Origin: Kofleriaceae bacterium
GTDB taxonomy: Bacteria; Myxococcota_A; Polyangia; Haliangiales; Haliangiaceae
Length of the DNA stretch: 64,000 nucleotides
NCBI GenBank assembly: GCA_024762925.1
Contig: JANTGM010000010.1
Coordinates: 1 to 64,000 of the forward strand
Reading direction: 5' to 3'
The first letter of the stretch is position 1, and every line of letters begins with the position of its first letter. Shown here one piece after another: positions 1-64,000 of the stretch. Both the position numbers and the translations under genes were made by a program. The notes beneath the pieces were generated by a model that was given only the letters and a program-made list of their open reading frames with translations, was not told where the DNA came from and did no database searches.

Positions 1-400
1 TGCGCCTCGTGAGTAGGTAGGTTGTGCCTTTGAGAACTTGTCGAGGTTTCATACTGCACGTATCGAGAAACGCGCGGCGTGGTTGCGTCGAAATGCTGCT
101 CGGTCGGGCGGTGGGGGCTGTGGCAAAATGCTGCTCGGTCGGGCGGTGGCCGCGGCGTGATCCGGGAGGTCACGTATCGAGAAACGTGCGGCGTGGTTGC
201 GTCGAAATGCTCCTCGGTCGGGCGGTCGCGGTCGGGCGGTCGGCGAAATGCTGCTCGGTCGGGCGGTCGGCGGTCGGGCGGTCGGCGGTTGGGCGGGCGG
301 CGTGGTCGTGTCGGTCGTGTCGGTCGTGTCGGTCGTGTCGGTCGTGTCGGTCGTGTCGGTCGGAAGGTGCTCGGTGCGGAAGGTTCGACTCTGCTACGAT
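1..400. repeat. Complex tandem repeat array: a higher-order ~113-bp unit (57-169, repeated from 170), a 22-bp sub-unit aaatgctgctcggtcgggcggt (about 5 copies) and a 9-bp unit gtcgtgtcg in 7 copies (about 304-367)
   Basis: Direct reading: cacgtatcgagaaacg[c/t]gcggcgtggttgcgtcgaaatgct occurs at 57 and 170; the aaatgctgctcggtcgggcggt motif recurs at 92, 126, 205 and 246; (gtcgtgtcg)x7 follows. The ORF-track proteins over this region (VVSVVSVVS..., RSCRSCRSC...) are repeat artefacts. Confidence 0.8.
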
Positions 401-406
401 TGCAGA

Positions 407-1549
407 GTGTCTCGAGGGAGCTCAAAGCAGACTCAACTCACGGCGTTGGTACTGGCAGGAATCGCGATGCTCCTGTCCGCTTGCAGCTTGCTGTTTTCGG
501 CCGAGCTAGTTGACTACGAGCCCAGCAACGTCAGAAGCTTTTCCTTCACCGACGGGGCTGAGGATTGCCACATATCCCGTGGGCAAACGCTTCTCGTCGA
601 TACAGACGCGCGGCAAGTCTTGCTCGATGGTGTGCCCCTGAGCAACAACGTGGCACCGGTTATCAACTTGGTAAACCTTGTAGGTGGCACCCGCGCGATG
701 ACTCTTGCATGTCGCAACTTGCGGCTCGAAGAAGGCGCAACGCTGCATGGCACTGGATCGTTGGCCATCATCGTTCTGGCCAGTGAGAACATTTCTCTGT
801 TTGGCACAGTCGATGTGGCGGCGGTCATTACGTCCTCTGGCCCAGGCGGGCTCGGTAGCGCTCTAGGAACCCCAAGTACGTCGCCCGATCCCAAGGCCGC
901 TGGAAGTGGTGGCAGCTACGGCTCGCTGGGAGGAAACGGCACGACACCGCTCACAGCCGAGATGCTCTACGGCTCGCCCGAGCTTGTTCCCCTCATTGGT
1001 GGGGCTGCAGGGGGCGCTGCGGGTGATCCATCCTACATCGGGGGCGGTGGAGGAGGAGCGATTCAGTTTTCCGCGCGAGGAACACTTACGGTTGCTGGGC
1101 TTATCAATGCTGGCGGCGGTGGAGGACGAGGTACTGGCATGGCGAAAGACAAGGGGGCATCCGGTGGTGGAAGCGGTGGTGCGGTCTTGCTTGAGGCACC
1201 CGTGGTCACCATGGCTTCCACCGGCTTCGTTGCAGTCAATGGTGGCGGCGGCGGTGGCGGCACAGGAAGCAACCCAAGTCGCAACGGCCGCGATGGACAA
1301 AATGGGTCGGACGTCATAGCCCTTGGCGGTGATGCCTCACCAGATAATTCTCTAGGCGGAGATGGCGCGTTTGGGCTGCTGCCCGCGCAGGATGGTCATC
1401 AGCCTGTGGGCGGCGGTGGCGGCGGCGGCGGCGGTGGCGGCGGGTTTGGACGTATTCGCATCAATACGATGGGCAAGGTTGCGCAAGACTATGTGAGCGG
1501 CTTTAGCCCAACCATGGACTCGCCGGCTACGACACTAGGAAGCTTGTGA
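407..1549 (+). CDS. Glycine-rich secreted lipoprotein of unknown function (paralog of 43361-44575)
   Basis: In-frame GTG at 407 gives MSRGSSKQTQLTALVLAGIAMLLSAC, a signal peptide with a lipobox. Poly-Gly tracts (GGGGGGGGGGGG) are present. Blocks HGTGSLAIIVLASENISLFGTVDVAA and GGAVLLEAPVV...NGGGGGGGTGS align with RATGGRPLILVSWENLMVAGAIDVGS and GGAVYLLARKSL...NGGGGGGGTNQ of the ORF at 43361. The 197 start in the ORF track lies inside the tandem repeats. Confidence 0.6.
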   Translation: MSRGSSKQTQLTALVLAGIAMLLSACSLLFSAELVDYEPSNVRSFSFTDGAEDCHISRGQTLLVDTDARQVLLDGVPLSNNVAPVINLVNLVGGTRAMTLACRNLRLEEGATLHGTGSLAIIVLASENISLFGTVDVAAVITSSGPGGLGSALGTPSTSPDPKAAGSGGSYGSLGGNGTTPLTAEMLYGSPELVPLIGGAAGGAAGDPSYIGGGGGGAIQFSARGTLTVAGLINAGGGGGRGTGMAKDKGASGGGSGGAVLLEAPVVTMASTGFVAVNGGGGGGGTGSNPSRNGRDGQNGSDVIALGGDASPDNSLGGDGAFGLLPAQDGHQPVGGGGGGGGGGGGFGRIRINTMGKVAQDYVSGFSPTMDSPATTLGSL

Positions 1550-1573
1550 CGCGCTTTCGCGCACAGGACGATC

Positions 1574-2041
1574 CTACGCCGTCATCTCAAGAGAGGTTGG
1601 TGAGAGCACCCCTATCAAATCTGCGGCGAGCATGCGCACAAGAAAACCGCGCCGTCCTCCATTGATGTAGATGATGTCGAGGTCTGCGATCGTCTTCTGC
1701 ATGTAGATGGGCATGTCCTTGCGTGTGCCAAACGGCGAGGTGCCGCCTACTTGATAGCCAGAGTGTTTTTGCGCGGAAGCTGGGGAGCAGGGACGAATGC
1801 TCTTGGTTCCAACGTGTCTTGCCAGTGCCTTTGTGGAGACTTGATGGTCTCCGTGCATAAGTGCGATGAGAGGGCGCCTCATTTCGTCTTCGAAGATGAG
1901 AGTTTTGATGACAATATGCTCATGCACGCCCAGCGCTTTTGATGATGCTCGCGTGCCGCCTTTTTCAACGTACTTGTACTCGGCGGGTTCAAAGTCACAC
2001 CCAGCGGCTTCTAAGGCTCGTATTGCGGCGGTCTTTGCCAA
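1574..2041 (-). CDS. ybaK: Cys-tRNA(Pro)/Cys-tRNA(Cys) deacylase YbaK
   Basis: SGYQVGGTSPFGTRKDMPIYMQ and IYINGGRRGFLVRMLAADL align with E. coli YbaK [22 protein letters not shown] and IYVSGGKRGLDIELAAGDL; the length (155 aa) fits. Confidence 0.8.
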   Translation of the reverse strand: MAKTAAIRALEAAGCDFEPAEYKYVEKGGTRASSKALGVHEHIVIKTLIFEDEMRRPLIALMHGDHQVSTKALARHVGTKSIRPCSPASAQKHSGYQVGGTSPFGTRKDMPIYMQKTIADLDIIYINGGRRGFLVRMLAADLIGVLSPTSLEMTA

Positions 2042-2044
2042 GTG

Positions 2045-3757
2045 TTACTCGCAGGTCAAAGGTCGCGACCCGGAAAACTTGATGCGTGGCTTTTTCGCGT
2101 CAAAGAAGTCACTGCCACGTAGCTCTCCACCGCGCTTGGTGAGTTCTGTTGCCATTGCATCGCGAATTAGCGGGCCGCCATCGATCACCGTTTCGAGGGG
2201 CTCAAGCCCCGCAGAGCCAATCAGGCCATCACCCCCAGAGGCAACAAAGTCAGAGGTAGCAACGGTAATGACGTCCGCGTCGCGCACCACTTTGCCGTTC
2301 GGCCGAGTTATTCGAATTTCCAACGCGCCGCGCTTGCACTTCGCATCTACGAAAACTCCCGAGACGCTGAGCAGTCCGTTGTCGCGAACGAGATTGGCGG
2401 CAAAGAGGTTGCGCAGCGTTTTGCCCCTGAGCTTCACCAGAGCAAATCGATTGTCAAACGGCATTGCTTCAAATAGGCCGCCATAGTTGAGCGGCCCGCT
2501 TGGAAGGTCGGATCGGAGACTGCCACCGTTTGTGATTGCCACATCGGCGCCTGGCTGTGCTGCCAGCATCAAGTCGGTGAAGAGGTCTCCTAGCGCCGAG
2601 GCATCAGAGCGTGAACGCTGGATCCCGTTGGGCAAGGTAATGCCGAGCTCTTTGGAGCGCAGCGACTCGGCCACCGCCTGCGCCTCAGTAGCGACGGCGA
2701 GAACGTTCGCATCGATCTCGACTTGCGCTTCTTCGTACAAGCCGGGGGAGCATGTGGGCCCTTTGCCTTCGGAGCAGAGAGGCCGAGGCGGGAAGATCTT
2801 CTCAAACGCTATGCTGCCATCCGTCGCCACGCTGAAGTCCACGCGACCAAAGGCCTTGCCGTAGGAGTAGGACTCGATGATAGCGATCCCATTGACCTCG
2901 TGGGCCATTGCGCGATGGGTATGCCCCGCAACGATGACATCAACACTGCCTTTTGGAAGTGCGGCTGCAACTTCCATGATTTCGTGGGCACTACAGCTTG
3001 AGAGGTCCTTTGGATCTGAGAATTCTTCGCACTCGCCACCTGCATGTGCGGTAACAAGAACGGCTTGAGCACCTGCAGCGCGAAGGGCGCTGGCGTGCTC
3101 GTCGATGCGTGCAGCGAGCGGTGCCATCGAGAGCCCGATGAAGTTGGCTGGTAGTGTGACGTTTGGGGTTTCAAACGTTGAGACGCCAATGATGCCAAGC
3201 TTGATTCCTTGCACGTCGTGCATCATGGCTGGCATGACGTTGGGCCAGTCGATGGCCGCATGGGTTTCATCATCAAATATGTTGGAGCTGAGAAAGGGGA
3301 AGCTCGCATCTGCGGCTCGGGCCTTTAACGCTCCACGTGGATCTTGCCCCGGCTTGGAGACCGTAGCTTCGGGGCCAATGGGGCCGTAGTCAAATTCGTG
3401 ATTGCCGATGGCTGCGGCCGTGTAGCCGAGCATATTGTAGGCGGTGACAATCGGAGCGCCTTCTTCAAGATTCGATGCGAGGGTGCCCTGGAACATGTCG
3501 CCTCCATCGAGGAGAACGACAGCGCGCTCGGGGTGACTTCTAAGAATATTTAGGTAGCCACCAAAGAGGGGCAGCATCTCGACATGACCGTGAAGGTCGT
3601 TGGTGCCGATGATGCTTAGGGTGGTGATTGGTGGAGCCGGTGGAGCCTTGATGCCCGGATCCGCCGTGTCCTTTGCCGTGGGCTCATTGGGCCCACAGCT
3701 TGCCCCTGAGAGCCCTAGAAGGACAAGTATCGTGAATGAAGCTGAGAAGTACCGCAC
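2045..3757 (-). CDS. Bifunctional metallophosphatase/5'-nucleotidase (UshA family) lipoprotein
   Basis: Calcineurin-like motifs LLDGGDMFQG, GNHEFDYG and AGHTHRAM are present with a C-terminal 5'-nucleotidase substrate-binding region. The N-terminus LLGLSGASCG is a lipobox. Confidence 0.8.
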   Translation of the reverse strand: MRYFSASFTILVLLGLSGASCGPNEPTAKDTADPGIKAPPAPPITTLSIIGTNDLHGHVEMLPLFGGYLNILRSHPERAVVLLDGGDMFQGTLASNLEEGAPIVTAYNMLGYTAAAIGNHEFDYGPIGPEATVSKPGQDPRGALKARAADASFPFLSSNIFDDETHAAIDWPNVMPAMMHDVQGIKLGIIGVSTFETPNVTLPANFIGLSMAPLAARIDEHASALRAAGAQAVLVTAHAGGECEEFSDPKDLSSCSAHEIMEVAAALPKGSVDVIVAGHTHRAMAHEVNGIAIIESYSYGKAFGRVDFSVATDGSIAFEKIFPPRPLCSEGKGPTCSPGLYEEAQVEIDANVLAVATEAQAVAESLRSKELGITLPNGIQRSRSDASALGDLFTDLMLAAQPGADVAITNGGSLRSDLPSGPLNYGGLFEAMPFDNRFALVKLRGKTLRNLFAANLVRDNGLLSVSGVFVDAKCKRGALEIRITRPNGKVVRDADVITVATSDFVASGGDGLIGSAGLEPLETVIDGGPLIRDAMATELTKRGGELRGSDFFDAKKPRIKFSGSRPLTCE

Positions 3758-3763
3758 GAGTGC

Positions 3764-4480
3764 TTAGGGCTGCGGGCAGCTACCGATGTTGAAGCTGATC
3801 GTTTCACTCATCATGCTGCAGCCACCTTTTACAAGGGTTGGATCGGTCACCGCTGCGACCTCGGAGAAGACAACGTTTGTCATCGTGCCAGACACGCCTT
3901 CGGCACAGATCGTGTCGAAGACGATCGTACCGGAAGTGGCGCCGTATGGAGTGTGTGCGGAGAAGGTATTGATGTCGACGTCGTTTCCGGCCGCAGCTGC
4001 GGGAGCTGACAAGGTTCCAATGGCTTCAGCCAAGTCGTATTCGACGCCAGTCTCTAAGGTGAGATCAAAGACGACTGCGCCTACATCCAGCGTTGCTCCG
4101 ACAATTGGTGCAAGGGCGACGATGACAGGTCCTTGCGCAAAAATCTGGTCAAAGCCACTGCCGCCAATCTGTGAGGGCACGAAGTCTGCTGGGCATGCAC
4201 ATGGGGTTGAACCGGTACAGATTTGCCCCGGAGAATCACAGGTCTCACCGCAGCCACCACAGTTGAGGGAGTCGGTGCTGGTGTCGGTGCAGACTCCATC
4301 ACACACGGTACCCAAGCAGGGCGCCGCGTCCGGGACAACGGTTGATGCGTCAGGAATGGGAGGCGCTGCATCTGTGAAAGTGACCGTCGGGGCGTTGTCG
4401 TCGCCACTGCAGGCTGGGGTGAGGCCAAGGCCGAGAAGAAAGGGAAGGGCAAGAAGAGAACTTGGCGTTGATAGGCGCAT
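3764..4480 (-). CDS. Cys-rich secreted lipoprotein, unknown function
   Basis: ATG at 4480 gives MRLSTPSSLLALPFLLGLGLTPACSGDD with a lipobox. A cysteine knot CDGVCTDTSTDSLNCGGCGETCDSPGQICTGSTPCAC follows. The gene ends 7 nt upstream of the 5'-nucleotidase gene on the same strand. Confidence 0.55.
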   Translation of the reverse strand: MRLSTPSSLLALPFLLGLGLTPACSGDDNAPTVTFTDAAPPIPDASTVVPDAAPCLGTVCDGVCTDTSTDSLNCGGCGETCDSPGQICTGSTPCACPADFVPSQIGGSGFDQIFAQGPVIVALAPIVGATLDVGAVVFDLTLETGVEYDLAEAIGTLSAPAAAAGNDVDINTFSAHTPYGATSGTIVFDTICAEGVSGTMTNVVFSEVAAVTDPTLVKGGCSMMSETISFNIGSCPQP

Positions 4481-4556
4481 GTGGCAAATGACTCCGAAGA
4501 TTTGAGAATCCGTTCCTACCACGCCCGGCAAGCGCAGGGAAGCGAGCAAAACTCCA

Positions 4557-5909
4557 TCAAACCTCTACGTTTGCCCAGCTGCGTCGGCGCCAAACCACCA
4601 TCAAAACGGCGGATTGCAGCACTCGGTAGACGATGCGGGCCGTCCAAACGCCGATGAGCCCCCATCCGAGGACTGGCCCGATGACATAGGCGGCAGGAAG
4701 AAAGAGCAGCCATTGCATGCCGACATTGATGATAAGAGCAGTTCGAGTCGCGCCAGCGCCCATGATGCTGTTGAGCAGAACCATCAGGATGGCCTCGCCC
4801 CACACTGTGAGGCCGGCGAGTCGCAACGGGAGAATCGCTAGCTCCAACGCTTCTGGTTCATTGCTGAAGAACGCCTCAAGAATGAGACGAGGGGCGATTG
4901 CCATAGGCAAGCCAAGGCACACCATGATGGCGACCCCAACTTTGATGACGTCCCACGCCCAGCGCTCGGCATCGTCGATGTCCTTGCGACCCAAGGCTTG
5001 GCCAACGAGCGTTGCTGCAGCCAAGCCGAGTCCGAGTCCGGGAAGAAAGGCGACCATGGTCACGGTAATGAGTACGTTCATGGCCGCAACTTCAAAGGTG
5101 CCAACGCGACCCACGATTGTGAAGAGGGCAGTTAGGCCAGCGGCAAAAAACATGGATTGAAGCCCGGAGGGGACAGAGAGCTTCAACATCGAGAGCATGG
5201 TCTTGCGATCGGGGAGGCCCCGGAGAAATCCCGCCAAACGCGCGTGCGCCATTCCTAGGTAAAAGTAGTAGGCTGTGCCTATGAAGCCTGAAGCTGCGGT
5301 GCCAATTGCCGCTCCGGTGGCGCCCATCGCCGGAGCTCCCAAGGCGCCAAAGATCAGCACGTAGCTAATCGCAACATTGGAGATGTGCATGACGATCAAG
5401 GTGCGCAGATAGAGCTTGCTCTTGTTAACGCCGTTCCAGTAGCCGCGAAAGGCGAAGTTGGAGCCGATGGCAATCATGGCGATGAGCCGTACCTGAAGAT
5501 AGGGGACACCAATGCCTACAACCTCGGTGTCGGTTGTGAGGGCGCGGAAGAATGCTGGGGCTGTGAAAATGAGCACTGCGGAGAGCGGGATGGAGATGGC
5601 GGCGACGAGAAGAAGCCCGCCGTTTAGTGCAACCGCCGTTTCCGATTCGCGACCTTCGCCCTTTCGCCTAGAGGCGATGACCTGCACGCCCGTTGACATG
5701 CCCGTGACAAAGGCAATACCCAGGAAGTTGGCGAAGCTGCCAAAGCCCACTGCCGCGATCGACTTTGCCCCCAGGCTCGAAACCATGAGGGTATCGACGA
5801 GGTTGAGGATCGTCTGCGAGACCATTCCCAACATGATGGGGACGGCGAGCGCGAGAATCTGCTGGCGCCTCTTCGTTGGAAGACCGAGCACTAGCGCGTT
5901 TCCATCCAT
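4557..5909 (-). CDS. MATE family efflux transporter
   Basis: About 12 predicted TM helices. The N-terminus MDGNALVLGLPTKRRQQILALAVPIMLGMVSQ is typical of NorM/DinF-like MATE proteins, and the two-fold repeated architecture fits. Start taken at the internal ATG at 5909. Confidence 0.7.
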   Translation of the reverse strand: MDGNALVLGLPTKRRQQILALAVPIMLGMVSQTILNLVDTLMVSSLGAKSIAAVGFGSFANFLGIAFVTGMSTGVQVIASRRKGEGRESETAVALNGGLLLVAAISIPLSAVLIFTAPAFFRALTTDTEVVGIGVPYLQVRLIAMIAIGSNFAFRGYWNGVNKSKLYLRTLIVMHISNVAISYVLIFGALGAPAMGATGAAIGTAASGFIGTAYYFYLGMAHARLAGFLRGLPDRKTMLSMLKLSVPSGLQSMFFAAGLTALFTIVGRVGTFEVAAMNVLITVTMVAFLPGLGLGLAAATLVGQALGRKDIDDAERWAWDVIKVGVAIMVCLGLPMAIAPRLILEAFFSNEPEALELAILPLRLAGLTVWGEAILMVLLNSIMGAGATRTALIINVGMQWLLFLPAAYVIGPVLGWGLIGVWTARIVYRVLQSAVLMVVWRRRSWANVEV

Positions 5910-7066
5910 GTCGCGAAAGCACGGATGGCTTGGTGAAGCGTTGCGTCTTGTTTCGAGAAGCACAGGCGAATGAGATGACGTGCCTCGCGTCTATTGTGCC
6001 AACTTAGTGACATGGGGACGGCTGCAACGCCAACGTCTTTGGCGATCCGCAGGCAAAATTCCAGATCGTCGTCTTCAACGAGGTCTGAGATGTCAACATG
6101 ACAGAAGAAGGTGCCTTCGGGGACACGTACATCAAGGCCAAGCTCGCCCAGCCCACCGCAAAGCAAGTCGCGCTTTCGCAAATGCTCGCTTGCGAACTCT
6201 TCTAAGTAGCTCTTGGGTAGCTCTTCGATTGCAAAACGCGCTCCCTCGCTTAGAAACGCCGGCAAACAGAAATTGCTGAGCTCGTTGATCTTGCGAATGC
6301 CCGCGATCAGTGGCGCCGCTCCAAGCGCCCAACCAACCCGCCAGCCTGTCATAAGATAGGACTTCGAGAATGACGAAATCACCACGCTGCGGTTTCGTAA
6401 CTCGGGAATCTCAAGTGCGCTAACGTGAGTGGAGCCTGGAAATACCAAGTGCTCATACACTTCATCGGCAATCAGGTAGGCGTCAAAGCGTTCGCAAGCG
6501 CGCGCCACCATCATGAGTTCTTTGCTACTAAAGACATGCCCACTTGGATTGTTTGGCGTGTTGTAGACAATGAGTTTGGTGCGCTCGGACATTTGCGCAA
6601 GCAGTTCGTCTTCTTGCAAGGCAAACCCGGGCGGGCGCAGGGCCACAAACTTCGGCGTTGCGCCCGCGCGTCGTGCCATGGGGACGACCGGATTGTAAAA
6701 CGGTTCAATAAAGACGATTTCATCGCCGGGTTCAAGTAGGCCCAACATGGCACACGCCAGCGCACCCTGAGCGCCTGCAGTGACCGTGACCTCCAGGTCG
6801 TGGTCCAAATCGACGTTGTATCGGTTCTTCACATCATCGCGAAGTGCGATGCGCAGCGACTCAATGCCTCGTGGATCGGTGTACTGCTGGGGCCCATCCA
6901 GCAGCTGGCGTGCTGCAAGTTCGCGAACCTCTCTGGGGCCTTCGATACTAGGAAATCCCTGAGCTAGGTCTGCCGCGCCATGCGTCCGGGCCAAGCTAGA
7001 CATCGTATTGTAAATGCTGCTTTTGCCCCGCAGAACTTTGGGCATGAGAAATTGCTGGTCGCTCAT
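5891..7066 (-). CDS. PLP-dependent aminotransferase, class I/II (aspartate/methionine aminotransferase-like)
   Basis: PLP-lysine motif SFSKSYLMTGWRVGW, NPSGHVFS and YNTPNNPSG; about 390 aa. The stop overlaps the MATE start (5891-5909). Confidence 0.75.
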   Translation of the reverse strand: MSDQQFLMPKVLRGKSSIYNTMSSLARTHGAADLAQGFPSIEGPREVRELAARQLLDGPQQYTDPRGIESLRIALRDDVKNRYNVDLDHDLEVTVTAGAQGALACAMLGLLEPGDEIVFIEPFYNPVVPMARRAGATPKFVALRPPGFALQEDELLAQMSERTKLIVYNTPNNPSGHVFSSKELMMVARACERFDAYLIADEVYEHLVFPGSTHVSALEIPELRNRSVVISSFSKSYLMTGWRVGWALGAAPLIAGIRKINELSNFCLPAFLSEGARFAIEELPKSYLEEFASEHLRKRDLLCGGLGELGLDVRVPEGTFFCHVDISDLVEDDDLEFCLRIAKDVGVAAVPMSLSWHNRREARHLIRLCFSKQDATLHQAIRAFATWMETR

Positions 7067-7227
7067 CAGCCCCAACTATATTGGCGAGTGAGCCGCCAGG
7101 TGGTTGCCAGCCGGAACATTCGTGAGCCGAATCGAGCAAAGCCGCAGCGTATCGTTGCAAGCCCGAAAACGACCGAAGCCCACAGCGCAACGCTGCGGGC
7201 CCCGATGCAAGTAGCAAGCAAGCGCTG

Positions 7228-7698
7228 TTACTTGGTTGCTTCGCCAGCAGCTTTGGTCGCTTCGCCAGCGGCTTTGGTCGCTTCGCCAGCGGCTTTGACA
7301 GCCTCGTCGACTTTGCCTTCGCCAGCAGCTTTGGCAGCTTCTCCAGCGGCAGCAGCAGCTTCGGCACCAGCAGCAGCAGCTTCGGCACCAGCGGCAGCAG
7401 CGGCTTCACCGGCCTTGGCAGCTTCGCCAGCAGCAGCAGCAGCGGCGGCGGCACCTTCAGCACCAGCAGCAGCAGCAGCTTCACCAGCAGCAGCAGCAGC
7501 TTCGCCAGCAGCAGCAGCGGCTTCGCCAGCCTTAGCGGCAGCGGCAGCAGCCTCTTCAGGGATCGCGGTCTTTGCGGCTTCGACAGCCTCGCTAGCCTTG
7601 GGAGCGGTTTCGCCTCCCTCTTTCTCGTCCTTCTTACAGCCAGTGAAGACCAGGCCAAGAGATCCGAGAGCGACAAGAGCAAGTGTGAAACGTTTCAT
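7228..7698 (-). CDS. Ala/Glu-rich low-complexity lipoprotein
   Basis: MKRFTLALVALGSLGLVFTGCKK is a lipoprotein signal. The body is (GEAAAAA)n with a C-terminal (KAAGEAT)x3. The RBS AAAGGA lies 7 nt upstream of the ATG at 7698. Confidence 0.6.
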   Translation of the reverse strand: MKRFTLALVALGSLGLVFTGCKKDEKEGGETAPKASEAVEAAKTAIPEEAAAAAAKAGEAAAAAGEAAAAAGEAAAAAGAEGAAAAAAAAGEAAKAGEAAAAAGAEAAAAGAEAAAAAGEAAKAAGEGKVDEAVKAAGEATKAAGEATKAAGEATK

Positions 7699-7858
7699 AA
7701 TGAATCCTTTTGATTGTGTTTTTGTTTGGGAAGCGCGAGGCATCAACCTCACACCAACACGGTATTGGACCGATGCTGCGCCGTCCAAAGATCAAGTGTA
7801 ATCAATCGCACTGCGTTGTTAGAGAACCTGCTGCAGTTGTAAATCAGCGCATACAGGT

Positions 7859-9127
7859 TTGCCGAGAGCGGAGTATAATTGGCCTGATATGCTCTGTCTT
7901 ATTGTCCACAATCGAAGCGAAAAAAACTCCTTGCATTCGTTCGATGGCTATTGCAGGCGAAGTCAGGGGTTGGGCATTGGGATGCTGCTTCTTCTCATCG
8001 CCGCTCTCGTCATGGTGGAAAGCGCGGATGCAAGCGCGTGCGGAACAGTCATCCTGAGCTCGTCGCAAGAGGGGCAATCTGTGCCACAAGACCCCGCGAC
8101 AGTTCGAGCGCTCGATAGGCAGCACCCACAGATCATCCGCTCGGGGTTCATGGTCGGTGGCGGGGACGCAAGTGCCAGTCGTGACATCACAGCGAGTCTC
8201 TGGCTCGAGATTCGCAACTCGCCCGCATCGGTCCGTGGAGTTCTGTTGGAGCCGGTTTGGGGGAGCGGTCCCGATTCGCTATCGCAAATGTGGGGACGTG
8301 TTCATCCACTCTTTGATGGACTCGTTCAGGTAGCGCCAAATCAGGTGGGCCGATATCGAGACCAGCCGTTCACGTTGGGGGTGCGTGCGCGCTTCGTGCT
8401 TCAGGATGGCAGCCTAAGCGCACCCTCACTGCCGGTATTCATTCACCATGCAGGTTCGGCCGAACACACTGACGGAGTTGGGGCCGACTCGGTGTTCATG
8501 GTTCTCTGTCTCGTTGCACTCTTTGGTCTTTGGGTTGCCTTCAAGCGCGAGAACAACCCCGTGTTTCGGATCCGCATTGCCGCGGGAGCAGCGCTTGTCT
8601 CGCTGTTCTTTCTCTCCGTAACACCAGCGCTTTCGTGGCAGGTTGTCAACGACTCAAGTGGGTATGCGCCTTCCGTCGATTGCCACCTTGGTGATGAAGC
8701 ACAATGCGCCACATACGTTCCCGACTCTGGGCCAAATCCCATGTCGAGAAGCGATGTCGCTGCCGAGCGACGCTTTGAATTGGCAAGCTGGATGGGTGCC
8801 TCGTCTGCTTTGCGGGTGGGCATGGTCTGGTGTCTTATCCTTCTGTTGCCAGCACTGATCTGGCTCATGGTTGTTCCCACGTTGCGCCCCGCGCAAACCG
8901 CTGTAGCATTTGGCGCCTCGGCTGCCGGCTACACATTCTTGGCGGCACTTTTTTATCGACTGTGCACGCCATCGTGGATGGACCTCGATCTCACCTGTGC
9001 CTTCGACCTCACTTTGCTCACGAGCGGCACGATCTTCATGGCGATCGGGACGATCATTCGCTACTCGCTACTCATCGAATCTCGGAGCCGTTCTCCACTG
9101 CCCCCAGCCATTGCTAGGCGGATGTAG
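7859..9127 (+). CDS. Hypothetical multi-pass membrane protein with an N-terminal extracytoplasmic domain
   Basis: Long ORF with a hydrophobic N-terminal segment (LLLLIAALVMVESADASA) and four or more C-terminal TM helices. No recognisable catalytic motif. Start uncertain; an internal start near 7979 is possible. Confidence 0.4.
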   Translation: MPRAEYNWPDMLCLIVHNRSEKNSLHSFDGYCRRSQGLGIGMLLLLIAALVMVESADASACGTVILSSSQEGQSVPQDPATVRALDRQHPQIIRSGFMVGGGDASASRDITASLWLEIRNSPASVRGVLLEPVWGSGPDSLSQMWGRVHPLFDGLVQVAPNQVGRYRDQPFTLGVRARFVLQDGSLSAPSLPVFIHHAGSAEHTDGVGADSVFMVLCLVALFGLWVAFKRENNPVFRIRIAAGAALVSLFFLSVTPALSWQVVNDSSGYAPSVDCHLGDEAQCATYVPDSGPNPMSRSDVAAERRFELASWMGASSALRVGMVWCLILLLPALIWLMVVPTLRPAQTAVAFGASAAGYTFLAALFYRLCTPSWMDLDLTCAFDLTLLTSGTIFMAIGTIIRYSLLIESRSRSPLPPAIARRM

Positions 9128-9172
9128 AAGCCTTTCGCTCACGACCAGCTACCTGCTACCCTGCTGAGCATC

Positions 9173-10048
9173 GTGACCACTCCTGCGGTTCCCAGGCGCT
9201 GCTGCCTTTGCCTACGCTGTCGAACGGCGCTTTTTGCGGGCGGCGTTTGTGATTGCGGGGGAACTCCCCAGGTCGCGTGTTTCGAGGTGCCCGCGGAACG
9301 GGAAGCAATTGTGGAGGCGTGTTGGGGAAGTGTCGCAGAGCGTGAGCAAGTGAGGCGCATCGCGCAGCGCGGGCAACGGCGCGTGCTCGCCACCTCGATG
9401 GGTAGCTTTTCTCTCGGCGGCACCGTGGCATACGGCCTAGCGGGGCTCGGTCCTGGCGTGTTGGTCTGGGGCATGCTGGGAAGCCTGACAGGCGGCATGC
9501 TGGCACGCCACAAAGGCATTCGCGAGCGAAAGGCACCTCGAGGAGCAGAGGCATTGCCCGTTGTTGGAGACGTCTCTCTACGCGGCACCGTTGTGGGCGA
9601 GCATCATCTTGTGTCTCCGGCCAGCGCGGAACTCTGTCTCGCCTATAGCCTCGAATTGCGCGTGCTGGCTGGCGATGGTGAACGAGTCATGTATCGCGAC
9701 GCTGTGACCTGCGGTTTTGTGGCTGAACTTGGTACGGGCGAGATGGTGCAAGTTCCCGCAGGACGGTTGCGCTTTGCAGATGAGGCGCCCGAGATTCTCG
9801 ATGTCGACAACCTCGAACTCGAAGCCTACATCGACGACATCGATCCTCATCGCATGCCCTCAGAAGAACTCTACCCACTACATTTCAACTTGGTGCGCGA
9901 GGAGGTTCTCTTCTCCGGCGATGAAGTCGAGCTTGGCGGCACGTTTGAACGTGAGACTCGCGCGAAGAACAGCGCAGCACTGTACCGTGATGCCGCTGAG
10001 AGTCACCTTCGCCCGGTGGGCGTGCCTGTCGTCAGGCGATTGCGCTAA
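9173..10048 (+). CDS. Hypothetical protein: N-terminal Cys-cluster (zinc-ribbon-like), Gly-rich TM segment, C-terminal acidic domain
   Basis: CCLCLRCRTALFAGGVCDCGG at the N-terminus, then SLGGTVAYGLAGLGPGVLVWGMLGSLTGGMLA as a hydrophobic helix. It lies 45 nt downstream of 7859-9127 on the same strand. Confidence 0.4.
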   Translation: MTTPAVPRRCCLCLRCRTALFAGGVCDCGGTPQVACFEVPAEREAIVEACWGSVAEREQVRRIAQRGQRRVLATSMGSFSLGGTVAYGLAGLGPGVLVWGMLGSLTGGMLARHKGIRERKAPRGAEALPVVGDVSLRGTVVGEHHLVSPASAELCLAYSLELRVLAGDGERVMYRDAVTCGFVAELGTGEMVQVPAGRLRFADEAPEILDVDNLELEAYIDDIDPHRMPSEELYPLHFNLVREEVLFSGDEVELGGTFERETRAKNSAALYRDAAESHLRPVGVPVVRRLR

Positions 10049-10997
10049 CGAGGTCGCTCTTCCACGAACGCAGGTCTTCGGGCAATTCAGATTCGAAGCA
10101 CATCGCTTCGCCGCTTATTGGGTGGGCAAAGGCGAGCTTGCGAGCGTGCAAGGCCATGCGAGGCGGGGCCAAGTCGCTCACGCGGCCGTGTTGCTTATCG
10201 CCCAAGACGGGCCAGCCTGCACCCGCCGCATGTAGCCGAATTTGGTGCGTACGGCCAGTTTCAAGGGTTACGCGCAAGATGGTGACTCGATCGCCAATGC
10301 GCTCCTCAACGGCAAAGTGAGACACGGCAGCTTTCCCCGCGATGTCCTCTTCTATGCGCGTTAGATCGTCGGGCCAATGGCCATCGACAACCGCGAGATA
10401 CTGGCGTTCGATTGCGTGCTTGCGAAACGTCTCGCTCAGTTCGCGGTTTGCGTCTTCTGTCTTTGCAAAGACAAGAATGCCACTTGTGTCGAGATCGATT
10501 CGATGAACAACAAACATGCGGATGTTGCGCTCACGCCCAAGGGCATCGGCCAAGTTTCCTCGATCGGATTCGGGGGTGGGGGCAGTGAGAAGCCCAGCTG
10601 GCTTGAATGCCACGCAAATGTGGTCGTCCTCGAAAAGTACCGAATGCTGTGGCAGCTTTGCAGCATCTTTGGAACGCGCTGCCCGGCCGGTCTTCTTGGT
10701 TGCGCGATCAAACGCACCGCCAAGAACCACTTCGACAAGCTGTCCGATCTTCACAGTGCGCCCGGCAACCTTAACGCGGGCACGGTCGACGAAGACCCCG
10801 CCGATGTCGAGCAGTACACGAGCCTTGCGGCGGCTCAAGTCTGGCACCGTTGCGGCAAGGAATTGATCGAGGCGAAGTCCAGCGTGTTCGGCCGTTACGC
10901 GCACGCGAAATTTCTCTGCGGAGATCACGACGGAGAGATAGCACGTAGTGGAGGTGGAGAGTGCGTTTTGGCAGCGTTTACTCGTCAGGACTGGCAT
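10032..10997 (-). CDS. RluA-family RNA pseudouridine synthase
   Basis: Catalytic motif HRIDLDTSGILVFAKT (HRLDxxTSG) with an S4-like N-terminus (GLRLDQFLAA). Start uncertain; an in-frame GTG at 10928 would avoid overlap with the upstream gene. Confidence 0.8.
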   Translation of the reverse strand: MPVLTSKRCQNALSTSTTCYLSVVISAEKFRVRVTAEHAGLRLDQFLAATVPDLSRRKARVLLDIGGVFVDRARVKVAGRTVKIGQLVEVVLGGAFDRATKKTGRAARSKDAAKLPQHSVLFEDDHICVAFKPAGLLTAPTPESDRGNLADALGRERNIRMFVVHRIDLDTSGILVFAKTEDANRELSETFRKHAIERQYLAVVDGHWPDDLTRIEEDIAGKAAVSHFAVEERIGDRVTILRVTLETGRTHQIRLHAAGAGWPVLGDKQHGRVSDLAPPRMALHARKLAFAHPISGEAMCFESELPEDLRSWKSDLVSAIA

Positions 10998-12555
10998 AGT
11001 TGTCGAGGGCAAATTGCCATCGCTCTGCAATCCACTGTCTCACATAGGCCAGTTCTTCTTCGGGGGTTGTGAAGTCTCCACGCCCCGACCAGCGTCCAAA
11101 ACTTCGGTATTCGCTCTCCCAACGTTCCCAATCGCGAGTGGCAGCAAGGCGCATCTGGGCCTCGTATCCATCGATGAGGGACTCTAGCGAGGCCAGGGCA
11201 AAGGCGCCTCCTTCCAAGGTGTCCCGGTAGCGCTGGCGAATTGCGGCGCCGTGAACGGGGTGCTCTTGCAAGCGCTCAAAGATGCGATTGCGTGAGAAGA
11301 AGGGCTCGTAGTCTTGAGAATCGGTGCGCCGTGTTTGCCAGTCTTGGCCAAAGCTGTCGTTGAAGTCCCACGGCGCAACTCGCCAGGTGCGGGCAGCATC
11401 ATGGTAGTGATAGCTATTCTTGCCGGCTGAATCATTCGCAAGAATGAATGTCACGTGGAGCCACCAAGCGGCGTAATCATCGACGCTGATGAGTTCGGCG
11501 ATACCGCTGTTAAAGGTTGCGTCATCCGAATTGGCGACAAACCCGACCAGCGCATCCATGTCGTCGAAGGCGCCTGGCTCACCCTCATCGGGGTTCCCCT
11601 CCGTTTTTGAGTAGCCTTGGTGCAGCGTGTCTTTGCTGCTGCCGTTGGCCGCCGTGGTGCGAAAATTGGCATCGTGGTTTTCTGCTTTGTACACGTTGGC
11701 GCTATCGGAGAGCCCATTGCGAGCCATGAGTTCTGCGTTGACGTGATCGGTAACCGTGTAGATACCGCGATACTCTGTGCCGCGATACACAACCGCGCTG
11801 TAGGCTCTTACGTCGATGCTTGGCTCGAGTCTAGACCACAGGTCGAACGCCATGCGCTGCCGAATGTAGCTATTGTCATCGAACGTTGATGTAAGAATAA
11901 CTCGGGTTCGATTGGCAAAGTCGGCAAAACGGCTCTCCCCAAAAGCATCGAATTTGTCAAAGCGGAGTGCGTAGCTCTTCTTTGGATAGGTGAGCGATGA
12001 CTTGCCGCGAAGCTTGGCTTCCGCCTCGTGTACGTGACCTCCGTACGTGATTTGCATCGGCTCGAAGCCCTCATTCCCCGCAGGTTCATGGGCAATGAAG
12101 ATCACGGGCAAGCCCAACTCCATCGTGTACTGGCTCGGATCTACGATCGGGACATTGTCAGGGTTGTTCAACGCATCGGCGACACCAATCTGGAGGGTGT
12201 GCGCTGCGAAGAGTTCGGGCGAGGACAGCGAGATGTCGTAGACTGCGGCTTGATCGAGGGCTGGGGTCCAGGTGAGCGTTCTGGATGCGGCGTCAAAACT
12301 TGCACCTTCAGGTAGTGGCCCAATCTCAAGATCCTCCAACGCTTCACCGCTTGAGCACGAAATCGTCACACTGAGCGGTTCGCCCTCGACAACCCACACC
12401 GGCTCGCCTGGTGAGAAGCCACAAAGATCGGCTGCGCCTCCATCGGGTGCCCCACCGTCGACTCCACTTTGGGGGTCTCCACCACCACAAGCCACGAGCG
12501 TGGATGCAAGAGCGACAAGGGAACGTGAAATACGAGAGCACACAAGCATTGGCAC
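10978..12555 (-). CDS. CotH-family (spore-coat kinase-like) secreted lipoprotein
   Basis: Signal plus lipobox LVALASTLVACGGGD. The blocks KNSYHYHDAARTWRVAPWDFNDSFG and DDNSYIRQRMAFDLWSRL resemble the CotH NxYLY...PWDxDxSFG core. About 525 aa. Confidence 0.55.
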   Translation of the reverse strand: MPMLVCSRISRSLVALASTLVACGGGDPQSGVDGGAPDGGAADLCGFSPGEPVWVVEGEPLSVTISCSSGEALEDLEIGPLPEGASFDAASRTLTWTPALDQAAVYDISLSSPELFAAHTLQIGVADALNNPDNVPIVDPSQYTMELGLPVIFIAHEPAGNEGFEPMQITYGGHVHEAEAKLRGKSSLTYPKKSYALRFDKFDAFGESRFADFANRTRVILTSTFDDNSYIRQRMAFDLWSRLEPSIDVRAYSAVVYRGTEYRGIYTVTDHVNAELMARNGLSDSANVYKAENHDANFRTTAANGSSKDTLHQGYSKTEGNPDEGEPGAFDDMDALVGFVANSDDATFNSGIAELISVDDYAAWWLHVTFILANDSAGKNSYHYHDAARTWRVAPWDFNDSFGQDWQTRRTDSQDYEPFFSRNRIFERLQEHPVHGAAIRQRYRDTLEGGAFALASLESLIDGYEAQMRLAATRDWERWESEYRSFGRWSGRGDFTTPEEELAYVRQWIAERWQFALDNYASPDE

Positions 12556-12593
12556 GACCTAAGTATGAACCATAACGCCTGGCGAAAACAGCA

Positions 12594-13103
12594 GTGCTAG
12601 GTAAGCTACACGGGATGCACTTGGCGGGCTCCCTAGTTTCGATTGCTGTGATGGTTCTCTCACTGGGGCTCGTCGGGTGTGGCGGCTCGTCAAGGGCGGG
12701 TGACAAAAGTGGCCCAAAGGCGGTAGGAAGCGCGAGAGCGAGTGTCGATGCCACATCAAAGGCAGCGGCAACCGGCCCCGTGGAATATGCCACAAGTACG
12801 TCTCAGGCCTGCATGCTTCATCAAGAGGCCGGTGGGCACTATTTGTGCCTATCTGGGGCCGACGGCCAGTGCTTTCACTATGGTGCCGTTTGTGAACCCG
12901 CCGATAGCTGCACGCTTGAGCTTTCTTCGAATACCTACAAGGTGTGTAAGAAGTTTACCGAGGGTGCCTGCCAAGAATTCGGTGCCGCGTGCAAGCCGAA
13001 AGGTTCCTGCCTTTACGACCCAGGTCAGCGTCGCTACCGCAGCTGCGCTTCCCCTAAATTGGGAGGGTGCAGCGAGTTTGGCACGACCTGCGATCCCTCA
13101 TAG
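12594..13103 (+). CDS. Small Cys-rich lipoprotein with three internal repeats
   Basis: Lipobox LSLGLVGCGG. Three copies of a C-x(n)-G-x-C-x(3)-G-x-x-C-x-P-x(3)-C module: CLSGADGQCFHYGAVCEPADSC, CKKFTEGACQEFGAACKPKGSC and CASPKLGGCSEFGTTCDPS. Confidence 0.5.
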   Translation: MLGKLHGMHLAGSLVSIAVMVLSLGLVGCGGSSRAGDKSGPKAVGSARASVDATSKAAATGPVEYATSTSQACMLHQEAGGHYLCLSGADGQCFHYGAVCEPADSCTLELSSNTYKVCKKFTEGACQEFGAACKPKGSCLYDPGQRRYRSCASPKLGGCSEFGTTCDPS

Positions 13104-13104
13104 T

Positions 13105-13345
13105 TGAGGCCCTAGCTCCGCTCACGAGTGCGTTCCAGGAGCATAGAAACCTCTCACTTGCCCTCTGGACTCGCTGGCATGGCCAGTGCTCTTCGTTGCT
13201 CAGCTCCTTCCTTACCCCGGTACGGTCGTTGTTCGCGCTTTCCAGAGAACAAGCCTGCTTCGCGAGAGGAAATCCCGCCTCGCCAGAAAACGAGCTGACT
13301 TCGCGATCACGAGTCAATGTCCATGGATCGCGCACTAGGCTGGTG
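13105..13345. repeat. Interspersed intergenic repeat element (family-2 body plus a half MITE end)
   Basis: gagcatagaaacctctc...ggcatggccag.gctcttcgttgctc...cttaccccggtacgg...gttcgcgc...ccagagaacaagc matches 31195-31335. The right end ctgacttcgcgatcacgagtcaatgtccatggatcgcgcact matches 31147-31185 and 42527-42565. Confidence 0.8.
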
Positions 13346-13526
13346 GGATTCGATTCGCACAAGCGCTTACCGTTCTTCTCTGCAAACGCTCGGCGTCTCT
13401 CAAAACTCTACCGAGAATCGAAATTCTCGCAGTGTTCGTGAGAGGCAAGTTTTGCTTGATTGCAGCATTTTGTGGGCGCTCGTATCGAATGTGTGATGCT
13501 ACAAAGCCAAAGAACGATCGAGTCCC

Positions 13527-16130
13527 ATGCGAAACGCCGATATCCATTCGGGTGCCCAATGCCCTGAGCCCGACGTCCTACTGCAGTTCCTTGCTGGGAA
13601 TACGAGGCACGTAACACAGGAGGCAATCAAGGCCCACGTAGACTCATGTGGAGAGTGCCTGCGAGTTTTTGCGGCGCTGGCCTCAGAACACTATGTCACC
13701 ACAAGCAACGGCAGAGAAGAAGACTCTGAGCAGAATGAAGCGCTCGTTCCCGGCCAAAGCGTTGGACGCTTTGTTGTCTTGCACAGCGTTGGACGAGGTG
13801 GCATGGGGCACGTCTTCGCCGCCTACGATCCCAAACTCGATCGCAAGGTAGCCCTTAAACTCATGCAGCTGGCCGGCGAAGCATCAAATCGCAGCCTTCT
13901 TCGCGAGGCCAGGCTCATTGCCAAACTCAATCACCCAAACATCGTTTCCGTGTATGACGTGGGCAGTCACAATGATGCGGTCTATCTGGCTATGGAGTTT
14001 GTTGATGGTCCGAGCCTATCGGAATATTTCTCAGGGCGAACGTTGCTCGATATCGTCCGATATTTTGAGCAAGTTGCAAACGGACTGGCGTTCGCACATG
14101 CGCACGGAGTCTTGCACCGGGATATTAAGCCAGCCAACTTGTTGGTCGCCCTCGATCATCGTGCTCGCATAGCCGACTTTGGCCTGGCAGGTGCCGAGGC
14201 GAATACCGCAAAGCTGGGTACGCCAGCCTATATGGCCCCAGAGCAGGCTGAGGGGCGCGCGACAGCTCGTTCTGACCAATACAGCTTTTGCGTCGCACTG
14301 CTCGAGGTTTGCACCTCCACGTTACACACAACTGGAGAACCGCTTCCAAAGGAGACGCCCGAGGTACTACGAACATTACTTAGAAAAGGCCTCTCTCCCG
14401 ATCCCAAAGACCGCTTTGAAGATATGGATGCCCTTTTGTATGCCTTGGCGCCGAAGGCTCCCAAGAAGGGCTGGCTCGCTGTGCCGGCAGGTGCCCTTCT
14501 TGCCGGTGCAGCATTCCTTCTCTATCCCGACCAGACCAGCACACCTCCTCCATGCACTGATTCAGAGCGCCATTTTGAGAGCTTGTGGAATGAGGAGTCT
14601 CAAGGCGATCTCGCCGCACGCTTCTCCACGCTTCAAGGATACGGGCAGGCTCTTTGGGAACGAACCCAACCTAGCCTAGAGTCCTATCGAACCAGCTGGG
14701 TTCTGCAACATCGTCGCACTTGTGAAGCTACCGCCGTGCACAAAGACCAAAGTGAGGCAGCAATGGCGTTGGCAATGGACTGCCTGGGACAGCGACGTGC
14801 AGAGTTTGCGGGGTTGGTGAGTGCACTGCGCTCTGTGTCGCTCGACAACATAAGCAAAGTTGCCGATGCGCAGGCTCTGCTGATTTCTCCAGCAGTCTGT
14901 GCGTTGCCTTCTGATGTCCTTCCGCTTCCGGAAAACTCTGAAGTCAGAGCTGAGATTGAACTGCTTCGGCGAAGAGTTGCACAGTGGAATGCGCGTGCCG
15001 CCATGGGGGACTTGGATGCGGCTGCAGAGGCGCTGAGGAACCTGCGCGCAGAAGTCACCGAACTTAGCTACAAGCCACTGCAAGCCGAGGTGAGTGCAGT
15101 GTTAGCAAACGTGCTCAGCAAATCGGGAAAGCACGCTGAGGCCGAAGAGGCGTTTCGGGAAGCGATTAGCGCAGGGACCGAGAGCCGACACGATATGTTG
15201 GTAGCCAAGGCTTGGCTCGATCTCTCGTGGTTACACGCCTACTTTCAAGATCGCTATGATGACGCCGAGAGCGATCTGAAGAATGGTCGCGCGTTTTCTA
15301 AGCGCCTTGGCGAACCCGGCGTCTTGCCGATGCTCTACGCTCGCAACAGCGGGTGGCTTGCGATGAAACAAGGCAAGCCCGACAAAGCCCTAGAGCACTA
15401 CTCGGAAGCACTGGGGCTCGCCTCGGGACAACCAAACAAAGACCGCGACATCGCGATGTTGAACAGTGATCTTGGGACCGCCTACCTCGGAATTGGCGAC
15501 ATTGAGGCGGCGACCAAACACGTTGGTCTTGCGTTTGAGTCGATGTCGAACTTGCTTGGCCCACATCATCCAGACACCTTGAGCGTGCACAGCAACTACG
15601 CCGTGCTCTTGCGCGAGCAGGGCAATTGGGAGCAAGCTATTGTTGAGTCGCTGGCTGCTCTGGAGGGCTTTCAAGCGAGCATGAAGTCAAGCGAGGTGTA
15701 CGAAGGACAAATCCTCAACAACCTTGCTCTGATCTACGCGGACCAAGAGAAGTGGGAGTTGGCGGAGAGCAGCTATCGTCAAGCGATGGCATCGATGAGA
15801 ATCGCGCATGCCGACAAGGACAACGCCGACCTCGCTCGCACGATTCACGGGCTGGCCACGATCGTGCAACTCGATGCCAAGCGAAGCGCCGAAGCGGAAG
15901 AGCTGCACCTTGAGAGCATGGCCATGAAGGAAAAGCTTCTTGGCCCCGGTCATCCAAGCGTTGCAATCAGCCTTAGCGGCATGGCCGACCTCTATGTAGC
16001 CACCGACAGACGCCCACTTGGCATCGCTGCGGCCGAGCGTGCCCTCAAGATCTTGCACGATGCGCTTGGCGAGAACCATCCGCAAACCAAGTACGTACGG
16101 GGGCAGCTTGAGGAGATTCGCTCGCCCTAG
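13527..16130 (+). CDS. Hanks-type Ser/Thr protein kinase with a C-terminal TPR-repeat domain
   Basis: Gly-loop VGRGGMGHVF, VALK, catalytic HRDIKPANLL, DFGLA and APE motifs are present. The N-terminal 60 aa carry a Cys/His cluster (HVDSCGECL) reminiscent of zf-HC2. About 500 aa of TPR-like repeats follow the kinase domain. Confidence 0.85.
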   Translation: MRNADIHSGAQCPEPDVLLQFLAGNTRHVTQEAIKAHVDSCGECLRVFAALASEHYVTTSNGREEDSEQNEALVPGQSVGRFVVLHSVGRGGMGHVFAAYDPKLDRKVALKLMQLAGEASNRSLLREARLIAKLNHPNIVSVYDVGSHNDAVYLAMEFVDGPSLSEYFSGRTLLDIVRYFEQVANGLAFAHAHGVLHRDIKPANLLVALDHRARIADFGLAGAEANTAKLGTPAYMAPEQAEGRATARSDQYSFCVALLEVCTSTLHTTGEPLPKETPEVLRTLLRKGLSPDPKDRFEDMDALLYALAPKAPKKGWLAVPAGALLAGAAFLLYPDQTSTPPPCTDSERHFESLWNEESQGDLAARFSTLQGYGQALWERTQPSLESYRTSWVLQHRRTCEATAVHKDQSEAAMALAMDCLGQRRAEFAGLVSALRSVSLDNISKVADAQALLISPAVCALPSDVLPLPENSEVRAEIELLRRRVAQWNARAAMGDLDAAAEALRNLRAEVTELSYKPLQAEVSAVLANVLSKSGKHAEAEEAFREAISAGTESRHDMLVAKAWLDLSWLHAYFQDRYDDAESDLKNGRAFSKRLGEPGVLPMLYARNSGWLAMKQGKPDKALEHYSEALGLASGQPNKDRDIAMLNSDLGTAYLGIGDIEAATKHVGLAFESMSNLLGPHHPDTLSVHSNYAVLLREQGNWEQAIVESLAALEGFQASMKSSEVYEGQILNNLALIYADQEKWELAESSYRQAMASMRIAHADKDNADLARTIHGLATIVQLDAKRSAEAEELHLESMAMKEKLLGPGHPSVAISLSGMADLYVATDRRPLGIAAAERALKILHDALGENHPQTKYVRGQLEEIRSP

Positions 16131-16238
16131 AGAGTTCTAGCAGCGCCAACAAAAAAACTTCGCGCTTTTTCCGCGACCAATACCGAGTTGTTGCTCTGGA
16201 TGGGGCCTCACCAATCGAGGCCCAGCCAAGGAACAACG

Positions 16239-16793
16239 ATGACTAGCAAACAACGAATACTCTCCCCTCTTCTAGCCCTCCTACTCGTCGCGTGTGGCGG
16301 CGATGATTCCGGAAGCGACGATGAGCGCCCCGGTTTTACTGCTTGTGGCGCCTTCCCCGATGACGTGCCAAAGACCTGCAACCCTGGACAGTATTGTGCG
16401 GATGAGATTTTCTCTGAGTGCAGCTTGGGTTGTCTGGGTGACTACAATTGTGAATCAGGATCGACCTGTCGAAAAGAGGCGGGTGAAGATGTTGGCACCT
16501 GCGATGGCAGTCAACCGCTTCCCGACGGGGGAACTCCAACGGGCAACGCCCTTCAAGCGTGTCTCGATGCCTGCTCAACTCTCACAGCCTGTGGTGCCAT
16601 TGATGTGGGCGAGGGCGCGCAGTGCAACAGCGACTGCGATGGTCTCAGCGATGGGCAACGCCAAGCGGTCGCCGACTGCGTTGGGGATTGGGATTGCTCT
16701 GGCAACATTCCCGCATGCCTCGGTCTTGAGTGTGGGCCTGCGTATGATTGCCCTGTGTCGGGACAGCAGTGCGTTGGCGGCAGTTGCCTCTAG
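16239..16793 (+). CDS. Cys-rich secreted lipoprotein, unknown function
   Basis: RBS AAGGAAC precedes the ATG at 16239. MTSKQRILSPLLALLLVACGGDD is a lipobox signal. There are 24 Cys in 184 aa with acidic Gly/Asp linkers. Confidence 0.6.
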   Translation: MTSKQRILSPLLALLLVACGGDDSGSDDERPGFTACGAFPDDVPKTCNPGQYCADEIFSECSLGCLGDYNCESGSTCRKEAGEDVGTCDGSQPLPDGGTPTGNALQACLDACSTLTACGAIDVGEGAQCNSDCDGLSDGQRQAVADCVGDWDCSGNIPACLGLECGPAYDCPVSGQQCVGGSCL

Positions 16794-17701
16794 GACGTGC
16801 TACTCATCAATGCCCCGATACTGCCCTCGATGTTCGAGGCAATGAGGCGCATGATGCTATCGAGTTCTTCTGAAGTCACCCGGAGTTCGCTGAGAAGGCG
16901 TCTTCGGGTGGAGCCAAGCAGGGCCTCTCGCGCTTTGGCCAATCGACGAGCGGCTGTTGCCCGGTGAATCTTGTGGAGAGCACTCAGCTTGTCAATCGAT
17001 AGAGCGTGCACGTAGTGATGACGAAGCAAGACCCGCGCGTCGTAGTCCAGCTCAATGAGGGCACTGGCAAACGCCTGGCGAAATGCATCACGGTAGACTT
17101 CCTTCATGTAGCCGAGTTCAGGAGTTGGCTCTAGCGACGCCAGAATCTGTTCGTCCCCCAGTGGTTGTTCTCGTTGCAGCTTCGAAAGCTCTCGAAGTGC
17201 ACGCCTCACAGTTACAACGCGTAGCCACGAGAACAGCCCGCCTCGACCTCGATACGTGGCAATTCCGCGGCGCCCTTCGTGGTCGGGAAGGAGCACCTGG
17301 GTCATGACAAGCTGGCAAATCTCATCGGCCATCGTAATGGCATCGGGTACCTTGCTCAACGCGAGCGCAATCTCCGGCTCATAGCGACGCTGAAATGCCG
17401 CGAGCGCTGCTGGATCACCTGCTGAGCATGCAGAGGCAAGATATAAGTCTTCGATCGCGAGAGAGCTCAGTTCTCGCGTGGAAGAAACACGAGCTCCGAG
17501 AAACGCTGCAAACTCCACAGCTGCGATCACAACGTCGGGGTGTGCATCTGCGCCGAGTTTGTATGCCGCCAAGAGCGTCGACTCCAGTTCTTCAGCGCTG
17601 GTATCGAGGCTCGCGCCGTCTGTAAGAAAGGCATCTGTCAGACTCACAACGAAAGAGTACCCGGCAACGTCATGACAATCCACGAGACCTGTCCCGACCA
17701 T
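16790..17701 (-). CDS. Sigma-70 family (ECF-like) RNA polymerase sigma factor with an N-terminal extension
   Basis: The region-2-like block GRGGLFSWLRVVTVRRALREL fits the FSAWLYRIARN pattern. The region-4 HTH LSIDKLSALHKIHRATAARRLAKAREAL is present. The gene converges on the Cys-rich gene with a 4-nt overlap. Confidence 0.5.
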   Translation of the reverse strand: MVGTGLVDCHDVAGYSFVVSLTDAFLTDGASLDTSAEELESTLLAAYKLGADAHPDVVIAAVEFAAFLGARVSSTRELSSLAIEDLYLASACSAGDPAALAAFQRRYEPEIALALSKVPDAITMADEICQLVMTQVLLPDHEGRRGIATYRGRGGLFSWLRVVTVRRALRELSKLQREQPLGDEQILASLEPTPELGYMKEVYRDAFRQAFASALIELDYDARVLLRHHYVHALSIDKLSALHKIHRATAARRLAKAREALLGSTRRRLLSELRVTSEELDSIMRLIASNIEGSIGALMSSTS

Positions 17702-18202
17702 GAGAGTCTAGCGGCGTATTTGTGCGGGAGAAGCAAGAAGCGAGAACATCACCACATCACTTGGCATCTCTTGCGCTGCCAACGCTGCTTGCGCGTCGCG
17801 AGTCTCTCGCGCTCGCTTCCGCGCCGAGCGCTTTGGCCCGATAGCGGATAGCTGTTCGAGATCGCGCTTAGGCACTCTGCGACCGAGGGCTCGGTGCGAA
17901 GAGGAACATCGCGCTGCGGAAACGGAATGGAAATGCCCTCGGCGTTGGCGTTGCTTCACCGCCTCTGATCATCTGGCCTCCCTACGAATTCGTCTTAGAG
18001 AACGCGCTTGAAGGTGCAAACGATATTTCGGAACTTCCTTGCATTTTGCGACCGGTTGTTTGCAAGTTCGAGGCGAGGTGAGACAGACATGCACACCTTC
18101 AGTGAGATGCATGAGCGTGGGTATGGGGAGTTTGAGTCACTCAATGTTTGGCCTCGTGCTTGCTGATTGAAGGAAGCATGAGTCGAGCACTAGGGATTGT
18201 CC

Positions 18203-18934
18203 CTAGTCGCCAACTGTATAAGAAATTGTCAACGTCGCTGGGCTGCCCACCTGCTCGTAGGCGCGCGCCTGGCGCTCACCGGATACCCCTGCGAAAACAA
18301 ACACCATATGATTTCCTGACTGCCATGACGGGTTCTCCACAAGTTCTGTGACGATGCTCTTTAGATCTGGCGTGCGCTGTGCCATTCCAGCTGTGCCATT
18401 CCCCCAGTTCTCGGTAACTGCCCAGAGTACCTGGGTGCTGGTTACAGGAGATAACTGGGACACCCCCCCGTTTACGAGCGCGAATGGGGGAGCATTTCCC
18501 GTCTCGGGCTTTGAGGCGTAGATATTTGCCTCCATCGGACCCACGTTATCCGCCGCTGACTGAAACTGGATATGCGCACGCTTCACGTTAGCGCCCACAG
18601 GTAGGCCCACGGCGAAGCGCAGGCCAACGTACTGGGACTCGCCGATCCCCCCGGTCGAGCCGAGGTGAAGAATTTGTGCGGCAGGTAGAACGGCGCCCGC
18701 AGCATCAGCACGCTGCTCTTCGACGTCATCGGTTCCATCCGCAATCGAAGTGGTAACCATCTGTAGCGGCACTGCTGAGGCATCGATATCGACGGGCGTG
18801 GCGTCTATACCCGGGGCTGCGGCATCCACCGATCCACCATCCCTCTGCCCCGGGGCTCCATCGCCGCTAGAAAAGAGCAGCGAGCACGACGCCAAGGAGC
18901 AAAGAGCAAACATAGCGAGGGCAGTGCGCATCAA
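18203..18934 (-). CDS. Secreted lipoprotein of unknown function (paralog of 54673-55449)
   Basis: MRTALAMFALCSLASCSLL is a lipobox signal. The shared blocks LRF, IQF, PDL, NPxWxxGNxMVFxFxGxGER align with the 54673 ORF. Confidence 0.55.
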   Translation of the reverse strand: MMRTALAMFALCSLASCSLLFSSGDGAPGQRDGGSVDAAAPGIDATPVDIDASAVPLQMVTTSIADGTDDVEEQRADAAGAVLPAAQILHLGSTGGIGESQYVGLRFAVGLPVGANVKRAHIQFQSAADNVGPMEANIYASKPETGNAPPFALVNGGVSQLSPVTSTQVLWAVTENWGNGTAGMAQRTPDLKSIVTELVENPSWQSGNHMVFVFAGVSGERQARAYEQVGSPATLTISYTVGD

Positions 18935-19109
18935 GAGCCACTATAAGCCTCTTTTTGTTGGCTAGCCAGAGCTGGAGGAAATGACGGCTCCATATCACCT
19001 TTCGATGTACTGTGCTATCGCTGTTGCAACGAGTCAATACCACGCACTAGTGGGGCAAGCGACCGACGAGCAACGAAGAAGACTGGCTGAGCCAGTCTCT
19101 CCAGCGGGC

Positions 19110-19270
19110 GAGAAGGCGAGTGAGCGCGTTCTATGTTCATGAATCGCGCACTAGTGTCGGATTCAAAAATCTTGCTCGCGCTCGCTCGGTTCTTCGCCCT
19201 CTGGACGCCTTCGGCTCAGCATTGCTCAGCGCCTCCCTTGCCCCAGCAAGCTCGTTGTTCGCGTCTGGCT
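19110..19270. repeat. Interspersed intergenic repeat element (family-3 body plus a reverse MITE end)
   Basis: gcgcgttctatgttcatgaatcgcgcactagtg is the reverse complement of the MITE left end (agtgcgcgattcatgaatatagaacgcgc). The body ctcggttcttcgccctctggacgccttcggctc...ttgctcagcgcctcccttgccccagcaagctcgttgttcgcg matches 61340-61430 and the reverse complement of 44590-44700. Confidence 0.8.
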
Positions 19271-19315
19271 GTGCCTGCGGCATGTTGGTTGCAGTTCTCT
19301 CCGAACGAACTTTCC

Positions 19316-20401
19316 TTACAACGCATCGCCAGGAGGGCCAATGTTGCAGACGAGTGGCAGATGGTCGAAGAGCACATTTGGGTAGACGGCTGGAACACCG
19401 TCGATGCCGGCGCTGAAACAACTGCCTGTGAATGCATCACTTGCTACATAGTCGATCGTGAGGGAATTGGAGTACGTCGCAGGTGCAGAACTGCCATATG
19501 GCGAGACCCACTGAAATGGCTGGTTGCCGCCAACGAATTGGTTCCAGCGTTCTACGCTCTCATCAAGGATGCTTGGAATGCGCCCTGGGTCCGTATTGAA
19601 GTCACCCAAGACGACGTTCTGAGAGCCGTTTGCTCCCGGGGCTCCATCCATGTCGAGAAAGACCTGCTCAACTTGTTTTGCCCGGCATTCCGCATCGCTT
19701 CCTCCAACTCCAGAGGTGCCGTGCACATTAACGATCGTGACTTCTCCACCCGTGACGCGGTCAATGGTCGCGCGTGCGACGCGTGCACCTCCACCACAGT
19801 TGTTGATGGCAGTGCCATCGAGACCTTGCAAGCAGAAATCGGTGTCATCACACTGGCGGATGGAGCCAAAGCTTTTCTTAACGGCGATGCACTTGTCGTT
19901 CTTGTTTGGGTGACAAGCGATTTGATATCCGTTGCCCAAGAGAAGTTGCGCGACTGTTGGATCTCCCGGCGACCAGTTCTCACAAACAAAGCCTGTGCGG
20001 AACTGGCTCTCAATTGCCTCGCAGTCTCCTGAGTAGAAGATTTCTTGAAAGACCACGACGTCAGCTTGCACCGTTGTAAACCATGTCGTGACCGCATCAA
20101 TTGCTGGTTGCCAGGCTAAGCCGTCACCGTAGTGTTGGTCAGAAGTGTTTGCTTGCGCATCCCCATAGCCATCTCCATCGCTGTCATGCGCCAGCCCCGA
20201 TGTTGTTCCGGTGTTAAACGTGACAACGGTAAACCGCTGACTCTGCGGAGTTGCGTCCGCCGCTGGAGCCGCGTCGATTGCAGCAGCGCTTGCATCCGCG
20301 ACAACAACCGACTGGGCGTCGGGGAGCTCCTCGTTCGCACTAGAACTGCCACAAGCAAGAAGTGCCAGTGAGGGAAGAACCTGAGGCCACGTGCGGTGCA
20401 T
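19316..20401 (-). CDS. Endonuclease/exonuclease/phosphatase (EEP) family lipoprotein
   Basis: Lipobox LALLACGSS. EEP motifs VVTFNTG, VVVFQE, VNVHGTSG, VVLGDFN and a C-terminal DH are present. Confidence 0.6.
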   Translation of the reverse strand: MHRTWPQVLPSLALLACGSSSANEELPDAQSVVVADASAAAIDAAPAADATPQSQRFTVVTFNTGTTSGLAHDSDGDGYGDAQANTSDQHYGDGLAWQPAIDAVTTWFTTVQADVVVFQEIFYSGDCEAIESQFRTGFVCENWSPGDPTVAQLLLGNGYQIACHPNKNDKCIAVKKSFGSIRQCDDTDFCLQGLDGTAINNCGGGARVARATIDRVTGGEVTIVNVHGTSGVGGSDAECRAKQVEQVFLDMDGAPGANGSQNVVLGDFNTDPGRIPSILDESVERWNQFVGGNQPFQWVSPYGSSAPATYSNSLTIDYVASDAFTGSCFSAGIDGVPAVYPNVLFDHLPLVCNIGPPGDAL

Positions 20402-20581
20402 AACGATGCTTCTGGTACCACGTGGACGCCAACTGATGGTGCCGCAGAATCATCGGCATCATCGGTGCGGTCAGACAAACCGCATCTCGCCAATTGTCAT
20501 TCACCTGGATACCGAACGATAAGAGGTGTTTCGCTGCCAGCACCACGACAGTCGAATCCGCGCCAAGCTGCGACCTGTTTC

Positions 20582-21151
20582 CTATTTTTTTGGGCCGATG
20601 CCCAGCTCATCTGCATGGGGCCTAAGGGCGTCGATAATCATCTGGATGTGGGGCTTGAGTTCGACGTTGAGGAGCTCGACACCAGCATGAACCTCTTCGC
20701 GCTCAACACTGGCAGCAAAGCGCTTGTCTTTGAGCTTCTTGACGACCGACTTTGGAGTGAGGGTCTCGACGCCTTCGGGGCGCACCAGGCAGCAAGCCAT
20801 AACAAAGCCCGTGAGTTCATCGCATGCGAGCAGAGCGCGGTCGAGACTCGAATCATATGGCACGCCCCACTTGGTGTAGTGCGCGGAAATCGCGTGCGCG
20901 ATGGATTCCTCGCCGCGATCGCGTAGCCATTCCACGATGCGCTGTGGGTGCTGATCGGGCCAGGCCTCGTAGTCGGCGTCGTGCAGCATTCCGGCAATGC
21001 CCCAATCCTCAAGCGCTTCCTGCTCGCCATGTTGTTCACAGGCCGCACGCATCACAATCTCCACTGCACGTGCATGCTTGCGCAGCGACTCTCCTTGTGT
21101 CCATTCGCAGAGGTGAAGCCAAGCGGTATTGCGGTCGAGTGTCTTTGCCAT
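20582..21151 (-). CDS. HD-domain phosphohydrolase
   Basis: H...HD signature (LRKHARAV...GMLHDADY) plus a downstream acidic D (ACDELTGF); 189 aa. Confidence 0.6.
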   Translation of the reverse strand: MAKTLDRNTAWLHLCEWTQGESLRKHARAVEIVMRAACEQHGEQEALEDWGIAGMLHDADYEAWPDQHPQRIVEWLRDRGEESIAHAISAHYTKWGVPYDSSLDRALLACDELTGFVMACCLVRPEGVETLTPKSVVKKLKDKRFAASVEREEVHAGVELLNVELKPHIQMIIDALRPHADELGIGPKK

Positions 21152-21315
21152 CGCGCTCGACTATACGACGCACGGCAAACCTATGCGAAAGGCTCTGCGA
21201 AGTTGATGCTCGGCTCGGAATCCTCAGAGGACAACATAGGCACATTCGGCCCTGCGGGGGACACACTCGCACCAACGCTGCAGTCGCAAGAGAATCTTCC
21301 AAGGGGCCAAGGGCA

Positions 21316-23058
21316 ATGATATCCTCCTCGTCGCGAGGTGTGGATGCGAGGCAGTGCGTGACCAAGCGAAGTCGAACAAAACTTGTCGACGCCCTTGAAG
21401 AGTTGGTGGCTCTGCAGACTCTTGCAGAAGGGGGCCGTGCGAGCTTTCGGGCGCGCGCCTTTGCCCAGGCCGCCAAGGTTGTTGCAGACGACGCCGGGAC
21501 ATCCAACATGTCACTGGCCCGACTCAAGGCACTGCCTGGCCTTGGCAAGTCAACGGCCGAAGTGATTCAAGAGTACTTTCGAACTGGCAAGATTGCGCGG
21601 CTGGAGGAGTTGCGTACACAGTATCCTCGGGAACTCGTAGAGCTCACACGCATTCCAGGGTTGGGGGCAAAGACCGTTCTGCGGTTGCGCGATGAAGCTG
21701 GCATTTGCAATCTAGCGGGCTTGCAGAAGGCGATTCGCGAGGAACGCGTGGGCAAGCTACCTGGTCTTGGAGGCTGGACAGAAGAGCGCATGCGGACGGC
21801 GATTTCGCATATCGGTGCAAAGCATGATCGGCGGCCGATTCACATCGTCTTGCCCATTGCCGAGTCGATCCGAAACGAGCTTGCCCACCTACCAGAAGTT
21901 TCTGGAGCATATCTCGGTGGCAGTCTGCGCCGATTGGAATCGACGATTGCTGATGTTGATGTGCTCGTTGTCTCCGAAGAACCCGCAAGTGTTCTCTCGT
22001 TTTTTCTCGAGATGCCGCGCGTTACCGATGTGATTGTCGAAGGGAAACACATGGCGTCGGTCTACGTGGAAAGCGGACTGCAGGTGGATCTTCGCGTGTG
22101 CACACCAAACGAGATTGGTCCGGCGATGTTGCATTTTTCGAGTGGGCGCAATCACAACATTCAGCTTCGCATGCATGCGCACGATCGAGACCTCTCGCTC
22201 AATGAGCATTCGCTGCACCATCGCGGAACCGACGATGTCGTCTCACAAGGATCGGAAGAGGAACTCTACGAGCTTCTTGGGTTGCCCTGGATTTCTCCAG
22301 GGTTGCGGCAGGGACGCGGCGAAATCGCCGCCGCACTTGAGAACAGCCTTCCACATCTCGTTGATGTGGACTGCCTGCAAGGCGATCTGCGCACCAACTA
22401 CGACGAGTCAGAAGGCGTGGAGCTCGTGTTGGAGGCGGCTCGGGCGCTGGGCTACAGCTATCTGGCGATCGCAAGTTCTGCTGAGGAGTCCGCAGCAAAA
22501 AAGCGTGTGCAGTCAGAGGTTGGCCAGTGGCGCGACCGAACCTCGGACCTCTTGATTCTGCATGCTGGCGTGGTGGCAATCGACGATCAGGGATATTCTG
22601 AGTACTCAGAAGAAGACCGAGCCAACTATGACTTCTGCATCGCCTTGCTCGACGGGCACCACCAGCTCTCGGAGTCAGAGCAGACCGAGAGGTTGATCAC
22701 GGCGATGGAGGATCCCGCAGTGCGGATTCTGGCACAGAGTAGTGGTCGTCAAATCGGTGAGTTTCGCGGGATTGAGTTTGATGAGCGAGCGGTACTTGAA
22801 GCCGCAAGGGAAAATGATGTGGCGATTGAGATTGGCTCGGAATTGACCCGACTCGATCCACCGTCCGCGTTTATTCGACGAGGTAGCGAAGCGGGTAATC
22901 TCTTCGTGATTAGTTCCTGCGCAAAAAACGCTGAGGAACTGCAGCAAATTCAGTACGGCATTCGACACAGCCATCGCGGATGGCTCGATCGAGCCATGTG
23001 CATCAATACATGGAAGCGGGCCCGGTTTGAGGAATGGCTGCAGGCGCCGTATTCGTAG
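21316..23058 (+). CDS. polX: DNA polymerase X family protein with a C-terminal PHP (3'-5' exo/phosphoesterase) domain
   Basis: Helix-hairpin-helix motifs (LPGLGKSTAEVI, IPGLGAKTVLRL). Pol-beta palm motifs (GSLRRLESTIADVDVLV, DLRV). The PHP region carries His/Asp clusters (LHFSSGRNHNIQL, DGHHQ). ATG at 21316; the longer ORF-track start would overlap the convergent HD gene. Confidence 0.8.
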   Translation: MISSSSRGVDARQCVTKRSRTKLVDALEELVALQTLAEGGRASFRARAFAQAAKVVADDAGTSNMSLARLKALPGLGKSTAEVIQEYFRTGKIARLEELRTQYPRELVELTRIPGLGAKTVLRLRDEAGICNLAGLQKAIREERVGKLPGLGGWTEERMRTAISHIGAKHDRRPIHIVLPIAESIRNELAHLPEVSGAYLGGSLRRLESTIADVDVLVVSEEPASVLSFFLEMPRVTDVIVEGKHMASVYVESGLQVDLRVCTPNEIGPAMLHFSSGRNHNIQLRMHAHDRDLSLNEHSLHHRGTDDVVSQGSEEELYELLGLPWISPGLRQGRGEIAAALENSLPHLVDVDCLQGDLRTNYDESEGVELVLEAARALGYSYLAIASSAEESAAKKRVQSEVGQWRDRTSDLLILHAGVVAIDDQGYSEYSEEDRANYDFCIALLDGHHQLSESEQTERLITAMEDPAVRILAQSSGRQIGEFRGIEFDERAVLEAARENDVAIEIGSELTRLDPPSAFIRRGSEAGNLFVISSCAKNAEELQQIQYGIRHSHRGWLDRAMCINTWKRARFEEWLQAPYS

Positions 23059-23230
23059 GCCTTGCTAATCGGGATTCCCAAAAACGAGAACGTGGAGAAG
23101 CTCTTGTGGGGCAGAGGGTCGCAAGATCCCGTGGAGGAGCTGTGCAAAGCCCTTTCGTGGGCATCGTGATTGTTTTGGCCGCCTAAAGAATTTGCTCAAA
23201 GGTTGAGCTTGGCAGAGTCGGCCTTAGCCC

Positions 23231-24424
23231 CTAAGGAGCTATGGCGAGTTTCCGCTTGGTATTCATGCGCACCGCCAGTCGCTTGGCGCCCCACGTGCCC
23301 GGCGTTTCTTCAAAAAGACCGGCACAGGCTTCACCACAGCGGTTGCAGCATCCCTTAGCGTCGAGATTCCATTCGCTCAGCTGATACCAGTTGCGGCCTA
23401 CAAGGCGCTGCTGACACCCGTGACAGTAGGTGCTGTGTCCTTCTTCGTCATGCACGTTGCCCGTGTAGACGTAGCGAATCCCGTATTCCTGGGCGATGGA
23501 TCGCGAGCGGCGCAGGCTCTCTTTGGACGTTGGATCGCGATCACGCATGCGGTAGTCGGGGTGAAAGGCGGAAAAGTGCCATGGCACATCGACTCCAATG
23601 TTTTCCACAATCCACTGACAAGCGTCGTGAACTTCGTGCTCAGAGTCGTTCTCCCCTGGGATTAGCAGTGTTGTGATTTCAAACCACGTATCTGTTTCGT
23701 GCTTGAGATACGTGAGCGTGTCGAGGACCGGCGTGAGCTTGCCTGTGCAAAGTTTCTTGTAGAAGTCTTCTGTGAACCCCTTCAAATCGACATTGGCCGC
23801 ATCGATGTGTTCAAAGAACTCTTTGCGAGGTTCGTCGTGAATGTAGCCTGCTGTGACCGCAACAGTTTTGATGCCGAGATCGTGACACGCCAGCGCTGTG
23901 TCGACCGCATACTCTAAGAAAATTACTGGATCGTTGTAGGTGAAAGCGACAGACTTGCAGTTGTTGTCTTTCGCTGCCTTGGCGATTGCCAGTGGCGTGG
24001 CTGCGTCGGCGAGAGTGTCAACCTCGCGGGACTTGCTGATGTCCCAGTTCTGGCAAAATGTGCACGTCAGGTTGCAGCCAGCGGTGCCAAAGGAGAGCAC
24101 GGGGGTGCCAGGGAGAAAGTGGTTCAGGGGCTTCTTCTCAATCGGATCCACACAGAACCCGCTGGAGCGTCCATAGGTGGTTAACACCATTTCGTCGCCT
24201 TCACGGGCACGCACAAAGCAGAGTCCCCGCTGCCCTTCCTTGAGCTTACAATCCCTGGGACATAGGGTGCACTGCACCTGCCCATCAGCTGTCCTACGCC
24301 AATAGCGCGCTGGAAAGTGACTTGCATCTGTCTCGTTCGTATCCACTCTGTACAAGGTGCGACCTAGATTGAGGAAGTCAACTATCATGTCCCAAATGCT
24401 CAGACCGCCCGCCGTTGCAGGCAC
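23231..24424 (-). CDS. AmmeMemoRadiSam system radical SAM enzyme
   Basis: CxxxCxxC cluster CNLTCTFCQNW. N-terminal ARYW...DGQVQCTLCPRDCKL and a C-terminal CxxC (CHGCQQRL) fit the AmmeMemoSam_rS family. It is divergent from Memo/AMMECR1. Start uncertain (24424 GTG or 24388). Confidence 0.8.
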   Translation of the reverse strand: MPATAGGLSIWDMIVDFLNLGRTLYRVDTNETDASHFPARYWRRTADGQVQCTLCPRDCKLKEGQRGLCFVRAREGDEMVLTTYGRSSGFCVDPIEKKPLNHFLPGTPVLSFGTAGCNLTCTFCQNWDISKSREVDTLADAATPLAIAKAAKDNNCKSVAFTYNDPVIFLEYAVDTALACHDLGIKTVAVTAGYIHDEPRKEFFEHIDAANVDLKGFTEDFYKKLCTGKLTPVLDTLTYLKHETDTWFEITTLLIPGENDSEHEVHDACQWIVENIGVDVPWHFSAFHPDYRMRDRDPTSKESLRRSRSIAQEYGIRYVYTGNVHDEEGHSTYCHGCQQRLVGRNWYQLSEWNLDAKGCCNRCGEACAGLFEETPGTWGAKRLAVRMNTKRKLAIAP

Positions 24425-25175
24425 GTTTTACTCTTCCAATCGCAATGACTTAGCCGCTGCGGTGCACGGATACTTGGATGAGGCTCCGGCTCTCACGCTC
24501 ACACCAAAAGCGCTCATTGTGCCTCATGCAGGCCATGTGTATTCCGGCCCAATCGCCGCCACAGCCTTTCGCTTGCTTGTGCCGCTTGCGCAAACGATTT
24601 CGCGGGTTGTGCTCATGGGGCCCTGCCATCGGGTCGCTGTTGATGGGCTTGCGCTCTCCAGCGCCGATCGGTTCTCAACGCCTTTGGGCGAGGTGGATCT
24701 CGATACGGCCGGAGCTGCAACCCTCGCCGAGCTGTCATGCGTGGGCTACTCCGATGCCGCTCACGCCCAGGAACACAGTCTCGAAGTGCAGTTGCCATTT
24801 CTTCAACAAACGCTCGGCCCGTTTCGCCTTCTTCCGATTGTGTGTGGTCGCGCAACTACTGCACAAGTTGCGACGGTGCTTGACGCTGTCTGGGGTGGGC
24901 CTGAAACGCTTATCTTGATCTCATCGGATTTGAGTCACTTTCACGATTATGAGACTGCTCGGCGCATGGATCTTCAGGCGACTCGGGCGATTGAAGAGCT
25001 CGCTCCAGAAAAACTCGCAGACGTGAATGCGTGTGGGGCCACGCCTGTTCGCGGCTTGTTGCAGGTGGCGCGCAACCGGGGGCTCGTCGAGACGACACTG
25101 GACGTGCGCAACTCCGGAGATACGGCTGGGGCGAAAGACCGAGTTGTCGGCTATGGAGCCTACAGTTTTGCCTAA
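24387..25175 (+). CDS. MEMO1-family protein (AmmeMemoRadiSam system protein B)
   Basis: RBS GAGGAAG precedes the ATG at 24387. The motifs AGTFYSS and PHAGHVYSGP are typical of Memo. Confidence 0.8.
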   Translation: MSQMLRPPAVAGTFYSSNRNDLAAAVHGYLDEAPALTLTPKALIVPHAGHVYSGPIAATAFRLLVPLAQTISRVVLMGPCHRVAVDGLALSSADRFSTPLGEVDLDTAGAATLAELSCVGYSDAAHAQEHSLEVQLPFLQQTLGPFRLLPIVCGRATTAQVATVLDAVWGGPETLILISSDLSHFHDYETARRMDLQATRAIEELAPEKLADVNACGATPVRGLLQVARNRGLVETTLDVRNSGDTAGAKDRVVGYGAYSFA

Positions 25176-25770
25176 CAGCGGCACAGGTCAGCACATTGCC
25201 GACAATGATCGGGCAAGCCTTCTGGCGGTCGCACACCGAGCTGTGGCTCATGGAACGGAGTCGCGGCATCCTCTAGATATTCGCTCGGAAAAATTCTCAG
25301 AGGCTCTCGAGGCGGTAGAAGCCGCATTCGTATCCGTGTATGTCGACGGGCAGCTGCGCGGCTGCACCGGAGAACTCGAAGCTTATCGAAGCCTTGTCTC
25401 GTCGGTTGTGCACAATGCACACCGGGCCGCTTTCCTCGACGACAGATTTCCCGCAATCCAGGCAGCGGAGTTGCCTCGTTTGCGCATTCGCATTTCGGTG
25501 CTCACGCCCCAGGTGCCCTTGGAGTTTCGCGATGAGAACGACTTGCTTCGCAAGCTTGAGCCGGGCGTCGATGGTCTAACGATCCGAGCCAATGGGCGCC
25601 AGGCAACCTTCTTGCCGTCCGTTTGGGACACCGTTTCTGTGCCCGCTGAGTTTCTCGCTCATCTCAAGCATAAGGCGGGGCTGCCACTCATACCGATACC
25701 TGGACTAAAAGCCATGCGTTATCAGACCGAGAACTTTGGCGATGACGAACGAGCAAGCCAGCCTTCATGA
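25153..25770 (+). CDS. AMMECR1-domain protein (AmmeMemoRadiSam system protein A)
   Basis: The FVSVYVDGQLRGCTGEL block matches the AMMECR1 RGCIG core. The gene overlaps the Memo 3' end by 23 nt (translational coupling). Confidence 0.75.
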   Translation: MEPTVLPNSGTGQHIADNDRASLLAVAHRAVAHGTESRHPLDIRSEKFSEALEAVEAAFVSVYVDGQLRGCTGELEAYRSLVSSVVHNAHRAAFLDDRFPAIQAAELPRLRIRISVLTPQVPLEFRDENDLLRKLEPGVDGLTIRANGRQATFLPSVWDTVSVPAEFLAHLKHKAGLPLIPIPGLKAMRYQTENFGDDERASQPS

Positions 25771-25883
25771 GCTCACAACGAACGAGCTTGTCAATGTGAT
25801 GAATCGCTCGCAGCCGCATCGCTTGAGGTAGTGGCTGGCATGCGTTCCGCCTTTTTGCGTGCGCAATTCGCAATATTGAAGTG

Positions 25884-26315
25884 CTAGAAGACTGACTTCG
25901 TTCTGCACAAGTTGTCGCGACACTCGGTACGAATCTGGGATGGAGTGGCTGCGTTGCCATCTTCAGTTTGTGGCGGTCTGGCCGGGCAGCCACAACCAGG
26001 GAAGAGTGCACTGCACTCCGCCTCCGATGTTGTGAACGCATCAACAGCAGAGGCATTGATGCCAACTGCTTCGGAATTGCCACAGCAGTCGGTTTGGTGG
26101 AACACCATGGCGCAATCGTTGACATCGACACAGGACTTGTCAGCGGGTGCAAAGGAGACTGGTCCAGCGCTGCACGTGAAGGTCTGAAGTCCATCAGAGG
26201 AGCCATCCACACTTGGTGTACCCGCATCCACCCCAGAGGCTGGTCCCGAACCACCCTGACAAGCTCCAGCGAGAGCGACAACAACAACCAGGGGCGAGAT
26301 GTGAGTAGCGAGCAT
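25884..26315 (-). CDS. Cys-rich secreted lipoprotein, unknown function
   Basis: Lipobox VVVALAGACQGGSG. There are 12 Cys, including CAMVFHQTDCCGNSE and FPGCGCPARP. Confidence 0.5.
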   Translation of the reverse strand: MLATHISPLVVVVALAGACQGGSGPASGVDAGTPSVDGSSDGLQTFTCSAGPVSFAPADKSCVDVNDCAMVFHQTDCCGNSEAVGINASAVDAFTTSEAECSALFPGCGCPARPPQTEDGNAATPSQIRTECRDNLCRTKSVF

Positions 26316-26527
26316 TCGCTAGGACCGTATCAGTTCAACGCGGTTTTGTTGAGCACAAGCAACCACAGTCGTCGGCAGAAAGGTTTCGACAGAACTGATG
26401 TTAGGTGTTGAAGAATCTCACTCGCTCGTGCCAGCGGCGCAGAATTGCTCGCGCTTGTTTGGTCCATGCCATGGCCAAAGAGAGAGCTGGGCATGGCTGT
26501 CAGAATTGAATTCGCCACGCGCAAAGG

Positions 26528-28660
26528 TTGTGGCTTGTCAGCTATAATTCTCTCTTGGCTGAGGAGCGCATCGATTCGTACGCAAGCAATGCGCTCCCCA
26601 TTGGTACTGCGTTGCTCACCTTGCTCTATTTGGTGCACACACTTCTGTACCTCTCGGGCACAACGAACCCTGACGGCTCAGAAGCACCTGCAGGCCTGGC
26701 ACTTGTGACAGGCGTTTCGACTTTCATCTTTGCCGGCGCATCACTCTATGCCTTTCGAGACCATCGCAACCGAGCAATGGATTCGCATCTGATTGGTGTT
26801 TGTGCGTTGCTGGTTCTCGCGAATGTCACCATTCACTTTGGTGCGAGCAAAGATATCTGGCACGGCTACAACTTCATCTTCTACCAGATCGCTGTTGGTG
26901 CTCTCATCACCTCGACACCGTGGCTGCTGGTGTTGTTGGCTCTCACAGCTGTGTCGGGCGCGGGTGCAGCGTACGTTGGCTTGGGAAGCGTGCCCTGGGG
27001 CTTGTTTGTCGCAATGGCAACCATTGGTTCCCTGTTGAGCATCTTGCTGCACGCTACGCGTCGTTATGCAGTCGGTCGATTGCAGAAGATGACCATACAA
27101 GCCGAACGCAGCCAGCGAGAAGCCGAAGCGGCCCTGAGGGCCTCTGAGGAAACAGCTCGCAGTCTCGAACGTGCGCAACACGACATGCAAGGCATTCTAG
27201 ACAAGAGTCCCGAGGCTATCTTGATTCAAAGGGATGGGAAAATTGCTTACATGAATCCGGCGTTCCTTGACTGTCTCCGGATCGATGAAGACGACGCAAT
27301 CGGGCAACCCGTCCAGACGCTCTCGCTTGATGGCAAGAGCCTACCGATGACTCGAACGCAAGCCATGCTCAAGCGCACTGATGGACAGGCGGTCTTGATG
27401 CAGCTGTCAGAACCTGCCTTGGTTCAATACCAAGGCCACAGCTCATCGCTTGTCATGGGACGTGACATCACCGAGAAAGACAGCGAACTACAGGCCAAGC
27501 TCGTACTCGCGGATCGAATGGCTGCAGTGGGAGTGCTTGCTTCGGGCGTCGCCCATGAGATCAACAACCCCATGGCATACGTCCTCGGAAACCTCGAGGT
27601 ATTGGACGCCGACCTCAACGCGCTCACTCCGGGGATGAAGGATGAACACCGGACTGAGCTTCGTGAACTCATTGCGGACTGTCTTCACGGTGGCCGACGA
27701 GTTGGTGAAATCGTCAAAGAGCTGCGGATCATTGCGCATCCGGAGGACTCAGAGTTGGCTGGCGATTTGTGCCAAGCGATCAAGTCTGCTGAGAGGATGG
27801 CCAGCAATCACATCCGTCACAAGTCGAGCAGCATGGTGGTGTCGATTCCCGATGATGTGCCCACGGTTGCAGCGAGTACCGCAAGGCTCTCGCAAGTCTT
27901 TCTCAATCTCCTCATCAACGCCGCACAATCTCTTGATGCGAGAGACTCTCGTAATCAAATCACCGTAACGGCTCGCGTCGCTAAATCGGCGACTGCCATT
28001 GAGGTCGAAGTGCGCGACACCGGATCGGGTATGACGCCCGAATCTCAGAGAAGGCTATTCGAGCCCTTCTTCACCACCAAAGACGTAGGAGAGGGTAGCG
28101 GCCTTGGACTCTATTTCTGTCGCAATGAGATGGCTCGGATTGGTGGCACGATTGGCTTTGAGAGCGAGGTTGGTGTTGGGTCGAGTTTTCGAGTCACGAT
28201 TCCCATCGCGGAAGGCACCGATAGGGAGAAGGTATCAGTGTCGTCGCACGTCACCCCCTCAAAACTCGGCGTGCTAATCATCGATGATGAGCCATTGGTC
28301 GCTCGGTCGTTGGGGCGATTGCTTGTTGGTCACGACGTGTCGATCGCCAGAACAGCAGCCGAAGCGTTCGAACTACTGGACAAGAAGGACTTTGACATTA
28401 TCTTTTGTGACTTGATGATGCCGGAGGTCTCGGGCGCTGAGCTCTACGAGCAAGTCACGACGAAGCGAAGCGAGCTCTCAGAACGATTCGTATTTATCAC
28501 GGGAGGCTCTTTCTCTCCTGGCAACGACGCGATGCTAGAGAAACGCACCAACCAAGTGCTCTACAAACCGTTCACAAAGGTGGCTCTTGAGGCGGTGCTC
28601 GCAAATGCTACTAGGCGCCGTGAGGAAACTCCGTCGACGGCTATGACTTCTGGTCCTTGA
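26528..28660 (+). CDS. Membrane-bound hybrid sensor histidine kinase (TM-PAS-HisKA-HATPase-REC)
   Basis: N-terminal TM helices. The PAS segment has the coiled linker EAEAALRASEE. The H-box is GVAHEINNPMAYVLGNLE. The ATPase N/G boxes are LLINAAQSL, DTGSGM and GSGLGL. The C-terminal receiver is VLIIDDEPLV...CDLMMPEVSG. Confidence 0.85.
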   Translation: MWLVSYNSLLAEERIDSYASNALPIGTALLTLLYLVHTLLYLSGTTNPDGSEAPAGLALVTGVSTFIFAGASLYAFRDHRNRAMDSHLIGVCALLVLANVTIHFGASKDIWHGYNFIFYQIAVGALITSTPWLLVLLALTAVSGAGAAYVGLGSVPWGLFVAMATIGSLLSILLHATRRYAVGRLQKMTIQAERSQREAEAALRASEETARSLERAQHDMQGILDKSPEAILIQRDGKIAYMNPAFLDCLRIDEDDAIGQPVQTLSLDGKSLPMTRTQAMLKRTDGQAVLMQLSEPALVQYQGHSSSLVMGRDITEKDSELQAKLVLADRMAAVGVLASGVAHEINNPMAYVLGNLEVLDADLNALTPGMKDEHRTELRELIADCLHGGRRVGEIVKELRIIAHPEDSELAGDLCQAIKSAERMASNHIRHKSSSMVVSIPDDVPTVAASTARLSQVFLNLLINAAQSLDARDSRNQITVTARVAKSATAIEVEVRDTGSGMTPESQRRLFEPFFTTKDVGEGSGLGLYFCRNEMARIGGTIGFESEVGVGSSFRVTIPIAEGTDREKVSVSSHVTPSKLGVLIIDDEPLVARSLGRLLVGHDVSIARTAAEAFELLDKKDFDIIFCDLMMPEVSGAELYEQVTTKRSELSERFVFITGGSFSPGNDAMLEKRTNQVLYKPFTKVALEAVLANATRRREETPSTAMTSGP

Positions 28661-28891
28661 CTACAATGCGGCAGTTTCCAAGCCAGCTTGCGATATTGCC
28701 CTTGCCCCAATAGTTGGGTTTTTGTTCTTGGCGAGGGAGCGACGTTGCAGCTCTATGGACGCTCGCAACTCCATAGTCGTTGGCGTGGACAGGCTGCGCC
28801 ACCAGCAAAAGCAACAAGAGGCCCACGAGCAGAATCCGCATGAGGCCTAATACGAGCGGGGGCTTCATCCGTTGCCTCGTATCTCGGCTTT

Positions 28892-28934
28892 CGTGCTCCA
28901 GAGCGAAGCATGTGGAGTGCTCCAGAGCGAAGCA
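28892..28934. repeat. 18-bp direct repeat (gtgctccagagcgaagca x2, spacer tgtgga) about 95-135 bp upstream of the MVP start
   Basis: Read directly: cgtgctccagagcgaagca tgtgga gtgctccagagcgaagca. Confidence 0.6.
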
Positions 28935-29025
28935 GCCAGTCATGCGCGTCTCGAACTTCCGCGCACCTAGCCCCGGCATACGACTTGCTCTCATGCACCG
29001 CGAACCCCAGAAAGGACGATTGCTT

Positions 29026-31041
29026 ATGGCCGAACGCGACATTCGAGAACGAGATATTTTGGTAGCCCCAAACGAATATGCTTACGTGCAAGACTTAACC
29101 AAAGGCGACATCGTGCTCTACGTCGGTCCCACCAAGGTTAGTCTCAGCAATACCGAGCGCATGATTGAGCATCGCGATGGCCGTTTTGTGCCTGTGCGAG
29201 GCGATGAGGCCGGTATGAGCGTGCACCGTTTTGTCGGCGCGACTTCATCGCAATACATTATTCTTCAGAACCCTCCCAAAGATCCGGAAACGCAGGCTAC
29301 CAAGGGCGCCAACTCAGCAGTGCTACTAGAAGTTGGTCGCACGCTTGTTGTGCCCGGTCCGGCGGAGTTTCCTTTGTGGCCAGGGCAGACCGCTCGTGTC
29401 GTGGACGGTCATCGCCTGCGCGAGAATGAGTATCTCGTATTGCGGGTCTATGATGATGACGGCCAGGGGTCGCCCATTGGCACCGAAAGCATTCTGCGAG
29501 GAAGCGATCAGAGTTTTTATCTGCCAACAACGGGGCTCGAAGTGGTGCCCAATCGGGATGGTAACTATGTGCGCACGGCTTGGCGCTTGGACCACAGTCG
29601 AGGACTGCACTTGCGGGTGACAGCCAGCTTCGAGACGGGGGAGGAGGACCTCTTGCCACCAGGGCGCTACCAGGCTGGCCAGGATGTCTTCTTGCGGGGA
29701 GGTGCTGGTTTCTTCTTTCCAAACAGCAGTATCCACGTCGTCGCAGAGGTCGAAGCGATTCCTTTGGCGGAGAAAGAGGGGATTTATGTGCGAGACCTTG
29801 AGAGCGGCGGGGTACGCACCGTGGTTGGTCCGCAGAGCTATCTAGTCGATCCGACAAAAGAAGAACTCGTAGGAAGACCTCTAAGTGACGAGGTTCGAGC
29901 GTCCTGGAGGATTTCCAAGTACAGCGCAAAGCGCGCTCCTGCGATCTACGTGCCTCCCAGCGAGGCTGTCTTGATTATCGCGCCCAGTCGGCGAGAACTC
30001 GTGATGGGGCCGCAAGTTCGGGTGCTCGATTTTGATGAGGAGCTTGAGGTTTTGCAGCTGAGCACCGGACGGCCAAAGAGCAACGCCAACCTACTCGATA
30101 CCTGCTTCCTGCAAGTGCAAGGCAACAAGGTCTCGGATCGCGTGCAGTTGCAGACCGCCGATCACGTTGATCTCATGGCGACGCTCTCGTATCGCGTCTC
30201 GTTTGTCGGAGACAACGAGAAGTGGTTTGCTGTGCGCAACTACGTGGAGCTCTTGTGCGATCATCTTGGCTCGATCATTCGATCGGCAGCGCGCGCAACC
30301 ACGATTCACGACTTTCATGGATCATCGGCTCAGGTGCTGCGCGACGCTATCTTAGGATGCCACGAAGATTCCGGTGCCCGGACTGGTCGTCACTTCGAAG
30401 AGAATGGGATGTGGGTCTACGATCTTGAGGTTCTCGATGTGAGCATTCAGGACACCGACGTTCTGGAGATGTTGCAAAGTTCGCAGCGGGCCGCGATAGC
30501 CAGTGCGATTCATCGCAGTAGTGAAGATCGACGACTTGGAGACGAGCAGCTCAAGGAGTCTGTCAATTTGCGAATCATGAAGAGCCAAATTGCGACCCTT
30601 CAACAAGCCGCTGAACACGAGGCGACAAGTCGCGGTGTCGAGCTAGCGCGCACTGGCACACGGCTCGAAATCGATCGCATGGACAGAGTTGGACGGGCAA
30701 AGAACGCGGCTGACGCAGCATCCATCACCAACACAGCCCAACTTGCGTTGCAAAGCGCCAAGGCCGAACTTGAGGCCCAAGCCCTCGCAGCAAACGCAGA
30801 CGCCTTTTGCCAACAGATGCAGAGCCTCCAACCGGAACTCATCGCAACCTTGAAGAGCTTGGGCAACAAGCAACTCGCCGGCGAGCTCACAAAGAACTTG
30901 GCACCACTCGCTATCCTAGGTGGCGACTCAGTTGCCGATGTTGCCTCGCGGCTCCTTGAGAGTCTGCCAATGACCGGCAGCGCCGGCGGAATTCGCGATC
31001 TCCTTGTGGCTCCGGCGTGCGCTGCCACCGAAGAGGACTAG
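29026..31041 (+). CDS. Major vault protein (MVP) homolog
   Basis: RBS AAAGGA lies 9 nt before the ATG at 29026. [34 protein letters not shown] matches human MVP [49 protein letters not shown]...[19 protein letters not shown] matches VLSLSAGRPKRPHARR...IETADHARLQLQLAYNWHF. The N-terminus has MVP-repeat-like beta modules. An SPFH-like shoulder and a C-terminal coiled cap-helix region follow. Confidence 0.85.
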   Translation: [671 protein letters not shown]

Positions 31042-31059
31042 CGCGTATCTCACAACCTC

Positions 31060-31335
31060 TTCGGTCGTCTGAGTCCCGATCTTCAGCGCCCTGCTCGTGC
31101 GCGATTCATGAAGATAGAACGCGCTCACTGGTCTTCTCGCCCGCTGACTTCGCGATCACGAATCAATGTTCATGGATCGCGCACTCGTGTCGGGGCCAGG
31201 AGCATAGAACCCTCTCGCTCGCTTTCTTGCCCTCTGAACGCGCTGGCATGGCCAGCGCTCTTCGTTGCTCCACGCCTTTCTTACCCCGGTAAGGTCGTCG
31301 TTCGCGCCTTGCCAGAGAACAAGCTTCGCGCGAGG
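31060..31335. repeat. Composite intergenic repeat: 90-bp MITE (31096-31185, TIR cgtgcgcgattcatgaa / ttcatggatcgcgcactcg) followed by a family-2 hairpin element (31195-31335)
   Basis: The terminal inverted repeats were read directly. The body matches 13130-13270. It contains the hairpin ccttacc-ccg-ggtaagg. Confidence 0.8.
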
Positions 31336-31515
31336 AGATCTATGCTCCTGAAGTGCACACGCAGGCCGCAAGAGGTTGTGCTCTTGGCATCATGCCCTCA
31401 GGAATGTTGCGTTTTTCGGGCTTGGACGGACTGCGAACTTCTCCAGAGCCTCCAAATTCGCTCAAGAAATCGGGCAACAGTGCCGAATTCCCATACGGAC
31501 GAGATTGTTGCGAGC

Positions 31516-33924
31516 ATGGGGAATCGAGGAAGATTGTCAAACCGCTTATCAAGTGTATTGCTGGCCTTAGTGCTTTGGTCTTGTGGAGACCGCGTACCTG
31601 GCCCGCCGATCGTTGAGTCGGTGATGCCCTCAAGCAAACCGGCAGGAGCCGCTCTCAACATTGCGATCAGGGGAAGCGCCTTCTACCAATTCACGAGCGC
31701 GAACCTCGACGATAAGAAGCCAGCCCGAGCAGATGATCGTTTCACGGCAACGCTTGTACGGAGCGGGTTGCTGCCCATCGAGCTTGAGGGTGTTGCGTGG
31801 ACCAATCTTACGAGCCTAAGCGCGGTGGTGCCGGGAGGACTTGAAGTTGGCAGCTACGACTTGGTGGTTACTGGACCTTTGGGGGCATCGAACACCCTGG
31901 TTGGAGCGTTTACTGTCTGTGCTGACGAGGATGGCGATGGCACATGTGGATGCATCGATCGCGACCGTGACGGTTTTGGCGCGGAAGGGGACCAGAGCAC
32001 ATGTGCCAACGTGGGCAACGACTGCAACGATGCCGTAGACTCGATCTTTCCAGGTGCCCCCGAGGTGGCCGACGACACTGTCGATCAAGACTGCAATGGA
32101 AATGACACCGTTAGCTGTTTTCTCGATGGCGATATGGATGGGTTCGGAACCGACTTGGGAACGATCAAGCTCGCTCCCGACGGTTCTTGCGAGACATCTC
32201 AACAGGAGTCAACTGTCGCAACGGATTGCGATGATTCGCAAGCAAGCACGTTTCCGGGGGCAGCTCCCAATGATGGCACTGAGTGCATGAAGGATGTTGA
32301 TGGCGACGACTTTGGCGACCAGAATCCACCTGCTCCGGTCACTCCTGGAAGCGATTGCGATGACATGTCCACAGGTTGTGTGAGTGACTGCATTGATGCG
32401 GATTTCGATGGCACGCCGGTTTGTGCAGGCGATTGTGATGACAGCATTGCCACTGGAGTTTCTTGCACCACAGGGTGCACGGTATTCCTTGCCGACGCCG
32501 ATGGCGATGGCTTTGGCGATGCGTCCAGTCCTGCTTCCGCAGCGAGCTGTGTGGCGCCGACTGGCTTTGTCGCCAATAGCACCGACTGCGATGACAATCC
32601 TCTCGCTTGCGGCAGTAGCTGCTTTCCTGGCAACCCGGCAGCCGATATTTGTGACGGCGACAACCAAGACTGCGATGCTTTGCTCGATGAGAATCCGGAC
32701 GTTGTTTGGTTCGCGGATGCCGATGGTGACAACTTCGGAAACCCCGCAAGCTCAACCAATGCTTGTACGCAGCCAGCGGGGTTTGTCGCAAACAATCTAG
32801 ACTGTGCAGACAATCCTGCTGGGGATGCAGTATGTGGGGGCCTCAATGGCAACTTCTGCAACCCTTTGGCTGGTGAGGGGCCTAGTGGCGACGCAACGTG
32901 TGGAGACAACGCTGACAACGACTGCGACACCGATACGGATGACGCTGACGCGGATTGCACGGCTACCACGACGACCATCACGTTGCGCTTTGACAACTCG
33001 GGCATCGGAGAGAATCTCATAGACTTCCCTGTACTCGTGACCTTGACGCCTGGCAACTTCGACTATGGCAGCGCCGAAGTCGACGGATCCGATTTGCTCT
33101 TCGAAGATGATGACGCTTCCACCGTGCTGCCTCACGAAATCGATGTATGGAATCCGGGTGGCACTTCGCAGATCTGGGTCTTAGTTCCGCAGATCGACGC
33201 CGGCTCATCAACCGATCACATCTTTCTTACGTATGGCGACGTTGGCATTGCACCAGGGGAAGACGCCGACACCTTGTGGAGCGCGTATCACGGTGTTTGG
33301 CATATGCAAGAGAATGGAGATGGCACGGCTGATGAGTTCAGAGACAGCTCGCCACAGAACAATCATGGTCAGGGTGGCGGTGGCGATGCATCTCGGGTTC
33401 CCAATCTCGTCGCGGGGCAAATCGGCAATGGGCAGACCTTCGATGGCGACAATGATCGCATCCTCATTAGCCCAAGCGACAGCTTCAACTTTTCCGAAGA
33501 CGCGGTATCCATGGAGTACTGGGCCTCTCCAAACCTCACGGGCGGCCCGATGGTGGCGATTGGCAAGGGAGGCTTTCCCACCGGCTACCGCAGCGGCATT
33601 GAGTTCGATGGGCGCGTTGGATGGCTGGTGGCTGGCACGTTGCTCGATACGGTCGTGGTGGCATCTGCCGAATTCCACCACATCGTCGTTACCTGGAATG
33701 GCAGCACGATGCGAACCTACGTCGATGGTGTCGAGCGAGCAAGCCAGAGTAAAGGCGGCAGTCTGGGAACGAATTCTAGTGACTTCTTTATTGGTCGCGG
33801 ACCGATCGGTTTTGAATTCCGAGGCATCATCGACGAGGCTCGCGTGATCAACGAGGGGCTTTCTGGGCCTTGGATTGAGGCGCAGTTTCGCACTACGAGT
33901 AACACCTACATCACCTTCGAGTAG
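31516..33924 (+). CDS. Large secreted lipoprotein: about 10 Cys-rich Asp-rich modules (putative metal-binding/MopE-like), then a DUF2341-like domain, then a LamG/concanavalin-A-like lectin domain
   Basis: ATG at 31516 gives a signal peptide LSSVLLALVLWSCGD. Repeated DCDDxxxxxxPGAxExxDGxDxDCDG modules are present (for example ATDCDDSQASTFPGAAPNDGTECMKDVDGDDFGD). The C-terminus has ITLRFDNSGIGENLIDFPVLV...DHIFLTYG and VAGQIGNGQTFDGDNDRILIS...HHIVVTWNGSTMRTYVDG, as in LamG (Laminin_G_3) domains. The ORF-track start at 31108 lies inside the repeat element. Confidence 0.65.
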   Translation: MGNRGRLSNRLSSVLLALVLWSCGDRVPGPPIVESVMPSSKPAGAALNIAIRGSAFYQFTSANLDDKKPARADDRFTATLVRSGLLPIELEGVAWTNLTSLSAVVPGGLEVGSYDLVVTGPLGASNTLVGAFTVCADEDGDGTCGCIDRDRDGFGAEGDQSTCANVGNDCNDAVDSIFPGAPEVADDTVDQDCNGNDTVSCFLDGDMDGFGTDLGTIKLAPDGSCETSQQESTVATDCDDSQASTFPGAAPNDGTECMKDVDGDDFGDQNPPAPVTPGSDCDDMSTGCVSDCIDADFDGTPVCAGDCDDSIATGVSCTTGCTVFLADADGDGFGDASSPASAASCVAPTGFVANSTDCDDNPLACGSSCFPGNPAADICDGDNQDCDALLDENPDVVWFADADGDNFGNPASSTNACTQPAGFVANNLDCADNPAGDAVCGGLNGNFCNPLAGEGPSGDATCGDNADNDCDTDTDDADADCTATTTTITLRFDNSGIGENLIDFPVLVTLTPGNFDYGSAEVDGSDLLFEDDDASTVLPHEIDVWNPGGTSQIWVLVPQIDAGSSTDHIFLTYGDVGIAPGEDADTLWSAYHGVWHMQENGDGTADEFRDSSPQNNHGQGGGGDASRVPNLVAGQIGNGQTFDGDNDRILISPSDSFNFSEDAVSMEYWASPNLTGGPMVAIGKGGFPTGYRSGIEFDGRVGWLVAGTLLDTVVVASAEFHHIVVTWNGSTMRTYVDGVERASQSKGGSLGTNSSDFFIGRGPIGFEFRGIIDEARVINEGLSGPWIEAQFRTTSNTYITFE

Positions 33925-34219
33925 GTGTCGCTATCGAAGCACGCCAACGGAGGGGACTTGCCCACCGATGATGCGAACAGTCTTGCGATTGCTCTTATCG
34001 AGTTTTTCAGGGTCGATGCCGAGCGCCAAACGCATTGCTTCGAGTGCCTGTGAATCGCTCATGGTGGGACCATACTGCGGCCATGTCGCCAGAGGCTATT
34101 CTCCGCTTAGGATTGCTTTCGCAGCTGCCTCTGCGATTCGCAATTCGTGGATGGACTGGCTGTCTTGCACCGATGCCAGCAGACCCAAGTGAAGAGTCCG
34201 CGGGGAGTGGGAAAGTTGC

Positions 34220-35509
34220 TCAGACATCATCTGAGGCCTCAATGCCGTAGGGCACGCCGCTTGGGCAGCCGTGCATAGCAAGGAGCTTTCCGTTTTCGTC
34301 AATGGACAAGAACCGGTGTGCTTCCGTGATCTCTGGCCATTGAGTGCCTCTTGCCTGCTTGAGGCGAACTGCTGCGCTTACGGGGTGGGATCGAGCCCTA
34401 TTTCTCTTTGCGATTTCTTCTGAGGGACAGTGAAATGCAGCGATCGTCACCAGAGCACCATAGTCAACCGCCATGGCGATGACAGCGCTGCGGAAGTCAG
34501 TTCTAAGTGACGTGGCGTCCCAGACGACTTTTCGCTTTGCGCGCAGATGCTCCCGTAGTTCCTCCTTCGCCATGCGCAGGACCTTAGAGTTATTCTGTTG
34601 GTCTTCACGTCGAGACAAGGATGCCCGGATATCGTCAAGAGACACGACCTTGTGGTCGCCAAGGTTCTTGCCAATCCAGGTCGTTTTTCCGCTGCCGCTG
34701 AGCCCAGTGGTCACAACAACTTCAGGAAATTCGTCACGGTAGCCATACGACTTCGCAATCGCTTCTTCTGGAGTCGCGATGACGCCATCTTCGCGGTCCG
34801 ACGTTGCTTTGGCGACCACGAGATCGATTGTTGCTCCCGAGTGTCCCGCCAGGGCCTCTCTGATCTCATCGTTCCACAAGTCGCGCTCTTGGGTGTGCCA
34901 TACGTCGTACTCCTCTGCGAACATCCGAAACATCTCGAGATGCTCTAGCTGAGTTTCCTTGTCGCGACATTCACGTCCTCGGATGTCGGCAACTTCCAAC
35001 CAATAGATGAGTTCGAGGTCCACCACACGACTCAGCCTTCTGTAGGCGCCTGGCGACTGATTGCGCAAGACGAGTTTCTTTAGAGCGTTGTGATAGCCCG
35101 TGAGTGCCATGACTGAGTTGAGCAATGGAAAGCGCATGGTACCTGCGAGTTGAAGAGCCAAGTACGAGCGACCTTGCAGTTCATGACGAGGGCAGACAAG
35201 CCGGATGCGACCATCGATTTCACGCTCTTTTGTGGTGGTTGGTTTGGCGATGTCATGGAACGCCGAGCCCATGACAAGGGCCGCTCGCCTTGCAGGTGAG
35301 ATACCGTTGAGATCCGCGTCCAGTAGTTTGTAGGTCTCATCCAAGACCATCTGCGTGTGGATAAGGACGTTGCCCTCTGCATGCCATTCTGGGTCTTGCG
35401 GCGTGCCTTCTAGCTCATGGAGCAAGGGCAGCCGGTCGCCTAGATCATCGATAATGTCACTCATCGATGGCGAGCCACCGCTCGCGATGTGATCAATGAT
35501 ATCGCTCAT
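34220..35509 (-). CDS. Bifunctional RNA/DNA end-healing enzyme: N-terminal HD 2',3'-phosphoesterase domain fused to a C-terminal P-loop 5'-OH polynucleotide kinase domain (HD-Pnk architecture)
   Basis: The HD domain EWHAEGNVLIHT...GSAFHDIAKP resembles the HD domain of CCA-adding enzymes. The Walker A is VVVTTGLSGSGKTTWIGKNL, with Walker B VVWDATS and lid residues typical of T4 Pnk/zeta-toxin-like kinases. Start/stop overlap (ATGA) with the upstream RNA ligase gene. Confidence 0.65.
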   Translation of the reverse strand: MSDIIDHIASGGSPSMSDIIDDLGDRLPLLHELEGTPQDPEWHAEGNVLIHTQMVLDETYKLLDADLNGISPARRAALVMGSAFHDIAKPTTTKEREIDGRIRLVCPRHELQGRSYLALQLAGTMRFPLLNSVMALTGYHNALKKLVLRNQSPGAYRRLSRVVDLELIYWLEVADIRGRECRDKETQLEHLEMFRMFAEEYDVWHTQERDLWNDEIREALAGHSGATIDLVVAKATSDREDGVIATPEEAIAKSYGYRDEFPEVVVTTGLSGSGKTTWIGKNLGDHKVVSLDDIRASLSRREDQQNNSKVLRMAKEELREHLRAKRKVVWDATSLRTDFRSAVIAMAVDYGALVTIAAFHCPSEEIAKRNRARSHPVSAAVRLKQARGTQWPEITEAHRFLSIDENGKLLAMHGCPSGVPYGIEASDDV

Positions 35510-36147
35510 TGCTCTTCTCCTTCTTGGGAAGCCAGGCGGTTTGGAACAACGGGCTTGTGCATCCAGTGCTCTTCACTTTGAATATGGTTTGTGCGGACCC
35601 ACTTGGCAACTGAATCACCAAAGTCTGCATACGCAAAACGACTCGCCAGGCGCACTACGTAGCCTTCGGTGACAGAGGTGTCGGGCGCCAACTCTCGCAA
35701 AGCGTGTTCGTCGTAGATGCCGTCGAAGAGCACTGGCACGTGAGCGAGCCCCAAGAGCGCCGCCCACTCAACTGTCTCATCCCAGCTCAAGCAATGGTTT
35801 TGCTCGTTCCAAACCGAAAACATGAGAAAGAAACTTGGAAGCGCTGCATAGGCAATGGAATGGAGGGCGTAGAGGTTCTCCCCACAGACACGCCAGCCCT
35901 CGGGGATTTGGTGCGCCATGCGTCCGTGCATCGCCTTCACCCAGTCTCGTGAAGGGTGATGGCGACCATCGATTGAGCGAGCGTGAAGACCGTCTCGGTA
36001 GAGGCTAGTGTTTTCGCCGTCCATCTTCTCGGTCACGATGACGCGTTGGCCCCGGAAGGGCAGTAGAGAATCGGCAAAGAGGTCGTCTGAGGTAGATCCG
36101 GGGGACCACGGCAAGTGCCGTGTCCGCGGGTATTTTACGCGGTGCAT
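35506..36147 (-). CDS. ATP-dependent RNA ligase (PF09414-like nucleotidyltransferase)
   Basis: N-terminal KYPRTRHLPWSPG followed by motif I VTEKMDGEN (KxDGxN adenylylation lysine). Later motifs ENLYALH (III-like), EGYVVR (IV) and KWVR (V-like) are present. 213 aa. Confidence 0.65.
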   Translation of the reverse strand: MHRVKYPRTRHLPWSPGSTSDDLFADSLLPFRGQRVIVTEKMDGENTSLYRDGLHARSIDGRHHPSRDWVKAMHGRMAHQIPEGWRVCGENLYALHSIAYAALPSFFLMFSVWNEQNHCLSWDETVEWAALLGLAHVPVLFDGIYDEHALRELAPDTSVTEGYVVRLASRFAYADFGDSVAKWVRTNHIQSEEHWMHKPVVPNRLASQEGEEQ

Positions 36148-36377
36148 AGTTCAGCTCCAATGCGCAACGATGCAAGGCATTCGCCGCAGCTGCAAATGAT
36201 AACGAGGGCTCGCTAGAGTCTTGGGAGGACTCGCGAAACAGGAGGTTCTGGACCAGGTCGTTACATTGTTGGAGAGAGGTGGTTGGGACAAAAGTGTCCG
36301 CAACAGTTCCTACAAACTACAGAAGGTGCAGCGGTCTGTCTAGCGAAGAATTCTGGTCTTGCTCAAGACGGCTGATT

Positions 36378-36731
36378 CTAAGCGATGGCGGCTAGCACTC
36401 GGTCCACTGTCTCTTGCGGTTCAGCAACTTCAACGACGAGCCGGTGGTAGCGATGATTCTCGAGGTCAATGACCACCGTATTCTGCGTCTTGACCACATC
36501 CCAGAACTCCCAGACGCCATTTTTTCGATAACTGCCAGCGACGATGACACCTGGCACATGCGTTCCTGGAAGACGAGCCCCGTGCCACCAACCGAGTTTG
36601 GTGGTGGCACGAGTCTCAATGGACCGAATGGCTGACAAGGGCACTTCAATCTGCTTCTTGAGGGCCCAGAGTTTGTGTATGCCAAGCACCTCGACGATGA
36701 GGCTGCTATTGCGTATGGATATCTCAACCAT
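36378..36731 (-). CDS. Hypothetical small protein (possible bacterial PH-like fold)
   Basis: Coherent 117-aa ORF with protein-like composition and no motif recognised. The alternative-frame ORF 36392-36865 looks like a GC artefact. Confidence 0.35.
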   Translation of the reverse strand: MVEISIRNSSLIVEVLGIHKLWALKKQIEVPLSAIRSIETRATTKLGWWHGARLPGTHVPGVIVAGSYRKNGVWEFWDVVKTQNTVVIDLENHRYHRLVVEVAEPQETVDRVLAAIA

Positions 36732-37556
36732 GCCGCCATTCTAACTACGGATAGAAGTCGCTGCCTGTTGTCGTGGACACGGCGCGGATTGCAAGGGAGA
36801 GTTTGTGAGCTTGGTGCAAGTATGCGCTTGGCCAATCCAAGGCGCACGAATAGCGGCCGGCGCAATCCAATTTCTCGCGCTTAGGGGGCCCATGTAGCCC
36901 AAAGCAACATACTGCCTACAGGAGATGGTCGCCCGCTGAGCGAACCGGTCCGAAACTCGGGGCTTGGACTCGTCTGAGAAGTGAGCTGCCGAGAAGAGCA
37001 AGAGGAGTGTACCTTCTTGGAGAACTGCGAAAAGTTCTCAGTGTGCACCTCGGATCTTGAGCCTAAACGCACCGAGACTACAAGTCAGGCTGCCGACATG
37101 CCACACGCGTGAGCAGCTACGACCTGCACATCGAACATGGCATCGCACTCACTGCAGCCCATCCCACAACTGCCCAGCATCGTCGTTACATGGTGCCAGC
37201 GATGTCTTCTCGCATTCAGGGCACCGCACGATGAGTGCCGTCGCGGTGTCTATGCCCTTGCCAGTGAGCCGAATCATCTGGCTACGCGACTCCTCGGCCC
37301 ACCTTCGCTCCATGTCGGTAATCTCATCATCAACCGCACAGGTTCTGCGAATCCTGACTCGAGCAGCCAGGTCATCGTGAGCGTGGGTGCTCCTTGGAAT
37401 GCAACCGCTCCACGAGCCCATGGATTGATGGGAGGCGCATACCACTTGCCGAGTTTTCCTCGAACCAAGACGCCACCAGCTAGACATGAGAACATTGCTT
37501 TCTTTCGTGCGGGCGTCATCGTCAGAGCGTACTCGCATCGCACGAGGTCTGTCGAC

Positions 37557-39401
37557 TCAGGTCTCGGTCGGCGAACTCTTCCAACGTCTCATCAAAGTGG
37601 CGTACTCTGGCAACCACGAAGCGTCCCAATTGCCAGAAGTAAACTTCGCATCATCGACTCTTGAGTTACAGGTCCAGGCGTATTCAATTCGGCTCATGAC
37701 ATCATGGGAATGAATCGACTCGTCATAGGCTTTCGCACCCAGATTCAGAAATCGCAGGTTTGGGAGTCTATTGACCAGATCCCAGATCCCCTCACGGTCA
37801 GCCTTCAGCACGTTCTTGAGGCCCAAGCCGACGAGCTGTGAAGCAACGGGCGATTGCAGCAGCACCTTCATCTCCTTGCCTTGGACACTTCCCAGGAACC
37901 GGAGACTGGGGAGTGAGTAGTCCGAAATTCTCTCAATCGACTTCGTGACATCGATGATCTCCAACGCGGACCAGCCCGGGTCACGTCGAGACTTGCCATC
38001 AAACGAGGCGATAGCACAAGCGTGCAGTATTCCTCTGTCGAAGTGCGCAGCCGGGCCATCAATGATGTGTGCACCTGTCCACCGAATGTGTTCACTGAGA
38101 ACTCCAGCGAACCTCTTGCGTTCTCTTGTCGTGAGCTTTGTGGGTTCTCCGGAGAGCTGAGCGCGTATGAACTCGCCGTGCGGGTCTCCTTGCTCCATGA
38201 GCGAGTCGGAGAGGACCCAGCGCGGATCGTCATCGTCTGGAGTTTCAAAGACGAGGGCAAAGAGAGCCTCCGTGCTTGCGTTCTTTTCTACCTCAATCCC
38301 TCTCACCGAAAGCAGCTGCGCGAGAACAGGACTGCTTTGAGCCACTTGGCTAAGCTTCTTCAAGTCATCGGATTCCCCGTGAATCAAGAGTGCGGCCAAA
38401 ACATGGAGTCCCTCTTCACCGTCCAGCCGAAACCTTGGGGCTTTGGCAAACTCCACAAGCTCCTTGCTTGGGTTCCAATTGGCGCTACCGATTCGCTGCG
38501 CAATGTGCGTGGCGATTGCGGCTTTCGTCTTGGGTAAGGCGGCATCGTCGAACGACGCCTTTCGATTCTTGGACAGGCGGTACCCAATCCACTGGAAGAC
38601 GCGCTCTCGGTTTTCAGAAACCCAGATGTCCATTTGGCTGGACAGCGGACCTATGTTGAGCCGGCTATCCGGACCCACTGGCCGTCGCAGTAGCTGCAGA
38701 TGTTGCTCGTTGGCACGCAACAGGACGTTGAAGAGCAGATGGAAATAGAACTCCTTTGCGCCGAAAGAGCGCCAAAGCCTATCCTCGATGAGCCAGCTAA
38801 CGAGGGTGTCAATTTCTGTGCCTACGGACTCGGACGTTATGCGAATCATGCCCTGAGTGGCTCGGCCCAAATCGCCTTCGATGATGGAGTCGAGCGGCGT
38901 AGGTGCAAGCGTTGGTTTCTTGGTCTCGGCGTTTTGGGCGGGCCTTGGGGGTGCGGATCTTGGCACGTCGCTTTCTGCGCTTTCGACCTCAGGAGGCGCT
39001 TGCGGGCATTCCTCGCCTCTCGTGGCTTTATCGAGGAGAAGCACATCTTCAGCGCAGAGAATCCGTGGCGTCTGCAACGACATGCCCAACCGTCCAGGCT
39101 TGGCGCTAATCCCCTTGCCCGTTGACAGTTTCAGGCTGCCAATCGCGCTTGTGATGTCGCAGAGGGCGGTAGAGTTCTTAGCCTCCCAACCGTCTTTCGT
39201 CTGAGTCGGGTTTTCCATTCGGGCGACGAGCCACAAGACATCATCCGGCCGGACTGTGACCAAGTAGAGGGTTCCGCCCTCAGCGAGCCCTTCTAGCCGT
39301 TTGTTGCTAGAGCGGTAAACCGAGGTTGCATACACGTCCCCTAGCACCAGTGATCCAGCCTTCGCGAAGACTGCTTTGCTAACGATGGCCAGCATGTCCA
39401 T
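37557..39401 (-). CDS. TIGR02996 repeat-companion domain / leucine-rich-repeat protein
   Basis: DDDDPRWVLSDSLMEQGDPHGEFIRAQLSGE matches the TIGR02996 core (DDPRLVYADWLEEQGDPRGEFIRLQ). LRR-like segments at the C-terminus include LRFLNLG and LPSLRFLG. The function of the N-terminal 300 aa is unknown. Confidence 0.55.
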   Translation of the reverse strand: MDMLAIVSKAVFAKAGSLVLGDVYATSVYRSSNKRLEGLAEGGTLYLVTVRPDDVLWLVARMENPTQTKDGWEAKNSTALCDITSAIGSLKLSTGKGISAKPGRLGMSLQTPRILCAEDVLLLDKATRGEECPQAPPEVESAESDVPRSAPPRPAQNAETKKPTLAPTPLDSIIEGDLGRATQGMIRITSESVGTEIDTLVSWLIEDRLWRSFGAKEFYFHLLFNVLLRANEQHLQLLRRPVGPDSRLNIGPLSSQMDIWVSENRERVFQWIGYRLSKNRKASFDDAALPKTKAAIATHIAQRIGSANWNPSKELVEFAKAPRFRLDGEEGLHVLAALLIHGESDDLKKLSQVAQSSPVLAQLLSVRGIEVEKNASTEALFALVFETPDDDDPRWVLSDSLMEQGDPHGEFIRAQLSGEPTKLTTRERKRFAGVLSEHIRWTGAHIIDGPAAHFDRGILHACAIASFDGKSRRDPGWSALEIIDVTKSIERISDYSLPSLRFLGSVQGKEMKVLLQSPVASQLVGLGLKNVLKADREGIWDLVNRLPNLRFLNLGAKAYDESIHSHDVMSRIEYAWTCNSRVDDAKFTSGNWDASWLPEYATLMRRWKSSPTET

Positions 39402-39697
39402 GCGGTGATGCTAACACGCACACTTGCCATCTCCCGAGGAGCTGTACGTTCCTGCAGTCCAGTTTGCTCCGCAGCATCGGGGGAAGTGCAGAATTGTGGC
39501 CAGTCCAGAACTATGGGATTTTGCGAATATATCCTAGGAACACCACCTATGAACTTCCTAGCCGCCTTTGCGCATCTAGCGCGTGGGAGCTTTGCATCCA
39601 ATACCGGCGGAGGTGTGTCATCTTGGACACACGGCGATATCTCCGCAAACATGCGCCGCATTTCGAACTCCCCACAAATAGGTAGTATGATGTTGGA

Positions 39698-40177
39698 ATG
39701 ACCGAACTCGAAGAGTTAACCGCCACACGTATTGATGCTGCTCTATCGGGAAACACAGCCTACAAGCGCCTTGGCCCGAGCCAGTTCCTGGTGAAGCAGG
39801 GGTCGACGTTTGTCATGCTCACTGCACAGCTTATGAACGATGGCAAGCCGCAGGTGAGATGCCTCGCACAGCTGGTTAAGGGCGTTAACATGACGCCCGA
39901 ATTGGCCTACGAACTTCTCCGACTCAACACACAAATCAACTTTGGGGCATTTGGCTACTCGGCTCCGGCACAATTGGTGCTGCTAACGAATTCCCTTCTT
40001 GGCGGGGCAACGCTTGATGCCGAGGAAATCACCTCGACCTTGGAGAGCCTTGTTCGCGTCGCCGACGAATATGACGACATCATTATTGAGAAGTACGGTG
40101 GGCAACGCATGACCGACATTCTCGAGGCGTCTGAGCTGGGAAAGCTCTTTTCCGATCCGAATGCCAGTGCTTTCTGA
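39698..40177 (+). CDS. YbjN-domain protein (putative sensory transduction regulator / T3SS-chaperone-like fold)
   Basis: About 160 aa with the family pattern: an N-terminal acidic helix, then FLVKQGSTFVMLTAQL and FGAFGYSAPAQLVLLTN blocks. The call is weak and pattern-based. Confidence 0.4.
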   Translation: MTELEELTATRIDAALSGNTAYKRLGPSQFLVKQGSTFVMLTAQLMNDGKPQVRCLAQLVKGVNMTPELAYELLRLNTQINFGAFGYSAPAQLVLLTNSLLGGATLDAEEITSTLESLVRVADEYDDIIIEKYGGQRMTDILEASELGKLFSDPNASAF

Positions 40178-40520
40178 GGTCTGCGCTTCGGCGAATCGAC
40201 AATCGGCTATTCCGCAGCCGAGACAAAGCTAATGGCCGTCGTTGCCCTCCCACCGATGTTTCGCGTCTGCACTGTCTGGCCCCTTCGACCTGCATATCAC
40301 CTGCGGTGTTGGTCACCAATGGCACAAACGACACCTGGGAAGCGGGGCGATACCCCGAGAGTTTTGCATGCTTCTCATTGGCCAGCATCAGCCTGAAGTC
40401 GCTGTAGTGGCGCTTCACCAGAGCTGTAGCCTTCTTGCGCTTCGTCCGGGACAGCCAGTGGTTGCTCGAAGCGGCCACGGCGCAGCGAGCGCGCCCCCTC
40501 GGTCTCAAACGTGTTGACAG

Positions 40521-41462
40521 CTAGGAAGAGGGAGGCTGGGCGTGTTGGGAACCGCGGTTTTTAAGTTGGTCGGTGACGAGATTTCTGAACCATTTGTGGG
40601 CGGGATCGTGGTGCATGCGTTGATGCCAGACGAGGCGGAGGGTGTAGCCTGGAGGAGCGGCTGGCATGTTCAGGAGTTCAAAGTCCACCAGAGTCGCCGC
40701 AACATCGGCGACACTCTTGGGGAGGGTGAGAACGTAGTCTGAATTTGCGACCAGAAAAGGTGCGGGCATGAAACTTGAGAGAGTGCGTGCGACGCGTCTG
40801 CTTAGGCCCTTTTCTGCGAGCATCGTGTCCACAACACCGCCAGAGCTTCCTTGGGGGGAGATGAGGAGGTGCTCCAAATCGGCAAATCGCTTGAGGGTCA
40901 TGCGCTTTTGCAGACACGGATGATCCTTTCGCACCATGCTCACGAATCGATCATGCATCACAGGCTTTGTATGCATATCTGGGGGCAGATCAGTCGTGAC
41001 GAGGAACGCCAGATCGAGACCGTCGCTGCGCAATTCTTCGATCGTGTTCTTGTAAGAGCTATTCGTAAGTACATCGACCAAGGGCGCCTGTGCCCGCAAC
41101 GCGCGATCGAGAGAGGGAAGGAGCACCCAGTCGAGGTAGTCGGCATAGGCGAGGTAAAAGGTACGTTCGAGCTTCTCTGGGCAAACGTCGTCCGGGGGCT
41201 GGATCACTCGCTCAAGGGCTGCCACTGCTTCGGCCACCAGAGGTGCTAAATAGGCACCCCGTGGGGTCTGGACCATCGTGCGTCCCGCCCGGACCAGCAA
41301 TTCGTCGCCTAGCAGAATGCGAAGGCGGGCGAGGGCATGGCTGGTCGCCGAAGCACTCATTCCAAGTAATTTAGCGGACTTGGCTACACTCTGGGTTTGC
41401 AAGAGAGGGTGGAGCATCACTAGCAAGTTACTGTCGATTCCCTGAAGCTGCATGGCCTGCAT
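40521..41462 (-). CDS. LysR-family transcriptional regulator
   Basis: The N-terminal HTH MSASATSHALARLRILLGDELLVRAG is followed by a C-terminal substrate-binding domain (about 300 aa). It is divergent from an NmrA-like gene, the classic LysR-target arrangement. Confidence 0.8.
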   Translation of the reverse strand: MQAMQLQGIDSNLLVMLHPLLQTQSVAKSAKLLGMSASATSHALARLRILLGDELLVRAGRTMVQTPRGAYLAPLVAEAVAALERVIQPPDDVCPEKLERTFYLAYADYLDWVLLPSLDRALRAQAPLVDVLTNSSYKNTIEELRSDGLDLAFLVTTDLPPDMHTKPVMHDRFVSMVRKDHPCLQKRMTLKRFADLEHLLISPQGSSGGVVDTMLAEKGLSRRVARTLSSFMPAPFLVANSDYVLTLPKSVADVAATLVDFELLNMPAAPPGYTLRLVWHQRMHHDPAHKWFRNLVTDQLKNRGSQHAQPPSS

Positions 41463-41544
41463 CTATATCAAGAGAATGCTGCACTTCCCACACTATTCGT
41501 GTGGGCCCATAGTGAGCTCACACCACAACCACGGAAAAGCAACT

Positions 41545-42402
41545 ATGAGTAACACACGCAACAAGATTCTCGTCGTCGGAGCCACCGGAACTGTCGGAGC
41601 CGAACTAGTAAAACTTCTCGACGGCTCAGGGGAAACCGTCAAGGCAGCTACGCGGGATCCAAGCCGCGATCTTGGGCCCAACGTCGAAGCGACTCGCTAC
41701 GATTTTGACGATCCCAGTACGTTTGATGGTGCCCTCAAAGACGTGAATCGCATCTTTTATCTCTCGCGCTCAGCCGATCCGATCGCAGCGGATGTGGCCC
41801 GCCCCCTCTTTGAAAAAGCCGCGGCTTTGGGCGTGAAACACATCGTCAATATGAGCGCTCTGGGGGTAGAGATGGATGCAAGCATCTCTCTGCGACAGGT
41901 GGAACTTCTCTTAGAAGAATCGGGCATTGACTATACAATCTTGCGGCCCAATTGGTTTATGCAAAACTTTGCGACTGGCTTTATGAACGACATGATTCGA
42001 GAGAAGAACGGTCTTTTTATCCCTGCGGGGGACGCCTCGGTGAGCTTTATTGATACTCGAGACATTGCAGCAGTGGCTGCCAAGGTTCTTTGCCAAGAGG
42101 GGCATGCAAACAAGGTCTACGCACTCACTGGCGGCGAGTCCTTTACCTATGAGGCAGCAATTGGCAAGGTTGCTGAGGCTGCCCAGCGTGGCGTCATCTA
42201 CGCTCCTATCGGCGAGGAGGATATGAAAGCGGCCCTACAAGACCAGGGACTGCCCGAGGCGCCGATTGCCTTTATGCTGGGGCTCTTTAGCCGCTTGCGA
42301 AGTGGGATAAACGCACCAGTAGAGGGCGATGTGGAGCAAATTTTGGGGCGCAAGCCTCTTTCGCTTGAAGACTTTGTGCAGGAGTTTGCTAGTTCATTCT
42401 AG
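41545..42402 (+). CDS. NmrA-like NAD(P)-binding reductase (SDR superfamily, atypical)
   Basis: Rossmann motif ILVVGATGTVGAELV. The length and C-terminal pattern fit NmrA/HSCARG-like proteins. ATG at 41545. Confidence 0.7.
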   Translation: MSNTRNKILVVGATGTVGAELVKLLDGSGETVKAATRDPSRDLGPNVEATRYDFDDPSTFDGALKDVNRIFYLSRSADPIAADVARPLFEKAAALGVKHIVNMSALGVEMDASISLRQVELLLEESGIDYTILRPNWFMQNFATGFMNDMIREKNGLFIPAGDASVSFIDTRDIAAVAAKVLCQEGHANKVYALTGGESFTYEAAIGKVAEAAQRGVIYAPIGEEDMKAALQDQGLPEAPIAFMLGLFSRLRSGINAPVEGDVEQILGRKPLSLEDFVQEFASSF

Positions 42403-42565
42403 TGCGCGATTCATGAATATAGAACGCGCTCACTCGTCTTCTCGCCCGCAGGTCAGCCCGTCTGCTTCGTTGTTCCTCGGTCGCTTGCCAGCAAACTCCC
42501 TCTTCCCGCCTCGCCAGCAAACGAGCTGACTTCGCGATCACGAATCAATGTCCATGGACCGCGCA
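42401..42565. repeat. Complete 165-bp MITE with 17-bp terminal inverted repeats (AGTGCGCGATTCATGAA ... TTCATGGACCGCGCACT)
   Basis: The TIRs were read directly. The internal sequence matches the half-elements at 13287-13345 and 31096-31185. It is inserted exactly between the nmrA-like stop and the next gene. Confidence 0.85.
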
Positions 42566-42582
42566 CTCGTGAGGAACCAATC

Positions 42583-42951
42583 ATGACAACAACTGAATCA
42601 ATGCTTGTGGCACAAGGTCACCATTCCTTAAGCGCCGATGAATTGAGGAGCCGCATTGTGGGCAAGACAGTGCACGGGGACTACCTAGGCGGGTTTCGTT
42701 TTGTCACCTATTTGGATGCCAACGGAACCATGGAGGGGCGCAATCATGTTGGCTCGCACAATGGTGGCGAGTGGTCTATCGACCCTGATGAGGGCACCCT
42801 AACTGTGACTTGGGACAATGGGTGGGATGAGACGACGACTCGTGGGTATGAGGTCGGAGGTGTGATTCATTTCTTTGATAAGGGGACAGGGCAGTGGCGC
42901 AATCGGTTGCACACTTTTGCTGAGGGTAAGAATATATCTCAGGCGCTCTGA
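42583..42951 (+). CDS. Hypothetical 122-aa protein
   Basis: ORF with protein-like composition (GDYLGGFRFVTYLDANGTMEGRNHVGSHNGGEWSIDPDEGTLTVTW); no motif recognised. Confidence 0.35.
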   Translation: MTTTESMLVAQGHHSLSADELRSRIVGKTVHGDYLGGFRFVTYLDANGTMEGRNHVGSHNGGEWSIDPDEGTLTVTWDNGWDETTTRGYEVGGVIHFFDKGTGQWRNRLHTFAEGKNISQAL

Positions 42952-43360
42952 GGTTGACGCTGCGCTGGGCTCGTTTCTTTTTTGCGCGCTGGGCTTGTGC
43001 GCTTTGTTGCGGCACGGACATCAAGCGCGGAACCCTCGCCTGGGCTGGCTGCTCAAGCGAGCAACCACTACTCAGCTTCGAAGCCAGCTGCCTTGTGCGC
43101 ACCATCGCAAAACGGCTTATTCTTCGATTCTCCACAGCGGCACAGGGCTGCCTTCTTGCCTGTCCATGCGACTCTCCCACTTGCCGCGACAATGCGGAGA
43201 TTTCCACTAACAAGGAGGGGGCCGTTTGGCGCACGCTTGATCTTGGTCCTAAAAAATCCTGAGATAGCGTAGGAGCTTACCAGGATCTGTGGGGAGGCCT
43301 GTCCAAACCATAGGAGGGAAAGGCGCTAATTCGTCGCCTGTGCGTGGTAAGGTCAATGGC

Positions 43361-44575
43361 ATGATCCGTCATGGGGTTCTTGCCTGCTTGCTCCTCACAG
43401 CATGCCAGTTCGACACTAGCACAACTGGAGCTGTGGATGATGACGCGGGCCAGCAACCTTTGGTCGATGCTTCCAATGCCGAGCTTGACGCTACGCCAAT
43501 CGATGGGGGAACTCCTGACGCAGTTGCACAAATCAACTGCATGGACTGGGCTCAGCAACCAACTATCGTAGACCCGTGCGTTGACTTTGAAATCGTGCAC
43601 GAACCTCTGATCCTTGATGAGAACGGTACATACAGCTACGACACAGACACGGGCATCCTAACAAGCCCGGCCCAAACCCCTGTGCCTCATACAAGCGTGA
43701 CACTTGGTGGGAATGCTGACGACCCGCGAGTTGTCGTGGCTGGGTTCATCAATGTGAAGGCCTTGACCACGTTGCGTGCTACAGGTGGTAGGCCGCTCAT
43801 CTTGGTTTCCTGGGAGAACCTCATGGTCGCTGGTGCCATTGACGTTGGCAGTGATGATACCGATGTCGGGGCTGGCGCAAACTCTGACAACTGCGACACG
43901 TCGGAAGCTGGAGACAGCGCTGAGAATGGTGGCGGCGGTGGCGGCGGCGGCGGCTTTGGTGGCGCTGGCGGGGCTGGCGCCGATGCGGAAGATGGCGACG
44001 GCTCTGACGGTGGCGCTGGCAGTGATGCGATCTCCGACCCTGGATTTCACGGCGGATGCCCTGGAGCCGATGGTGGGGATGGCCAATCCGAGATTGGTGG
44101 AGATGGCGGAAATAGCGGCGGCGCTGTCTACTTGCTGGCTCGGAAGTCTCTCTTGATTGGCGGAATCATCGCCTCGGGAGGCCAAGGTGGGTCTGGATCG
44201 CAGGGAGACCGCAGCGGTGGTGGCGGTGGCGGCAGCGGTGGCATGATCGGCCTTGAGGCTGGAACAATTCAACTGGGAAGCGGCGCTGTGATTGCTGCCA
44301 ATGGCGGCGGCGGCGGTGGTGGTACCAATCAAATGACTGCGGCTGCTGGCCAACACGGCCAGCTAGGTGCTGTCGCAGCTCTCGGTGGTGATGGCGAAGG
44401 CAACGCGCCCTCAGCAAACGGTGGCGACGGAGGATATGTCACTGTGATAGATGGCCAGGATGGTGTGACGAGCAACCGTGGTGGCGGTGGTGGCGGTGGT
44501 GGTGCGGGCCATATTACCTCCAGGGGGGCCTTATCGAACAATGGTGCAACGATTAGCCCTTCATTCACTGACTAG
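43361..44575 (+). CDS. Glycine-rich secreted lipoprotein (paralog of 407-1549)
   Basis: ATG at 43361 gives MIRHGVLACLLLTACQFD with a lipobox. Poly-Gly tracts are present (GGGGGGGGGFGGAGGAG, GGGGGGSGG, NGGGGGGGTNQ). See 407-1549 for the alignment blocks. Confidence 0.6.
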   Translation: MIRHGVLACLLLTACQFDTSTTGAVDDDAGQQPLVDASNAELDATPIDGGTPDAVAQINCMDWAQQPTIVDPCVDFEIVHEPLILDENGTYSYDTDTGILTSPAQTPVPHTSVTLGGNADDPRVVVAGFINVKALTTLRATGGRPLILVSWENLMVAGAIDVGSDDTDVGAGANSDNCDTSEAGDSAENGGGGGGGGGFGGAGGAGADAEDGDGSDGGAGSDAISDPGFHGGCPGADGGDGQSEIGGDGGNSGGAVYLLARKSLLIGGIIASGGQGGSGSQGDRSGGGGGGSGGMIGLEAGTIQLGSGAVIAANGGGGGGGTNQMTAAAGQHGQLGAVAALGGDGEGNAPSANGGDGGYVTVIDGQDGVTSNRGGGGGGGGAGHITSRGALSNNGATISPSFTD

Positions 44576-44584
44576 AGACGTGAG

Positions 44585-44705
44585 TTCGTTCACAGGCAAG
44601 GCGCGAACAACGAGCTTGCTGGGGCAAGAACGCAGAGCCGAAGGCGTCCAGAGGGCGAAAAGCCGAGCGAGCGCGAGCAAGAGTTTTGAATCCGACACTA
44701 GGCGC
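44585..44705. repeat. Interspersed intergenic repeat element (family 3, reverse orientation)
   Basis: ggcaaggcgcgaacaacgagcttgctggggcaag...gagccgaaggcgtccagagggcgaa...gagcgagcgcgagcaagagttttgaatccgacactag is the reverse complement of 19125-19260. Confidence 0.75.
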
Positions 44706-44765
44706 TTCCCAGCGGGTGAGTGCAACATGCTTTCTTCTCAAGGAACCCCTTAAGCTGAGAGGGCC

Positions 44766-46598
44766 TTAAGAGTTCTTCTGCTCCGCGTAGTACTCGTCCT
44801 CTTGCTCGCACACTTCTACTGCCTTGAGGTTCTTGAACCAGAAGAAGTACAAGCCCAGGCCACAAAGCACTGACATCACGGTGAAGTAGCCAAACTTTTT
44901 CCAGTCGTGAAAGACAAAGGCCATGGCTCCGACTAGCAAGCAAATCTGGAAGGGGATGGTGAGAAACAGCGAAATACCATCGTTGAGTCGCTCCATGTTT
45001 CGATCGCGCATCTGCTGCTCATCGACCATGCCCGATTCCTTCGCTGCCTTGGCATGACGGCGCCAGAGGCCCCACGGGTTAATCTGAGTCCAGAAACGCA
45101 CAAGAATGGCGTCGTCAGTGGCAGGAGTTAGCAAAGAGATTAGAACGGCGGAGGCGAACGCGCTGCCGACGATTGCCGGGAACGAGCTGTAGAGCGGGAG
45201 TTTCAGGATTGCTTTGAAGACTAGCGCTGCCACGACGCCACCTGCAGTGCCCGCAGCAAAACCATAGCCATTGAGTCGAGGCCAGTACCAACGCAGGACC
45301 AGTGGAACAAAGAGTCCAGCCCCAAGCCCCATCGTGATCAGTCCCCAGATATGATTGATGTTAGGCACGATCATAGCCAGAGAAACGCCAGCGACGCAGA
45401 GAGCCATTGTCGCCCAACGCGAGACTCGAATGAGGTCGTCGCCGGTAGCCTCTGGGTTTTGATACGACTGGTAAATGTCTTTGACGTAGTAGGAAGCTCC
45501 AGCGTTGAGTGTGGAGTCGAAGGTGCTCATTGCTGCGGCTATGAGCCCTGCAATTACGAGCCCTCGAATTCCGTCGGGCAAACTCTGGCCAAGCACAACG
45601 GGAAGGACATGCTCGGCATCCTTACTAATGTCTATGGCACCTGGCAGGCCCTCTTGCACGATGTTCAGTCCCATGACGACGAGGCCCGCGACCATGGTCC
45701 AACGGAAGACCGAGAGGATGATGCTCTCCATCGTAAGCAGGCTTGCTTCGCGCTCGTTGCGAGCAGCAAAGAATCGCTGGTCGGTATAGCCGCCGACACC
45801 ACCCATGCCTTCAAGGGTAGTGCGAAAGACCCACATGAACACGCAGACCCCAAACATCCCGAGTATTGGCTCCCATGAGGCTGGGTCTTTGGCGATGAGT
45901 GCGGCCCCTCCTACTGGCGTTGCCAGATCGAAATCCATGAAGCCATCGGGCAGGCTGACGGTTGGTGCCAAGGAAAATGCCTCGACGGTAATAAAGACCG
46001 CCGTGAAGATCAGCAGTATCATCTGGATGACATCGGTGAAGACAACGCCATAGAGACCCGACATGAGCGTGTAGAGCAGGCCAATGCAGACCATCGTGGC
46101 CATGCACGTGAATTCGCTGTACGGGAGAAAATATGTCAGGAATTTACCGGCGCCCTTGGAGAAGTAGACAATCATTCCGAGCGAGAGCAGAATGTTTGCA
46201 ACCGCACTGAGAACGTGAGCGACTCGCCCCTGTCTGTCGGTGCCAAAACGTAGCTTCATCCATTCGGCCGAGGTCATGACTCGACTTCGTCGCAACCACT
46301 TGGCTAAGAAAACTACCAAGAATGCCAAGGAGAGGCCGACACCACCGCGAATCTCAACTAAGAAGCCTTTGTAGCCGAGGCTAAAGACAACGCCCACGAT
46401 GATCATGGTGCCGGCCATGTCGAAGTTCGACGTGGAGGTGGATATGCCGAGTACCCACCACGGAATCTTGTTTCCGCCAAGGAAGTACTCATCGACGTTT
46501 TCCGATGCCATCTTGGACAGCGCGAAACCAACAACGGTGACGATTACGAGAAAGCCACCAATGATGGCCAGATCAATACCAGCTAGCGTTGTTCCCAC
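44766..46598 (-). CDS. Sodium:solute symporter (SSS family) transporter
   Basis: About 13 TM helices. The N-terminus (LAIIGGFLVIVTVVGF...YFLGGNKIPWWVLGIS) fits the SSF pattern. 610 aa. Confidence 0.7.
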   Translation of the reverse strand: MGTTLAGIDLAIIGGFLVIVTVVGFALSKMASENVDEYFLGGNKIPWWVLGISTSTSNFDMAGTMIIVGVVFSLGYKGFLVEIRGGVGLSLAFLVVFLAKWLRRSRVMTSAEWMKLRFGTDRQGRVAHVLSAVANILLSLGMIVYFSKGAGKFLTYFLPYSEFTCMATMVCIGLLYTLMSGLYGVVFTDVIQMILLIFTAVFITVEAFSLAPTVSLPDGFMDFDLATPVGGAALIAKDPASWEPILGMFGVCVFMWVFRTTLEGMGGVGGYTDQRFFAARNEREASLLTMESIILSVFRWTMVAGLVVMGLNIVQEGLPGAIDISKDAEHVLPVVLGQSLPDGIRGLVIAGLIAAAMSTFDSTLNAGASYYVKDIYQSYQNPEATGDDLIRVSRWATMALCVAGVSLAMIVPNINHIWGLITMGLGAGLFVPLVLRWYWPRLNGYGFAAGTAGGVVAALVFKAILKLPLYSSFPAIVGSAFASAVLISLLTPATDDAILVRFWTQINPWGLWRRHAKAAKESGMVDEQQMRDRNMERLNDGISLFLTIPFQICLLVGAMAFVFHDWKKFGYFTVMSVLCGLGLYFFWFKNLKAVEVCEQEDEYYAEQKNS

Positions 46599-47243
46599 TT
46601 ACTCCCCTGTCTTCCCCACGATGGAGCCAAAATCGCGGGCGATGACAAAGTCGGCCCGGCTCTTGTGCTCGCGAATAATGGCATGCTCCCGACGCAAAAC
46701 GTCATCGATGAAGTCATCTTCTGCATCGCGTCCACGAGCCTTGCGATGTTCCCGCGTATCATCGTAGTTGCGCTCGATGAAGATACGCACGTCGGCAAAT
46801 TGCAGCGTCGTTGTGTAGGTTCCCTCTGCGATCAGCACTTCCACGCCGTGGAGGCTTCGTTCGGTCATTGAGATCGTATCGGCATCGTAGTTTACATGCG
46901 GCTGATAGATCGGGTCATGGCCCTGTTTGAACGCTCGCAGGTTCGCATCCATCAGACCGAGCTTGACCTCGTAGAGCCCAACCTGATCGATGTTCTTGCG
47001 ACGCATTTCGTGATTCGTCTTTGGTGGGAAGACAAAGTAATCGTCTTGTTGCAGCACTTCGGCACGAATGCCGCTCTCGCTAAGAATTCTTGCGATCTCG
47101 CTCCCCGTCTCGCTCTTGCCCGCTCCACTCTCGCCAGCCACGGTTACGACGAGCGGGCGAAGGGGATTGGCCGCGATGTGTTCACACAGCTCAGCGGCTC
47201 GCGCTGTGTGATGCGTCTCGATCAGTAGCTTATCGCCTTCCAT
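46599..47243 (-). CDS. Uridine kinase / phosphoribulokinase-family P-loop kinase
   Basis: Walker A VAGESGAGKSETGS. DDYF and an EGTYT-like block match the Udk/PRK family. Its stop abuts the SSS gene start (46598/46599). Confidence 0.5.
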   Translation of the reverse strand: MEGDKLLIETHHTARAAELCEHIAANPLRPLVVTVAGESGAGKSETGSEIARILSESGIRAEVLQQDDYFVFPPKTNHEMRRKNIDQVGLYEVKLGLMDANLRAFKQGHDPIYQPHVNYDADTISMTERSLHGVEVLIAEGTYTTTLQFADVRIFIERNYDDTREHRKARGRDAEDDFIDDVLRREHAIIREHKSRADFVIARDFGSIVGKTGE

Positions 47244-48431
47244 CTATTTCACCTCTTCTCGCGGGGCTGTTGTCAGTTGATGCCCCTGCAGTGCTGCAGC
47301 TAGTAGGATCTCCCCTGCTGCACTCCAGGTGCAACTTGGTGTCCCTCGGGGGGTATCTGAAGAGACCACATGGTATTCGAAGAACGCCGACTCATCGCCA
47401 GGACGCCTTCGCAAGTTGGCTTCTTGCATGCTGCGAAGAAGGCTTGCAGCCTCTTCGTGTTTTCCTTCTGCAACCAGAGCGAGTCCCCAGAACCCGTTGA
47501 CCATAGGCCACAAACCACCGTTGTGATACTCGCCCGGGTTGTTGCGAAAGCCATGCGCGCAAAGTGCCTGTAGATCGCTCCATAGAGGATCGCCCGCAAC
47601 AATTGGCGGCCAGAAAGCGGGGACCATGGTGTCTCCAAGACTTGCTGAAAGCCGAGTTCCATGCGTCAGACAGACATTCCGACTTTGGGTGTTTCCGAAT
47701 TTCAGCATCACGACGAGGGCGTTGGCCAGTGCATCAAAGACGCGCTGATATCCGCCGGGTGACAGCGCTGCCATCCAGTATCCAGGGGTTGGGTCTTGTT
47801 GCTGGAGGCGTTGATATGCCATGGGATGGTAGCTGTCGGCACCATCGTAGGTCGCATCAATCCAAAACGTGTGCTCTACGGTTGCTTGAATAGAGTCGCC
47901 TTGAACTTCCAACGTTGGATCGCTGAGAGTTGTGCTCGCTAAGCGTAGGGCCCATACACGAAGCGCTTGCTCGGTGAGCGTGTAGCCATGCAGTGGGTAT
48001 TCGTCGGCCCAGCACCCGCCCATCGGAACATTTACAAGACCTCGGGCATTGAGTTCCCACGCGTCGTACAGCTTGAGGCAACCGCGCATGGTTCGTTCGA
48101 AAAGGGCGCGGCGGTTGTCGTTGGGGCGAACCGTAAGGTAGTGGCAGGCGCCAACCACAAACCATGCGCCAGCGTCTACTCGCCCCGCTAGGCCGCCATA
48201 GCTTGGGGGGCCTTTGCCATCAGCTGCAACGTTGGAGGGCAATAGGCCATCACGCCCACAGTTCTCGGCCAGCGTTTGTAGGCTGGCCCCCATAGCGTCA
48301 ATCAGGTCAGGCTCCTGACTTGCGATGGCTGCCAAACCACAGACCATCGAATCACGTGCCCACACCCGTCGATAGTTGGTTCGCCAAGCAGCACTCGCGA
48401 GAAAGCCCGCAGGGCTCACTGCAGCTCTCAT
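47244..48431 (-). CDS. (alpha/alpha)6-barrel glycoside hydrolase-like protein (amylo-alpha-1,6-glucosidase / GH63-related)
   Basis: VWARDS motif with Trp/Gly-rich barrel helices (GAWFVVGACHYL, GGLWPMVNGFW). Start uncertain. Confidence 0.45.
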   Translation of the reverse strand: MRAAVSPAGFLASAAWRTNYRRVWARDSMVCGLAAIASQEPDLIDAMGASLQTLAENCGRDGLLPSNVAADGKGPPSYGGLAGRVDAGAWFVVGACHYLTVRPNDNRRALFERTMRGCLKLYDAWELNARGLVNVPMGGCWADEYPLHGYTLTEQALRVWALRLASTTLSDPTLEVQGDSIQATVEHTFWIDATYDGADSYHPMAYQRLQQQDPTPGYWMAALSPGGYQRVFDALANALVVMLKFGNTQSRNVCLTHGTRLSASLGDTMVPAFWPPIVAGDPLWSDLQALCAHGFRNNPGEYHNGGLWPMVNGFWGLALVAEGKHEEAASLLRSMQEANLRRRPGDESAFFEYHVVSSDTPRGTPSCTWSAAGEILLAAALQGHQLTTAPREEVK

Positions 48432-48475
48432 GCAAGCAATTGCCTGTTCGCAGGTTTCTGAGAGTACTTCTGACA

Positions 48476-50350
48476 CTAGGCGGAGGTGCTCGTGAGAGCC
48501 AAGGCACAGTTGATAATACCAACATGGGAATAGGTTTGCGGAAAGTTGCCCCAAAGGGCCCCGCTCTCGGGATCAATGTCTTCGCTGAGCAAGCCAACAT
48601 GATTGGCGTGCTCGAGGATGGCCGTCACGACCTCACGGCTCGTTTGATGGTCGCCAAGGCATGCCAACGCTTCCGCGTACCAGAAACCACAAACGGTAAA
48701 CGTGGCATGAGTTGCTCCCAGGCCATCGTCATGGCGGTATCGAAAGAGAAGGTGCCCTCGAACGGATAGGGCGCACGCGAGATGCTCCACGTGCGAGCGT
48801 GCCCGAGAATCGTCGGGTGCGAGGAAGCCCGTGGTCACCATCATGAAGAGCGATGCATCTGCATAGTGACCCAATGTCGAATCTGCGAAGAATCCCTCCT
48901 CTGCACGCCAGCACTCCTCTTCGAGGATCGACCGAGCGGCTTCACGCAGGCGCAGCGCTCGCTCGGCGAGTTGCTCATCAGAAAAACACCCAGCGATCTT
49001 CATCGCGGCATTACACCCGTGCCAGTGCATGAGTAGAGAAAACGTGTGTAGCGCGGGCTCCTGGCGTTTTTCCCAGAGCCCCGCGTCAGGTGCTCGAAGG
49101 TTTGATTCGATCGCATCGAGAAGGGCATAGCTCAGGTCCCGCACAACGAGACTTGGACCGCTCTCGCCCGAAGTGCCAACGACCAACTCCGCTGCCGCCA
49201 GTAGCTCCCCGTAGATGTCATGCTGGTCTTGCACGTAGGCCTGGTTGCCGACCCGAACTGGTTGCTCGCCTTGATACCCACTGAGCTTGGGCAAGCAGCG
49301 TTCCTCAAGTTCGACTTCTCCGCCAATTCCGTAGAGGGGCTGCAGGCGCTCGAGGCCGCCGACAAACTCAACAAAGTCTCGCGCCGCATCCCGATGCCCA
49401 AGACGAGCAAGTGCTTCGACCGTGAAATAGCTGTCTCGCGGCCAGCAGAAGCGATAGTCCCAGTTGCGACCGGAACCTGGGTGCTCGGGAACACTTGTTG
49501 TCGTCGCTGCGGTGACTGCGCCGGTGTCTTCAAACTGATGAAGCTTGAGGGTTATCATGGAGCGCACGACTGCATCGCGAAACTCGGTCGGCAGTGACGC
49601 TTCGCGAATCCACTCTTGCCAGTGAGAGATTGTCTTAGCGATGCTTCGCTCGGCTGCGTCCACAGATGCTACGGAGGCAGGGGCGCTGCCCCAGGTCAAG
49701 ACCACATACAGCGGTTCGGCAAGCGTGAAGAACTGCTCCCCTTGAATGGCTACAATCTGCCCGCTTGCAGCGAGTTCGATGCCCTGCTCGTGACCTTGCC
49801 AAGACAATCCCCCAGCGACTGCTGTGGCTTGTAGCTGTTGCTCTCCATCATGAGATACGGGGCTACAGCAAATGCGAATCGATGTGTGGCCCTTCGTTGG
49901 CACGATTCGGCGAACGATTTGACGTGGCCTGTAGGTGTTTTCTTGTTCGAGGTATCTCGGTGCAAGGTCAGTGATCTCGAAAGCCGTGTCACGGTCCCCC
50001 TTGGAGCGACAAAGGAACTCGGTCCGCAAGACCGCGCTGTTCTCGACGTATTCTTGGTGCGTCTCAACCTCGGCATTTGCAACGTCAATGTGAAACGAAC
50101 CGCCATGCTCTTCATCGAGGAGGTGGCCAAATACAAAGTCGGAATCGAAGCGCGGCCAGCACAGCCATCGAACCCGAGCCTTGGCATCGATTAGGGCTTG
50201 AAACGAGCCGTTCCCAATCAGTGCGAGATCCACGAGCCAAGTATGGCACTGAGGGCAACTGTCAGGCGACTCCACCTCTGCTTGCGTGGGGGCAAACACG
50301 AATCGTAGGTTCGCTTTGGCTCCGCTCCTCGCCTTGTGGCTTCGCAACAA
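48476..50350 (-). CDS. Glycoside hydrolase family 15 protein (glucoamylase / trehalase-like)
   Basis: GH15 signature RNWDYRFCWPRDSYF. An N-terminal beta-sandwich and a C-terminal (alpha/alpha)6 domain with conserved Glu/Trp residues follow. 624 aa. Confidence 0.75.
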   Translation of the reverse strand: MLRSHKARSGAKANLRFVFAPTQAEVESPDSCPQCHTWLVDLALIGNGSFQALIDAKARVRWLCWPRFDSDFVFGHLLDEEHGGSFHIDVANAEVETHQEYVENSAVLRTEFLCRSKGDRDTAFEITDLAPRYLEQENTYRPRQIVRRIVPTKGHTSIRICCSPVSHDGEQQLQATAVAGGLSWQGHEQGIELAASGQIVAIQGEQFFTLAEPLYVVLTWGSAPASVASVDAAERSIAKTISHWQEWIREASLPTEFRDAVVRSMITLKLHQFEDTGAVTAATTTSVPEHPGSGRNWDYRFCWPRDSYFTVEALARLGHRDAARDFVEFVGGLERLQPLYGIGGEVELEERCLPKLSGYQGEQPVRVGNQAYVQDQHDIYGELLAAAELVVGTSGESGPSLVVRDLSYALLDAIESNLRAPDAGLWEKRQEPALHTFSLLMHWHGCNAAMKIAGCFSDEQLAERALRLREAARSILEEECWRAEEGFFADSTLGHYADASLFMMVTTGFLAPDDSRARSHVEHLACALSVRGHLLFRYRHDDGLGATHATFTVCGFWYAEALACLGDHQTSREVVTAILEHANHVGLLSEDIDPESGALWGNFPQTYSHVGIINCALALTSTSA

Positions 50351-50530
50351 CTCGCCTTGTGGCTTCGCAACAATATGCTAGGAAGGATGGGTTTCTCAGA
50401 TGTATCTAGCCCTCGTTCCTCGTCCCGGGTGTTGCAAGTGACGCAACATTGTTTCGTCGCGTTGCAACGTTTTCTGCTGGTGGGACATCCACCGACCTCA
50501 GACAAATACTTAGATCCACAGCCCAATTTT

Positions 50531-51670
50531 ATGAAGGGCAATTGGCTCATTTATTGCGACTGTGGTGGCCCAATGCGCTCATCAAGGACTCCAAATCTCA
50601 TCGTTGGTCTCGTCGCAGCAATCCTCGCAGTGAACGTTGTGATCTTTTGGTTGCTCATTAAGAAGGACAAAAAGAAGGATTCGAACAGGGATTCCTTTGC
50701 CCTCGCAACCCCCAAAGCAACTCAGGCTGGATCCGCCTTCCCACCACTGCAAGTGGAGGGAGATATCGGAGATGCGGAGACTCAGGTGGATGACGCGGAA
50801 GAGCTAGCCGCAGACCCGGGCGACGTTGACCCGGAGGAGAACAGCGCTGAGGAGAACAGCGCTGAGGAGAATGGCGCTGAGGAGAATGGCGCTGAGGAGA
50901 ATGGCGCTGAGGAGAATACCGCCGAGGTCGAGCCAGAGGACGACGATGCCCAGAGCGAGGTTACAGAGACCGCACCTGTGACACGGCGGAGAAGCTCTCA
51001 CACCGTGCCAAAACGCAAGCGGCGCAGTTCCTCCTCACGTGCCAGCGAAAAGAATAGCGAAAGGCAAGTGGTCCCACCAGTGCCGGTGCCAATGCCCAAG
51101 CCAGCCCCTGCAACAACATCTCTCGACGTCACCACCGTTCCTAGCGGAGCCACGATTTCCCTCGATGGAATCTTCATTGGGAAAACCCCAATCCGTGGTG
51201 CAAAGGTCGCCTTTGGTCGTCACACTGTTGCGGCAAGTCACGCGGGTTTTGAGCCTCAAGTGACGAAGTTCAATGCAACGCAAGGTGAGCGAGAGCGTGT
51301 GCAACTGCGTCTGGAAAAAGTCGAGTTGGTCGACCAACAGGTTGCCGTGAAACGCACGCCGACAATGCCAAAGGTGCAACGACGCCCAGCCACTCCTCGA
51401 GTTCTGGCCTCCGTCGAAGGCAGCGCCAGCCGCGGCCGATCAGCCATTCGCTCGACCTGCAACTCCTGCCATGCCGAGCGAGGTGCCTCAAGCGTGAGCA
51501 CCAAGCGATACACCCGCTCGCAATGGGATCGCTTTTTTGCAAAGGGGAAACACGATCGCTATGAGCGACTAGGTGGGCGCGTGAATGCCCGGCAGCTGTC
51601 TGATGTGAAGGCCTACGTCAAATCGAAATCCGCCGATGCCGCCCGTAACCAAGGCGCAGGGATTCGCTAG
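50531..51670 (+). CDS. Membrane-anchored PEGA-domain protein with an acidic (AEENx)6 tandem repeat and a C-terminal CxxCH heme-binding-like motif
   Basis: TM anchor LIVGLVAAILAVNVVIFWLLI. The repeat is EENSAEENSAEENGAEENGAEENGAEENTAE. The PEGA-like block is VTTVPSGATISLDGIFIGKTPI. CNSCHAERG is present near the C-terminus. The start (50531 or 50573) is uncertain. Confidence 0.5.
   Translation: MKGNWLIYCDCGGPMRSSRTPNLIVGLVAAILAVNVVIFWLLIKKDKKKDSNRDSFALATPKATQAGSAFPPLQVEGDIGDAETQVDDAEELAADPGDVDPEENSAEENSAEENGAEENGAEENGAEENTAEVEPEDDDAQSEVTETAPVTRRRSSHTVPKRKRRSSSSRASEKNSERQVVPPVPVPMPKPAPATTSLDVTTVPSGATISLDGIFIGKTPIRGAKVAFGRHTVAASHAGFEPQVTKFNATQGERERVQLRLEKVELVDQQVAVKRTPTMPKVQRRPATPRVLASVEGSASRGRSAIRSTCNSCHAERGASSVSTKRYTRSQWDRFFAKGKHDRYERLGGRVNARQLSDVKAYVKSKSADAARNQGAGIR
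50833..50925. repeat. 15-bp in-frame tandem repeat (gctgaggagaa[c/t][a/g]gc)x6
   Basis: Read directly inside CDS 50531-51670. Confidence 0.85.
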
Positions 51671-52125
51671 CGCTTGATTGCTAGCTCCTGCCAAACGGGC
51701 TTTGGGGGGCATTCAATACCAGCCGCGGCCAGTCTATCCCGCGCCCAAGTCTCTGCAAGGCTACCAGCAGAAAAACTCTTGCGCGGCCAGTGCGCCGGCG
51801 AAATCCAGTCGTAGACCGTGAGGGCCCCACGCATGATGGGGTTGAGAGTTACTCGCACAGAGCAAACGACGACTTCGCGAAACCAGGCATCGTGTTCCTT
51901 CATTAGAAGTGCAGCCTCTTGCCGTCCTTTTGATGACAACGAAGAGGCGCCAACTGAACGCATGTCCATAATCACGCCGTAGTGGATCTTGCTTGGATTT
52001 CGTGCCATTGAATCAAGCACCGCCTCTCGGTAGTCACGAATATCCGCTTGTTGCGGATACCGCATGATCCACAAGTGCGAATTTGTCGAGTCGATTTCAA
52101 TTGCTCCCAACGTCTTTTCCTCCAA
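51667..52125 (-). CDS. Hypothetical 152-aa protein
   Basis: Coherent ORF overlapping the convergent neighbour's stop by 4 nt; no motif recognised. Confidence 0.35.
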   Translation of the reverse strand: MEEKTLGAIEIDSTNSHLWIMRYPQQADIRDYREAVLDSMARNPSKIHYGVIMDMRSVGASSLSSKGRQEAALLMKEHDAWFREVVVCSVRVTLNPIMRGALTVYDWISPAHWPRKSFSAGSLAETWARDRLAAAGIECPPKPVWQELAIKR

Positions 52126-52421
52126 GCCTTGCCATTTGCAAGTCTCATGCGCGCTTCTCTTACCCGCCCCTCGCCGCTAACACTGGCAATGGCCGTGCAA
52201 AAGGCAGCCTCTTGCTCGTCGTCTAACGCTCCCTCCATGCGAGCCACACAGTTCTCAATACTCTCAATACTGTCCAAGATTTGCGTCTCATCCAAACCCT
52301 CGTACATTAGGGCGCTACACCGAAAACGGGCACAGTCCCTCGGGCTACGATGCCATCATCGACGGGCTACGATGCCATCGACGATAGTTGCTCCGATGAT
52401 CGAGATGTGCGGCGTTGCGTA

Positions 52422-53285
52422 CTAGCTCGCGCTCAGTAGGCTCGGGCACTGGTCGGTGAGTGCGGCGACCACGGCCTTATGTAGATCCGTGTAGAACGGC
52501 TGCCGATGGTAGTAGAGCAAGACCGGCACCTTCATACTCTTGTGCTCCGGGACCATCTCAACGCCCGGGTGCTTCTCCACCAGGTGCCTGGAAACCACCG
52601 CTTTGCCCAGTCCCATCGCCGCTGCATCGATGATGGCGTAGATCTCATCCATGAAGGCGCGCTTGTAGCTTGGTACAGGTCTGGCTTGATGGGAGAGGAA
52701 CTGCTGGGTGATTCGGTCTTCAGGATCGTGGTCGAGATACACCTCGCGCTCGGGTGGGTTCTCTTTGCTCTGCACAAGCACATACTCCTCGCTACCCAGC
52801 TGTACGCATTCAAGGTCGTGTCGGTGAAATTCTGAGTCGGAGACAACGAAGTCCACCATGCCTGTGAGTAGCATGTCGCGAAGGTTGCGAATCTCTGCGT
52901 TCTGAAAGTGCGGCTGGATGTTTGGGTGATCCATCAAGAGCGGGCGAATCGCCGGCATCAAGATCGATCGCACAATTGATGAGTAGCCAGCGATGCGCAG
53001 ATGACCACCAAGGCCATCCTGTTTGTTCCCTGTCATCTCTTCAATGAGCTCTTCCTCGAGCGAATTGCGCGCTTGGCAGTATCGCAGCAGACGTTCGCCG
53101 GCTTCTGTTAGTTGCACCCCTCGAGGCATACGCACAAAGAGGGTCAAGTTGATGTCTTCTTCGAGCGCCTTGATGCGCTGGCTGAGTGCGGATTGTGTGA
53201 TGTGCAGTTCTCGAGCAGCTTGCGAGAAGTTGAGCGATTGCGCGGCCGCGAAAAACGCATCGAGGTGGAGCGATGAGAGGCTCAT
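52422..53285 (-). CDS. LysR-family transcriptional regulator
   Basis: The HTH MSLSSLHLDAFFAAAQSLNFSQAARELHITQSALSQRIKALE lies at the ATG at 53283-53285. The ORF-track upstream extension to 53765 is not supported. Confidence 0.8.
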   Translation of the reverse strand: MSLSSLHLDAFFAAAQSLNFSQAARELHITQSALSQRIKALEEDINLTLFVRMPRGVQLTEAGERLLRYCQARNSLEEELIEEMTGNKQDGLGGHLRIAGYSSIVRSILMPAIRPLLMDHPNIQPHFQNAEIRNLRDMLLTGMVDFVVSDSEFHRHDLECVQLGSEEYVLVQSKENPPEREVYLDHDPEDRITQQFLSHQARPVPSYKRAFMDEIYAIIDAAAMGLGKAVVSRHLVEKHPGVEMVPEHKSMKVPVLLYYHRQPFYTDLHKAVVAALTDQCPSLLSAS

Positions 53286-53351
53286 GGAGCGAAGTATGCC
53301 GGCTTTCTCTACCTTGTGTGAAAGGTTGGGCTCGATTCCCAGCTTCCATGC

Positions 53352-54659
53352 ATGTGCCTGACCCATCTTCTTGCCTTCGATCCGCAAATTCAGCAACATG
53401 GACGGGCCTTGACCACGATGGATCTGCATGGCTTGCTCGGTTTCCGGCTTTCCCTCCACTTCGCGTTGGTGGGATGGAGTTCGCTCGACGTTCTCCCACT
53501 TGCCGATGAGGTGTTGAGCCTTCGCTGTGAGGGAGAGCGCATCCGGCGAGTTCGAGAGGGCGATGTCGTTTGGCAGAATGTTGGCCCCAGACATAATCTC
53601 TCGATTGCATCTGCACACGGGTTTGATTCCGTGTTGCATGCCCACGACTTTTTCGAAGCCCAAGTTAAGGCTCTTGCCGAGCAAGCGGCCCGAGTGGAGG
53701 GAAAACTCATGCCAGGCGGCATGCATCCGTGGTTTTGCGCTGACCGCGTTGAACGCTGGCCACACGAAGATGCTGCGCAGGACTCAGCGATGCACAAGCT
53801 TTTTGGAGTGGGGCGCCACGGATGGGCGAATCAACAAGGGCTCGATTTGGCGCTGCCGTTTTCAAGCGAGGCGGAGTTCAAGTTGCTCTACGCTGCTTTG
53901 CGATTCTTGCAGCCCTTGCTGCCGGCTCTAAGTTCCGCCTCTCCGATAGCGGAGGGGGCAATCGGTCCTGCGCGACAATGCCGAGTTGCGGCCCGCCACG
54001 ATCTCGTTTGCAGTCATCCCGACTTCGCGCGAACCAGCGTTCAGCGCCACGTTCCGCCCGCCCTTGATTCTCTTGCAGCGTTCGATAGCTTGGTGGCCCA
54101 GCCATTACATGTGGCTCTTCGGAGACACGGTTTGAGTGACGCGCTAACGCCAAGGCAGGTGAGCGCTGGTGGCTTGTGGGCAGAACGCACCCAAGAGCAT
54201 CTTGCGATTCGAATGCTGGACGGTCAGGAGTGCGTCTCTGCGAACCTAGCCGTGGTGGCTGCCGTGCAAGCGCTCGTGCATCAGCTCTCGTTTGATAGCC
54301 CAGTGGCGACCGCAGAACTCGACGTCTGGCCCGCAGCGCGCCTAGATGAACTTGTCCAAAACTCCATCACCCATGGTGAATCGGCCATTGTGCGTGATGC
54401 CGATTACCTTCGCGCTTGGGGATTTCCTGAGGGAAATCGGTGCCGCGCTCAGGAACTCTTGCAGTTTCTGTGGGAAGACAAACTGGCGGCGCGTTTTGAT
54501 AGAGCCCTGGCACCGTTTCTAGAAACCATTGTTATGCAAGGGTCGCTTGCAAGTCGGATTCTCAAAGCGCTGCCTCCTCAATGGAATGCTGAGGCGTTGT
54601 TCATCGTGTATCGCAATGTAGTCAAGAGCCTGGCCGAGAACGTCTCGTTCCGCGGCTAA
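53352..54659 (+). CDS. Putative carboxylate-amine ligase (glutamate-cysteine ligase family 2, YbdK-like), divergent from the LysR gene
   Basis: ALSSASPIAEG aligns with the YbdK/GCS2 signature ALSAASPYMQG, and FGVGRHGWANQQGLDLALPF aligns with FGQHVHVGCASGDDAIYLL, both at matching distance. The N-terminal 140 aa lack the expected acidic motif, so a frameshift or divergence cannot be excluded. Confidence 0.35.
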   Translation: MCLTHLLAFDPQIQQHGRALTTMDLHGLLGFRLSLHFALVGWSSLDVLPLADEVLSLRCEGERIRRVREGDVVWQNVGPRHNLSIASAHGFDSVLHAHDFFEAQVKALAEQAARVEGKLMPGGMHPWFCADRVERWPHEDAAQDSAMHKLFGVGRHGWANQQGLDLALPFSSEAEFKLLYAALRFLQPLLPALSSASPIAEGAIGPARQCRVAARHDLVCSHPDFARTSVQRHVPPALDSLAAFDSLVAQPLHVALRRHGLSDALTPRQVSAGGLWAERTQEHLAIRMLDGQECVSANLAVVAAVQALVHQLSFDSPVATAELDVWPAARLDELVQNSITHGESAIVRDADYLRAWGFPEGNRCRAQELLQFLWEDKLAARFDRALAPFLETIVMQGSLASRILKALPPQWNAEALFIVYRNVVKSLAENVSFRG

Positions 54660-54672
54660 CGGGCTCTGGTGT

Positions 54673-55449
54673 ATGATGCAGCCTGTGACCGCACTTGCCT
54701 CTTGTCGTGTTCTGGCGCTCATTTGTCTCGCTAGCGCATCCGTTGCATGTGTGGTCGACGTCAACCATGCAGAGCGGCAATACTCGTGCGAAGAAGATGG
54801 GATCTGCCCAACAGGGTTCTCGTGCGTTAGTGGCCTTTGTGAGTCAGAAGTAGACGATGGAGGCGTTGTCGCTGATGCGACGAGAAACGATGGCGCCACA
54901 TCACCAGATGCCAGTGCGGCACTCTCTCTTCAGATTTCTTCTAGTGACGGGGATGCCGAAGAAGACGTTGCGACTGGAGTCGTTGTCCTTGGTAGTAGTG
55001 ACCTTGAAATGGTGCAAGCTGCCGTGGGTGAGCAAATCGTCGCCCTGCGATTTCCAACTCTCGACATTGGCAATGGCGAGCCAGTTGCCTCCGCCTACAT
55101 CCAATTTTCCGTCGATGAAGTGAATGGCACTATGACCACCTTGAATGTGCGCACCGAAGCGACGGCATCACCGGCTGCACTAGAGGGAGAAATCGCAAAT
55201 CTCTCCGGCCGAACGCCTTCCAATCGAGAAGTGAATTGGAGTGTTGCTCCATGGGATACGGTAGGTGCTGCGGGCGCCGATCAGGCAACTCCCGATTTGG
55301 CGCCGCTCATTCGCGAACGCGTGAATGATCCTGAATGGCGGCGCGGCAACTCCATGGTGTTTCTCTTTACTGGCAGTGGCGAACGAGTCGCAGTCGCTTT
55401 CGATGGTGACCCGATGGCGGCGGCTCAGCTCATCGTTGAGCTTGAGTAG
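54673..55449 (+). CDS. Secreted protein of unknown function (paralog of 18203-18934)
   Basis: Signal peptide ALASCRVLALICLASASVAC. The shared blocks ALRFP, YIQFSVD, TPDLAPLIRERVNDPEWRRGNSMVFLFTGSGER align with the 18203 ORF. Confidence 0.55.
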   Translation: MMQPVTALASCRVLALICLASASVACVVDVNHAERQYSCEEDGICPTGFSCVSGLCESEVDDGGVVADATRNDGATSPDASAALSLQISSSDGDAEEDVATGVVVLGSSDLEMVQAAVGEQIVALRFPTLDIGNGEPVASAYIQFSVDEVNGTMTTLNVRTEATASPAALEGEIANLSGRTPSNREVNWSVAPWDTVGAAGADQATPDLAPLIRERVNDPEWRRGNSMVFLFTGSGERVAVAFDGDPMAAAQLIVELE

Positions 55450-55455
55450 CGGGTC

Positions 55456-56331
55456 TTGGGCTTCACACTCACCAACCCTGTATTCTTGGCGGGAAAGTCA
55501 GCGGCTGCCTGCGCAATTGCCTTGCTCCTCGTCGAAGCGCTCGGTATTCCCGATCTTGTGACAGCGAGCTTTGTTGCTGTGTTGTGTTGCTCTCCTGGCG
55601 CCCTAATGGGGCTCCGAACCAGTGCTGACCAACTGGCAGGCAGTGTGCTCGGTGGAATTTTTGGCACGCTTGGGGCTATGCTCGAACTACCGCCGGCGCT
55701 CGGCGTCGGGCTTGCCGTTGGCCTCGCCATCTTGTGCACGCACCGAATTGGGTTTCACCGGGGAACGGTGGCCGCTGCTTTCACTGCACTCTTTCTGCAA
55801 TTGGTTTCCTTTGGGGAGCCTCTGCAGACCTTTGGGTATCGGCTTGAGGCCGTGGGCATTGCAGGGCTCTCCGCCTTTGTCGTCAACGTTGCAGCCTCCT
55901 CGCTCTTTTACGTCCCTCTCTTCAGTAAGCGCCTCCGTCGGCTCACAGAGCACATCGACGACTTGCTTCGCAAGGCAGCCGGAGAAGGCCCTTCGGGCTT
56001 GGTCGTGGCCTTTCCGCACATCACCGAGCTGAGTGCTCAGGTTTCGCAAGCCGCCAAAGAGGTGCATTGGCGCGGTAACAAGACGGCGAAAGCGGAGCTC
56101 GAAAAAATCGCAAACCGCGTCGCTTGGCTCCAAGACATTGTGCATCTCTCGGTGAATCTGGAATACAGTCTGCCAGGCGACAGCCCGGAACTAAGAGAAT
56201 TTCTGGCATGGCTGCCCGAGCAAGAGGGCCAAGCACCAGAGCTGCCCGAGCCCGCCCAGCAAACCCGCACAAGAATCCTGGAACTGCTTGAGGCGGGGCG
56301 AGATGGTGACGTCCGCGACCTTATGGCCTAG
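55456..56331 (+). CDS. Membrane protein, aromatic-acid-exporter/FUSC-like
   Basis: Four to five TM helices at the N-terminus, with a C-terminal cytoplasmic coiled region. It lies 7 nt after the secreted paralog, so an operon is likely. Confidence 0.4.
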   Translation: MGFTLTNPVFLAGKSAAACAIALLLVEALGIPDLVTASFVAVLCCSPGALMGLRTSADQLAGSVLGGIFGTLGAMLELPPALGVGLAVGLAILCTHRIGFHRGTVAAAFTALFLQLVSFGEPLQTFGYRLEAVGIAGLSAFVVNVAASSLFYVPLFSKRLRRLTEHIDDLLRKAAGEGPSGLVVAFPHITELSAQVSQAAKEVHWRGNKTAKAELEKIANRVAWLQDIVHLSVNLEYSLPGDSPELREFLAWLPEQEGQAPELPEPAQQTRTRILELLEAGRDGDVRDLMA

Positions 56332-56399
56332 CTCGTAGTGCCAGACTATCGATCAGGTTCGCGAGGCTGAGCAACCCCGCTCGGCTGATTCTTCGGCCG

Positions 56400-56786
56400 T
56401 TAGCCTCGGCGAACGGCAACGCGGCCGCTTCTTAGTGCGAACGCGAGGGCCATTAACAGTAACCCAAATCCCAAACCGCTACCTCCACCCGTACTGCAAC
56501 CTTTAGAAGACTTCTTCTTGCCGCTATCATCGGCGGCGGCGTTGGGGGCTTCAGGGTTTTTCTTATAGTAGCAGCTCCTGCAACTCGTGCGCGATTCATG
56601 AATATAGAACGCGTGCAGGCGTGTGAGGACCATGCCGCCCGTGCCGCTCAAGACGTCTCCGCCGAGAGTAGCTAGGTCCTGGTAGTCCAACGTCGGTCCG
56701 GGGCTGAGAGTGTGCCCAAGGATAGCTTCCGTTACCCAGCCAGGATAGAAATCGGCGCCCCAACTCGCGAAATTGTCATAGGGCAT
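56400..56786 (-). pseudogene. Remnant of a MYXO-CTERM-anchored protein gene disrupted by a repeat-element fragment (56570-56625)
   Basis: The C-terminus GCSTGGGSGLGFGLLLMALAFALRSGRVAVRRG fits the MYXO-CTERM sorting signal (Cys, Gly-rich stretch, hydrophobic helix, basic tail). There is no signal peptide. The middle (HAFYIHESRTS) is encoded by the MITE left-end sequence cgtgcgcgattcatgaatatagaacgcg. Confidence 0.5.
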
Positions 56787-56839
56787 GCCTCGCTCCGGCC
56801 CTGCAAAACCGAAGCGAGGCTCACTAAAGAGCGTTGGTG

Positions 56840-58339
56840 CTAGCAGACCGACAGGGTGCGGTCTTTGTGCACGAGCGGCGCTGTGACTGTGAATTTGGAA
56901 CCGCCGTCCTCCGTTGCCTCGTAGCGAATCGTTCCACCGTGTTCGTGGGCAATCTCAGAAGAAATCGCAAGGCCCAGCCCCGATGCGGTGTGGTCGTTCT
57001 TTGTCGACATGAAAGGCTCGAAGATTTCGTTGACCAGGTCTTCGGCAACACCAGTGCCATGGTCGAGGACGGAGAAGGTAACGCGGTCACGATCCACTGT
57101 AGCTCGAACCGATACCACAGCACCAAGTGGCGAGGCCTCGGCGGCGTTCTTGAGAAGATTTACGAGAACCTGCAGAAAGAGGGCCTCGTTGACATCGACC
57201 TCCGCATCGGGCATTTCCCCAATGTCGAGCGAGATAACCGAACGAAGATTGCCTCGGCACAGTGCTACCGCGCGATCGACCAAGTGTCCCACACCGCATG
57301 GACGATGAACTGCATCGCCAGATCTCACAAACGTGCGCATTGCGCGAAACAGCGCGACCATGCGCGATGAGACTTCTACGGCATTCTCGAGGGTGTCAAC
57401 CACCTCCGGATCTTCTTCTTTGCTCGCAGTATCTCTTACGAAGTCTTCTAGTTCGAAGAGTGCGCCTTGAAGACCTTGTACCATGGAAGCGAGCTCGTGC
57501 ACGAGGGCAACGGTCATGGTTCCAAGTGTGGCGCGCCTGGTGACAGCGCTGAGTTTCTCGCGTGCCTGCGGACTATCGCTTGCCGACTTGGCCAACCGGG
57601 TTGCTGCATCTTCGGAGCTCCAATGTAGTGCCCGGGTAGCAAGATAGTCGACGATATCGCGGGCGACACTTCCCATGCCTCGGGCAAGAAGCCGAATTGT
57701 TCCATCATAGCTAATCGGCAGGTCGACGTTCCAGCGACCAGGCTCGGTGGAGGCTGAGGGTAGAGTGCCCGCAAGAACACGGTCCTCTTGCTCCTCTTGC
57801 ATTTGCACAGCGCACCGCTCAACACCCTCAAGCGAGAGCGCGCGACGCACGAGCACTTTTGCTAGCGCCGTGGGGCTTTCGATTGCTGCAAACTCGCTGT
57901 CCACACCAGCGAGTGCCAGAGCGTCTGTCACCGAGCCGCTAAGCGAGCGTTCCCGGTTCCTGTGCTCAAAGGCGCGCTTGAGCGTAACCTCCACTTCGTC
58001 GTGCCAGGGCTTTCCCACCTTGTAGGGCGCGTTCTCTTGCATGGTGGCTTTGTGCGCATCGTCATCGACGAAGCCAGTAAGAAGAATTCGTACGAGCTCT
58101 GAGTCGCGCCTCGATGCTTCCTCCAGCACTTGCACACCGCTCATGCCAGGCATTCGCTGATCGGAGATGATGGCGTCATAGCGCTCGGAATCCAAATGCC
58201 CTAGCGCTTCGACGCCCGTTGCCACCGCTGTGACATCGTAGTCGAGTTCAAGTTCATCGAGAAGTGCATCGCGAACGTCGTCGTCGTCGTCGACAATAAG
58301 GATGCGGTAGCGAGAGTCGGTTACTACTTGTTCACTCAT
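56840..58339 (-). CDS. Hybrid response-regulator/histidine kinase (REC-HisKA-HATPase)
   Basis: The RBS AGGAACCAAAAG precedes the ATG at 58339. The receiver is ILIVDDDDDVRDAL...ISDQRMPGMSG. The H-box is VALVHELASMVQGL. The ATPase motifs are LLKNAAEAS, DHGTGV and GLGLAI. Confidence 0.8.
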   Translation of the reverse strand: MSEQVVTDSRYRILIVDDDDDVRDALLDELELDYDVTAVATGVEALGHLDSERYDAIISDQRMPGMSGVQVLEEASRRDSELVRILLTGFVDDDAHKATMQENAPYKVGKPWHDEVEVTLKRAFEHRNRERSLSGSVTDALALAGVDSEFAAIESPTALAKVLVRRALSLEGVERCAVQMQEEQEDRVLAGTLPSASTEPGRWNVDLPISYDGTIRLLARGMGSVARDIVDYLATRALHWSSEDAATRLAKSASDSPQAREKLSAVTRRATLGTMTVALVHELASMVQGLQGALFELEDFVRDTASKEEDPEVVDTLENAVEVSSRMVALFRAMRTFVRSGDAVHRPCGVGHLVDRAVALCRGNLRSVISLDIGEMPDAEVDVNEALFLQVLVNLLKNAAEASPLGAVVSVRATVDRDRVTFSVLDHGTGVAEDLVNEIFEPFMSTKNDHTASGLGLAISSEIAHEHGGTIRYEATEDGGSKFTVTAPLVHKDRTLSVC

Positions 58340-59792
58340 CTTTTGGTTCCTCGGTGGTTGTGCCCAGTTGTGCCGGCAGTTGGGCCTGCTCATCGTGAGC
58401 TGGCATGAGAATTCGAAATCGTGTGCCTGGATTCAGGTCGCTGTGCACAATGTCGCCTCGCCATTGCCTGGCTAGGCGAAAGGACATGCTGAGCCCGAGT
58501 CCCGTGCCGTCTTCTCGACCCGATACAAAGGGTTCGAAGAGGTTTTCGCGAACGCGCTGTGGCAGTCCCGGCCCATCGTCCTCAACATCGAGCACCACCC
58601 ATTTGTCATCGCGATGCAGTCGCAACCTCAATGTGCCGTTTCCGTCGAGCGCGCGAAGGGCATTGTCGATGAGGTTTGAAATCACGTGATGCAGTGCATC
58701 GGGCGGAATCCACGCCAGCGGACTCTCTTGCAGATCGCAGACGAGCGTGGTCTCGTCCATCCGCTGCTCGAACAGCGTTAGAGCTGTGCGAAGTTCGTCG
58801 GCGATGTTCACGGCCTGTGCTGAGCTTGGGAGACTGCCGCTCTTATGAGCGCGTCGCACCGCATCGACAATCGTCTCCATGCGCCCAAGAGCTCCGGTGG
58901 ATCGCTCTAGAAATCGCGCTAGCTCCTCTTGCAGTGCCTCATCCGCGTTGCGTTCAACGCGTCGTGAGATTTGCCGGAGGGCGCTAGAGAGCGCTGCCAT
59001 GGGGTTGTTCATGCTGTGTGCGATGCCCGCACTAAACTCACCGATGGCAGCCCGCTGTGCGGCTTGCGCAAACTGTGAGCCCAACGCCGCAAGTTCGCGG
59101 TTGCGATCCTCAAGGGAACTCTGGGCTTCTGTAAGCTGCTCCACTGTACGCCCGAGCTCGGCATGGGCTGCGTAGAGGGCGGTGTGCTTGGCAATGAGGT
59201 CACGCTCCAGGTTGCGGCGCTCGGTCGTGTCTCGGGCGATGCAGGCCACGAGAGGTTCCTTGCCATTGTAGATGTGGGCAACTGTGAGAGAGACGAATAC
59301 GGGAAAGCCATCAAGTCGTCGCAGACGCACATCTTCATGAAGCCCAGCACGCGCTGTGATCCGGTCGTCCCATTGCCCAGATCGTTCATCCTCATCAAAG
59401 AGCAGCCCTGCAGGACTTCCAACGATGCTATGAATTGAGCGCCCCACCAGCTCTTCTAGGTGGCGATTGGCCGAGAGAATGACCCGGGTTTCTTGGTGCA
59501 TCGTGAACACAGCTTCAGCGCCATACTCAAAGAAGATGCCGAAGACCTGGTCTTCTACGGTCATGGACTCCATCACTAGCTGGGTCGTCCATCTTCCTTG
59601 AACCTGAAGGCCCACTCGATCCCTTGTGGGTGTCTGAAGACCCTGGGTGCATGGGTCAGTGACCCGGGTCTCGCTAGACCCATGCTTGCCATCAAATTCC
59701 CTCCCATCCCAAAACTCGATCCTCGGGGATCGAAATGAATCGATCTCAGATACGTTTTTGATCTCAAGCTCTTCCGCGATTGGCCGAAGCAT
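58332..59792 (-). CDS. PAS-domain sensor histidine kinase
   Basis: PAS-like N-terminus. H-box GIAHSMNNPMAALSSAL. The ATPase motifs are ISNLIDNALRA, DDGPGL and GTGLGLSMS. The stop overlaps the downstream hybrid kinase by 8 nt. The start may be internal (about 59573). Confidence 0.8.
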   Translation of the reverse strand: MLRPIAEELEIKNVSEIDSFRSPRIEFWDGREFDGKHGSSETRVTDPCTQGLQTPTRDRVGLQVQGRWTTQLVMESMTVEDQVFGIFFEYGAEAVFTMHQETRVILSANRHLEELVGRSIHSIVGSPAGLLFDEDERSGQWDDRITARAGLHEDVRLRRLDGFPVFVSLTVAHIYNGKEPLVACIARDTTERRNLERDLIAKHTALYAAHAELGRTVEQLTEAQSSLEDRNRELAALGSQFAQAAQRAAIGEFSAGIAHSMNNPMAALSSALRQISRRVERNADEALQEELARFLERSTGALGRMETIVDAVRRAHKSGSLPSSAQAVNIADELRTALTLFEQRMDETTLVCDLQESPLAWIPPDALHHVISNLIDNALRALDGNGTLRLRLHRDDKWVVLDVEDDGPGLPQRVRENLFEPFVSGREDGTGLGLSMSFRLARQWRGDIVHSDLNPGTRFRILMPAHDEQAQLPAQLGTTTEEPKDE

Positions 59793-59873
59793 TTACCTCA
59801 AGGAACATCAGAGCTGGGTGGTGCATCCGATCTCTGGCAATAGCTGGATCACTTTTCGCACAGGGCTACACTC

Positions 59874-61250
59874 GTGCTCGAAAATTCCACTCAGGCTCCA
59901 CTTTCTGTTCTTCTCGTCGATGACGAGGCTCCGCTTCGAAGGGCGCTTGAGAGATTCCTCAAACGGGAGGGGCACAAGGTCCGCTCAGCTGGGTCGGTGA
60001 AAGAAGGGCGGAACGTGCTTGAGAAGCACTCTGTTGATATCGCCTTTGTCGACTTTCGGCTCCCAGATGGAACGGGCGCCGAGCTCATTAAGTGGGCTGT
60101 CGACAAGCATCGTGTGGGGGCTGCCTACTGCATGACCGGATTTGCAAATTGTGGAACCGTTGTCGAAGTCATGCAAGCTGGGTCGATTGACGTGCTTGAA
60201 AAGCCGTTCGAGGTACAACACCTCGCGGATCTCTTGGCCAAGCTACGGGTCAATCAAGGTGTGGACGCCGAGGAACTCACCCGTTGGCGCCAGCGCTGTG
60301 CCTCAGACATTCTCGGAGAAGACCCTGCGTTGCTTGATGCGCTCAAGGTACTTCGAAGTGTTTCCGATACCGATTGCACCGTGCTCATCACTGGTGAGAG
60401 CGGTACTGGCAAAGAGCTTGCGGCTCGTGCAGTGCACCAAGGATCGCAACGCGCTCCCAAGCCATTCATCGCCCTCAACTGCGCCGCTATTCCCGAGTCG
60501 ATGATCGAGGCAGAACTTTTCGGTCACGCAAAGGGGGCATTCACCGGAGCCTCTACAACACGGAGTGGTCGAATCGCCGCCGCTGACGGTGGAACGCTGT
60601 TTCTCGACGAGATTGGCGATATGCCGCTCGCTGCTCAGGCGAAACTTCTTCGTGTTCTACAAGACCGCACGATCACACCAGTTGGTGCGGATCTGCCGAT
60701 TGCAGTGGACGTTCGCATTGTCGCTGCTACCAATCGCGATTTAGAGGCAATGGTGGCCGAGGGAACGTTTCGCGCGGACCTGTACTTTCGTCTCACGGTA
60801 ATACCTGTGCATCTGCCTCCTCTGCGCGAGCGTGGTGATGACATCGTGGCGCTAGCGAAGACCTTCATTGACGGTGCCAATACCCGCAATCGCAGACAGG
60901 TGACTGGAATCGATGGCTCGGCGGAGAAAGTTCTTCGATCGCATTCGTGGCAGGGAAACGTGCGCGAGCTCTACCACCTCATCGAGCGGTCGGTGCTTCT
61001 CAAAGGGCAGGGTAGCTTGCGAGCACAAGACCTCGGTTTACGCCCTACAGCTCGGGGACGTCGCTCGACAGCTGGGCAGTCGCTCAATCTAGAGACAAGC
61101 CTTGACTTGCGAAAAGCGATCGACTCGGTGGAGCGACAGCTCATCGACGAAGCGCTTGAGCGAACCGGTGGCAACCGCACCGAAGCGGCCGCTCTACTTG
61201 GACTCAACCGCACAACGCTGGTTGAAAAGATCCGCAAGCACGGAAACTAG
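59874..61250 (+). CDS. Sigma-54-dependent response regulator (NtrC/FleR/FlrC family: REC-AAA+-Fis HTH)
   Basis: The receiver is [14 protein letters not shown]...[11 protein letters not shown]. The Walker A is GESGTGKE, with GAFTGA (GAFTGAS) and ESELFGH-like EAELFGH. The C-terminal HTH is [20 protein letters not shown]. Confidence 0.85.
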
Positions 61251-61254
61251 TGTG

Positions 61255-61450
61255 GGATCCAGAGGCATAGAACGCCCTGGCTCGGTTCTTCGCCCTTTGA
61301 ACGCCTTCGGCTCTTGTGTCGGATTCAAGAATCTTGCTCGCGTTCGCCCGGTTCTTCGCGCTCTGGACGCCTTCGGCTCTGCGTTGCTCAGCGCCTCCCT
61401 TGCCCCAGCAAGCTCGTTGTTCGCGCCTTGCCAGTGAACGAACTCCCGTC
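61255..61450. repeat. Interspersed intergenic repeat element (two tandem family-3 units)
   Basis: ggctcggttcttcgccctttgaacgccttcggctc appears twice (61283, 61343), followed by ttgctcagcgcctcccttgccccagcaagctcgttgttcgcgcc. The hairpin is cttgc-ccca-gcaag. Confidence 0.8.
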
Positions 61451-61729
61451 GCGATCGTCGATCCACCATTCTGGACCCGACACTAGAGCCACTCAATCTT
61501 CGCCATGCGCGTGAAGGTGCTTCCAATGCACGGGCGCGCATTTTTCTGTTTCGGATTGGTGGGAGTTCGCAGGCGCCAATCGATTGTGTGGATCGTCAAA
61601 TTCCGCCGTCAATCCCACCGACAGTTGCCCTGTCATAGGTCCTAAGAAAATGTCTAACTGTCCAATTCTACAGGTGGATCTCGGTCGCCACGCAGTGTGG
61701 ATCGACTATTGCTTTGGAGTAGCTGCGCG

Positions 61730-62122
61730 ATGAGAGTGTACGAAGCCGTAGATCAGATGCAGCGAGCATTGACCTTCCATCGCAATCGCCATTCGACGAT
61801 TGCGGGAAACGTCGCGAACCTCGATACACCGGGCTACAAGCCCCTCGATCTAGAGCGTCTACCAGCCAATGCTGCGCTCAATGCGGGCCGCATGGCAAAG
61901 ACCGATGACCGGCACATCTCGGGGGGAGATGGCGCTGGTGGTGCCCATGCAAGGACCATCGTGGATGCAAACGCGATGCAGAGTGCTGATGGCAATGCGG
62001 TCAATATCGAGCGCGAGATGGCCAAGATCGATGCAAACCGCGTGCGGTATTCCACTACGTCGGATTTGGTTTCAAGGCGTCTGGCGATGCTTCGGTACGC
62101 CGCCTCTGATGGAGCGGCATAG
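61730..62122 (+). CDS. flgB: Flagellar basal-body rod protein FlgB
   Basis: MRVYEAV...LTFHRNRHSTIAGNVANLDTPGYKPLD and the C-terminal NAVNIEREMAKIDANRVRYS match the FlgB signature. Confidence 0.8.
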   Translation: MRVYEAVDQMQRALTFHRNRHSTIAGNVANLDTPGYKPLDLERLPANAALNAGRMAKTDDRHISGGDGAGGAHARTIVDANAMQSADGNAVNIEREMAKIDANRVRYSTTSDLVSRRLAMLRYAASDGAA

Positions 62123-62164
62123 GGGCCCTGGGGGGGCTTGGGTTTCTAGCAACAGGAGAATCAG

Positions 62165-62599
62165 ATGGACTTTTTTACCGCGATGGAGGTTTCTGCCTCG
62201 GGACTTGCAACTCAGCGCACACGCATGAACGTTGCCTCGTCAAACTTGGCCAACGTCAACACGACGTCGCCAGATGGCGAGGGCTACAGGCGTCTCGATG
62301 TTGTTGTTCGCTCACAGCGCCTCAGTGGAAGTATTGCTGGGCACAAGGCCGGCAGTTTCAACAACACAGTGCGTAGCGCTGGTGTTGCGGAAATTGTTGA
62401 GGACCAAGAGCCGCTGCAGATGGACTACGACCCAGGGCACCCAGACGCCAACGAAGAAGGTTACGTGGCGTATCCGAACGTCAATGCTATCGAGGAGATG
62501 GTGGACATGATTACCGCTTCGAGGGCCTATGAAGCCGGCATCACAGCTCTTGGTACCGCTGTCAATATGGCAGAGCGCGCCTTGGGAATTGGTAGGTAA
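62165..62599 (+). CDS. flgC: Flagellar basal-body rod protein FlgC
   Basis: MDFFTAMEVSASGLATQRTRMNVASSNLANVNTT and the C-terminal VAYPNVNAIEEMVDMITASRAYEAGITAL match FlgC. Confidence 0.85.
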   Translation: MDFFTAMEVSASGLATQRTRMNVASSNLANVNTTSPDGEGYRRLDVVVRSQRLSGSIAGHKAGSFNNTVRSAGVAEIVEDQEPLQMDYDPGHPDANEEGYVAYPNVNAIEEMVDMITASRAYEAGITALGTAVNMAERALGIGR

Positions 62600-62602
62600 G
62601 CC

Positions 62603-62947
62603 GTGGCGAATTCAATCGCAAATCTGGCGAGTATGCAGCGCAGTGAGTTTCCCATTGCTCGCAACGAAGCCGCACGGCGCACAGCAAAGAGTGGCCGCAC
62701 TGATGGCGCTGAGAGTTCTTCTGGACTGGACTTTGCGGACGCAATCACTGGCGCCATGCAGCGAGCTGCCAACGATGAAAAGCAGGCAACCGAGATGTCA
62801 CTTCAATTTGCCGAAGGCGATCCGAACGTCGGAATTCACGAAGTCGTTATCGCCTCCGAACGGGCCAACGTTTCTCTGCGCTACGCCGTAACTCTCAAGA
62901 ACAAGATTGTTGAGGCGTACAGAGACATCATGAGTACCCAGGTCTAA
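62603..62947 (+). CDS. fliE: Flagellar hook-basal body complex protein FliE
   Basis: About 114 aa. The C-terminus HEVVIASERANVSLRYAVTLKNKIVEAYRDIM matches the FliE conserved helix. Confidence 0.75.
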   Translation: MANSIANLASMQRSEFPIARNEAARRTAKSGRTDGAESSSGLDFADAITGAMQRAANDEKQATEMSLQFAEGDPNVGIHEVVIASERANVSLRYAVTLKNKIVEAYRDIMSTQV

Positions 62948-62963
62948 GACAGCCTGAAACTTC

Positions 62964-64000
62964 ATGGCCGAAACAGAAACACCTACGCCGAGCGACGCAC
63001 CAGCGTCAGTCTTCGGCCAGCTACGAGGGCTTTGGGATACGTTATCTCCACGCCGTCGAGCTGTTGTAGTCGCGGCCGTTGTTGGTACCGCGGTTCTCGT
63101 CGGGGCAATGTCCCTCGGCGGATCTGTAGAGTCCTATGCACCGCTCTACAATGGTGTGGCCGCCGAAGACGCGGGTGAGATTGTCTCAACGCTCAAGGAG
63201 CGCGGCATCTCCTATCGCCTATCCAACGGTGGGACCACGATCTCGGTCCCCAAAGCGAAGCTTCACGAAGTCCGCATCGAGTTGGCGTCTAGTGGGCTAA
63301 ATCAGGGCGGTGGCGTCGGCTACGAAATCTTCGACAAACAAACGTTTGGAACCACGAGTTTCGTCGAGCAAATGAATCATAAGCGTGCTCTGCAGGGAGA
63401 ACTCACGCGCAGCATCTTGGCGATTTCCTCGGTCAAGAGTGCTCGTGTGCTTCTTGCCATGGGCAAACGCTCTGTCTTTCGCGATGCCACCCAGCCAACA
63501 ACAGCTTCTGTTGTTCTTCACCTCAAGCCTGGTCGCAAACTCCGCGCTTCCGAAGTGCGAGGCATCGTTAACCTCGTTGCCAACAGTGTGAACGGCTTGG
63601 AGCCAGAGAAGGTTGCCATTATTGATGAGCGCGGTCGGGTTCTCTCGTCACCGGGCGGAGAGGATTCCAATAGCTCTGCCGCCGATACGCAGAGCAAGCT
63701 CGAAGCTGGGCTTGAAGAGCGTGTACGCCGAATGGTTGAGACTGTTGTTGGGATAGGAAACGCTGCGGTTGTCGTGACGGCTGAGATGGACTTTAGCCGG
63801 GTCGACCAAACAGAGGAGATGTTCGACAAAGACAAGATCGCGGTTCGCTCGGAAACAACGAACGTCTCTCGCGATTCCGGTGCTGGTGGTACTGTTGGTG
63901 GAATCGCTGGAGCTCGTGCAAACCTCGATGGAAACGGAGCGACTGGCGGTGAAGTGGGGGGCGAAGCCGGCCAAACGACGTCGTCTGAGATACGAAACTA
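62964..64000 (+). CDS. fliF: Flagellar M-ring protein FliF (N-terminal about 345 aa; runs off the window end)
   Basis: Translated by hand from the ATG at 62964: MAETETPTPSDAPASVFGQLRGLWDTLSPRRRAVVVAAVVGTAVLVGAMSL (TM1), then APLYNGVAAEDAGEIVSTLKERGISYRL and VVTAEMDFSRVDQTEEMFDKD (YscJ/FliF ring-building motifs). The ORF is absent from the track because no stop lies within the window. Confidence 0.8.
   Translation, partial: MAETETPTPSDAPASVFGQLRGLWDTLSPRRRAVVVAAVVGTAVLVGAMSLGGSVESYAPLYNGVAAEDAGEIVSTLKERGISYRLSNGGTTISVPKAKLHEVRIELASSGLNQGGGVGYEIFDKQTFGTTSFVEQMNHKRALQGELTRSILAISSVKSARVLLAMGKRSVFRDATQPTTASVVLHLKPGRKLRASEVRGIVNLVANSVNGLEPEKVAIIDERGRVLSSPGGEDSNSSAADTQSKLEAGLEERVRRMVETVVGIGNAAVVVTAEMDFSRVDQTEEMFDKDKIAVRSETTNVSRDSGAGGTVGGIAGARANLDGNGATGGEVGGEAGQTTSSEIRN

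Follow-up and report, generated by a model that had tools for sequence, protein, structure and literature searches.

Introduction

Eukaryotes retain AMMECR1 and Memo but are not known to have the radical SAM enzyme of the AmmeMemoRadiSam system, so this protein pair can work without a radical step. We know of no human orthologue of the radical SAM component. A preliminary description of the DNA analyzed here had presented the whole system as conserved from archaea to humans, which holds for AMMECR1 and Memo, but not for the radical SAM component.

The association of the genes was described in 2007 by Balaji and Aravind, together with a prediction of RNA base modification, and AMMECR1 was reported to adopt a duplicated RAGNYA fold with a cleft containing an invariant Cys (PMC2034487). 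In one survey, the AMMECR1 Pfam family was the strongest anaerobe-associated family, present in 50.7% of anaerobes vs. 3.4% of aerobes (PMC13386939). Our literature search found no functional characterization of the AmmeMemoRadiSam system, and its function was not settled by any publication or solved structure that we found.

Results

Composition of the locus

The window, that is, the whole stretch of 64,000 nucleotides analyzed, contains three intact genes within 23231-25770. They form one locus, in which a radical SAM gene on the minus strand (23231-24346, 371 a.a. from GTG 24346) is arranged head-to-head with two overlapping genes on the plus strand, encoding a Memo-like protein (protein B; 24387-25175, 262 a.a.) and an AMMECR1-like protein (protein A; 25168-25770, 200 a.a. 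from TTG 25168). The open reading frames and motifs quoted previously were recovered for all three genes: ARYW, CTLCPRDC and CNLTCTFCQNW in the radical SAM frame (23231-24424, minus strand, 397 a.a. at its maximum), AGTFY and PHAGHVYSG in the Memo frame (24357-25175, plus strand), and RGCTGEL in the AMMECR1 frame (25027-25770, plus strand).

Family membership was assigned with the curated NCBIfam models and their curated cutoffs, and Pfam was used as a second profile set. The radical SAM protein matched TIGR04337 with 637.2 bits (cutoff 220; E 5e-192; model positions 1-349 of 349), the Memo-like protein matched TIGR04336 with 250.7 bits (cutoff 26; E 1.5e-74; positions 1-270 of 270), and the AMMECR1-like protein matched TIGR04335 with 157.8 bits (cutoff 99; E 1.7e-46; positions 3-174 of 175). 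The Pfam results agreed, with matches to Radical_SAM, Memo (7e-49) and AMMECR1 (8e-37). The matches to the three system-specific models are thus far beyond chance, confirming the complete divergent trio that had been proposed. The base composition around the trio is that of the rest of the window. The likeness to the AmmeMemoRadiSam system comprises the cutoffs passed over the full model length, the adjacency of the genes, and the presence of every family-invariant residue. The best explanation, to which we assign a probability of about 0.85, is that 23231-25770 is a standard, intact AmmeMemoRadiSam cassette of a Myxococcota-like genome, with the radical SAM gene divergent from Memo followed by AMMECR1.

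The partner proteins were compared with their solved counterparts. Conservation across 59 sequences was seen for H47, H81, H130, D181, H184 and C216 of the Memo-like protein. This protein shares its Pfam family with human MEMO1 (PDB 3bcz, 7kq8), and H47, H81, H130, D181 and H184 align to the MEMO1 motifs PHAG, GPSH, EH and SSDFCH, corresponding to the metal-ligand motifs PHAG, GPxH, EH and SSDxxH. This alignment (E 4e-18) is confined to residues 6-186, and C216 lies outside the comparison because the alignment ends at query residue 186. The locus protein is a member of the system-B clade of prokaryotes (TIGR04336), and it scores below the cutoff of the MEMO1-family model NF001987 (161.1 vs. 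295). The AMMECR1-like protein has the AMMECR1 domain and the RGCxG and DxRF motifs in common with the archaeal proteins MM0484 (PDB 1zq7), PH0010 (1vaj) and ST0229 (1wsc), but represents the system-A clade and falls below the cutoff of the archaeal/eukaryotic-type model TIGR00296 (71.9 vs. 91.05). Its LRGCxG motif (here LRGCTG, with C71) is invariant in 31 sequences, at least 95% of which also conserve DxRF (here DDRF).

The Memo stop codon occupies 25173-25175, and AMMECR1 starts either at ATG 25153 (205 a.a., 23-bp overlap) or at TTG 25168 (200 a.a., 8-bp overlap), confirming that the two genes overlap. TTG 25168, preceded by GGAG 9 nt upstream, is the only AMMECR1 start common to the window and two of its close relatives, L081 and L082. 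Memo and AMMECR1 are probably translationally coupled.

The radical SAM enzyme and PFL activase

In the radical SAM enzyme, the CX3CX2C motif (C105/C109/C112) is 100% conserved in 76 sequences, in which an N-terminal Cys4 set (C40/43/47/57) and a C-terminal Cys4 set (C322/325/348/351) are likewise invariant (all numbered from the Met at 24388). The best solved-structure matches of an AF2 model of the enzyme (pLDDT 84.5, pTM 0.87) were the PFL activase structures of PflA, 3c8f, 3cb8 and 8fo0 (E ~1e-12, TM 0.78 over the target, 19% identity), and no solved structure was found for this radical SAM clade. The partial TIM-barrel radical SAM core and CX3CX2C are common to both enzymes. In the model, beta-rich N- and C-terminal modules fall outside the PFL-activase-like core, and the fold is predicted to consist of this core plus two extra Cys4 modules. 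These modules account for ~125 residues more than in PFL-AE, which has 245 a.a. and lacks them.

The radical SAM protein might instead be a genuine activase of a glycyl-radical enzyme (PFL-AE, NrdG or similar), with its adjacency to Memo and AMMECR1 being incidental. PFL-AE is indeed the nearest solved fold, the JGI label on homologues is 'pyruvate formate lyase activating enzyme', and many activase models give weak matches. However, all of these matches are far under the cutoffs: TIGR02493, representing PFL activase proper, gave 61.7 bits (cutoff 231.75) and NF008356 gave 41 (cutoff 375), with TIGR02494 (35.7 bits) and TIGR02495 (29.1 bits) also sub-threshold, as compared with 637 vs. 220 for TIGR04337. 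In addition, no glycyl-radical enzyme is encoded by any of the eight ORFs of at least 600 a.a. scanned in the window, which represent kinases, PolX, vault-like, LamG, transporter, trehalase-like and TIGR02996-domain proteins. The family-specific Cys4 modules and the recurrence of Memo and/or AMMECR1 in the flanks of related loci also argue against this reading. This explanation is hardly credible overall, and its activase assignment is effectively refuted by the model scores. A match to PFL activase proper, named in the preliminary description as the observation that would overturn the trio, was thus not obtained.

Start codons of the divergent pair

The sequence CATG at 24386-24389 provides both strands with an ATG, beginning at 24388 (minus) and 24387 (plus). 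We compared the start codons in four aligned loci, the window and its three closest relatives (L081, L082 and L083), in which the radical SAM enzyme is 83-88% identical. The (A/G)TG at 24346 is the only radical SAM start codon common to all four loci, and the third-codon-position bias of the radical SAM frame is found only downstream of 24346. At the position of ATG 24388 (385 a.a.), two relatives have ATT or ATC. No Shine-Dalgarno sequence precedes GTG 24346 in any relative. This comparison suggests that GTG 24346 is more likely to be the radical SAM start than ATG 24388, against which the three relatives argue. The farthest candidate, GTG 24424 (397 a.a.), has a reasonable GGAAGAG upstream, and was rejected because a TGA interrupts the extended frame in L083 and L081 has CTG at this codon.

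The Memo ATG 24387 is invariant across the four loci, with GAGGAAG, a plausible ribosome-binding site, 10 nt upstream. An in-frame alternative, GTG 24357 (272 a.a.), is ATG in the relatives. The spacing between the divergent starts is therefore 40 bp (GTG 24346 and ATG 24387), shrinking to 10 bp with 24357 as the Memo start. The start codons had been placed within a few bases of each other; the adjacent ATGs in CATG are real, but the likelier GTG 24346 gives 40 or 10 bp rather than an overlap. In all three of the start configurations considered in silico, the start codons are at most 40 bp apart.

Control elements of the head-to-head spacer

The 40 bp between the favored start codons (24347-24386) were inspected in the alignment of the four loci. 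Two blocks, the plus-strand GGAAGTCAAC (24373-24382) and GTGCG/ATGCG (24357-24361), are conserved in the close relatives even at would-be third codon positions, and the spacer lacks third-position bias in either reading frame. A palindromic operator, which the preliminary description had suggested looking for, was not conserved: the sole palindrome found in the head-to-head region, the imperfect CACTCTGTACAAGGTG at 24344-24359, is missing from the three close relatives. An FNR/CRP-like box on the minus strand (TTGAC-TTCC-TCAAT, ~24381-24367) was also discarded, as it has TTGA-N5-TCAA instead of N6 and the relatives do not share it.

A search of 23100-25900 for sigma-70 consensus promoters gave no hits. 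A leaderless radical SAM mRNA initiated from a TTGACT -35-like box is speculation, and doubtful because the -10 candidate (CACCTT) is weak and GTG start codons are ill suited to leaderless translation. The only terminator-like site in the same interval, for which shuffled sequence averages 3.5 such sites, is a hairpin at 23194-23208 (minus strand), identified by consensus match only, ~23 nt past the radical SAM stop codon. An Rfam scan of 20-29 kb gave no matches, so that the locus has no tRNA, rRNA or other RNA element next to it.

Because the head-to-head starts are so tight, the two promoters are predicted to overlap each other or the 5' end of the opposite gene. Judging from the start spacing, it still follows that the promoters would interleave with coding sequence, and overlapping promoters would co-regulate the radical SAM and Memo/AMMECR1 units.

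Related loci

A search with the radical SAM enzyme yielded at least 8000 homologues, all with E<=1e-30. In the three closest relatives, as far as the contigs reach, Memo is divergent in 3/3 and AMMECR1 is confirmed only in L081, and their flanking genes differ. The divergent-adjacent layout occurs at 22 of 83 related loci and a co-directional operon likewise at 22; these layouts are the two commonest. Memo and/or AMMECR1 are found within the flank at 61/83 loci, and neither partner is found within ~6 kb at 22/83. The spacing in the window is at the short extreme of the 22 divergent loci (anchor-to-anchor 92 bp; range 92-238 bp).

The notion that this copy offers a special handle on function did not hold up in view of the abundance of homologues and of the divergent layout. 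The AmmeMemoRadiSam cassette is an already known type, and nothing of substance sets this copy apart; it is a routine instance, since the cassette is already catalogued and the divergent layout is among the two common ones.

ORF clustering of 84 loci revealed no further gene family in more than 10/84 loci, although the clustering is noisy because antisense ORFs were included. The lack of a fourth conserved gene, together with the unrelated neighborhoods, indicates that the substrate is most likely not locally encoded.

Discussion

By homology, the radical SAM enzyme would bind a [4Fe-4S] cluster through C105/C109/C112 and reductively cleave S-adenosylmethionine, and hydrogen atom abstraction by the resulting 5'-deoxyadenosyl radical would take place in an active site resembling that of PFL activase. 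The two family-specific Cys4 modules may serve as auxiliary metal sites or as partner-docking sites. AMMECR1 would supply a cleft in which the cysteine of RGCxG is invariant, and Memo would supply a metal centre of the His/His/His-Asp/Cys type, built on a LigB-type scaffold. The substrate could be the partner protein(s) themselves, as for an activase, or a macromolecule that is ubiquitous, for example an RNA base, and the system would probably work under low-oxygen conditions.

What the system modifies can be read in several ways. An RNA or nucleotide base, with AMMECR1 binding nucleic acid, the radical SAM enzyme performing the radical step and Memo processing the intermediate, is a possible target that we hold short of probable. 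It accords with the RAGNYA-fold cleft and its invariant Cys, the Tyw3p/Tyw1p analogy and the archaeo-eukaryotic distribution (PMC2034487), as well as with the lack of a locally encoded substrate in the 84 clustered loci, and the 57-70% identity of the radical SAM enzyme across phyla fits a universal, invariant substrate. However, we found no experimental support for it in the searchable literature, no RNA element adjoins the locus, and the nearest characterized fold neighbor acts on a protein loop. This last point agrees with an equally tentative view, in which the radical SAM enzyme is the activase of its own partner, for example at the AMMECR1 RGCxG loop, and installs a radical or a post-translational modification as PFL-AE does on PFL. 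The closest relatives in sequence and structure are activases that act on proteins (in 3cb8, the enzyme is bound to a peptide substrate), the partner genes are tightly co-located, and a separate substrate gene is not conserved. Nevertheless, the eukaryotic pair persists without the radical SAM enzyme, the 22/83 loci without a nearby partner fit poorly, and the conservation of AMMECR1 is far below that of the radical SAM enzyme (36-48% vs. 57-70% identity).

A macromolecular substrate is not secure, because the identity to PFL activase is only 19% and relatives in the clade also act on small molecules. A 2019 paper by Burroughs et al. (J Biol Chem 294:10211, listed among the references of PMC7159879) is said to have proposed an isoprenoid, lipid or small-metabolite context for AmmeMemoRadiSam. 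PFL-AE-like radical SAM clades include small-molecule enzymes, and Memo is built on a LigB-type small-molecule enzyme scaffold, both in favor of such a metabolite; nevertheless, no lipid or isoprenoid gene adjoins the locus or recurs in the 84 loci, and we consider this substrate class unlikely.

The combination of the spacer as a dedicated bidirectional control element with a radical SAM enzyme acting directly on its partner as an activase is quite improbable in our estimation. Such an element could determine how much radical SAM enzyme is made relative to Memo/AMMECR1, perhaps by means of antisense transcripts that overlap at their 5' ends, and the partner target may be, for example, the AMMECR1 RGCxG loop. 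If true, either the spacer control or the partner-activase result alone would be the first mechanistic foothold on the AmmeMemoRadiSam system.

Taken together, the locus is one further standard example of the AmmeMemoRadiSam cassette, for which an automated annotation would already assign names to the three genes. The system itself is widespread, strongly associated with anaerobes and related to two human disease-linked proteins. The locus shows that the cassette is self-contained, without a fourth conserved gene, and the two transcription units starting at most 40 bp apart in this lineage offer a small region in which promoters and transcripts could be mapped.

Family assignment of the trio

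The ORF listing contained all three genes of the cassette with every motif named in the preliminary description: a 397-aa radical SAM ORF on the minus strand (23231..24424; ARYW, CTLCPRDC, CNLTCTFCQNW), and plus-strand ORFs for Memo (24357..25175, 272 aa; AGTFY, PHAGHVYSG) and AMMECR1 (25027..25770, 247 aa; RGCTGEL). All three proteins exceeded their NCBIfam cutoffs: the AmmeMemoRadiSam radical SAM enzyme scored 637.2 bits against 220 in TIGR04337 (model positions 1-349 of 349), Memo 250.7 against 26 in TIGR04336 (protein B; 1-270 of 270), and AMMECR1 157.8 against 99 in TIGR04335 (protein A). The Pfam matches were Radical_SAM, Memo and AMMECR1. These results confirm the complete divergent trio and support its earlier interpretation. 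The competing identity raised there, a pyruvate formate-lyase (PFL) activase proper, did not hold, with a TIGR02493 score of 61.7 against a cutoff of 231.75. All other glycyl-radical activase models in NCBIfam scored far below threshold, and no glycyl-radical enzyme was found among the window's eight ORFs of at least 600 aa. The GC content around the trio (0.55-0.58) was at the level of the remainder of the window.

Three cysteine motifs of the radical SAM enzyme (numbered from the Met at 24388) are invariant or nearly so in 76 sequences and present in the window: CX3CX2C (C105/109/112), the N-terminal C-x2-C-x3-C-x9-C (C40/43/47/57) and the C-terminal CxxC...CxxC (C322/325/348/351). The same holds for Memo H47, H81, H130, D181/H184 and C216 (59 sequences), all of which except C216 align with motifs in human MEMO1, and for LRGCxG and DxRF of AMMECR1 (31 sequences). 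The AlphaFold2 model of the radical SAM enzyme (pLDDT 84.5, pTM 0.87) best matched PFL activase (3c8f, 3cb8, 8fo0) among solved structures (E ~1e-12, TM 0.78 over the target, 19% identity), relative to which the two Cys4 modules are predicted to form additional beta-rich appendages. The solved-structure search found no entry for the AmmeMemoRadiSam radical SAM clade itself.

Start codons and the divergent spacer

The radical SAM and Memo starts had been described as lying within a few bases of each other, and CATG at 24386-24389 indeed provides one ATG per strand. We compared this region with the three metagenome loci (L081, L082 and L083) that encode the closest radical SAM proteins among the matches listed, at 83-88% identity. 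The Memo ATG at 24387 was kept in all four loci, with GAGGAAG, AGGAAG or GGAGAAG 10 nt upstream. L081 and L082 have ATT and ATC, respectively, in place of the radical SAM ATG at 24388, a TGA in L083 interrupts the extension to GTG 24424, and (A/G)TG at 24346 is the sole start codon of this gene common to the four loci. Variability at codon positions 1, 2 and 3 of the radical SAM frame was 5/14, 8/14 and 8/14 over 24388-24347, which is not coding-like, and 7/21, 6/21 and 16/21 over 24346-24270, a coding pattern also seen in the Memo frame over 24387-24460 (10/25, 5/25 and 16/24), in agreement with a radical SAM start at 24346. The homologues, mostly 360-375 aa among the matches listed, are compatible with a 371-aa product. 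A 'PATAGGL' peptide in the radical SAM frame (24389-24424, minus strand), antisense to the Memo N-terminus, seems conserved in all four loci because it is the antisense image of the conserved PPAVAG codons of Memo, an illustration of how apparent N-terminal conservation can arise where genes overlap head-to-head.

Judging from the relatives' start codons, the starts used are probably 24346 and 24387, separated by a 40-bp spacer rather than overlapping, and we favour this configuration. Two others remain: starts at 24388 and 24387 overlapping at CATG, as first described, and starts at 24346 and 24357 with a 10-bp spacer, the latter Memo start being present in all four loci (GTG in the window, ATG in the relatives) with an unconvincing ribosome-binding site. 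Since the starts lie at most 40 bp apart in all three configurations, we infer that at least one of the promoters extends into the opposite gene or shares sequence with its counterpart. Automated gene calling seems to be misled by divergent starts this close together: in L081, the radical SAM call (4370-5368) is shortened to 332 aa, starting at VRAREGD and losing the N-terminal Cys4 motif, and the Memo call (3406-4134) is shortened to 242 aa with a TTG start within the conserved N-terminus.

For AMMECR1, TTG 25168, with GGAG 9 nt upstream, is the sole start common to the window, L081 and L082. The gene overlaps Memo by 8 bp from this start or by 23 bp from the alternative ATG 25153, in either case suggesting that the two may be translationally coupled.

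The spacer contains two conserved nucleotide blocks, GGAAGTCAAC on the plus strand and (G/A)TGCG, the former being most simply a putative Memo ribosome-binding site. The suggested search for palindromic operators yielded a single palindrome (24344-24359), which is not kept in the three close relatives; neither is an FNR-like TTGA-N5-TCAA in the spacer region. No sigma-70 consensus promoter was found in 23100-25900 and no Rfam element in 20-29 kb. A terminator-like hairpin (23208-23194, minus strand) follows the radical SAM stop.

Layout and neighbourhood

We mapped Memo and AMMECR1 around 83 radical SAM genes, comprising the three close relatives and 80 genome loci from many phyla (57-70% identity). 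The divergent, adjacent layout of the window and a Memo(-AMMECR1)-radical SAM operon each occurred in 22 loci, radical SAM-Memo in six, a non-adjacent flanking Memo in nine and AMMECR1 only in two; the remaining 22 had neither partner inside ~6 kb. The locus is thus an ordinary example of a system already in the catalogues, and its layout is one of the two most frequent. In divergent loci, the conserved N-terminal anchor residues are separated by 92-238 bp, the minimum belonging to the window and its close relatives, followed by Magnetospirillum (96-97 bp) and a Kuenenia MAG (105 bp). The flanking genes vary even between the closest relatives, and in a clustering of all flanking ORFs, made noisy by the antisense ORFs it included, no other family reached beyond 10 of the 84 loci, which argues that the trio is a self-contained module without a locally encoded substrate.

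In the 80 genome loci, the radical SAM enzyme differs unusually little between phyla (Alphaproteobacteria, Acidobacteriota, Planctomycetota, Omnitrophota, Actinomycetota; 63% identity in a MAG labelled as a Halobacteria archaeon), with identities of 32-60% for Memo and just 31-48% for AMMECR1. Strong constraint or horizontal transfer, or a combination of them, may be responsible.

Other genes were also noted. A PolX-type DNA polymerase gene (20824-23058, plus strand; HHH_8, HHH_5, DNA_pol_B_thumb) is convergent with the radical SAM gene; its 744-aa ORF overlaps the adjoining gene for a small HD-domain protein (20582-21151, minus strand), so its true start is probably further downstream. Directly 3' of AMMECR1 lies a convergent 143-aa Cys-rich ORF (25884-26315, minus strand), with no Pfam match and not kept beside the trio in the flanking-gene comparison. 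A bacterial major-vault-protein-like ORF (28780-31041, plus strand; MVP_shoulder, 5e-26, Vault_3, Vault_4), 100% identical in product to the called protein P0121 (671 aa), has at least 374 homologues at E<=1e-10, most without an organism label; the few labelled ones are mostly from Myxococcota (Haliangium, Haliangiales, Kofleriaceae, Labilithrix, Archangium), with one Acidobacteriota and one Planctomycetes MAG. The window also encodes many Ser/Thr kinases, hybrid histidine kinases, and MopE and TIGR02996 domains; taken with the labelled vault relatives, these point to a Myxococcota (Haliangiales-like) MAG of ~57% GC as the probable source.

Possible chemistry and substrate

In the proposed chemistry, SAM is split reductively at the CX3CX2C cluster of the radical SAM enzyme, which then removes a hydrogen atom in a site resembling that of PFL activase. 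The invariant Cys cleft of AMMECR1 and the His/Asp/Cys metal centre of Memo may act on the same substrate. As no substrate gene accompanies the cassette, the substrate is likely to be either one of the partner proteins or a ubiquitous molecule. Isoprenoids or other small molecules, a context reportedly treated by Burroughs et al. in 2019, seem doubtful. The partner-protein option, which draws on the activase analogy, and RNA or a nucleotide base, predicted by Balaji and Aravind in 2007 (PMC2034487), are each possible at less than even odds.

The stated conservation from archaea to humans stands for AMMECR1 and Memo and fails for the radical SAM enzyme; to our knowledge, just two of the three components have human orthologues. 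The gene association has been published since 2007 (PMC2034487), and our full-text literature search found no functional characterisation of the system. AMMECR1 ranks among the top-priority uncharacterised archaeal families (PMC6393860). The family is strongly linked to anaerobes, occurring in 50.7% of anaerobes versus 3.4% of aerobes (PMC13386939), which fits oxygen-sensitive radical chemistry; its presence here would be unusual if the host is an aerobe.

What the first reader, a model, noticed from the sequence alone, without database searches (positions are those of the whole stretch)
29026..31041. Bacterial homologue of the eukaryotic major vault protein
The 671-aa product aligns block-for-block with human MVP across the shoulder/SPFH region ([28 protein letters not shown] vs [34 protein letters not shown]...ETADH conserved). 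It also carries N-terminal MVP-repeat-like modules and a C-terminal coiled cap-helix segment. Vault particles are a eukaryotic hallmark; bacterial MVP genes are rare and of unresolved function. This gene has its own RBS, lacks a signal peptide and has no TEP1/vPARP partners nearby. A sensor hybrid kinase lies upstream and a giant Cys-rich LamG lipoprotein downstream. Whether this bacterium assembles vault-like shells, and what they hold, is open.
Basis: partly seen in the sequence, partly recalled or inferred. Interest (0 to 1): 0.8.

Follow-up and report, generated by a model that had tools for sequence, protein, structure and literature searches.

The report
Short bacterial major vault protein homologue
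This gene really does encode a bacterial relative of the protein that builds eukaryotic vault particles, but such relatives are common in bacteria and already described, so it is an untested member of a known family rather than a discovery.

Summary
ORF 29026-31041 (+) encodes a 671-aa soluble protein that matches major vault protein (MVP) well beyond its SPFH/band-7 core:
- Pfam MVP_shoulder 4e-26, with Vault_3 and Vault_4 above their cut-offs.
- Rat and human MVP 7e-32 by sequence and 3e-54 by profile.
- Foldseek 1e-35 to whole MVP chains and 1.5e-15 to the repeat-only R1-R7 crystal.
- Canonical SPFH cage proteins only about 1e-6.

A confident AlphaFold model (pLDDT 86) shows six MVP beta-repeats (eukaryotes have nine), a shoulder, a helix of about 125 residues and a short C-terminal tail.

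The claim of rarity is wrong. The short form has at least 390 relatives, mostly in Myxococcota. A longer 800-930-aa form has at least 6,510 sequence clusters across many phyla. Myxobacterial MVP homologues were reported in 2013 and 2019, and JGI already labels them "major vault protein".

The gene appears monocistronic. No neighbour is conserved in 64 related genomes, or even next to a 73%-identical relative, so the kinase and LamG neighbours are incidental.

The likeliest function is self-assembly into a shorter vault-like cage. This is inferred, not shown.

The N-terminal repeat and an S-x-G-x-P-K loop are the most conserved parts. That loop aligns with the human NAD+/ADP-binding "keyhole" loop.

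Verdict: new member of a known kind, moderate interest.

The parts
29011..29016 (+). Shine-Dalgarno-like AAAGGA, 9 nt upstream of the ATG
   Evidence: Read directly from the sequence. The start at 29026 is confirmed by the family alignment.
29026..31041 (+). MVP-family gene: 671 aa, 73.4 kDa, pI 5.15, soluble
   Evidence: ORF and translation. Pfam MVP_shoulder, Vault_3 and Vault_4. PDB MVP 6.7e-32 by sequence and 2.7e-54 by profile. Foldseek 1.2e-35. No hydrophobic segment.
29026..29205 (+). Repeat a (aa 1-60), the most conserved part of the protein: [31 protein letters not shown]
   Evidence: Column conservation is 0.87 for aa 1-60 and 0.99 for aa 21-40 over 120 homologues. The same motif opens the 800-930-aa prokaryotic homologues. 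hhalign aligns aa 11-36 to aa 245-270 of the Vault_4 repeat (probability 79%, E 1.6e-5). The AF2 model shows a beta domain with pLDDT >90.
29206..29730 (+). Repeats b, c and d (aa 61-118, 119-180, 181-235)
   Evidence: Three consecutive small beta domains with pLDDT >90 in the AF2 model. Foldseek match to the murine MVP R1-R7 crystal, E 1.5e-15, TM 0.57. aa 138-240 align to human MVP 284-375. Some relatives carry one extra 46-aa repeat after about aa 183.
29731..29925 (+). Repeat e (aa 236-300), equivalent to eukaryotic R8, with a short helix insert
   Evidence: Pfam Vault_4 at aa 244-292, 30.1 bits. Aligned to human MVP 376-440. Helix 288-293 in the model.
29926..30120 (+). Repeat f (aa 301-365), equivalent to eukaryotic R9
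   Evidence: Pfam Vault_3 at aa 325-362, 31.6 bits. Aligned to human MVP about 455-519.
30061..30078 (+). S-T-G-R-P-K loop (aa 346-351), aligned with the human 'keyhole' loop S-A-G-R504-P-K506
   Evidence: Alignment. S346, G348, P350 and K351 are invariant over 150 sequences at 29-72% identity. In human MVP, R504, K506 and R511 of this loop contact the NAD+/ADP diphosphate (PMC12280208).
30121..30453 (+). Shoulder, an SPFH-type alpha/beta domain (aa 366-476)
   Evidence: Pfam MVP_shoulder at aa 367-476, E 4.3e-26, covering 3-118 of 118 profile positions. Fold-level matches to HflK/C, prohibitin, flotillin and stomatin at about 1e-6.
30454..30822 (+). Cap helix (aa 477-599), one continuous helix
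   Evidence: AF2 helix 477-599. Aligned to the rat MVP cap helix, 647 to about 800. It has the lowest domain conservation by the fraction measure (0.61); the C-terminal tail scores lower only because of its unconserved last residues.
30823..31038 (+). C-terminal tail (aa 600-671): two short helices carrying the conserved PELIATLK...PLAILGG.SVA.V..RLL motif, then an unconserved end
   Evidence: Helices 604-629 and 636-645 with low pLDDT. Conservation is 0.76-0.82 for aa 601-640 and 0.19 for the last 11 residues. Equivalence to the eukaryotic cap ring is not established.
31240..31258 (+). Terminator-like GC hairpin about 200 nt after the stop codon
   Evidence: Consensus scan. It lies before the likelier start of the next gene, Met79 with lipobox LLASC. 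This is a pattern match only.

Best explanation
The gene encodes a soluble, stand-alone prokaryotic member of the major vault protein family. From N- to C-terminus it has six MVP beta-repeat domains, an SPFH-type shoulder, a cap helix of about 125 residues and a short conserved helical tail.

The most likely mechanism follows eukaryotic MVP and every structurally solved SPFH-plus-helix protein:
1. Many copies pack side by side through the repeats and shoulder.
2. Their long helices bundle into a closed cap, giving a ring-shaped dome.
3. Two domes may then pair through the extremely conserved N-terminal repeat. The result would be a closed cytoplasmic cage with a barrel about one third shorter than the nine-repeat eukaryotic vault.

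No dedicated partner gene is needed. Cargo is unknown. The invariant S-x-G-x-P-K loop at the repeat/shoulder junction corresponds to the human loop that holds the phosphates of NAD+/ADP(-ribose) between neighbouring subunits. Binding of a small nucleotide, or a conserved lateral contact, is therefore plausible.

**Shown:** homology, domain architecture, solubility, conservation pattern, absence of conserved neighbours.

**Inferred:** oligomerisation, closure into a two-halved cage, ligand binding.
For: - **Homology over nearly the whole length.** Pfam MVP_shoulder, Vault_3 and Vault_4 pass their cut-offs. PDB MVP scores 6.7e-32 by sequence and 2.7e-54 by profile. Foldseek gives 1.2e-35 to full MVP chains, 1.5e-15 to the R1-R7 repeats alone and only about 1e-6 to SPFH cages.
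- **Architecture.** The AF2 model from 150 sequences has pLDDT 85.9 and pTM 0.65. It shows six beta domains, an alpha/beta shoulder and helix 477-599.
- **No membrane anchor**.
- **Assembly precedent.** All known SPFH-plus-helix proteins assemble laterally into domes, and half-vaults dimerise through the N-terminal end of MVP (PMC13100048; PMC12624060).
- **Conservation pattern.** The N-terminal repeat is the most conserved region (0.87, against 0.61 for the cap helix). It is kept even in homologues with different repeat numbers. That fits an interface.
- **Keyhole loop.** S346, G348, P350 and K351 are invariant over 150 sequences and align to human R504-K506.
- **Stand-alone gene.**
  - No non-MVP gene cluster occurs in more than 9 of the 64 loci plus the window.
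  - No Pfam family occurs in more than 5 of 93 adjacent genes.
  - Neighbours differ next to relatives at 73% and 66% identity and around four long-form genes.
  - In the window, the gene is preceded by a 365-bp gap.
  - It is followed by a terminator-like hairpin.
Against: - No prokaryotic MVP has been purified or imaged in any paper I could find.
- Only a monomer could be modelled here, so there is no oligomer prediction.
- The model is weakest for the C-terminal tail, which would close the cap (pLDDT <55).
- The N-terminal profile does not hit eukaryotic R1 by sequence. Equivalence of the "waist" interface is therefore unproven.
- Of the human nucleotide-pocket residues, only the loop scaffold (P505, K506, L517) is kept. 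The positions aligned to R437, H509, R511 and W545 are E, A, L and V.
- Published multimer modelling of a five-repeat Asgard homologue gave only a 10-mer cup with a modest ipTM of 0.525 (PMC12962969).
Confidence: 0.55

Rival explanations
1. The protein forms an open half-cage (a single dome or ring), as canonical SPFH proteins do. The dome caps a patch of inner membrane, or another large structure, instead of pairing into a closed two-halved particle. It would act as a scaffold or quality-control enclosure.
For: - Fold-level similarity of the shoulder and helix to HflK/C, prohibitin, flotillin, stomatin and erlin domes.
- Canonical SPFH family members form half cages, and even eukaryotic vaults were seen docked on membranes in situ (PMC13100048).
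- A shorter barrel of six repeats gives a shallower cup.
- JGI labelled some members "HflC (stomatin/prohibitin superfamily)".
Against: - No transmembrane, amphipathic or lipidation motif upstream of the SPFH domain. The N-terminus is charged and is followed by six soluble repeats.
- Pfam Band_7 does not match at E<=0.01.
- No FtsH- or NfeD-type partner gene is adjacent in any of 64 loci.
- The strongest conservation lies at the far N-terminal end. In MVP that end is the dome-dome interface, not a membrane anchor.
Confidence: 0.25
2. The protein does not build a cage at all. The MVP-like fold is used as a soluble, elongated nucleotide- or ligand-binding protein or adaptor, monomeric or a small coiled-coil oligomer.
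For: - The invariant basic loop matches the human nucleotide-binding loop.
- No cargo or partner genes are linked.
- Repeat number varies freely across the family, with about 6, 7 or 9-10 repeats. This shows the barrel height is not tightly constrained.
Against: - In human MVP the nucleotide pocket exists only between two neighbouring subunits (PMC12280208), so the loop's conservation itself implies lateral assembly.
- An exposed helix of 123 residues is unlikely to be stable without bundling.
- Every solved SPFH-plus-helix protein is a large ring.
Confidence: 0.12
3. The gene is a recent transfer from a eukaryote, or eukaryotic contamination of the assembly, and is not a native bacterial gene.
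For: Daly et al. 2013 proposed eukaryote-to-bacterium transfer for cyanobacterial MVPs, which are 54-56% identical to eukaryotic MVPs (PMC3762200).
Against: - Identity to rat MVP is only about 28% over 410 shared columns.
- GC content is flat at 0.55-0.61 across the window.
- The flanking genes are typically bacterial: a hybrid histidine kinase, a lipoprotein and an AmmeMemoRadiSam enzyme.
- The gene has a bacterial RBS and no introns.
- Hundreds of relatives at 50-73% identity sit on Myxococcota contigs of up to 9 Mb.
- In a neighbour-joining tree all prokaryotic forms group apart from rat MVP on a long branch.
Confidence: 0.02

Closest known systems
Eukaryotic major vault protein (rat or human MVP; PDB 4V60, 9BW5)
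   Same: - Same order of domains: tandem MVP beta-repeats, SPFH-type shoulder, long cap helix.
- Sequence E 7e-32, profile E 3e-54, Foldseek E 1e-35.
- Shared IPL-x-E-x-EGIYV-x-D and S-x-G-R-P-K...T-A-D-H motifs.
- Soluble and acidic.
   Different: - Six repeats instead of nine. The N-terminal motif lies about 315 residues before the keyhole loop; in human MVP that loop is at residues 504-506, and I did not measure the eukaryotic spacing.
- The continuous helix is 123 residues in the model. The profile alignment needs several insertions on the rat side.
- There is no clear cap-ring equivalent.
- Only about 28% identity.
- No TEP1, PARP4 or vault RNA in the window, and no vault particle has been demonstrated.
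Previously reported bacterial MVP homologues: Corallococcus coralloides H8MNI3, Plesiocystis pacifica A6FXM1 and A6FXE2, Enhygromyxa salina A0A0C2D5V5, Saprospira, Microscilla, Herpetosiphon (Daly 2013, PMC3762200; Sokolskyi 2019, 10.1101/872010)
   Same: - Same phylum for the myxobacterial entries.
- Same level of similarity to eukaryotic MVP (about 25%).
- Same MVP_shoulder annotation.
- Same status: predicted in silico to fold like MVP, never tested.
   Different: - I could not retrieve those UniProt sequences, so direct orthology is untested.
- The reported bacterial mean length is 822 aa (10.1101/2023.11.10.566534), whereas this subfamily is 665-685 aa.
- All 64 genome hits to this subfamily's N-terminal patterns were uncultured MAGs.
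Long (800-930 aa) prokaryotic MVP-like family found here
   Same: - Same N-terminal motif (ERDLVL-x-PNEYAYV-x-D-x-TKG...YVGP-x-K-x-SL).
- Same S-x-G-x-P-K loop, shoulder and C-terminal PLA-x-LGG motif.
- 31-40% identity, E 1e-76 to 1e-148.
- Also monocistronic with unrelated neighbours.
   Different: - About three to four more repeats.
- Far wider phyletic spread: Bacillota, Eremiobacterota, Desulfobacterales, Bacteroidia, Chloroflexota, Gammaproteobacteria.
- In a simple NJ tree the short clade groups with three 745-946-aa forms apart from the other long forms. This suggests, but does not prove, repeat loss.
Asgard archaeal MVP homologues (PMC12962969)
   Same: A prokaryotic MVP with a reduced repeat number (five), shoulder and cap helix. 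Function unknown and cage formation only modelled.
   Different: Different domain of life. Half of the ten Asgard homologues group in a clade that includes eukaryotic MVPs in that study. No direct comparison was made here.
Canonical SPFH cage proteins (HflK/C, stomatin, prohibitin, flotillin, erlin)
   Same: SPFH fold followed by a long helix that bundles into a domed ring. Foldseek E 7e-7 to 1e-4.
   Different: Those proteins have a membrane anchor upstream of the SPFH domain and no MVP repeats. This protein has six repeats, no anchor and no Band_7 Pfam match.

Membership tests
Major vault protein family (Pfam MVP_shoulder plus Vault repeats) | MVP-type shoulder (SPFH-like) domain | tested here: met
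   PF11978 at 91.7 bits against a cut-off of 25, aa 367-476, covering profile positions 3-118 of 118.
Major vault protein family (Pfam MVP_shoulder plus Vault repeats) | Tandem MVP beta-repeat domains N-terminal to the shoulder | tested here: met
   Vault_3 31.6 bits (cut-off 28.8) and Vault_4 30.1 bits (22.9). Foldseek to the R1-R7 crystal at E 1.5e-15. Six beta domains in the pLDDT-86 model.
Major vault protein family (Pfam MVP_shoulder plus Vault repeats) | Nine repeats (R1-R9), as in vault-forming eukaryotic MVPs | tested here: not met
   Six repeats from the model and from spacing: about 315 residues from the N-terminal motif to the keyhole loop, against 470-520 in the main mode of long prokaryotic forms. 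The number varies within the prokaryotic family, and five are reported in Asgard.
Major vault protein family (Pfam MVP_shoulder plus Vault repeats) | Long cap helix directly after the shoulder | tested here: met
   Continuous helix 477-599, aligned to rat MVP 647 to about 800.
Major vault protein family (Pfam MVP_shoulder plus Vault repeats) | C-terminal cap-ring region that closes the cap | tested here: inconclusive
   A conserved helical motif at aa 601-647, but with pLDDT <55. The alignment to rat MVP ends at residue 810.
Major vault protein family (Pfam MVP_shoulder plus Vault repeats) | Self-assembly into a many-fold symmetric half-shell and a two-halved closed particle | not testable with these tools
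   Only monomer prediction was available. This needs multimer modelling or EM.
Eukaryotic vault ribonucleoprotein (whole particle) | Minor components TEP1 (TROVE/NACHT/WD40), PARP4 and vault RNA | tested here: not met
   The 64-kb window has no Rfam family at gathering score. No TROVE or PARP domain appears among the roughly 27 window proteins scanned. Adjacent genes in related loci share no family in more than 5 of 93 cases. The rest of the genome is unseen.
Canonical membrane SPFH proteins (stomatin, prohibitin, flotillin, HflK/C) | Membrane anchor (transmembrane, amphipathic or lipidated) upstream of the SPFH domain | tested here: not met
   The maximum 19-residue hydropathy is 1.04, and that peak lies in the C-terminal tail. 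The N-terminus reads [10 protein letters not shown].
Canonical membrane SPFH proteins (stomatin, prohibitin, flotillin, HflK/C) | Match to the Band_7 (PF01145) profile | tested here: not met
   Not among the Pfam matches at E<=0.01. There is fold-level similarity only, at about 1e-6.
Prokaryotic MVP-like family (as delimited here and in Daly 2013 and Sokolskyi 2019) | Conserved N-terminal repeat motif, invariant S-x-G-x-P-K loop, MVP_shoulder and C-terminal PLA-x-LGG motif, encoded as a stand-alone gene | tested here: met
   Alignments A1, A4 and A5. Motif scan. Neighbourhood analyses.

The most novel reading that the evidence does not exclude
The six-repeat myxobacterial protein self-assembles into a closed "mini-vault". 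Its conserved subunit-interface loop binds an NAD-derived or other nucleotide, as in human vaults. The vault cage, with its nucleotide pocket, would then be an ancient and widespread prokaryotic invention with a tunable barrel length of 6, 7 or 9-10 repeats. This short form would be a minimal, genetically self-sufficient model for working out what vaults are for.
Probability: 0.3. Interest if true: 0.65.

Novelty: new member of a known kind. Interest (0 to 1): 0.35.

Why it matters
The function of vaults has been unknown for about 40 years, and whether prokaryotes build vault-like cages has never been tested.

What this gene adds is modest:
- It shows that a compact six-repeat form is common in Myxococcota.
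- It shows that prokaryotic MVPs are far more numerous and more widely spread than the literature's "a few Bacteria".
- It shows that they are always stand-alone genes.
- It shows that their most conserved features are the N-terminal repeat and the loop that binds nucleotides in human vaults.

These points make a cheap experiment well defined: express a 73-kDa bacterial protein and look for particles and bound nucleotide. The gene's existence and its identity as an MVP homologue are not new.

Tried and rejected
- **Conserved operon partner.**
  - tblastn of all window ORFs against 64 related genome loci returned only generic kinase-domain hits.
  - All-against-all clustering of locus ORFs was run first with a naive caller. 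That caller picked antisense ORFs in high-GC DNA, so I redid it with a GC3 filter.
  - I then ran Pfam on 93 adjacent genes.
  - I also inspected six further contigs. Nothing is conserved.
- **Equivalence of the N-terminal repeat to eukaryotic R1.** A 30-sequence N-terminal profile found no MVP in the PDB, and Pfam at E<=10 found nothing on aa 1-245. The resemblance I recalled to the human N-terminus is therefore not claimed.
- **Internal repeat detection by hhalign.** Only repeat a vs repeat e reached significance. The repeat count rests on the structure model.
- **First AF2 run.** With 19 sequences it gave pLDDT 68.6, with the N-terminus unmodelled. It was superseded by the 150-sequence run.
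- **Defence-system or named-family membership.** No PADLOC hit and no NCBIfam model.
- **Viral relatives.** None of this subfamily in IMG/VR.
- **AFDB search.** The afdb50 library was unavailable.
- **Naming the source organism.** The exact protein is on an unnamed NCBI contig and one Logan run. Only the affiliation of its relatives (Haliangium, Kofleriaceae, Polyangiales) can be given.
- **Longer ORF from TTG 28780.** Rejected on the alignment evidence.
Full report
**1.

The + strand carries an ORF ending at 31041, and translating 29026-31041 gives 671 residues. The mechanical ORF list extends it to a TTG at 28780. The family alignment shows that homologues begin at the ATG at 29026, with an almost invariant [27 protein letters not shown]. 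An AAAGGA sits 9 nt upstream.

The similarity is far beyond chance:

| Test | Result |
|---|---|
| phmmer vs PDB, human MVP | E=6.7e-32, query 138-606 vs MVP 284-771 |
| 19-sequence family profile vs PDB, rat MVP | E=2.7e-54 |
| Pfam MVP_shoulder | 91.7 bits (cut-off 25) |
| Pfam Vault_3 | 31.6 bits (cut-off 28.8) |
| Pfam Vault_4 | 30.1 bits (cut-off 22.9) |

**2. The similarity is not just a generic SPFH domain**

It is not met.
- Pfam Band_7 is not among the matches.
- A first AlphaFold model from 19 sequences was mediocre (pLDDT 68.6).
- A second model from 150 sequences reached pLDDT 85.9 and pTM 0.65, with residues 6-490 mostly above 90.
- Foldseek with the second model gives E=1.2e-35 to full-length MVP chains and E=1.5e-15 (TM 0.57) to the murine R1-R7 crystal, which contains only repeats.
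- HflK/C, prohibitin, flotillin, stomatin and erlin cages reach only about 1e-6.

**3. Anatomy**

The model shows six small beta domains at about aa 1-60, 61-118, 119-180, 181-235, 236-300 and 301-365. They are followed by:
- an alpha/beta shoulder (366-476);
- one continuous helix (477-599);
- two short, poorly predicted helices (604-629 and 636-645).

The last two repeats carry the Vault_4 and Vault_3 matches and align to eukaryotic R8 and R9. The protein has no hydrophobic segment, is acidic (pI 5.15) and weighs 73.4 kDa. It is therefore an MVP with six repeats instead of nine.

**4. It is not rare**

- A word-indexed search found 390 clusters (at 90% identity) at 50-73% identity. Nearly all are 665-725 aa. 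Their names include Haliangium, Haliangiales, Kofleriaceae, Labilithrix, Archangium, Myxococcaceae, and some Planctomycetota and Acidobacteriota.
- A scan of one genome per species found 64 loci. All are MAGs, mostly Myxococcota, plus one Methanosarcinales archaeon at 37% identity.
- An exhaustive HMMER search of 1.84 billion representatives at 50% identity gave 1,158 hits at E<=1e-3 and 509 at E<=1e-30.
- Most strong hits are 800-930 aa at 32-40% identity. They open with the same N-terminal motif and carry the same S-x-G-x-P-K loop.
- The distance from the N-terminal motif to that loop varies while the C-terminal part is constant. It is about 315 residues here, about 360 in a subfamily with one extra 46-aa repeat, and 470-520 in the main mode. 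Repeat number therefore varies: about 6, 7 or 9-10.
- Searching with a profile of the long form returned at least 6,510 clusters at E<=1e-10. Named sources include Bacillota, Eremiobacterota, Desulfobacterales, Bacteroidia, Anaerolineae and Ca. Venteria. JGI labels many of them "major vault protein".
- A simple neighbour-joining tree on 410 shared columns, rooted on a rat MVP fragment, puts the short forms in one clade. That clade groups with three 745-946-aa forms. The seven-repeat forms fall inside the short clade. Rat MVP sits on a long branch outside all prokaryotic sequences. Identity to rat is 24-28%. The tree is indicative only.

**5. It is already in the literature**

- Daly et al. 2013 listed bacterial sequences about 25% identical to eukaryotic MVPs, from Corallococcus coralloides and Plesiocystis pacifica (Myxococcota) and from Microscilla, Saprospira, Flexibacter and Herpetosiphon. 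They predicted these fold and dock like MVP (PMC3762200).
- Sokolskyi 2019 analysed homologues from Myxococcales, Cytophagales and Oscillatoriales (10.1101/872010).
- A 2023 preprint added phage copies and gave a mean bacterial length of 822 aa.
- A 2026 paper reported five-repeat Asgard homologues and a modelled decameric cup (PMC12962969).
- I found no paper that purified or imaged a prokaryotic MVP assembly.
- NCBIfam has no model for the family, and PADLOC does not list it.

**6. Genomic context**

Within the window:
- A 365-bp gap separates the upstream hybrid kinase from the gene.
- The gap holds a terminator-like hairpin after the kinase, a divergent 75-aa ORF with a signal-peptide-like start, and an 18-bp perfect direct repeat.
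- Downstream, a terminator-like hairpin at 31240-31258 precedes the likelier lipoprotein start of the LamG gene.
- The gene therefore looks monocistronic.

Across relatives:
- Across the 64 related loci plus the window, no non-MVP gene cluster occurs in more than 9.
- No Pfam family occurs in more than 5 of 93 adjacent genes.
- The window's kinase and LamG genes are not found next to homologues.
- Relatives at 73% and 66% identity have entirely different neighbours.
- Four long-form genes from different phyla are likewise isolated among unrelated genes.

The rest of the window is ordinary chromosome: an AmmeMemoRadiSam pair, PolX, a Ser/Thr kinase, an RNA-ligase and kinase pair, a LysR regulator, a symporter and a glycoside hydrolase. 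It has flat GC and no RNA family hits.

**7. Conservation pattern and what it suggests**

Over 120 homologues, the N-terminal repeat is the most conserved part (0.87, and 0.99 for aa 21-40). The cap helix scores only 0.61. A C-terminal motif at aa 601-647 is again conserved. Over 150 sequences spanning 29-72% identity, S346, G348, P350 and K351 are invariant.

By the alignment, this loop is the human S-A-G-R504-P-K506 "keyhole" loop. Lodwick et al. 2025 showed that its R504, K506 and R511 hold the diphosphate of NAD+/ADP in a pocket formed between two neighbouring subunits (PMC12280208). ADP-ribose has also been seen there in native human vaults. Other pocket residues (R437, H509, R511, W545) are not conserved here. 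I therefore treat nucleotide binding as possible, not as predicted.

In eukaryotic vaults the N-terminal end forms the contact between the two halves. The extreme conservation of repeat a across forms with different repeat numbers fits such an interface. However, an N-terminal profile does not detect eukaryotic R1 by sequence. Only a repeat a to repeat e similarity is detectable within the protein.

**8. Most likely mechanism and rivals**

All solved proteins with an SPFH domain followed by a long helix assemble laterally into large domes. Eukaryotic MVP adds repeats and pairs two domes.

| Explanation | Confidence | Main argument |
|---|---|---|
| Soluble homo-oligomeric, shorter vault-like cage that needs no linked partner | 0.55 | Domain architecture, solubility, conservation pattern, stand-alone gene |
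| Unpaired dome docked on membrane or another structure | 0.25 | Weakened by the lack of any anchor |
| Non-cage adaptor | 0.12 | Weakened by the 123-residue exposed helix and the inter-subunit nature of the conserved loop |
| Recent eukaryotic transfer or contamination | 0.02 | Contradicted by divergence, context and the size of the prokaryotic family |

**9. Verdict**

The finding is a correct identification of a bacterial MVP homologue. It is a new member of a known, large and experimentally untouched prokaryotic family, and it belongs to a compact six-repeat form centred on Myxococcota. It is worth a simple expression-and-EM experiment, but it is not a surprise to a specialist. Interest 0.35.

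Noticed in passing
window 28893-28910 and 28917-28934: A perfect 18-bp direct repeat, GTGCTCCAGAGCGAAGCA, occurs twice with 24-bp spacing, 92-133 bp upstream of the MVP-like start codon. It occurs nowhere else in the window, and 0 matches are expected by chance. It is a candidate regulator-binding site in the promoter region.
   Followed up: partly
window 28641-28868 (-): A 75-aa ORF lies divergent from the MVP-like gene, between it and the kinase. Its start looks like a signal peptide (MKPPLVLGLMRILLVGLLLLLLVAQPVHA). It is also called as a gene on an independent Logan contig. It has no Pfam match.
   Followed up: partly
window 31108-33924 (+): This is the downstream ORF with Laminin_G_3, MopE and DUF2341 domains. 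The first 78 codons do not look like a signal. Met79 (31342) gives MLLKCTRRPQEVVLLASC with a lipobox, so the true start is probably there. That leaves about 300 bp and a terminator-like hairpin after the MVP-like gene.
   Followed up: partly
window 23231-24424 (-) and 25027-25770 (+): An AmmeMemoRadiSam system radical SAM enzyme (TIGR04337, 637 bits) and protein A/AMMECR1 (TIGR04335) lie about 600 bp apart on opposite strands. An unannotated 146-aa ORF sits between them, and no Memo-like gene was identified.
   Followed up: no
window 34220-36147 (-): Two overlapping genes look like a small RNA-repair cassette. One encodes an RNA ligase (PF09414). The other encodes a 428-aa protein with an AAA_33 / Pnkp-like kinase domain.
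   Followed up: no
window 20824-23058 (+): A 744-aa protein carries DNA polymerase beta thumb and helix-hairpin-helix domains (PolX-like).
   Followed up: no
L063 8320-10602 (Methanosarcinales MAG contig CAZYIM010000027.1): An archaeal bin carries a homologue of the short bacterial MVP-like family at 37% identity over residues 7-649. It could reflect inter-domain transfer or a binning error.
   Followed up: no
BFVD entry A0A3G5A4K1 (Harvfovirus sp., 802 aa): A giant-virus "prohibitin domain-containing protein" matches the whole model at Foldseek E=8.7e-14 over 814 columns, far better than other viral SPFH proteins. This suggests an MVP-like protein in a giant virus.
   Followed up: no
alignment A1, insertion after window aa ~183 (e.g. 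P0094, P0097, P0113): Myxococcaceae, Archangium, Planctomycetota and Acidobacteriota relatives carry a 46-aa insertion with the sequence pattern of one extra MVP repeat. In the NJ tree these seven-repeat forms nest inside the six-repeat clade. This implies recent gain or loss of a single repeat.
   Followed up: partly

Follow-up and report, generated by a model that had tools for sequence, protein, structure and literature searches.

An overlapping pair of genes on Kofleriaceae contig JANTGM010000010.1 probably forms a translationally coupled operon that heals, and presumably seals, broken nucleic-acid ends, and the pair is probably orthologous to ligB(ddrP)/DR_B0098 of Deinococcus radiodurans and to a gene pair of Runella slithyformis. 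Both open reading frames lie on the minus strand of the window, the 64,000-nucleotide stretch of DNA that was analyzed as a whole. The first, Lig1 (35506..36147, 213 aa), belongs to the DR_B0100 (LigB/DdrP) family of ATP-dependent polynucleotide ligases, and the second, HD-Pnk (34220..35509, 429 aa), is a predicted bifunctional end-healing enzyme. The genes overlap at ATGA (35506..35509, minus strand), read directly from the sequence, in which the stop codon of Lig1 (35506-35508) is interlaced with the ATG of HD-Pnk (35507-35509). GGAG is found 7 to 8 nt 5' of both starts (35517-35520 ahead of HD-Pnk, 36155-36158 ahead of Lig1), and the overlap itself suggests that translation of Lig1 and HD-Pnk is coupled. 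The E-values and the identities of 57% and 37% to characterized proteins place the pair far beyond chance. A sequence-only reading of the region had proposed an overlapping operon of a ligase with a KMDGEN motif I and a KYPRTRHLPW N terminus and of an HD phosphoesterase fused to a P-loop kinase (GLSGSGKTT), and these assignments all stand.

Lig1 is a nucleotidyltransferase domain only. The protein begins with MHRVKYPRTRHLPWSPG and covers the Pfam RNA_ligase model PF09414 from end to end (positions 2-171 of 171; E 1.9e-33). Motif I, found in the context VIVTEK41MDGEN, is K41-x-D43-G-E-N46, and all of 66 homologues share K41, D43, G44, E45, and N46. Also invariant in the 66 are the segments that we assign as motif III (R86-x-C-G-E90-N), motif IIIa (F107..F110-S), motif IV (E161-G-Y-V-V-R166), which ends in Arg rather than Lys, and a V-like motif (K182-W-V-R185), which reads KxxR instead of the usual KxK. 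The N-terminal segment K5-Y-P-R-T-x-H-L-P-W-S-P-G is conserved as well, and so is a C-terminal tail (H188..H194-W195..N203). Lig1 is 57% identical to DR_B0100 over 207 aa without a single gap, and K41 aligns with K40 of that protein, the lysine that is adenylylated and without which, in a K40A mutant, adenylylation cannot occur (Blasius et al.). The same authors judged motif V of DR_B0100 to be missing and described the protein as an adenylation domain only. An AF2 model of Lig1 (pLDDT 90.1) is one compact domain with no OB fold or other appended domain, and the homologues are 206 to 250 aa in length.

Searches of PDB sequences with Lig1 alone and as a 66-sequence profile returned only spurious matches and no solved structure, and the fold was therefore searched instead. 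The best fold matches are RNA ligases: that of Naegleria gruberi (Foldseek E 2.8e-6), archaeal RNA ligases, and T4 Rnl2 (E 2e-5). The Naegleria and DraRnl (DR_B0094) enzymes and T4 Rnl2 share PF09414 with Lig1 and include the solved folds nearest to it, but they are 320 to 340 aa long (337 in Naegleria) and thus exceed Lig1 by roughly 110 to 130 residues. The added length of the Naegleria enzyme is an OB-like domain at its N terminus. Unlike ligases of the Naegleria/DraRnl type, Lig1 has no N-terminal domain ahead of motif I at residue 41 and has only the short conserved KYPRTxHLPWSPG there. By sequence, the Lig1 profile detects none of the Naegleria/DraRnl-type or T4 Rnl2 ligases.

HD-Pnk is an N-terminal HD phosphoesterase (34841..35434, about residues 26-223) joined to a C-terminal P-loop 5'-OH polynucleotide kinase (34310..34726, about residues 262-400), both on the minus strand. 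The kinase half has the P-loop G269-L-S-G-S-G-K275-T-T followed by S290-x-D292-x-x-R295, W330-D-A-T333, and R373, and the P-loop, D292, R295, and R373 are invariant in 57 aligned homologues. It matches AAA_33 (E 5.9e-23) and the kinase part of the bacterial Pnkp model TIGR04075 (E 1.8e-13), and an HD-Pnk profile finds Clostridium thermocellum Pnk (CthPnk) at 3e-21. The P-loop Lys, catalytic Asp, and Arg of CthPnk align with K275, D292, and R295; in the Cth chain these are residues 22, 39, and 42, which would correspond to K21, D38, and R41 if the chain has one extra N-terminal residue. The top matches of the kinase domain in sequence and fold are CthPnk, mammalian PNKP, T4 Pnk, and fungal RNA kinases. 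Its fold matches are headed by polynucleotide kinases, and by these comparisons the alternative that the domain is a small-molecule kinase is not supported.

Recognition of the HD half was less direct, as HD-Pnk itself has no Pfam HD match at an E of ≤0.01. We nonetheless conclude from the alignment that the HD domain is real. PF01966 is matched by 56 of the 57 aligned homologues, the columns H43/H51/H85-D86/H140/D175 are invariant in all 57, and the conserved positions of the domain comprise W42-H43-A-E-G, H51, H85-D86, K89, H109, H140, D175, and G178-R179. Moreover, among sequence models the HD half (residues 26-223) is matched best by the HD region of NF008137, a model for the CCA-adding/repair enzyme (6e-4), and the tRNA-processing enzyme 3wfo_A heads its structural matches (pLDDT of the AF2 model of HD-Pnk, 93.1). 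HD-Pnk aligns with DR_B0098 over 408 columns at 37% identity (residues 1-400 of 429; E 1e-69). The family has 212 representatives at an E of ≤1e-30, nearly all of 400 to 430 aa, and the matches span most of each protein.

The pair was already known. It corresponds to DR_B0100/DR_B0098 of D. radiodurans, under study since 2007, and in the Runella cluster the two genes overlap in this order too; what we describe is therefore an ordinary new copy. As here, the D. radiodurans ligase comes first and on the same strand, its lysine has the context VVTEK-L/M-DGEN, and the partner has the HD domain before the kinase. Unlike the direct overlap here, a bacterial-type PARG (TIGR02452) is found between the two genes on megaplasmid MP1, in the order DR_B0100/DR_B0099/DR_B0098. 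Deinococcus sp. QL22 has the direct two-gene form. DR_B0100 forms a K40-dependent AMP adduct, and DR_B0098 is a 5' kinase that acts on a 5'-OH DNA 25-mer, kinase being its only secure activity (Blasius et al.). Under many conditions, DR_B0100 ligated neither DNA nor RNA, whether alone or with DR_B0098 and DR_B0099 (Blasius et al.). The R. slithyformis cluster consists of Tpt1, MTase-HIT, ligase, and HD-Pnk; its HD-Pnk is a 2',3'-phosphoesterase and 5'-OH kinase, and its ligase forms ligase-AMP but joined none of the 3'-OH/5'-PO4 substrates that were tried (Munir & Shuman 2017; Munir et al. 2018). Judged by this published description, the Runella pair resembles the one here in having an N-terminal HD and C-terminal kinase domain and a ligase directly upstream whose 3' end overlaps the HD-Pnk start, and it differs in that Tpt1 and MTase-HIT are not adjacent here.

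The sequence-only reading had noted biochemical characterization of the HD-Pnk fusion in only a few Bacteroidetes; the cassette is neither rare nor confined to that group. The ligase family is present in at least 590 species, with 55 to 83% identity across phyla, and we examined the neighborhoods of the 80 best of the at least 590 ligase loci. An HD-Pnk homologue lies directly downstream of the ligase in 63 of these 80, and about 10 more have an HD+AAA_33 gene directly upstream, such that an HD-kinase neighbor accompanies about 73 of the 80. A ligase/HD-Pnk overlap of 1, 4, or 8 nt is present at no fewer than 21 of these loci, and direct overlap is also seen in Deinococcus sp. QL22 and on a viral contig. 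The pair is carried by chromosomes of many phyla, by megaplasmids, and by one viral contig of 381 kb. It is thus portable in the evolutionary sense, as had been supposed. No island signature is seen near it here. In Actinobacteria and Polyangia, the ligase is also found fused to the kinase, and the next gene encodes a protein with MJ1316, EEP, 2H-phosphoesterase, and PAP domains. RF-1 domain proteins are neighbors at three loci, and the ligase is found in tRNA-rich jumbo phages.

How the pair might act can be proposed from its characterized orthologues. The HD half of HD-Pnk would use a transition metal to remove 2',3'-cyclic, 3'-, or 2'-phosphates and leave a 3'-OH, the P-loop half would phosphorylate 5'-OH ends from an NTP, and Lig1 would react with ATP to form ligase-AMP at Lys41. 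We infer that Lig1 would then seal the healed 3'-OH/5'-PO4 ends. Because Lig1 is a bare nucleotidyltransferase domain without a substrate-clamping domain, it probably needs a partner for sealing, and the co-translated HD-Pnk is the obvious candidate. Orthology that is collinear over the full length of both DR_B0100 and DR_B0098 argues for this proposal, as do the activities measured for the orthologues, the assigned catalytic motifs, all invariant across 57 to 66 homologues, and the linkage of the two genes across loci. The substrate is more likely to be RNA, or a break that contains RNA, than pure DNA. Here, we lean on the modeled ligase fold, which is nearer to RNA ligases than to DNA ligases, on the resemblance of the HD half to 3wfo_A and to the HD region of CCA-adding/repair enzymes, and on the company that the family keeps in other lineages, namely, the MJ1316/2H-type partner genes, the RF-1 neighbors, and the tRNA-rich jumbo phages.

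Other findings count against this proposal. Sealing has never been reconstituted for the orthologues, the sole positive report being one that needs PprA and concerns DNA, the in vivo evidence, which is from Deinococcus, concerns DNA damage, and the QL22 pair has DNA-repair genes beside it. The earlier claim that the cassette supplies every activity needed for RNA repair thus went too far, as neither DR_B0100 nor the Runella ligase, although both become adenylylated, sealed any DNA or RNA that was offered. Its claim of RNA repair as such agrees with the folds and with the partner genes in other lineages but not with Deinococcus genetics, which points to survival of DNA damage. Perhaps HD-Pnk cleans the 3'-phosphate/5'-OH DNA ends left behind by oxidation or radiation, and DNA nicks or breaks are sealed by the ligase together with a DNA-end-binding cofactor. 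The D. radiodurans operon is induced by radiation, loss of DR_B0098 sensitizes cells to ionizing radiation as much as deletion of the whole operon, and DR_B0098 accepts a DNA end. Moreover, one study reports DNA ligation by DR_B0100 in the presence of DR_B0098 and PprA, the fold matches of the kinase include mammalian PNKP, which repairs DNA, and the QL22 pair adjoins genes for uracil-DNA glycosylase, DinB, and a spore-photoproduct-lyase-like protein. In another study, however, a DR_B0100 mutant was as radiation resistant as the wild type, and Blasius et al. saw no DNA ligation. The ligase is RNA-ligase-like in fold and family, the MJ1316 and 2H domains of partners elsewhere recognize RNA cyclic-phosphate ends, and no DNA-repair gene flanks the pair in the window. 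We give DNA strand-break repair a small chance of being the right explanation.

Two further explanations seem quite improbable to us, to about the same degree. One is that the cassette is dedicated to the repair of RNA cut by ribotoxins or anticodon nucleases and so confers immunity in conflicts between microbes or with phages. Its logic would be that of T4 Pnkp/Rnl1, bacterial Pnkp-Hen1, and Pnkp1-Rnl-Hen1, and the ligase resides in jumbo phages, for which reversal of tRNA cleavage is the proposed role of such systems. Paenibacillus and Brevibacillus encode a SUFU-domain protein 3' of the ligase, and the SUFU family is linked to toxin immunity. A search for a toxin or anticodon nuclease nearby, as the sequence-only reading had advised, found none: Pfam and PADLOC searches of the ten flanking genes (about 10 kb on each side) gave no nuclease, toxin, anticodon nuclease, or defense gene. 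PADLOC models matched neither Lig1 and HD-Pnk nor their ten neighbors and thus give no link to a known defense system. Moreover, the whole window has no tRNA gene by tRNA scan and the cassette no shift in composition, the flanking genes are different in every relative, and repair of toxin-cleaved RNA has been demonstrated for no orthologue. The other explanation is that the "ligase" leaves standard ends unsealed and instead adenylylates an unusual acceptor, with HD-Pnk only preparing or recycling that end. The acceptor could be a 3'-OH,2'-PO4 end (the case of fungal Trl1), a 5' end that carries ADP-ribose or another cap, or a target that is not a nucleic acid. Ligation failed in two independent studies despite robust self-adenylylation, Lig1 has neither an OB nor a C-terminal domain, and its KWVR departs from the KxK of motif V. 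Tpt1 is a neighbor in Runella and a PARG in D. radiodurans, but neither is adjacent in the window. Against an unusual acceptor, the segments that we assign as the nucleotidyl-transfer motifs of true ligases are all conserved, and the ligase is nearly always linked to a kinase whose products, 5'-PO4 ends, are what ligases normally use.

The healing-and-sealing operon may be compared with Pnkp-Hen1 and Pnkp1-Rnl-Hen1, with which it shares three predicted activities, those of a 5' kinase, a 2',3' phosphoesterase, and an ATP-dependent ligase. Its kinase domain has homologues in CthPnk, Pnkp1, and T4 Pnk, and the ligase is a separate polypeptide, as in Pnkp1-Rnl-Hen1. Here, however, the phosphoesterase is an HD domain rather than a calcineurin-type enzyme or a DxDxT acid phosphatase, the ligase has only its nucleotidyltransferase domain, and a domain scan found no Hen1 methyltransferase or metallophosphatase in the pair or its neighbors.

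What our analysis adds is a three-gene unit in the closest relatives and the probable relic of its third gene here. Just 3' of HD-Pnk, these relatives encode Lig2, a second, paralogous PF09414 ligase of 235 to 270 aa with the motif I EEKVDGSH, and intact Lig2 has the same position in Nannocystales-type genomes. In the window, a 44-codon open reading frame (34096..34230, minus strand) begins with an ATG that gives it an 11-nt overlap with the HD-Pnk stop. Over its first 16 codons (MMSEQLSHSPRTLHLG), the frame resembles the N terminus of Lig2, and the remainder of the gene is absent. When a Lig2 HMM was compared with all 1712 six-frame segments of the window, only Lig1 ranked above this frame (E of the frame, 0.13; conditional E 5e-4), and DNA similarity to two related loci (L089 and L090) continues for about 50 nt beyond the HD-Pnk stop and then ends. 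Judged by sequence, the frame is probably a relic of Lig2, and the cassette probably derives from a three-gene form (Lig1, HD-Pnk, Lig2) that lost its second ligase. A 43-codon frame at 33931-34062 has no family match, and Lig2 proteins and profile detect nothing there.

We speculate, with little confidence, that the ancestral unit of this lineage was a three-protein machine in which Lig1 works only as part of a complex, with different ends or steps falling to the two ligases. The dependence of Lig1 on a complex would then be the reason that isolated DR_B0100-type ligases looked dead for nearly twenty years, and Lig2, having been lost repeatedly (here and at locus L091), would be an accessory specialization. 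The division might be between RNA and DNA strands or between 2'-PO4 and 2'-OH termini. The operon adds another copy to a common, previously described type of end-healing and ligase cassette, its host probably being an uncultured myxobacterium, and its value is indirect. The comparative picture yields concrete hypotheses for reconstituting the activity of DR_B0100-type ligases, which come from the near-obligatory pairing with an HD-kinase, the kinase fusion of Actinobacteria beside an MJ1316/2H protein, the recurrence of Lig2, and the jumbo phages.

GC content is flat across the cassette (0.55 to 0.58) and so gives no sign of recent acquisition. The ten flanking genes include no Tpt1, PARG, MTase-HIT, or Hen1 methyltransferase gene, and in every relative checked the flanking genes differ, the pair itself being the only neighbor common to all related contigs. 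A major-vault-protein gene 3 kb away was considered as a functional partner and set aside, as no such gene is listed for the related contigs that were examined. Rfam at a permissive threshold matched nothing in 33800-36800, promoter and terminator consensus sites were no more common than in shuffled sequence, and no short inverted repeats flank either operon end. A conserved upstream TGTAACGA/TCGTTATCA pair was rejected as an RNA stem, as covariation was weak and the motif was not enriched in the window. An alignment of six loci defines a putative upstream leader or promoter region (36148..36290, minus strand) that is conserved among the closest relatives only. RNAalifold found little covariation support in this leader, and a hairpin may be present 5' of the Shine-Dalgarno sequence. 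The leader contains AATGTAACGA at about -118 and TCGTTATCATT at about -57.

That the two genes are real, and not a chance pattern, is confirmed. On the minus strand, a 213-aa ligase gene (Lig1, 35506..36147), which starts MHRVKYPRTRHLPWSPG and contains VIVTEK41MDGEN, is followed by a 429-aa gene (HD-Pnk, 34220..35509) that contains G269-LSGSGKTT. The sequence-only reading placed the pair at exactly these coordinates (34220-36147) and had the second start overlapping the ligase stop, and indeed, a single ATGA holds the Lig1 stop (35506-35508) and the HD-Pnk ATG (35507-35509). Moreover, GGAG lies 7 to 8 nt 5' of both starts.

The ligase assignment depended on the motif I lysine, and K41 proved to be invariant in 66 homologues, with a match of Lig1 to Pfam RNA_ligase PF09414 at an E of 1.9e-33. 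Also invariant in those homologues were D43-G-E-N of motif I, G89-E90-N of motif III, F107/F110 of motif IIIa, E161-GYVV-R166 of motif IV, K182-WV-R185 of a motif V-like segment, and the N-terminal Y6-P-R-T-x-H11, where motif numbers are those assigned in the present analysis. Lig1 is predicted to form one compact domain (pLDDT 90.1), and the solved folds closest to the model were RNA ligases, all ahead of DNA ligases: the Naegleria gruberi RNA ligase (2.8e-6), archaeal RNA ligases, T4 Rnl2, T4 Rnl1, and fungal Trl1. The family appears to lack an experimental structure, as searches of solved structures with the Lig1 sequence and with the family profile detected none.

The HD domain of HD-Pnk is real, although the window protein itself falls below the Pfam cutoff (no match to the HD model at E<=0.01). 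All but one of 57 aligned homologues matched PF01966, the alignment columns for the metal ligands H43, H51, H85-D86, H140, and D175 were invariant, and the AlphaFold model was confident (pLDDT 93.1). Moreover, residues 26 to 223 matched the HD region of the multifunctional CCA-adding/repair enzyme NCBIfam model NF008137 (6e-4). The kinase domain matched Pfam AAA_33 (E 5.9e-23) and NCBIfam TIGR04075, the kinase module of bacterial Pnkp (1.8e-13). A small-molecule kinase is unsupported, as the best matches among solved structures in a sequence search were all polynucleotide kinases, namely, Clostridium thermocellum Pnk (1e-7 by single sequence and 3e-21 by family profile), Pnkp1, T4 Pnk, and mammalian PNKP. 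K275, D292, and R295 aligned with residues 22, 39, and 42 of the C. thermocellum Pnk chain, which would correspond to K21, D38, and R41 as published if the chain has one extra N-terminal residue. A D38N mutant of that enzyme has been crystallized.

Neither gene is rare. When plasmid records were searched by tblastn, homologues of both turned up on the Deinococcus radiodurans megaplasmid MP1, where an RNA-ligase-family protein (at the DR_B0100 position) is annotated first, then a TIGR02452 PARG (DR_B0099), then an AAA-family ATPase (DR_B0098). DR_B0100 is 57% identical to Lig1 across 207 residues without a gap, and DR_B0098 is 37% identical to HD-Pnk across 408 alignment columns; in Deinococcus sp. 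QL22, the two genes are directly adjacent with a 4-nt overlap. By orthology to DR_B0100 and DR_B0098, therefore, the window pair belongs to a known kind of cassette that has been studied experimentally. When one genome per species was scanned with a profile, the Lig1 family turned up in at least 590 species, the best 80 loci of which fell in Myxococcota, Verrucomicrobiota, Gammaproteobacteria, Firmicutes, Actinobacteria, Deinococcota, Planctomycetota, Acidobacteriota, Chloroflexi, Leptospira, one Parachlamydia, and one archaeal MAG. An HD-Pnk homologue lay directly 3' of the ligase on the same strand in 63 of those 80, with an ORF overlap of 1, 4, or 8 nt in at least 21 of the 63, and in about 10 more of the 80, mainly Paenibacillus and Brevibacillus, a gene with HD and AAA_33 lay directly 5'. 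A search of a 1.84-billion-protein library with HD-Pnk matched 212 cluster representatives (50% identity) at E<=1e-30. Lig1-type ligases also occur in jumbo phages (Salicola SCTP-2, XacN1, giant Caulobacter phages, and others), and one 381-kb viral contig carries the overlapping pair. The cassette is not confined to Bacteroidetes.

What the widespread Lig1-type ligase joins is a long-standing question, for which the window copy gives no unique test. DR_B0100 forms a lysyl-AMP adduct with ATP, and adenylylation is lost when K40, the aligned counterpart of Lig1 K41, is mutated. DR_B0098 phosphorylates 5'-OH ends, and Runella HD-Pnk is a 2',3'-phosphoesterase and 5'-OH kinase. DR_B0100, alone or with its operon partners, sealed no DNA or RNA substrate, and the Runella ligase failed to join any 3'-OH/5'-PO4 substrate that it was given. 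One study reported DNA ligation that required both DR_B0098 and PprA, and DR_B0098 mutants are radiation sensitive. A 2025 paper suggested that the Deinococcus PARG removes ADP-ribose caps from 5'-phosphate ends for the operon. The proposal of a complete RNA repair pathway is thus not supported, as the orthologous ligases self-adenylylated but did not seal the RNA substrates offered. We lean toward RNA over DNA as the substrate, because the Lig1 fold is nearest to RNA ligases and because of the partner domains found elsewhere. HD-Pnk would turn ends bearing 5'-OH and 3'-phosphate or cyclic phosphate into 5'-PO4 and 3'-OH, and the bare-domain Lig1 may seal them only while a partner holds it on the substrate, the simplest such partner being the cotranslated HD-Pnk. 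The ligase of Pnkp1-Rnl-Hen1 is likewise its own subunit, within a ring complex.

The partners in variant architectures lean toward RNA ends. Actinobacteria and some Polyangia encode the ligase and kinase as a single fusion protein (550 to 730 aa; homologous loci L061, L064, L065, L071, L076, L079-L081, L083, L084, and L086), and in at least seven of these, the next gene encodes a protein of ~920 to 1,090 aa with MJ1316, EEP, 2H phosphoesterase, and PAP domains (e.g., L071:6989-8719, then 8719-11619). MJ1316 is a domain for recognizing RNA cyclic-phosphate ends, and the combination suggests a distinct repair architecture directed at RNA ends. In Paenibacillus and Brevibacillus (L036, L050, L059, L060, L062, L067, and L085), the order is reversed, with a shorter HD-plus-kinase gene preceding the ligase and a gene for a SUFU-domain protein following it (SUFU hits in seven downstream genes, E down to 6e-46). 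RF-1 domain proteins lie 5' of the ligase in three loci, and a Thermoplasmatota MAG joins an HNH endonuclease domain to the ligase N terminus (L068:6584-7618), an architecture also reported for phage Rnl2-family ligases. The phage profile phrog_24030 (342 positions) matches Lig1 only through positions 132 to 340 and is therefore extended N-terminally too.

The only item that is new against the literature examined is a probable lost third gene. In L087, L088, L089, and L090, the nearest relatives with contig past HD-Pnk (69 to 73% identical to the window's HD-Pnk), a second PF09414 ligase, Lig2, begins a few nucleotides before the HD-Pnk stop (L087:7262-7996, L088:7283-8062, L089:2174-2935, and L090:2558-3325), and it occupies the same position in Enhygromyxa, Plesiocystis, Nannocystales genomes, and some Gammaproteobacteria. 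Lig2 is 235 to 270 aa with motif I EEKVDGSH, is 25 to 31% identical to Lig1, and has at least 1,082 proteins in its family. In the window, a 44-codon minus-strand ORF (34096..34230) overlaps the HD-Pnk stop by 11 nt, and its codons 1 to 16, MMSEQLSHSPRTLHLG, match the Lig2 N terminus, with PRTLHLG identical. When a Lig2 HMM was run against all 1,712 six-frame window segments, this segment ranked second, behind Lig1 (E 0.13; conditional E 5e-4). At the nucleotide level, the window remains similar to L089 and L090 for ~50 nt beyond the HD-Pnk stop and no further. The ORF is probably, though not certainly, a Lig2 relic, because the statistics rest on position and a short motif, and the cassette probably derives from a three-gene form, Lig1, HD-Pnk, and Lig2, which is likewise absent from the literature examined. 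L091 is syntenic with L088 yet lacks Lig2; thus, the loss is recurrent, having occurred in the window and, independently, in L091. We note that in L090, a JGI metagenome contig, Lig1 is broken (675-1279) into a 146-aa PF09414-matching fragment and a 47-aa ORF, either a frameshift/pseudogene or a sequencing error, while HD-Pnk and Lig2 are intact.

The suggested link to a toxin found no support at this locus, nor did a recently acquired island. Defense-system models matched no flanking gene, the whole window yielded no tRNA gene, GC is flat over the cassette (0.55 to 0.58), and the flanks differ in every related contig compared. Thus, the RNA-repair interpretation is supported in part: the domains and operon are right, and the rarity, complete pathway, and toxin link are not supported. 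The neighbors encode a hybrid histidine kinase, a bacterial major vault protein homologue, a secreted MopE/LamG protein, a YbjN-type chaperone, a LysR regulator, and an NmrA-type reductase. Two minus-strand genes 5' of the cassette, of 117 aa (36378-36731) and 614 aa (37557-39401), had no Pfam or PADLOC match, and none of the related loci compared was found to encode a homologue of the 117-aa protein. The vault protein gene (28780-31041, plus strand; MVP_shoulder 4.9e-26, with Vault_3 and Vault_4 repeats) lies 3 kb from the cassette and is probably unrelated to it, because none is listed among the genes of the related contigs examined.

A noncoding stretch of ~140 nt 5' of Lig1 (36148-36290, minus strand) is kept in close relatives only (L087, L088, L089, L091, and L092) and had no Rfam match. 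Covariation support there is weak. The stretch could be an operator, promoter, or leader. It carries AATGTAACGA at about -118, present as three tandem copies in L091, and TCGTTATCATT at about -57, and a candidate hairpin precedes the Lig1 Shine-Dalgarno sequence.
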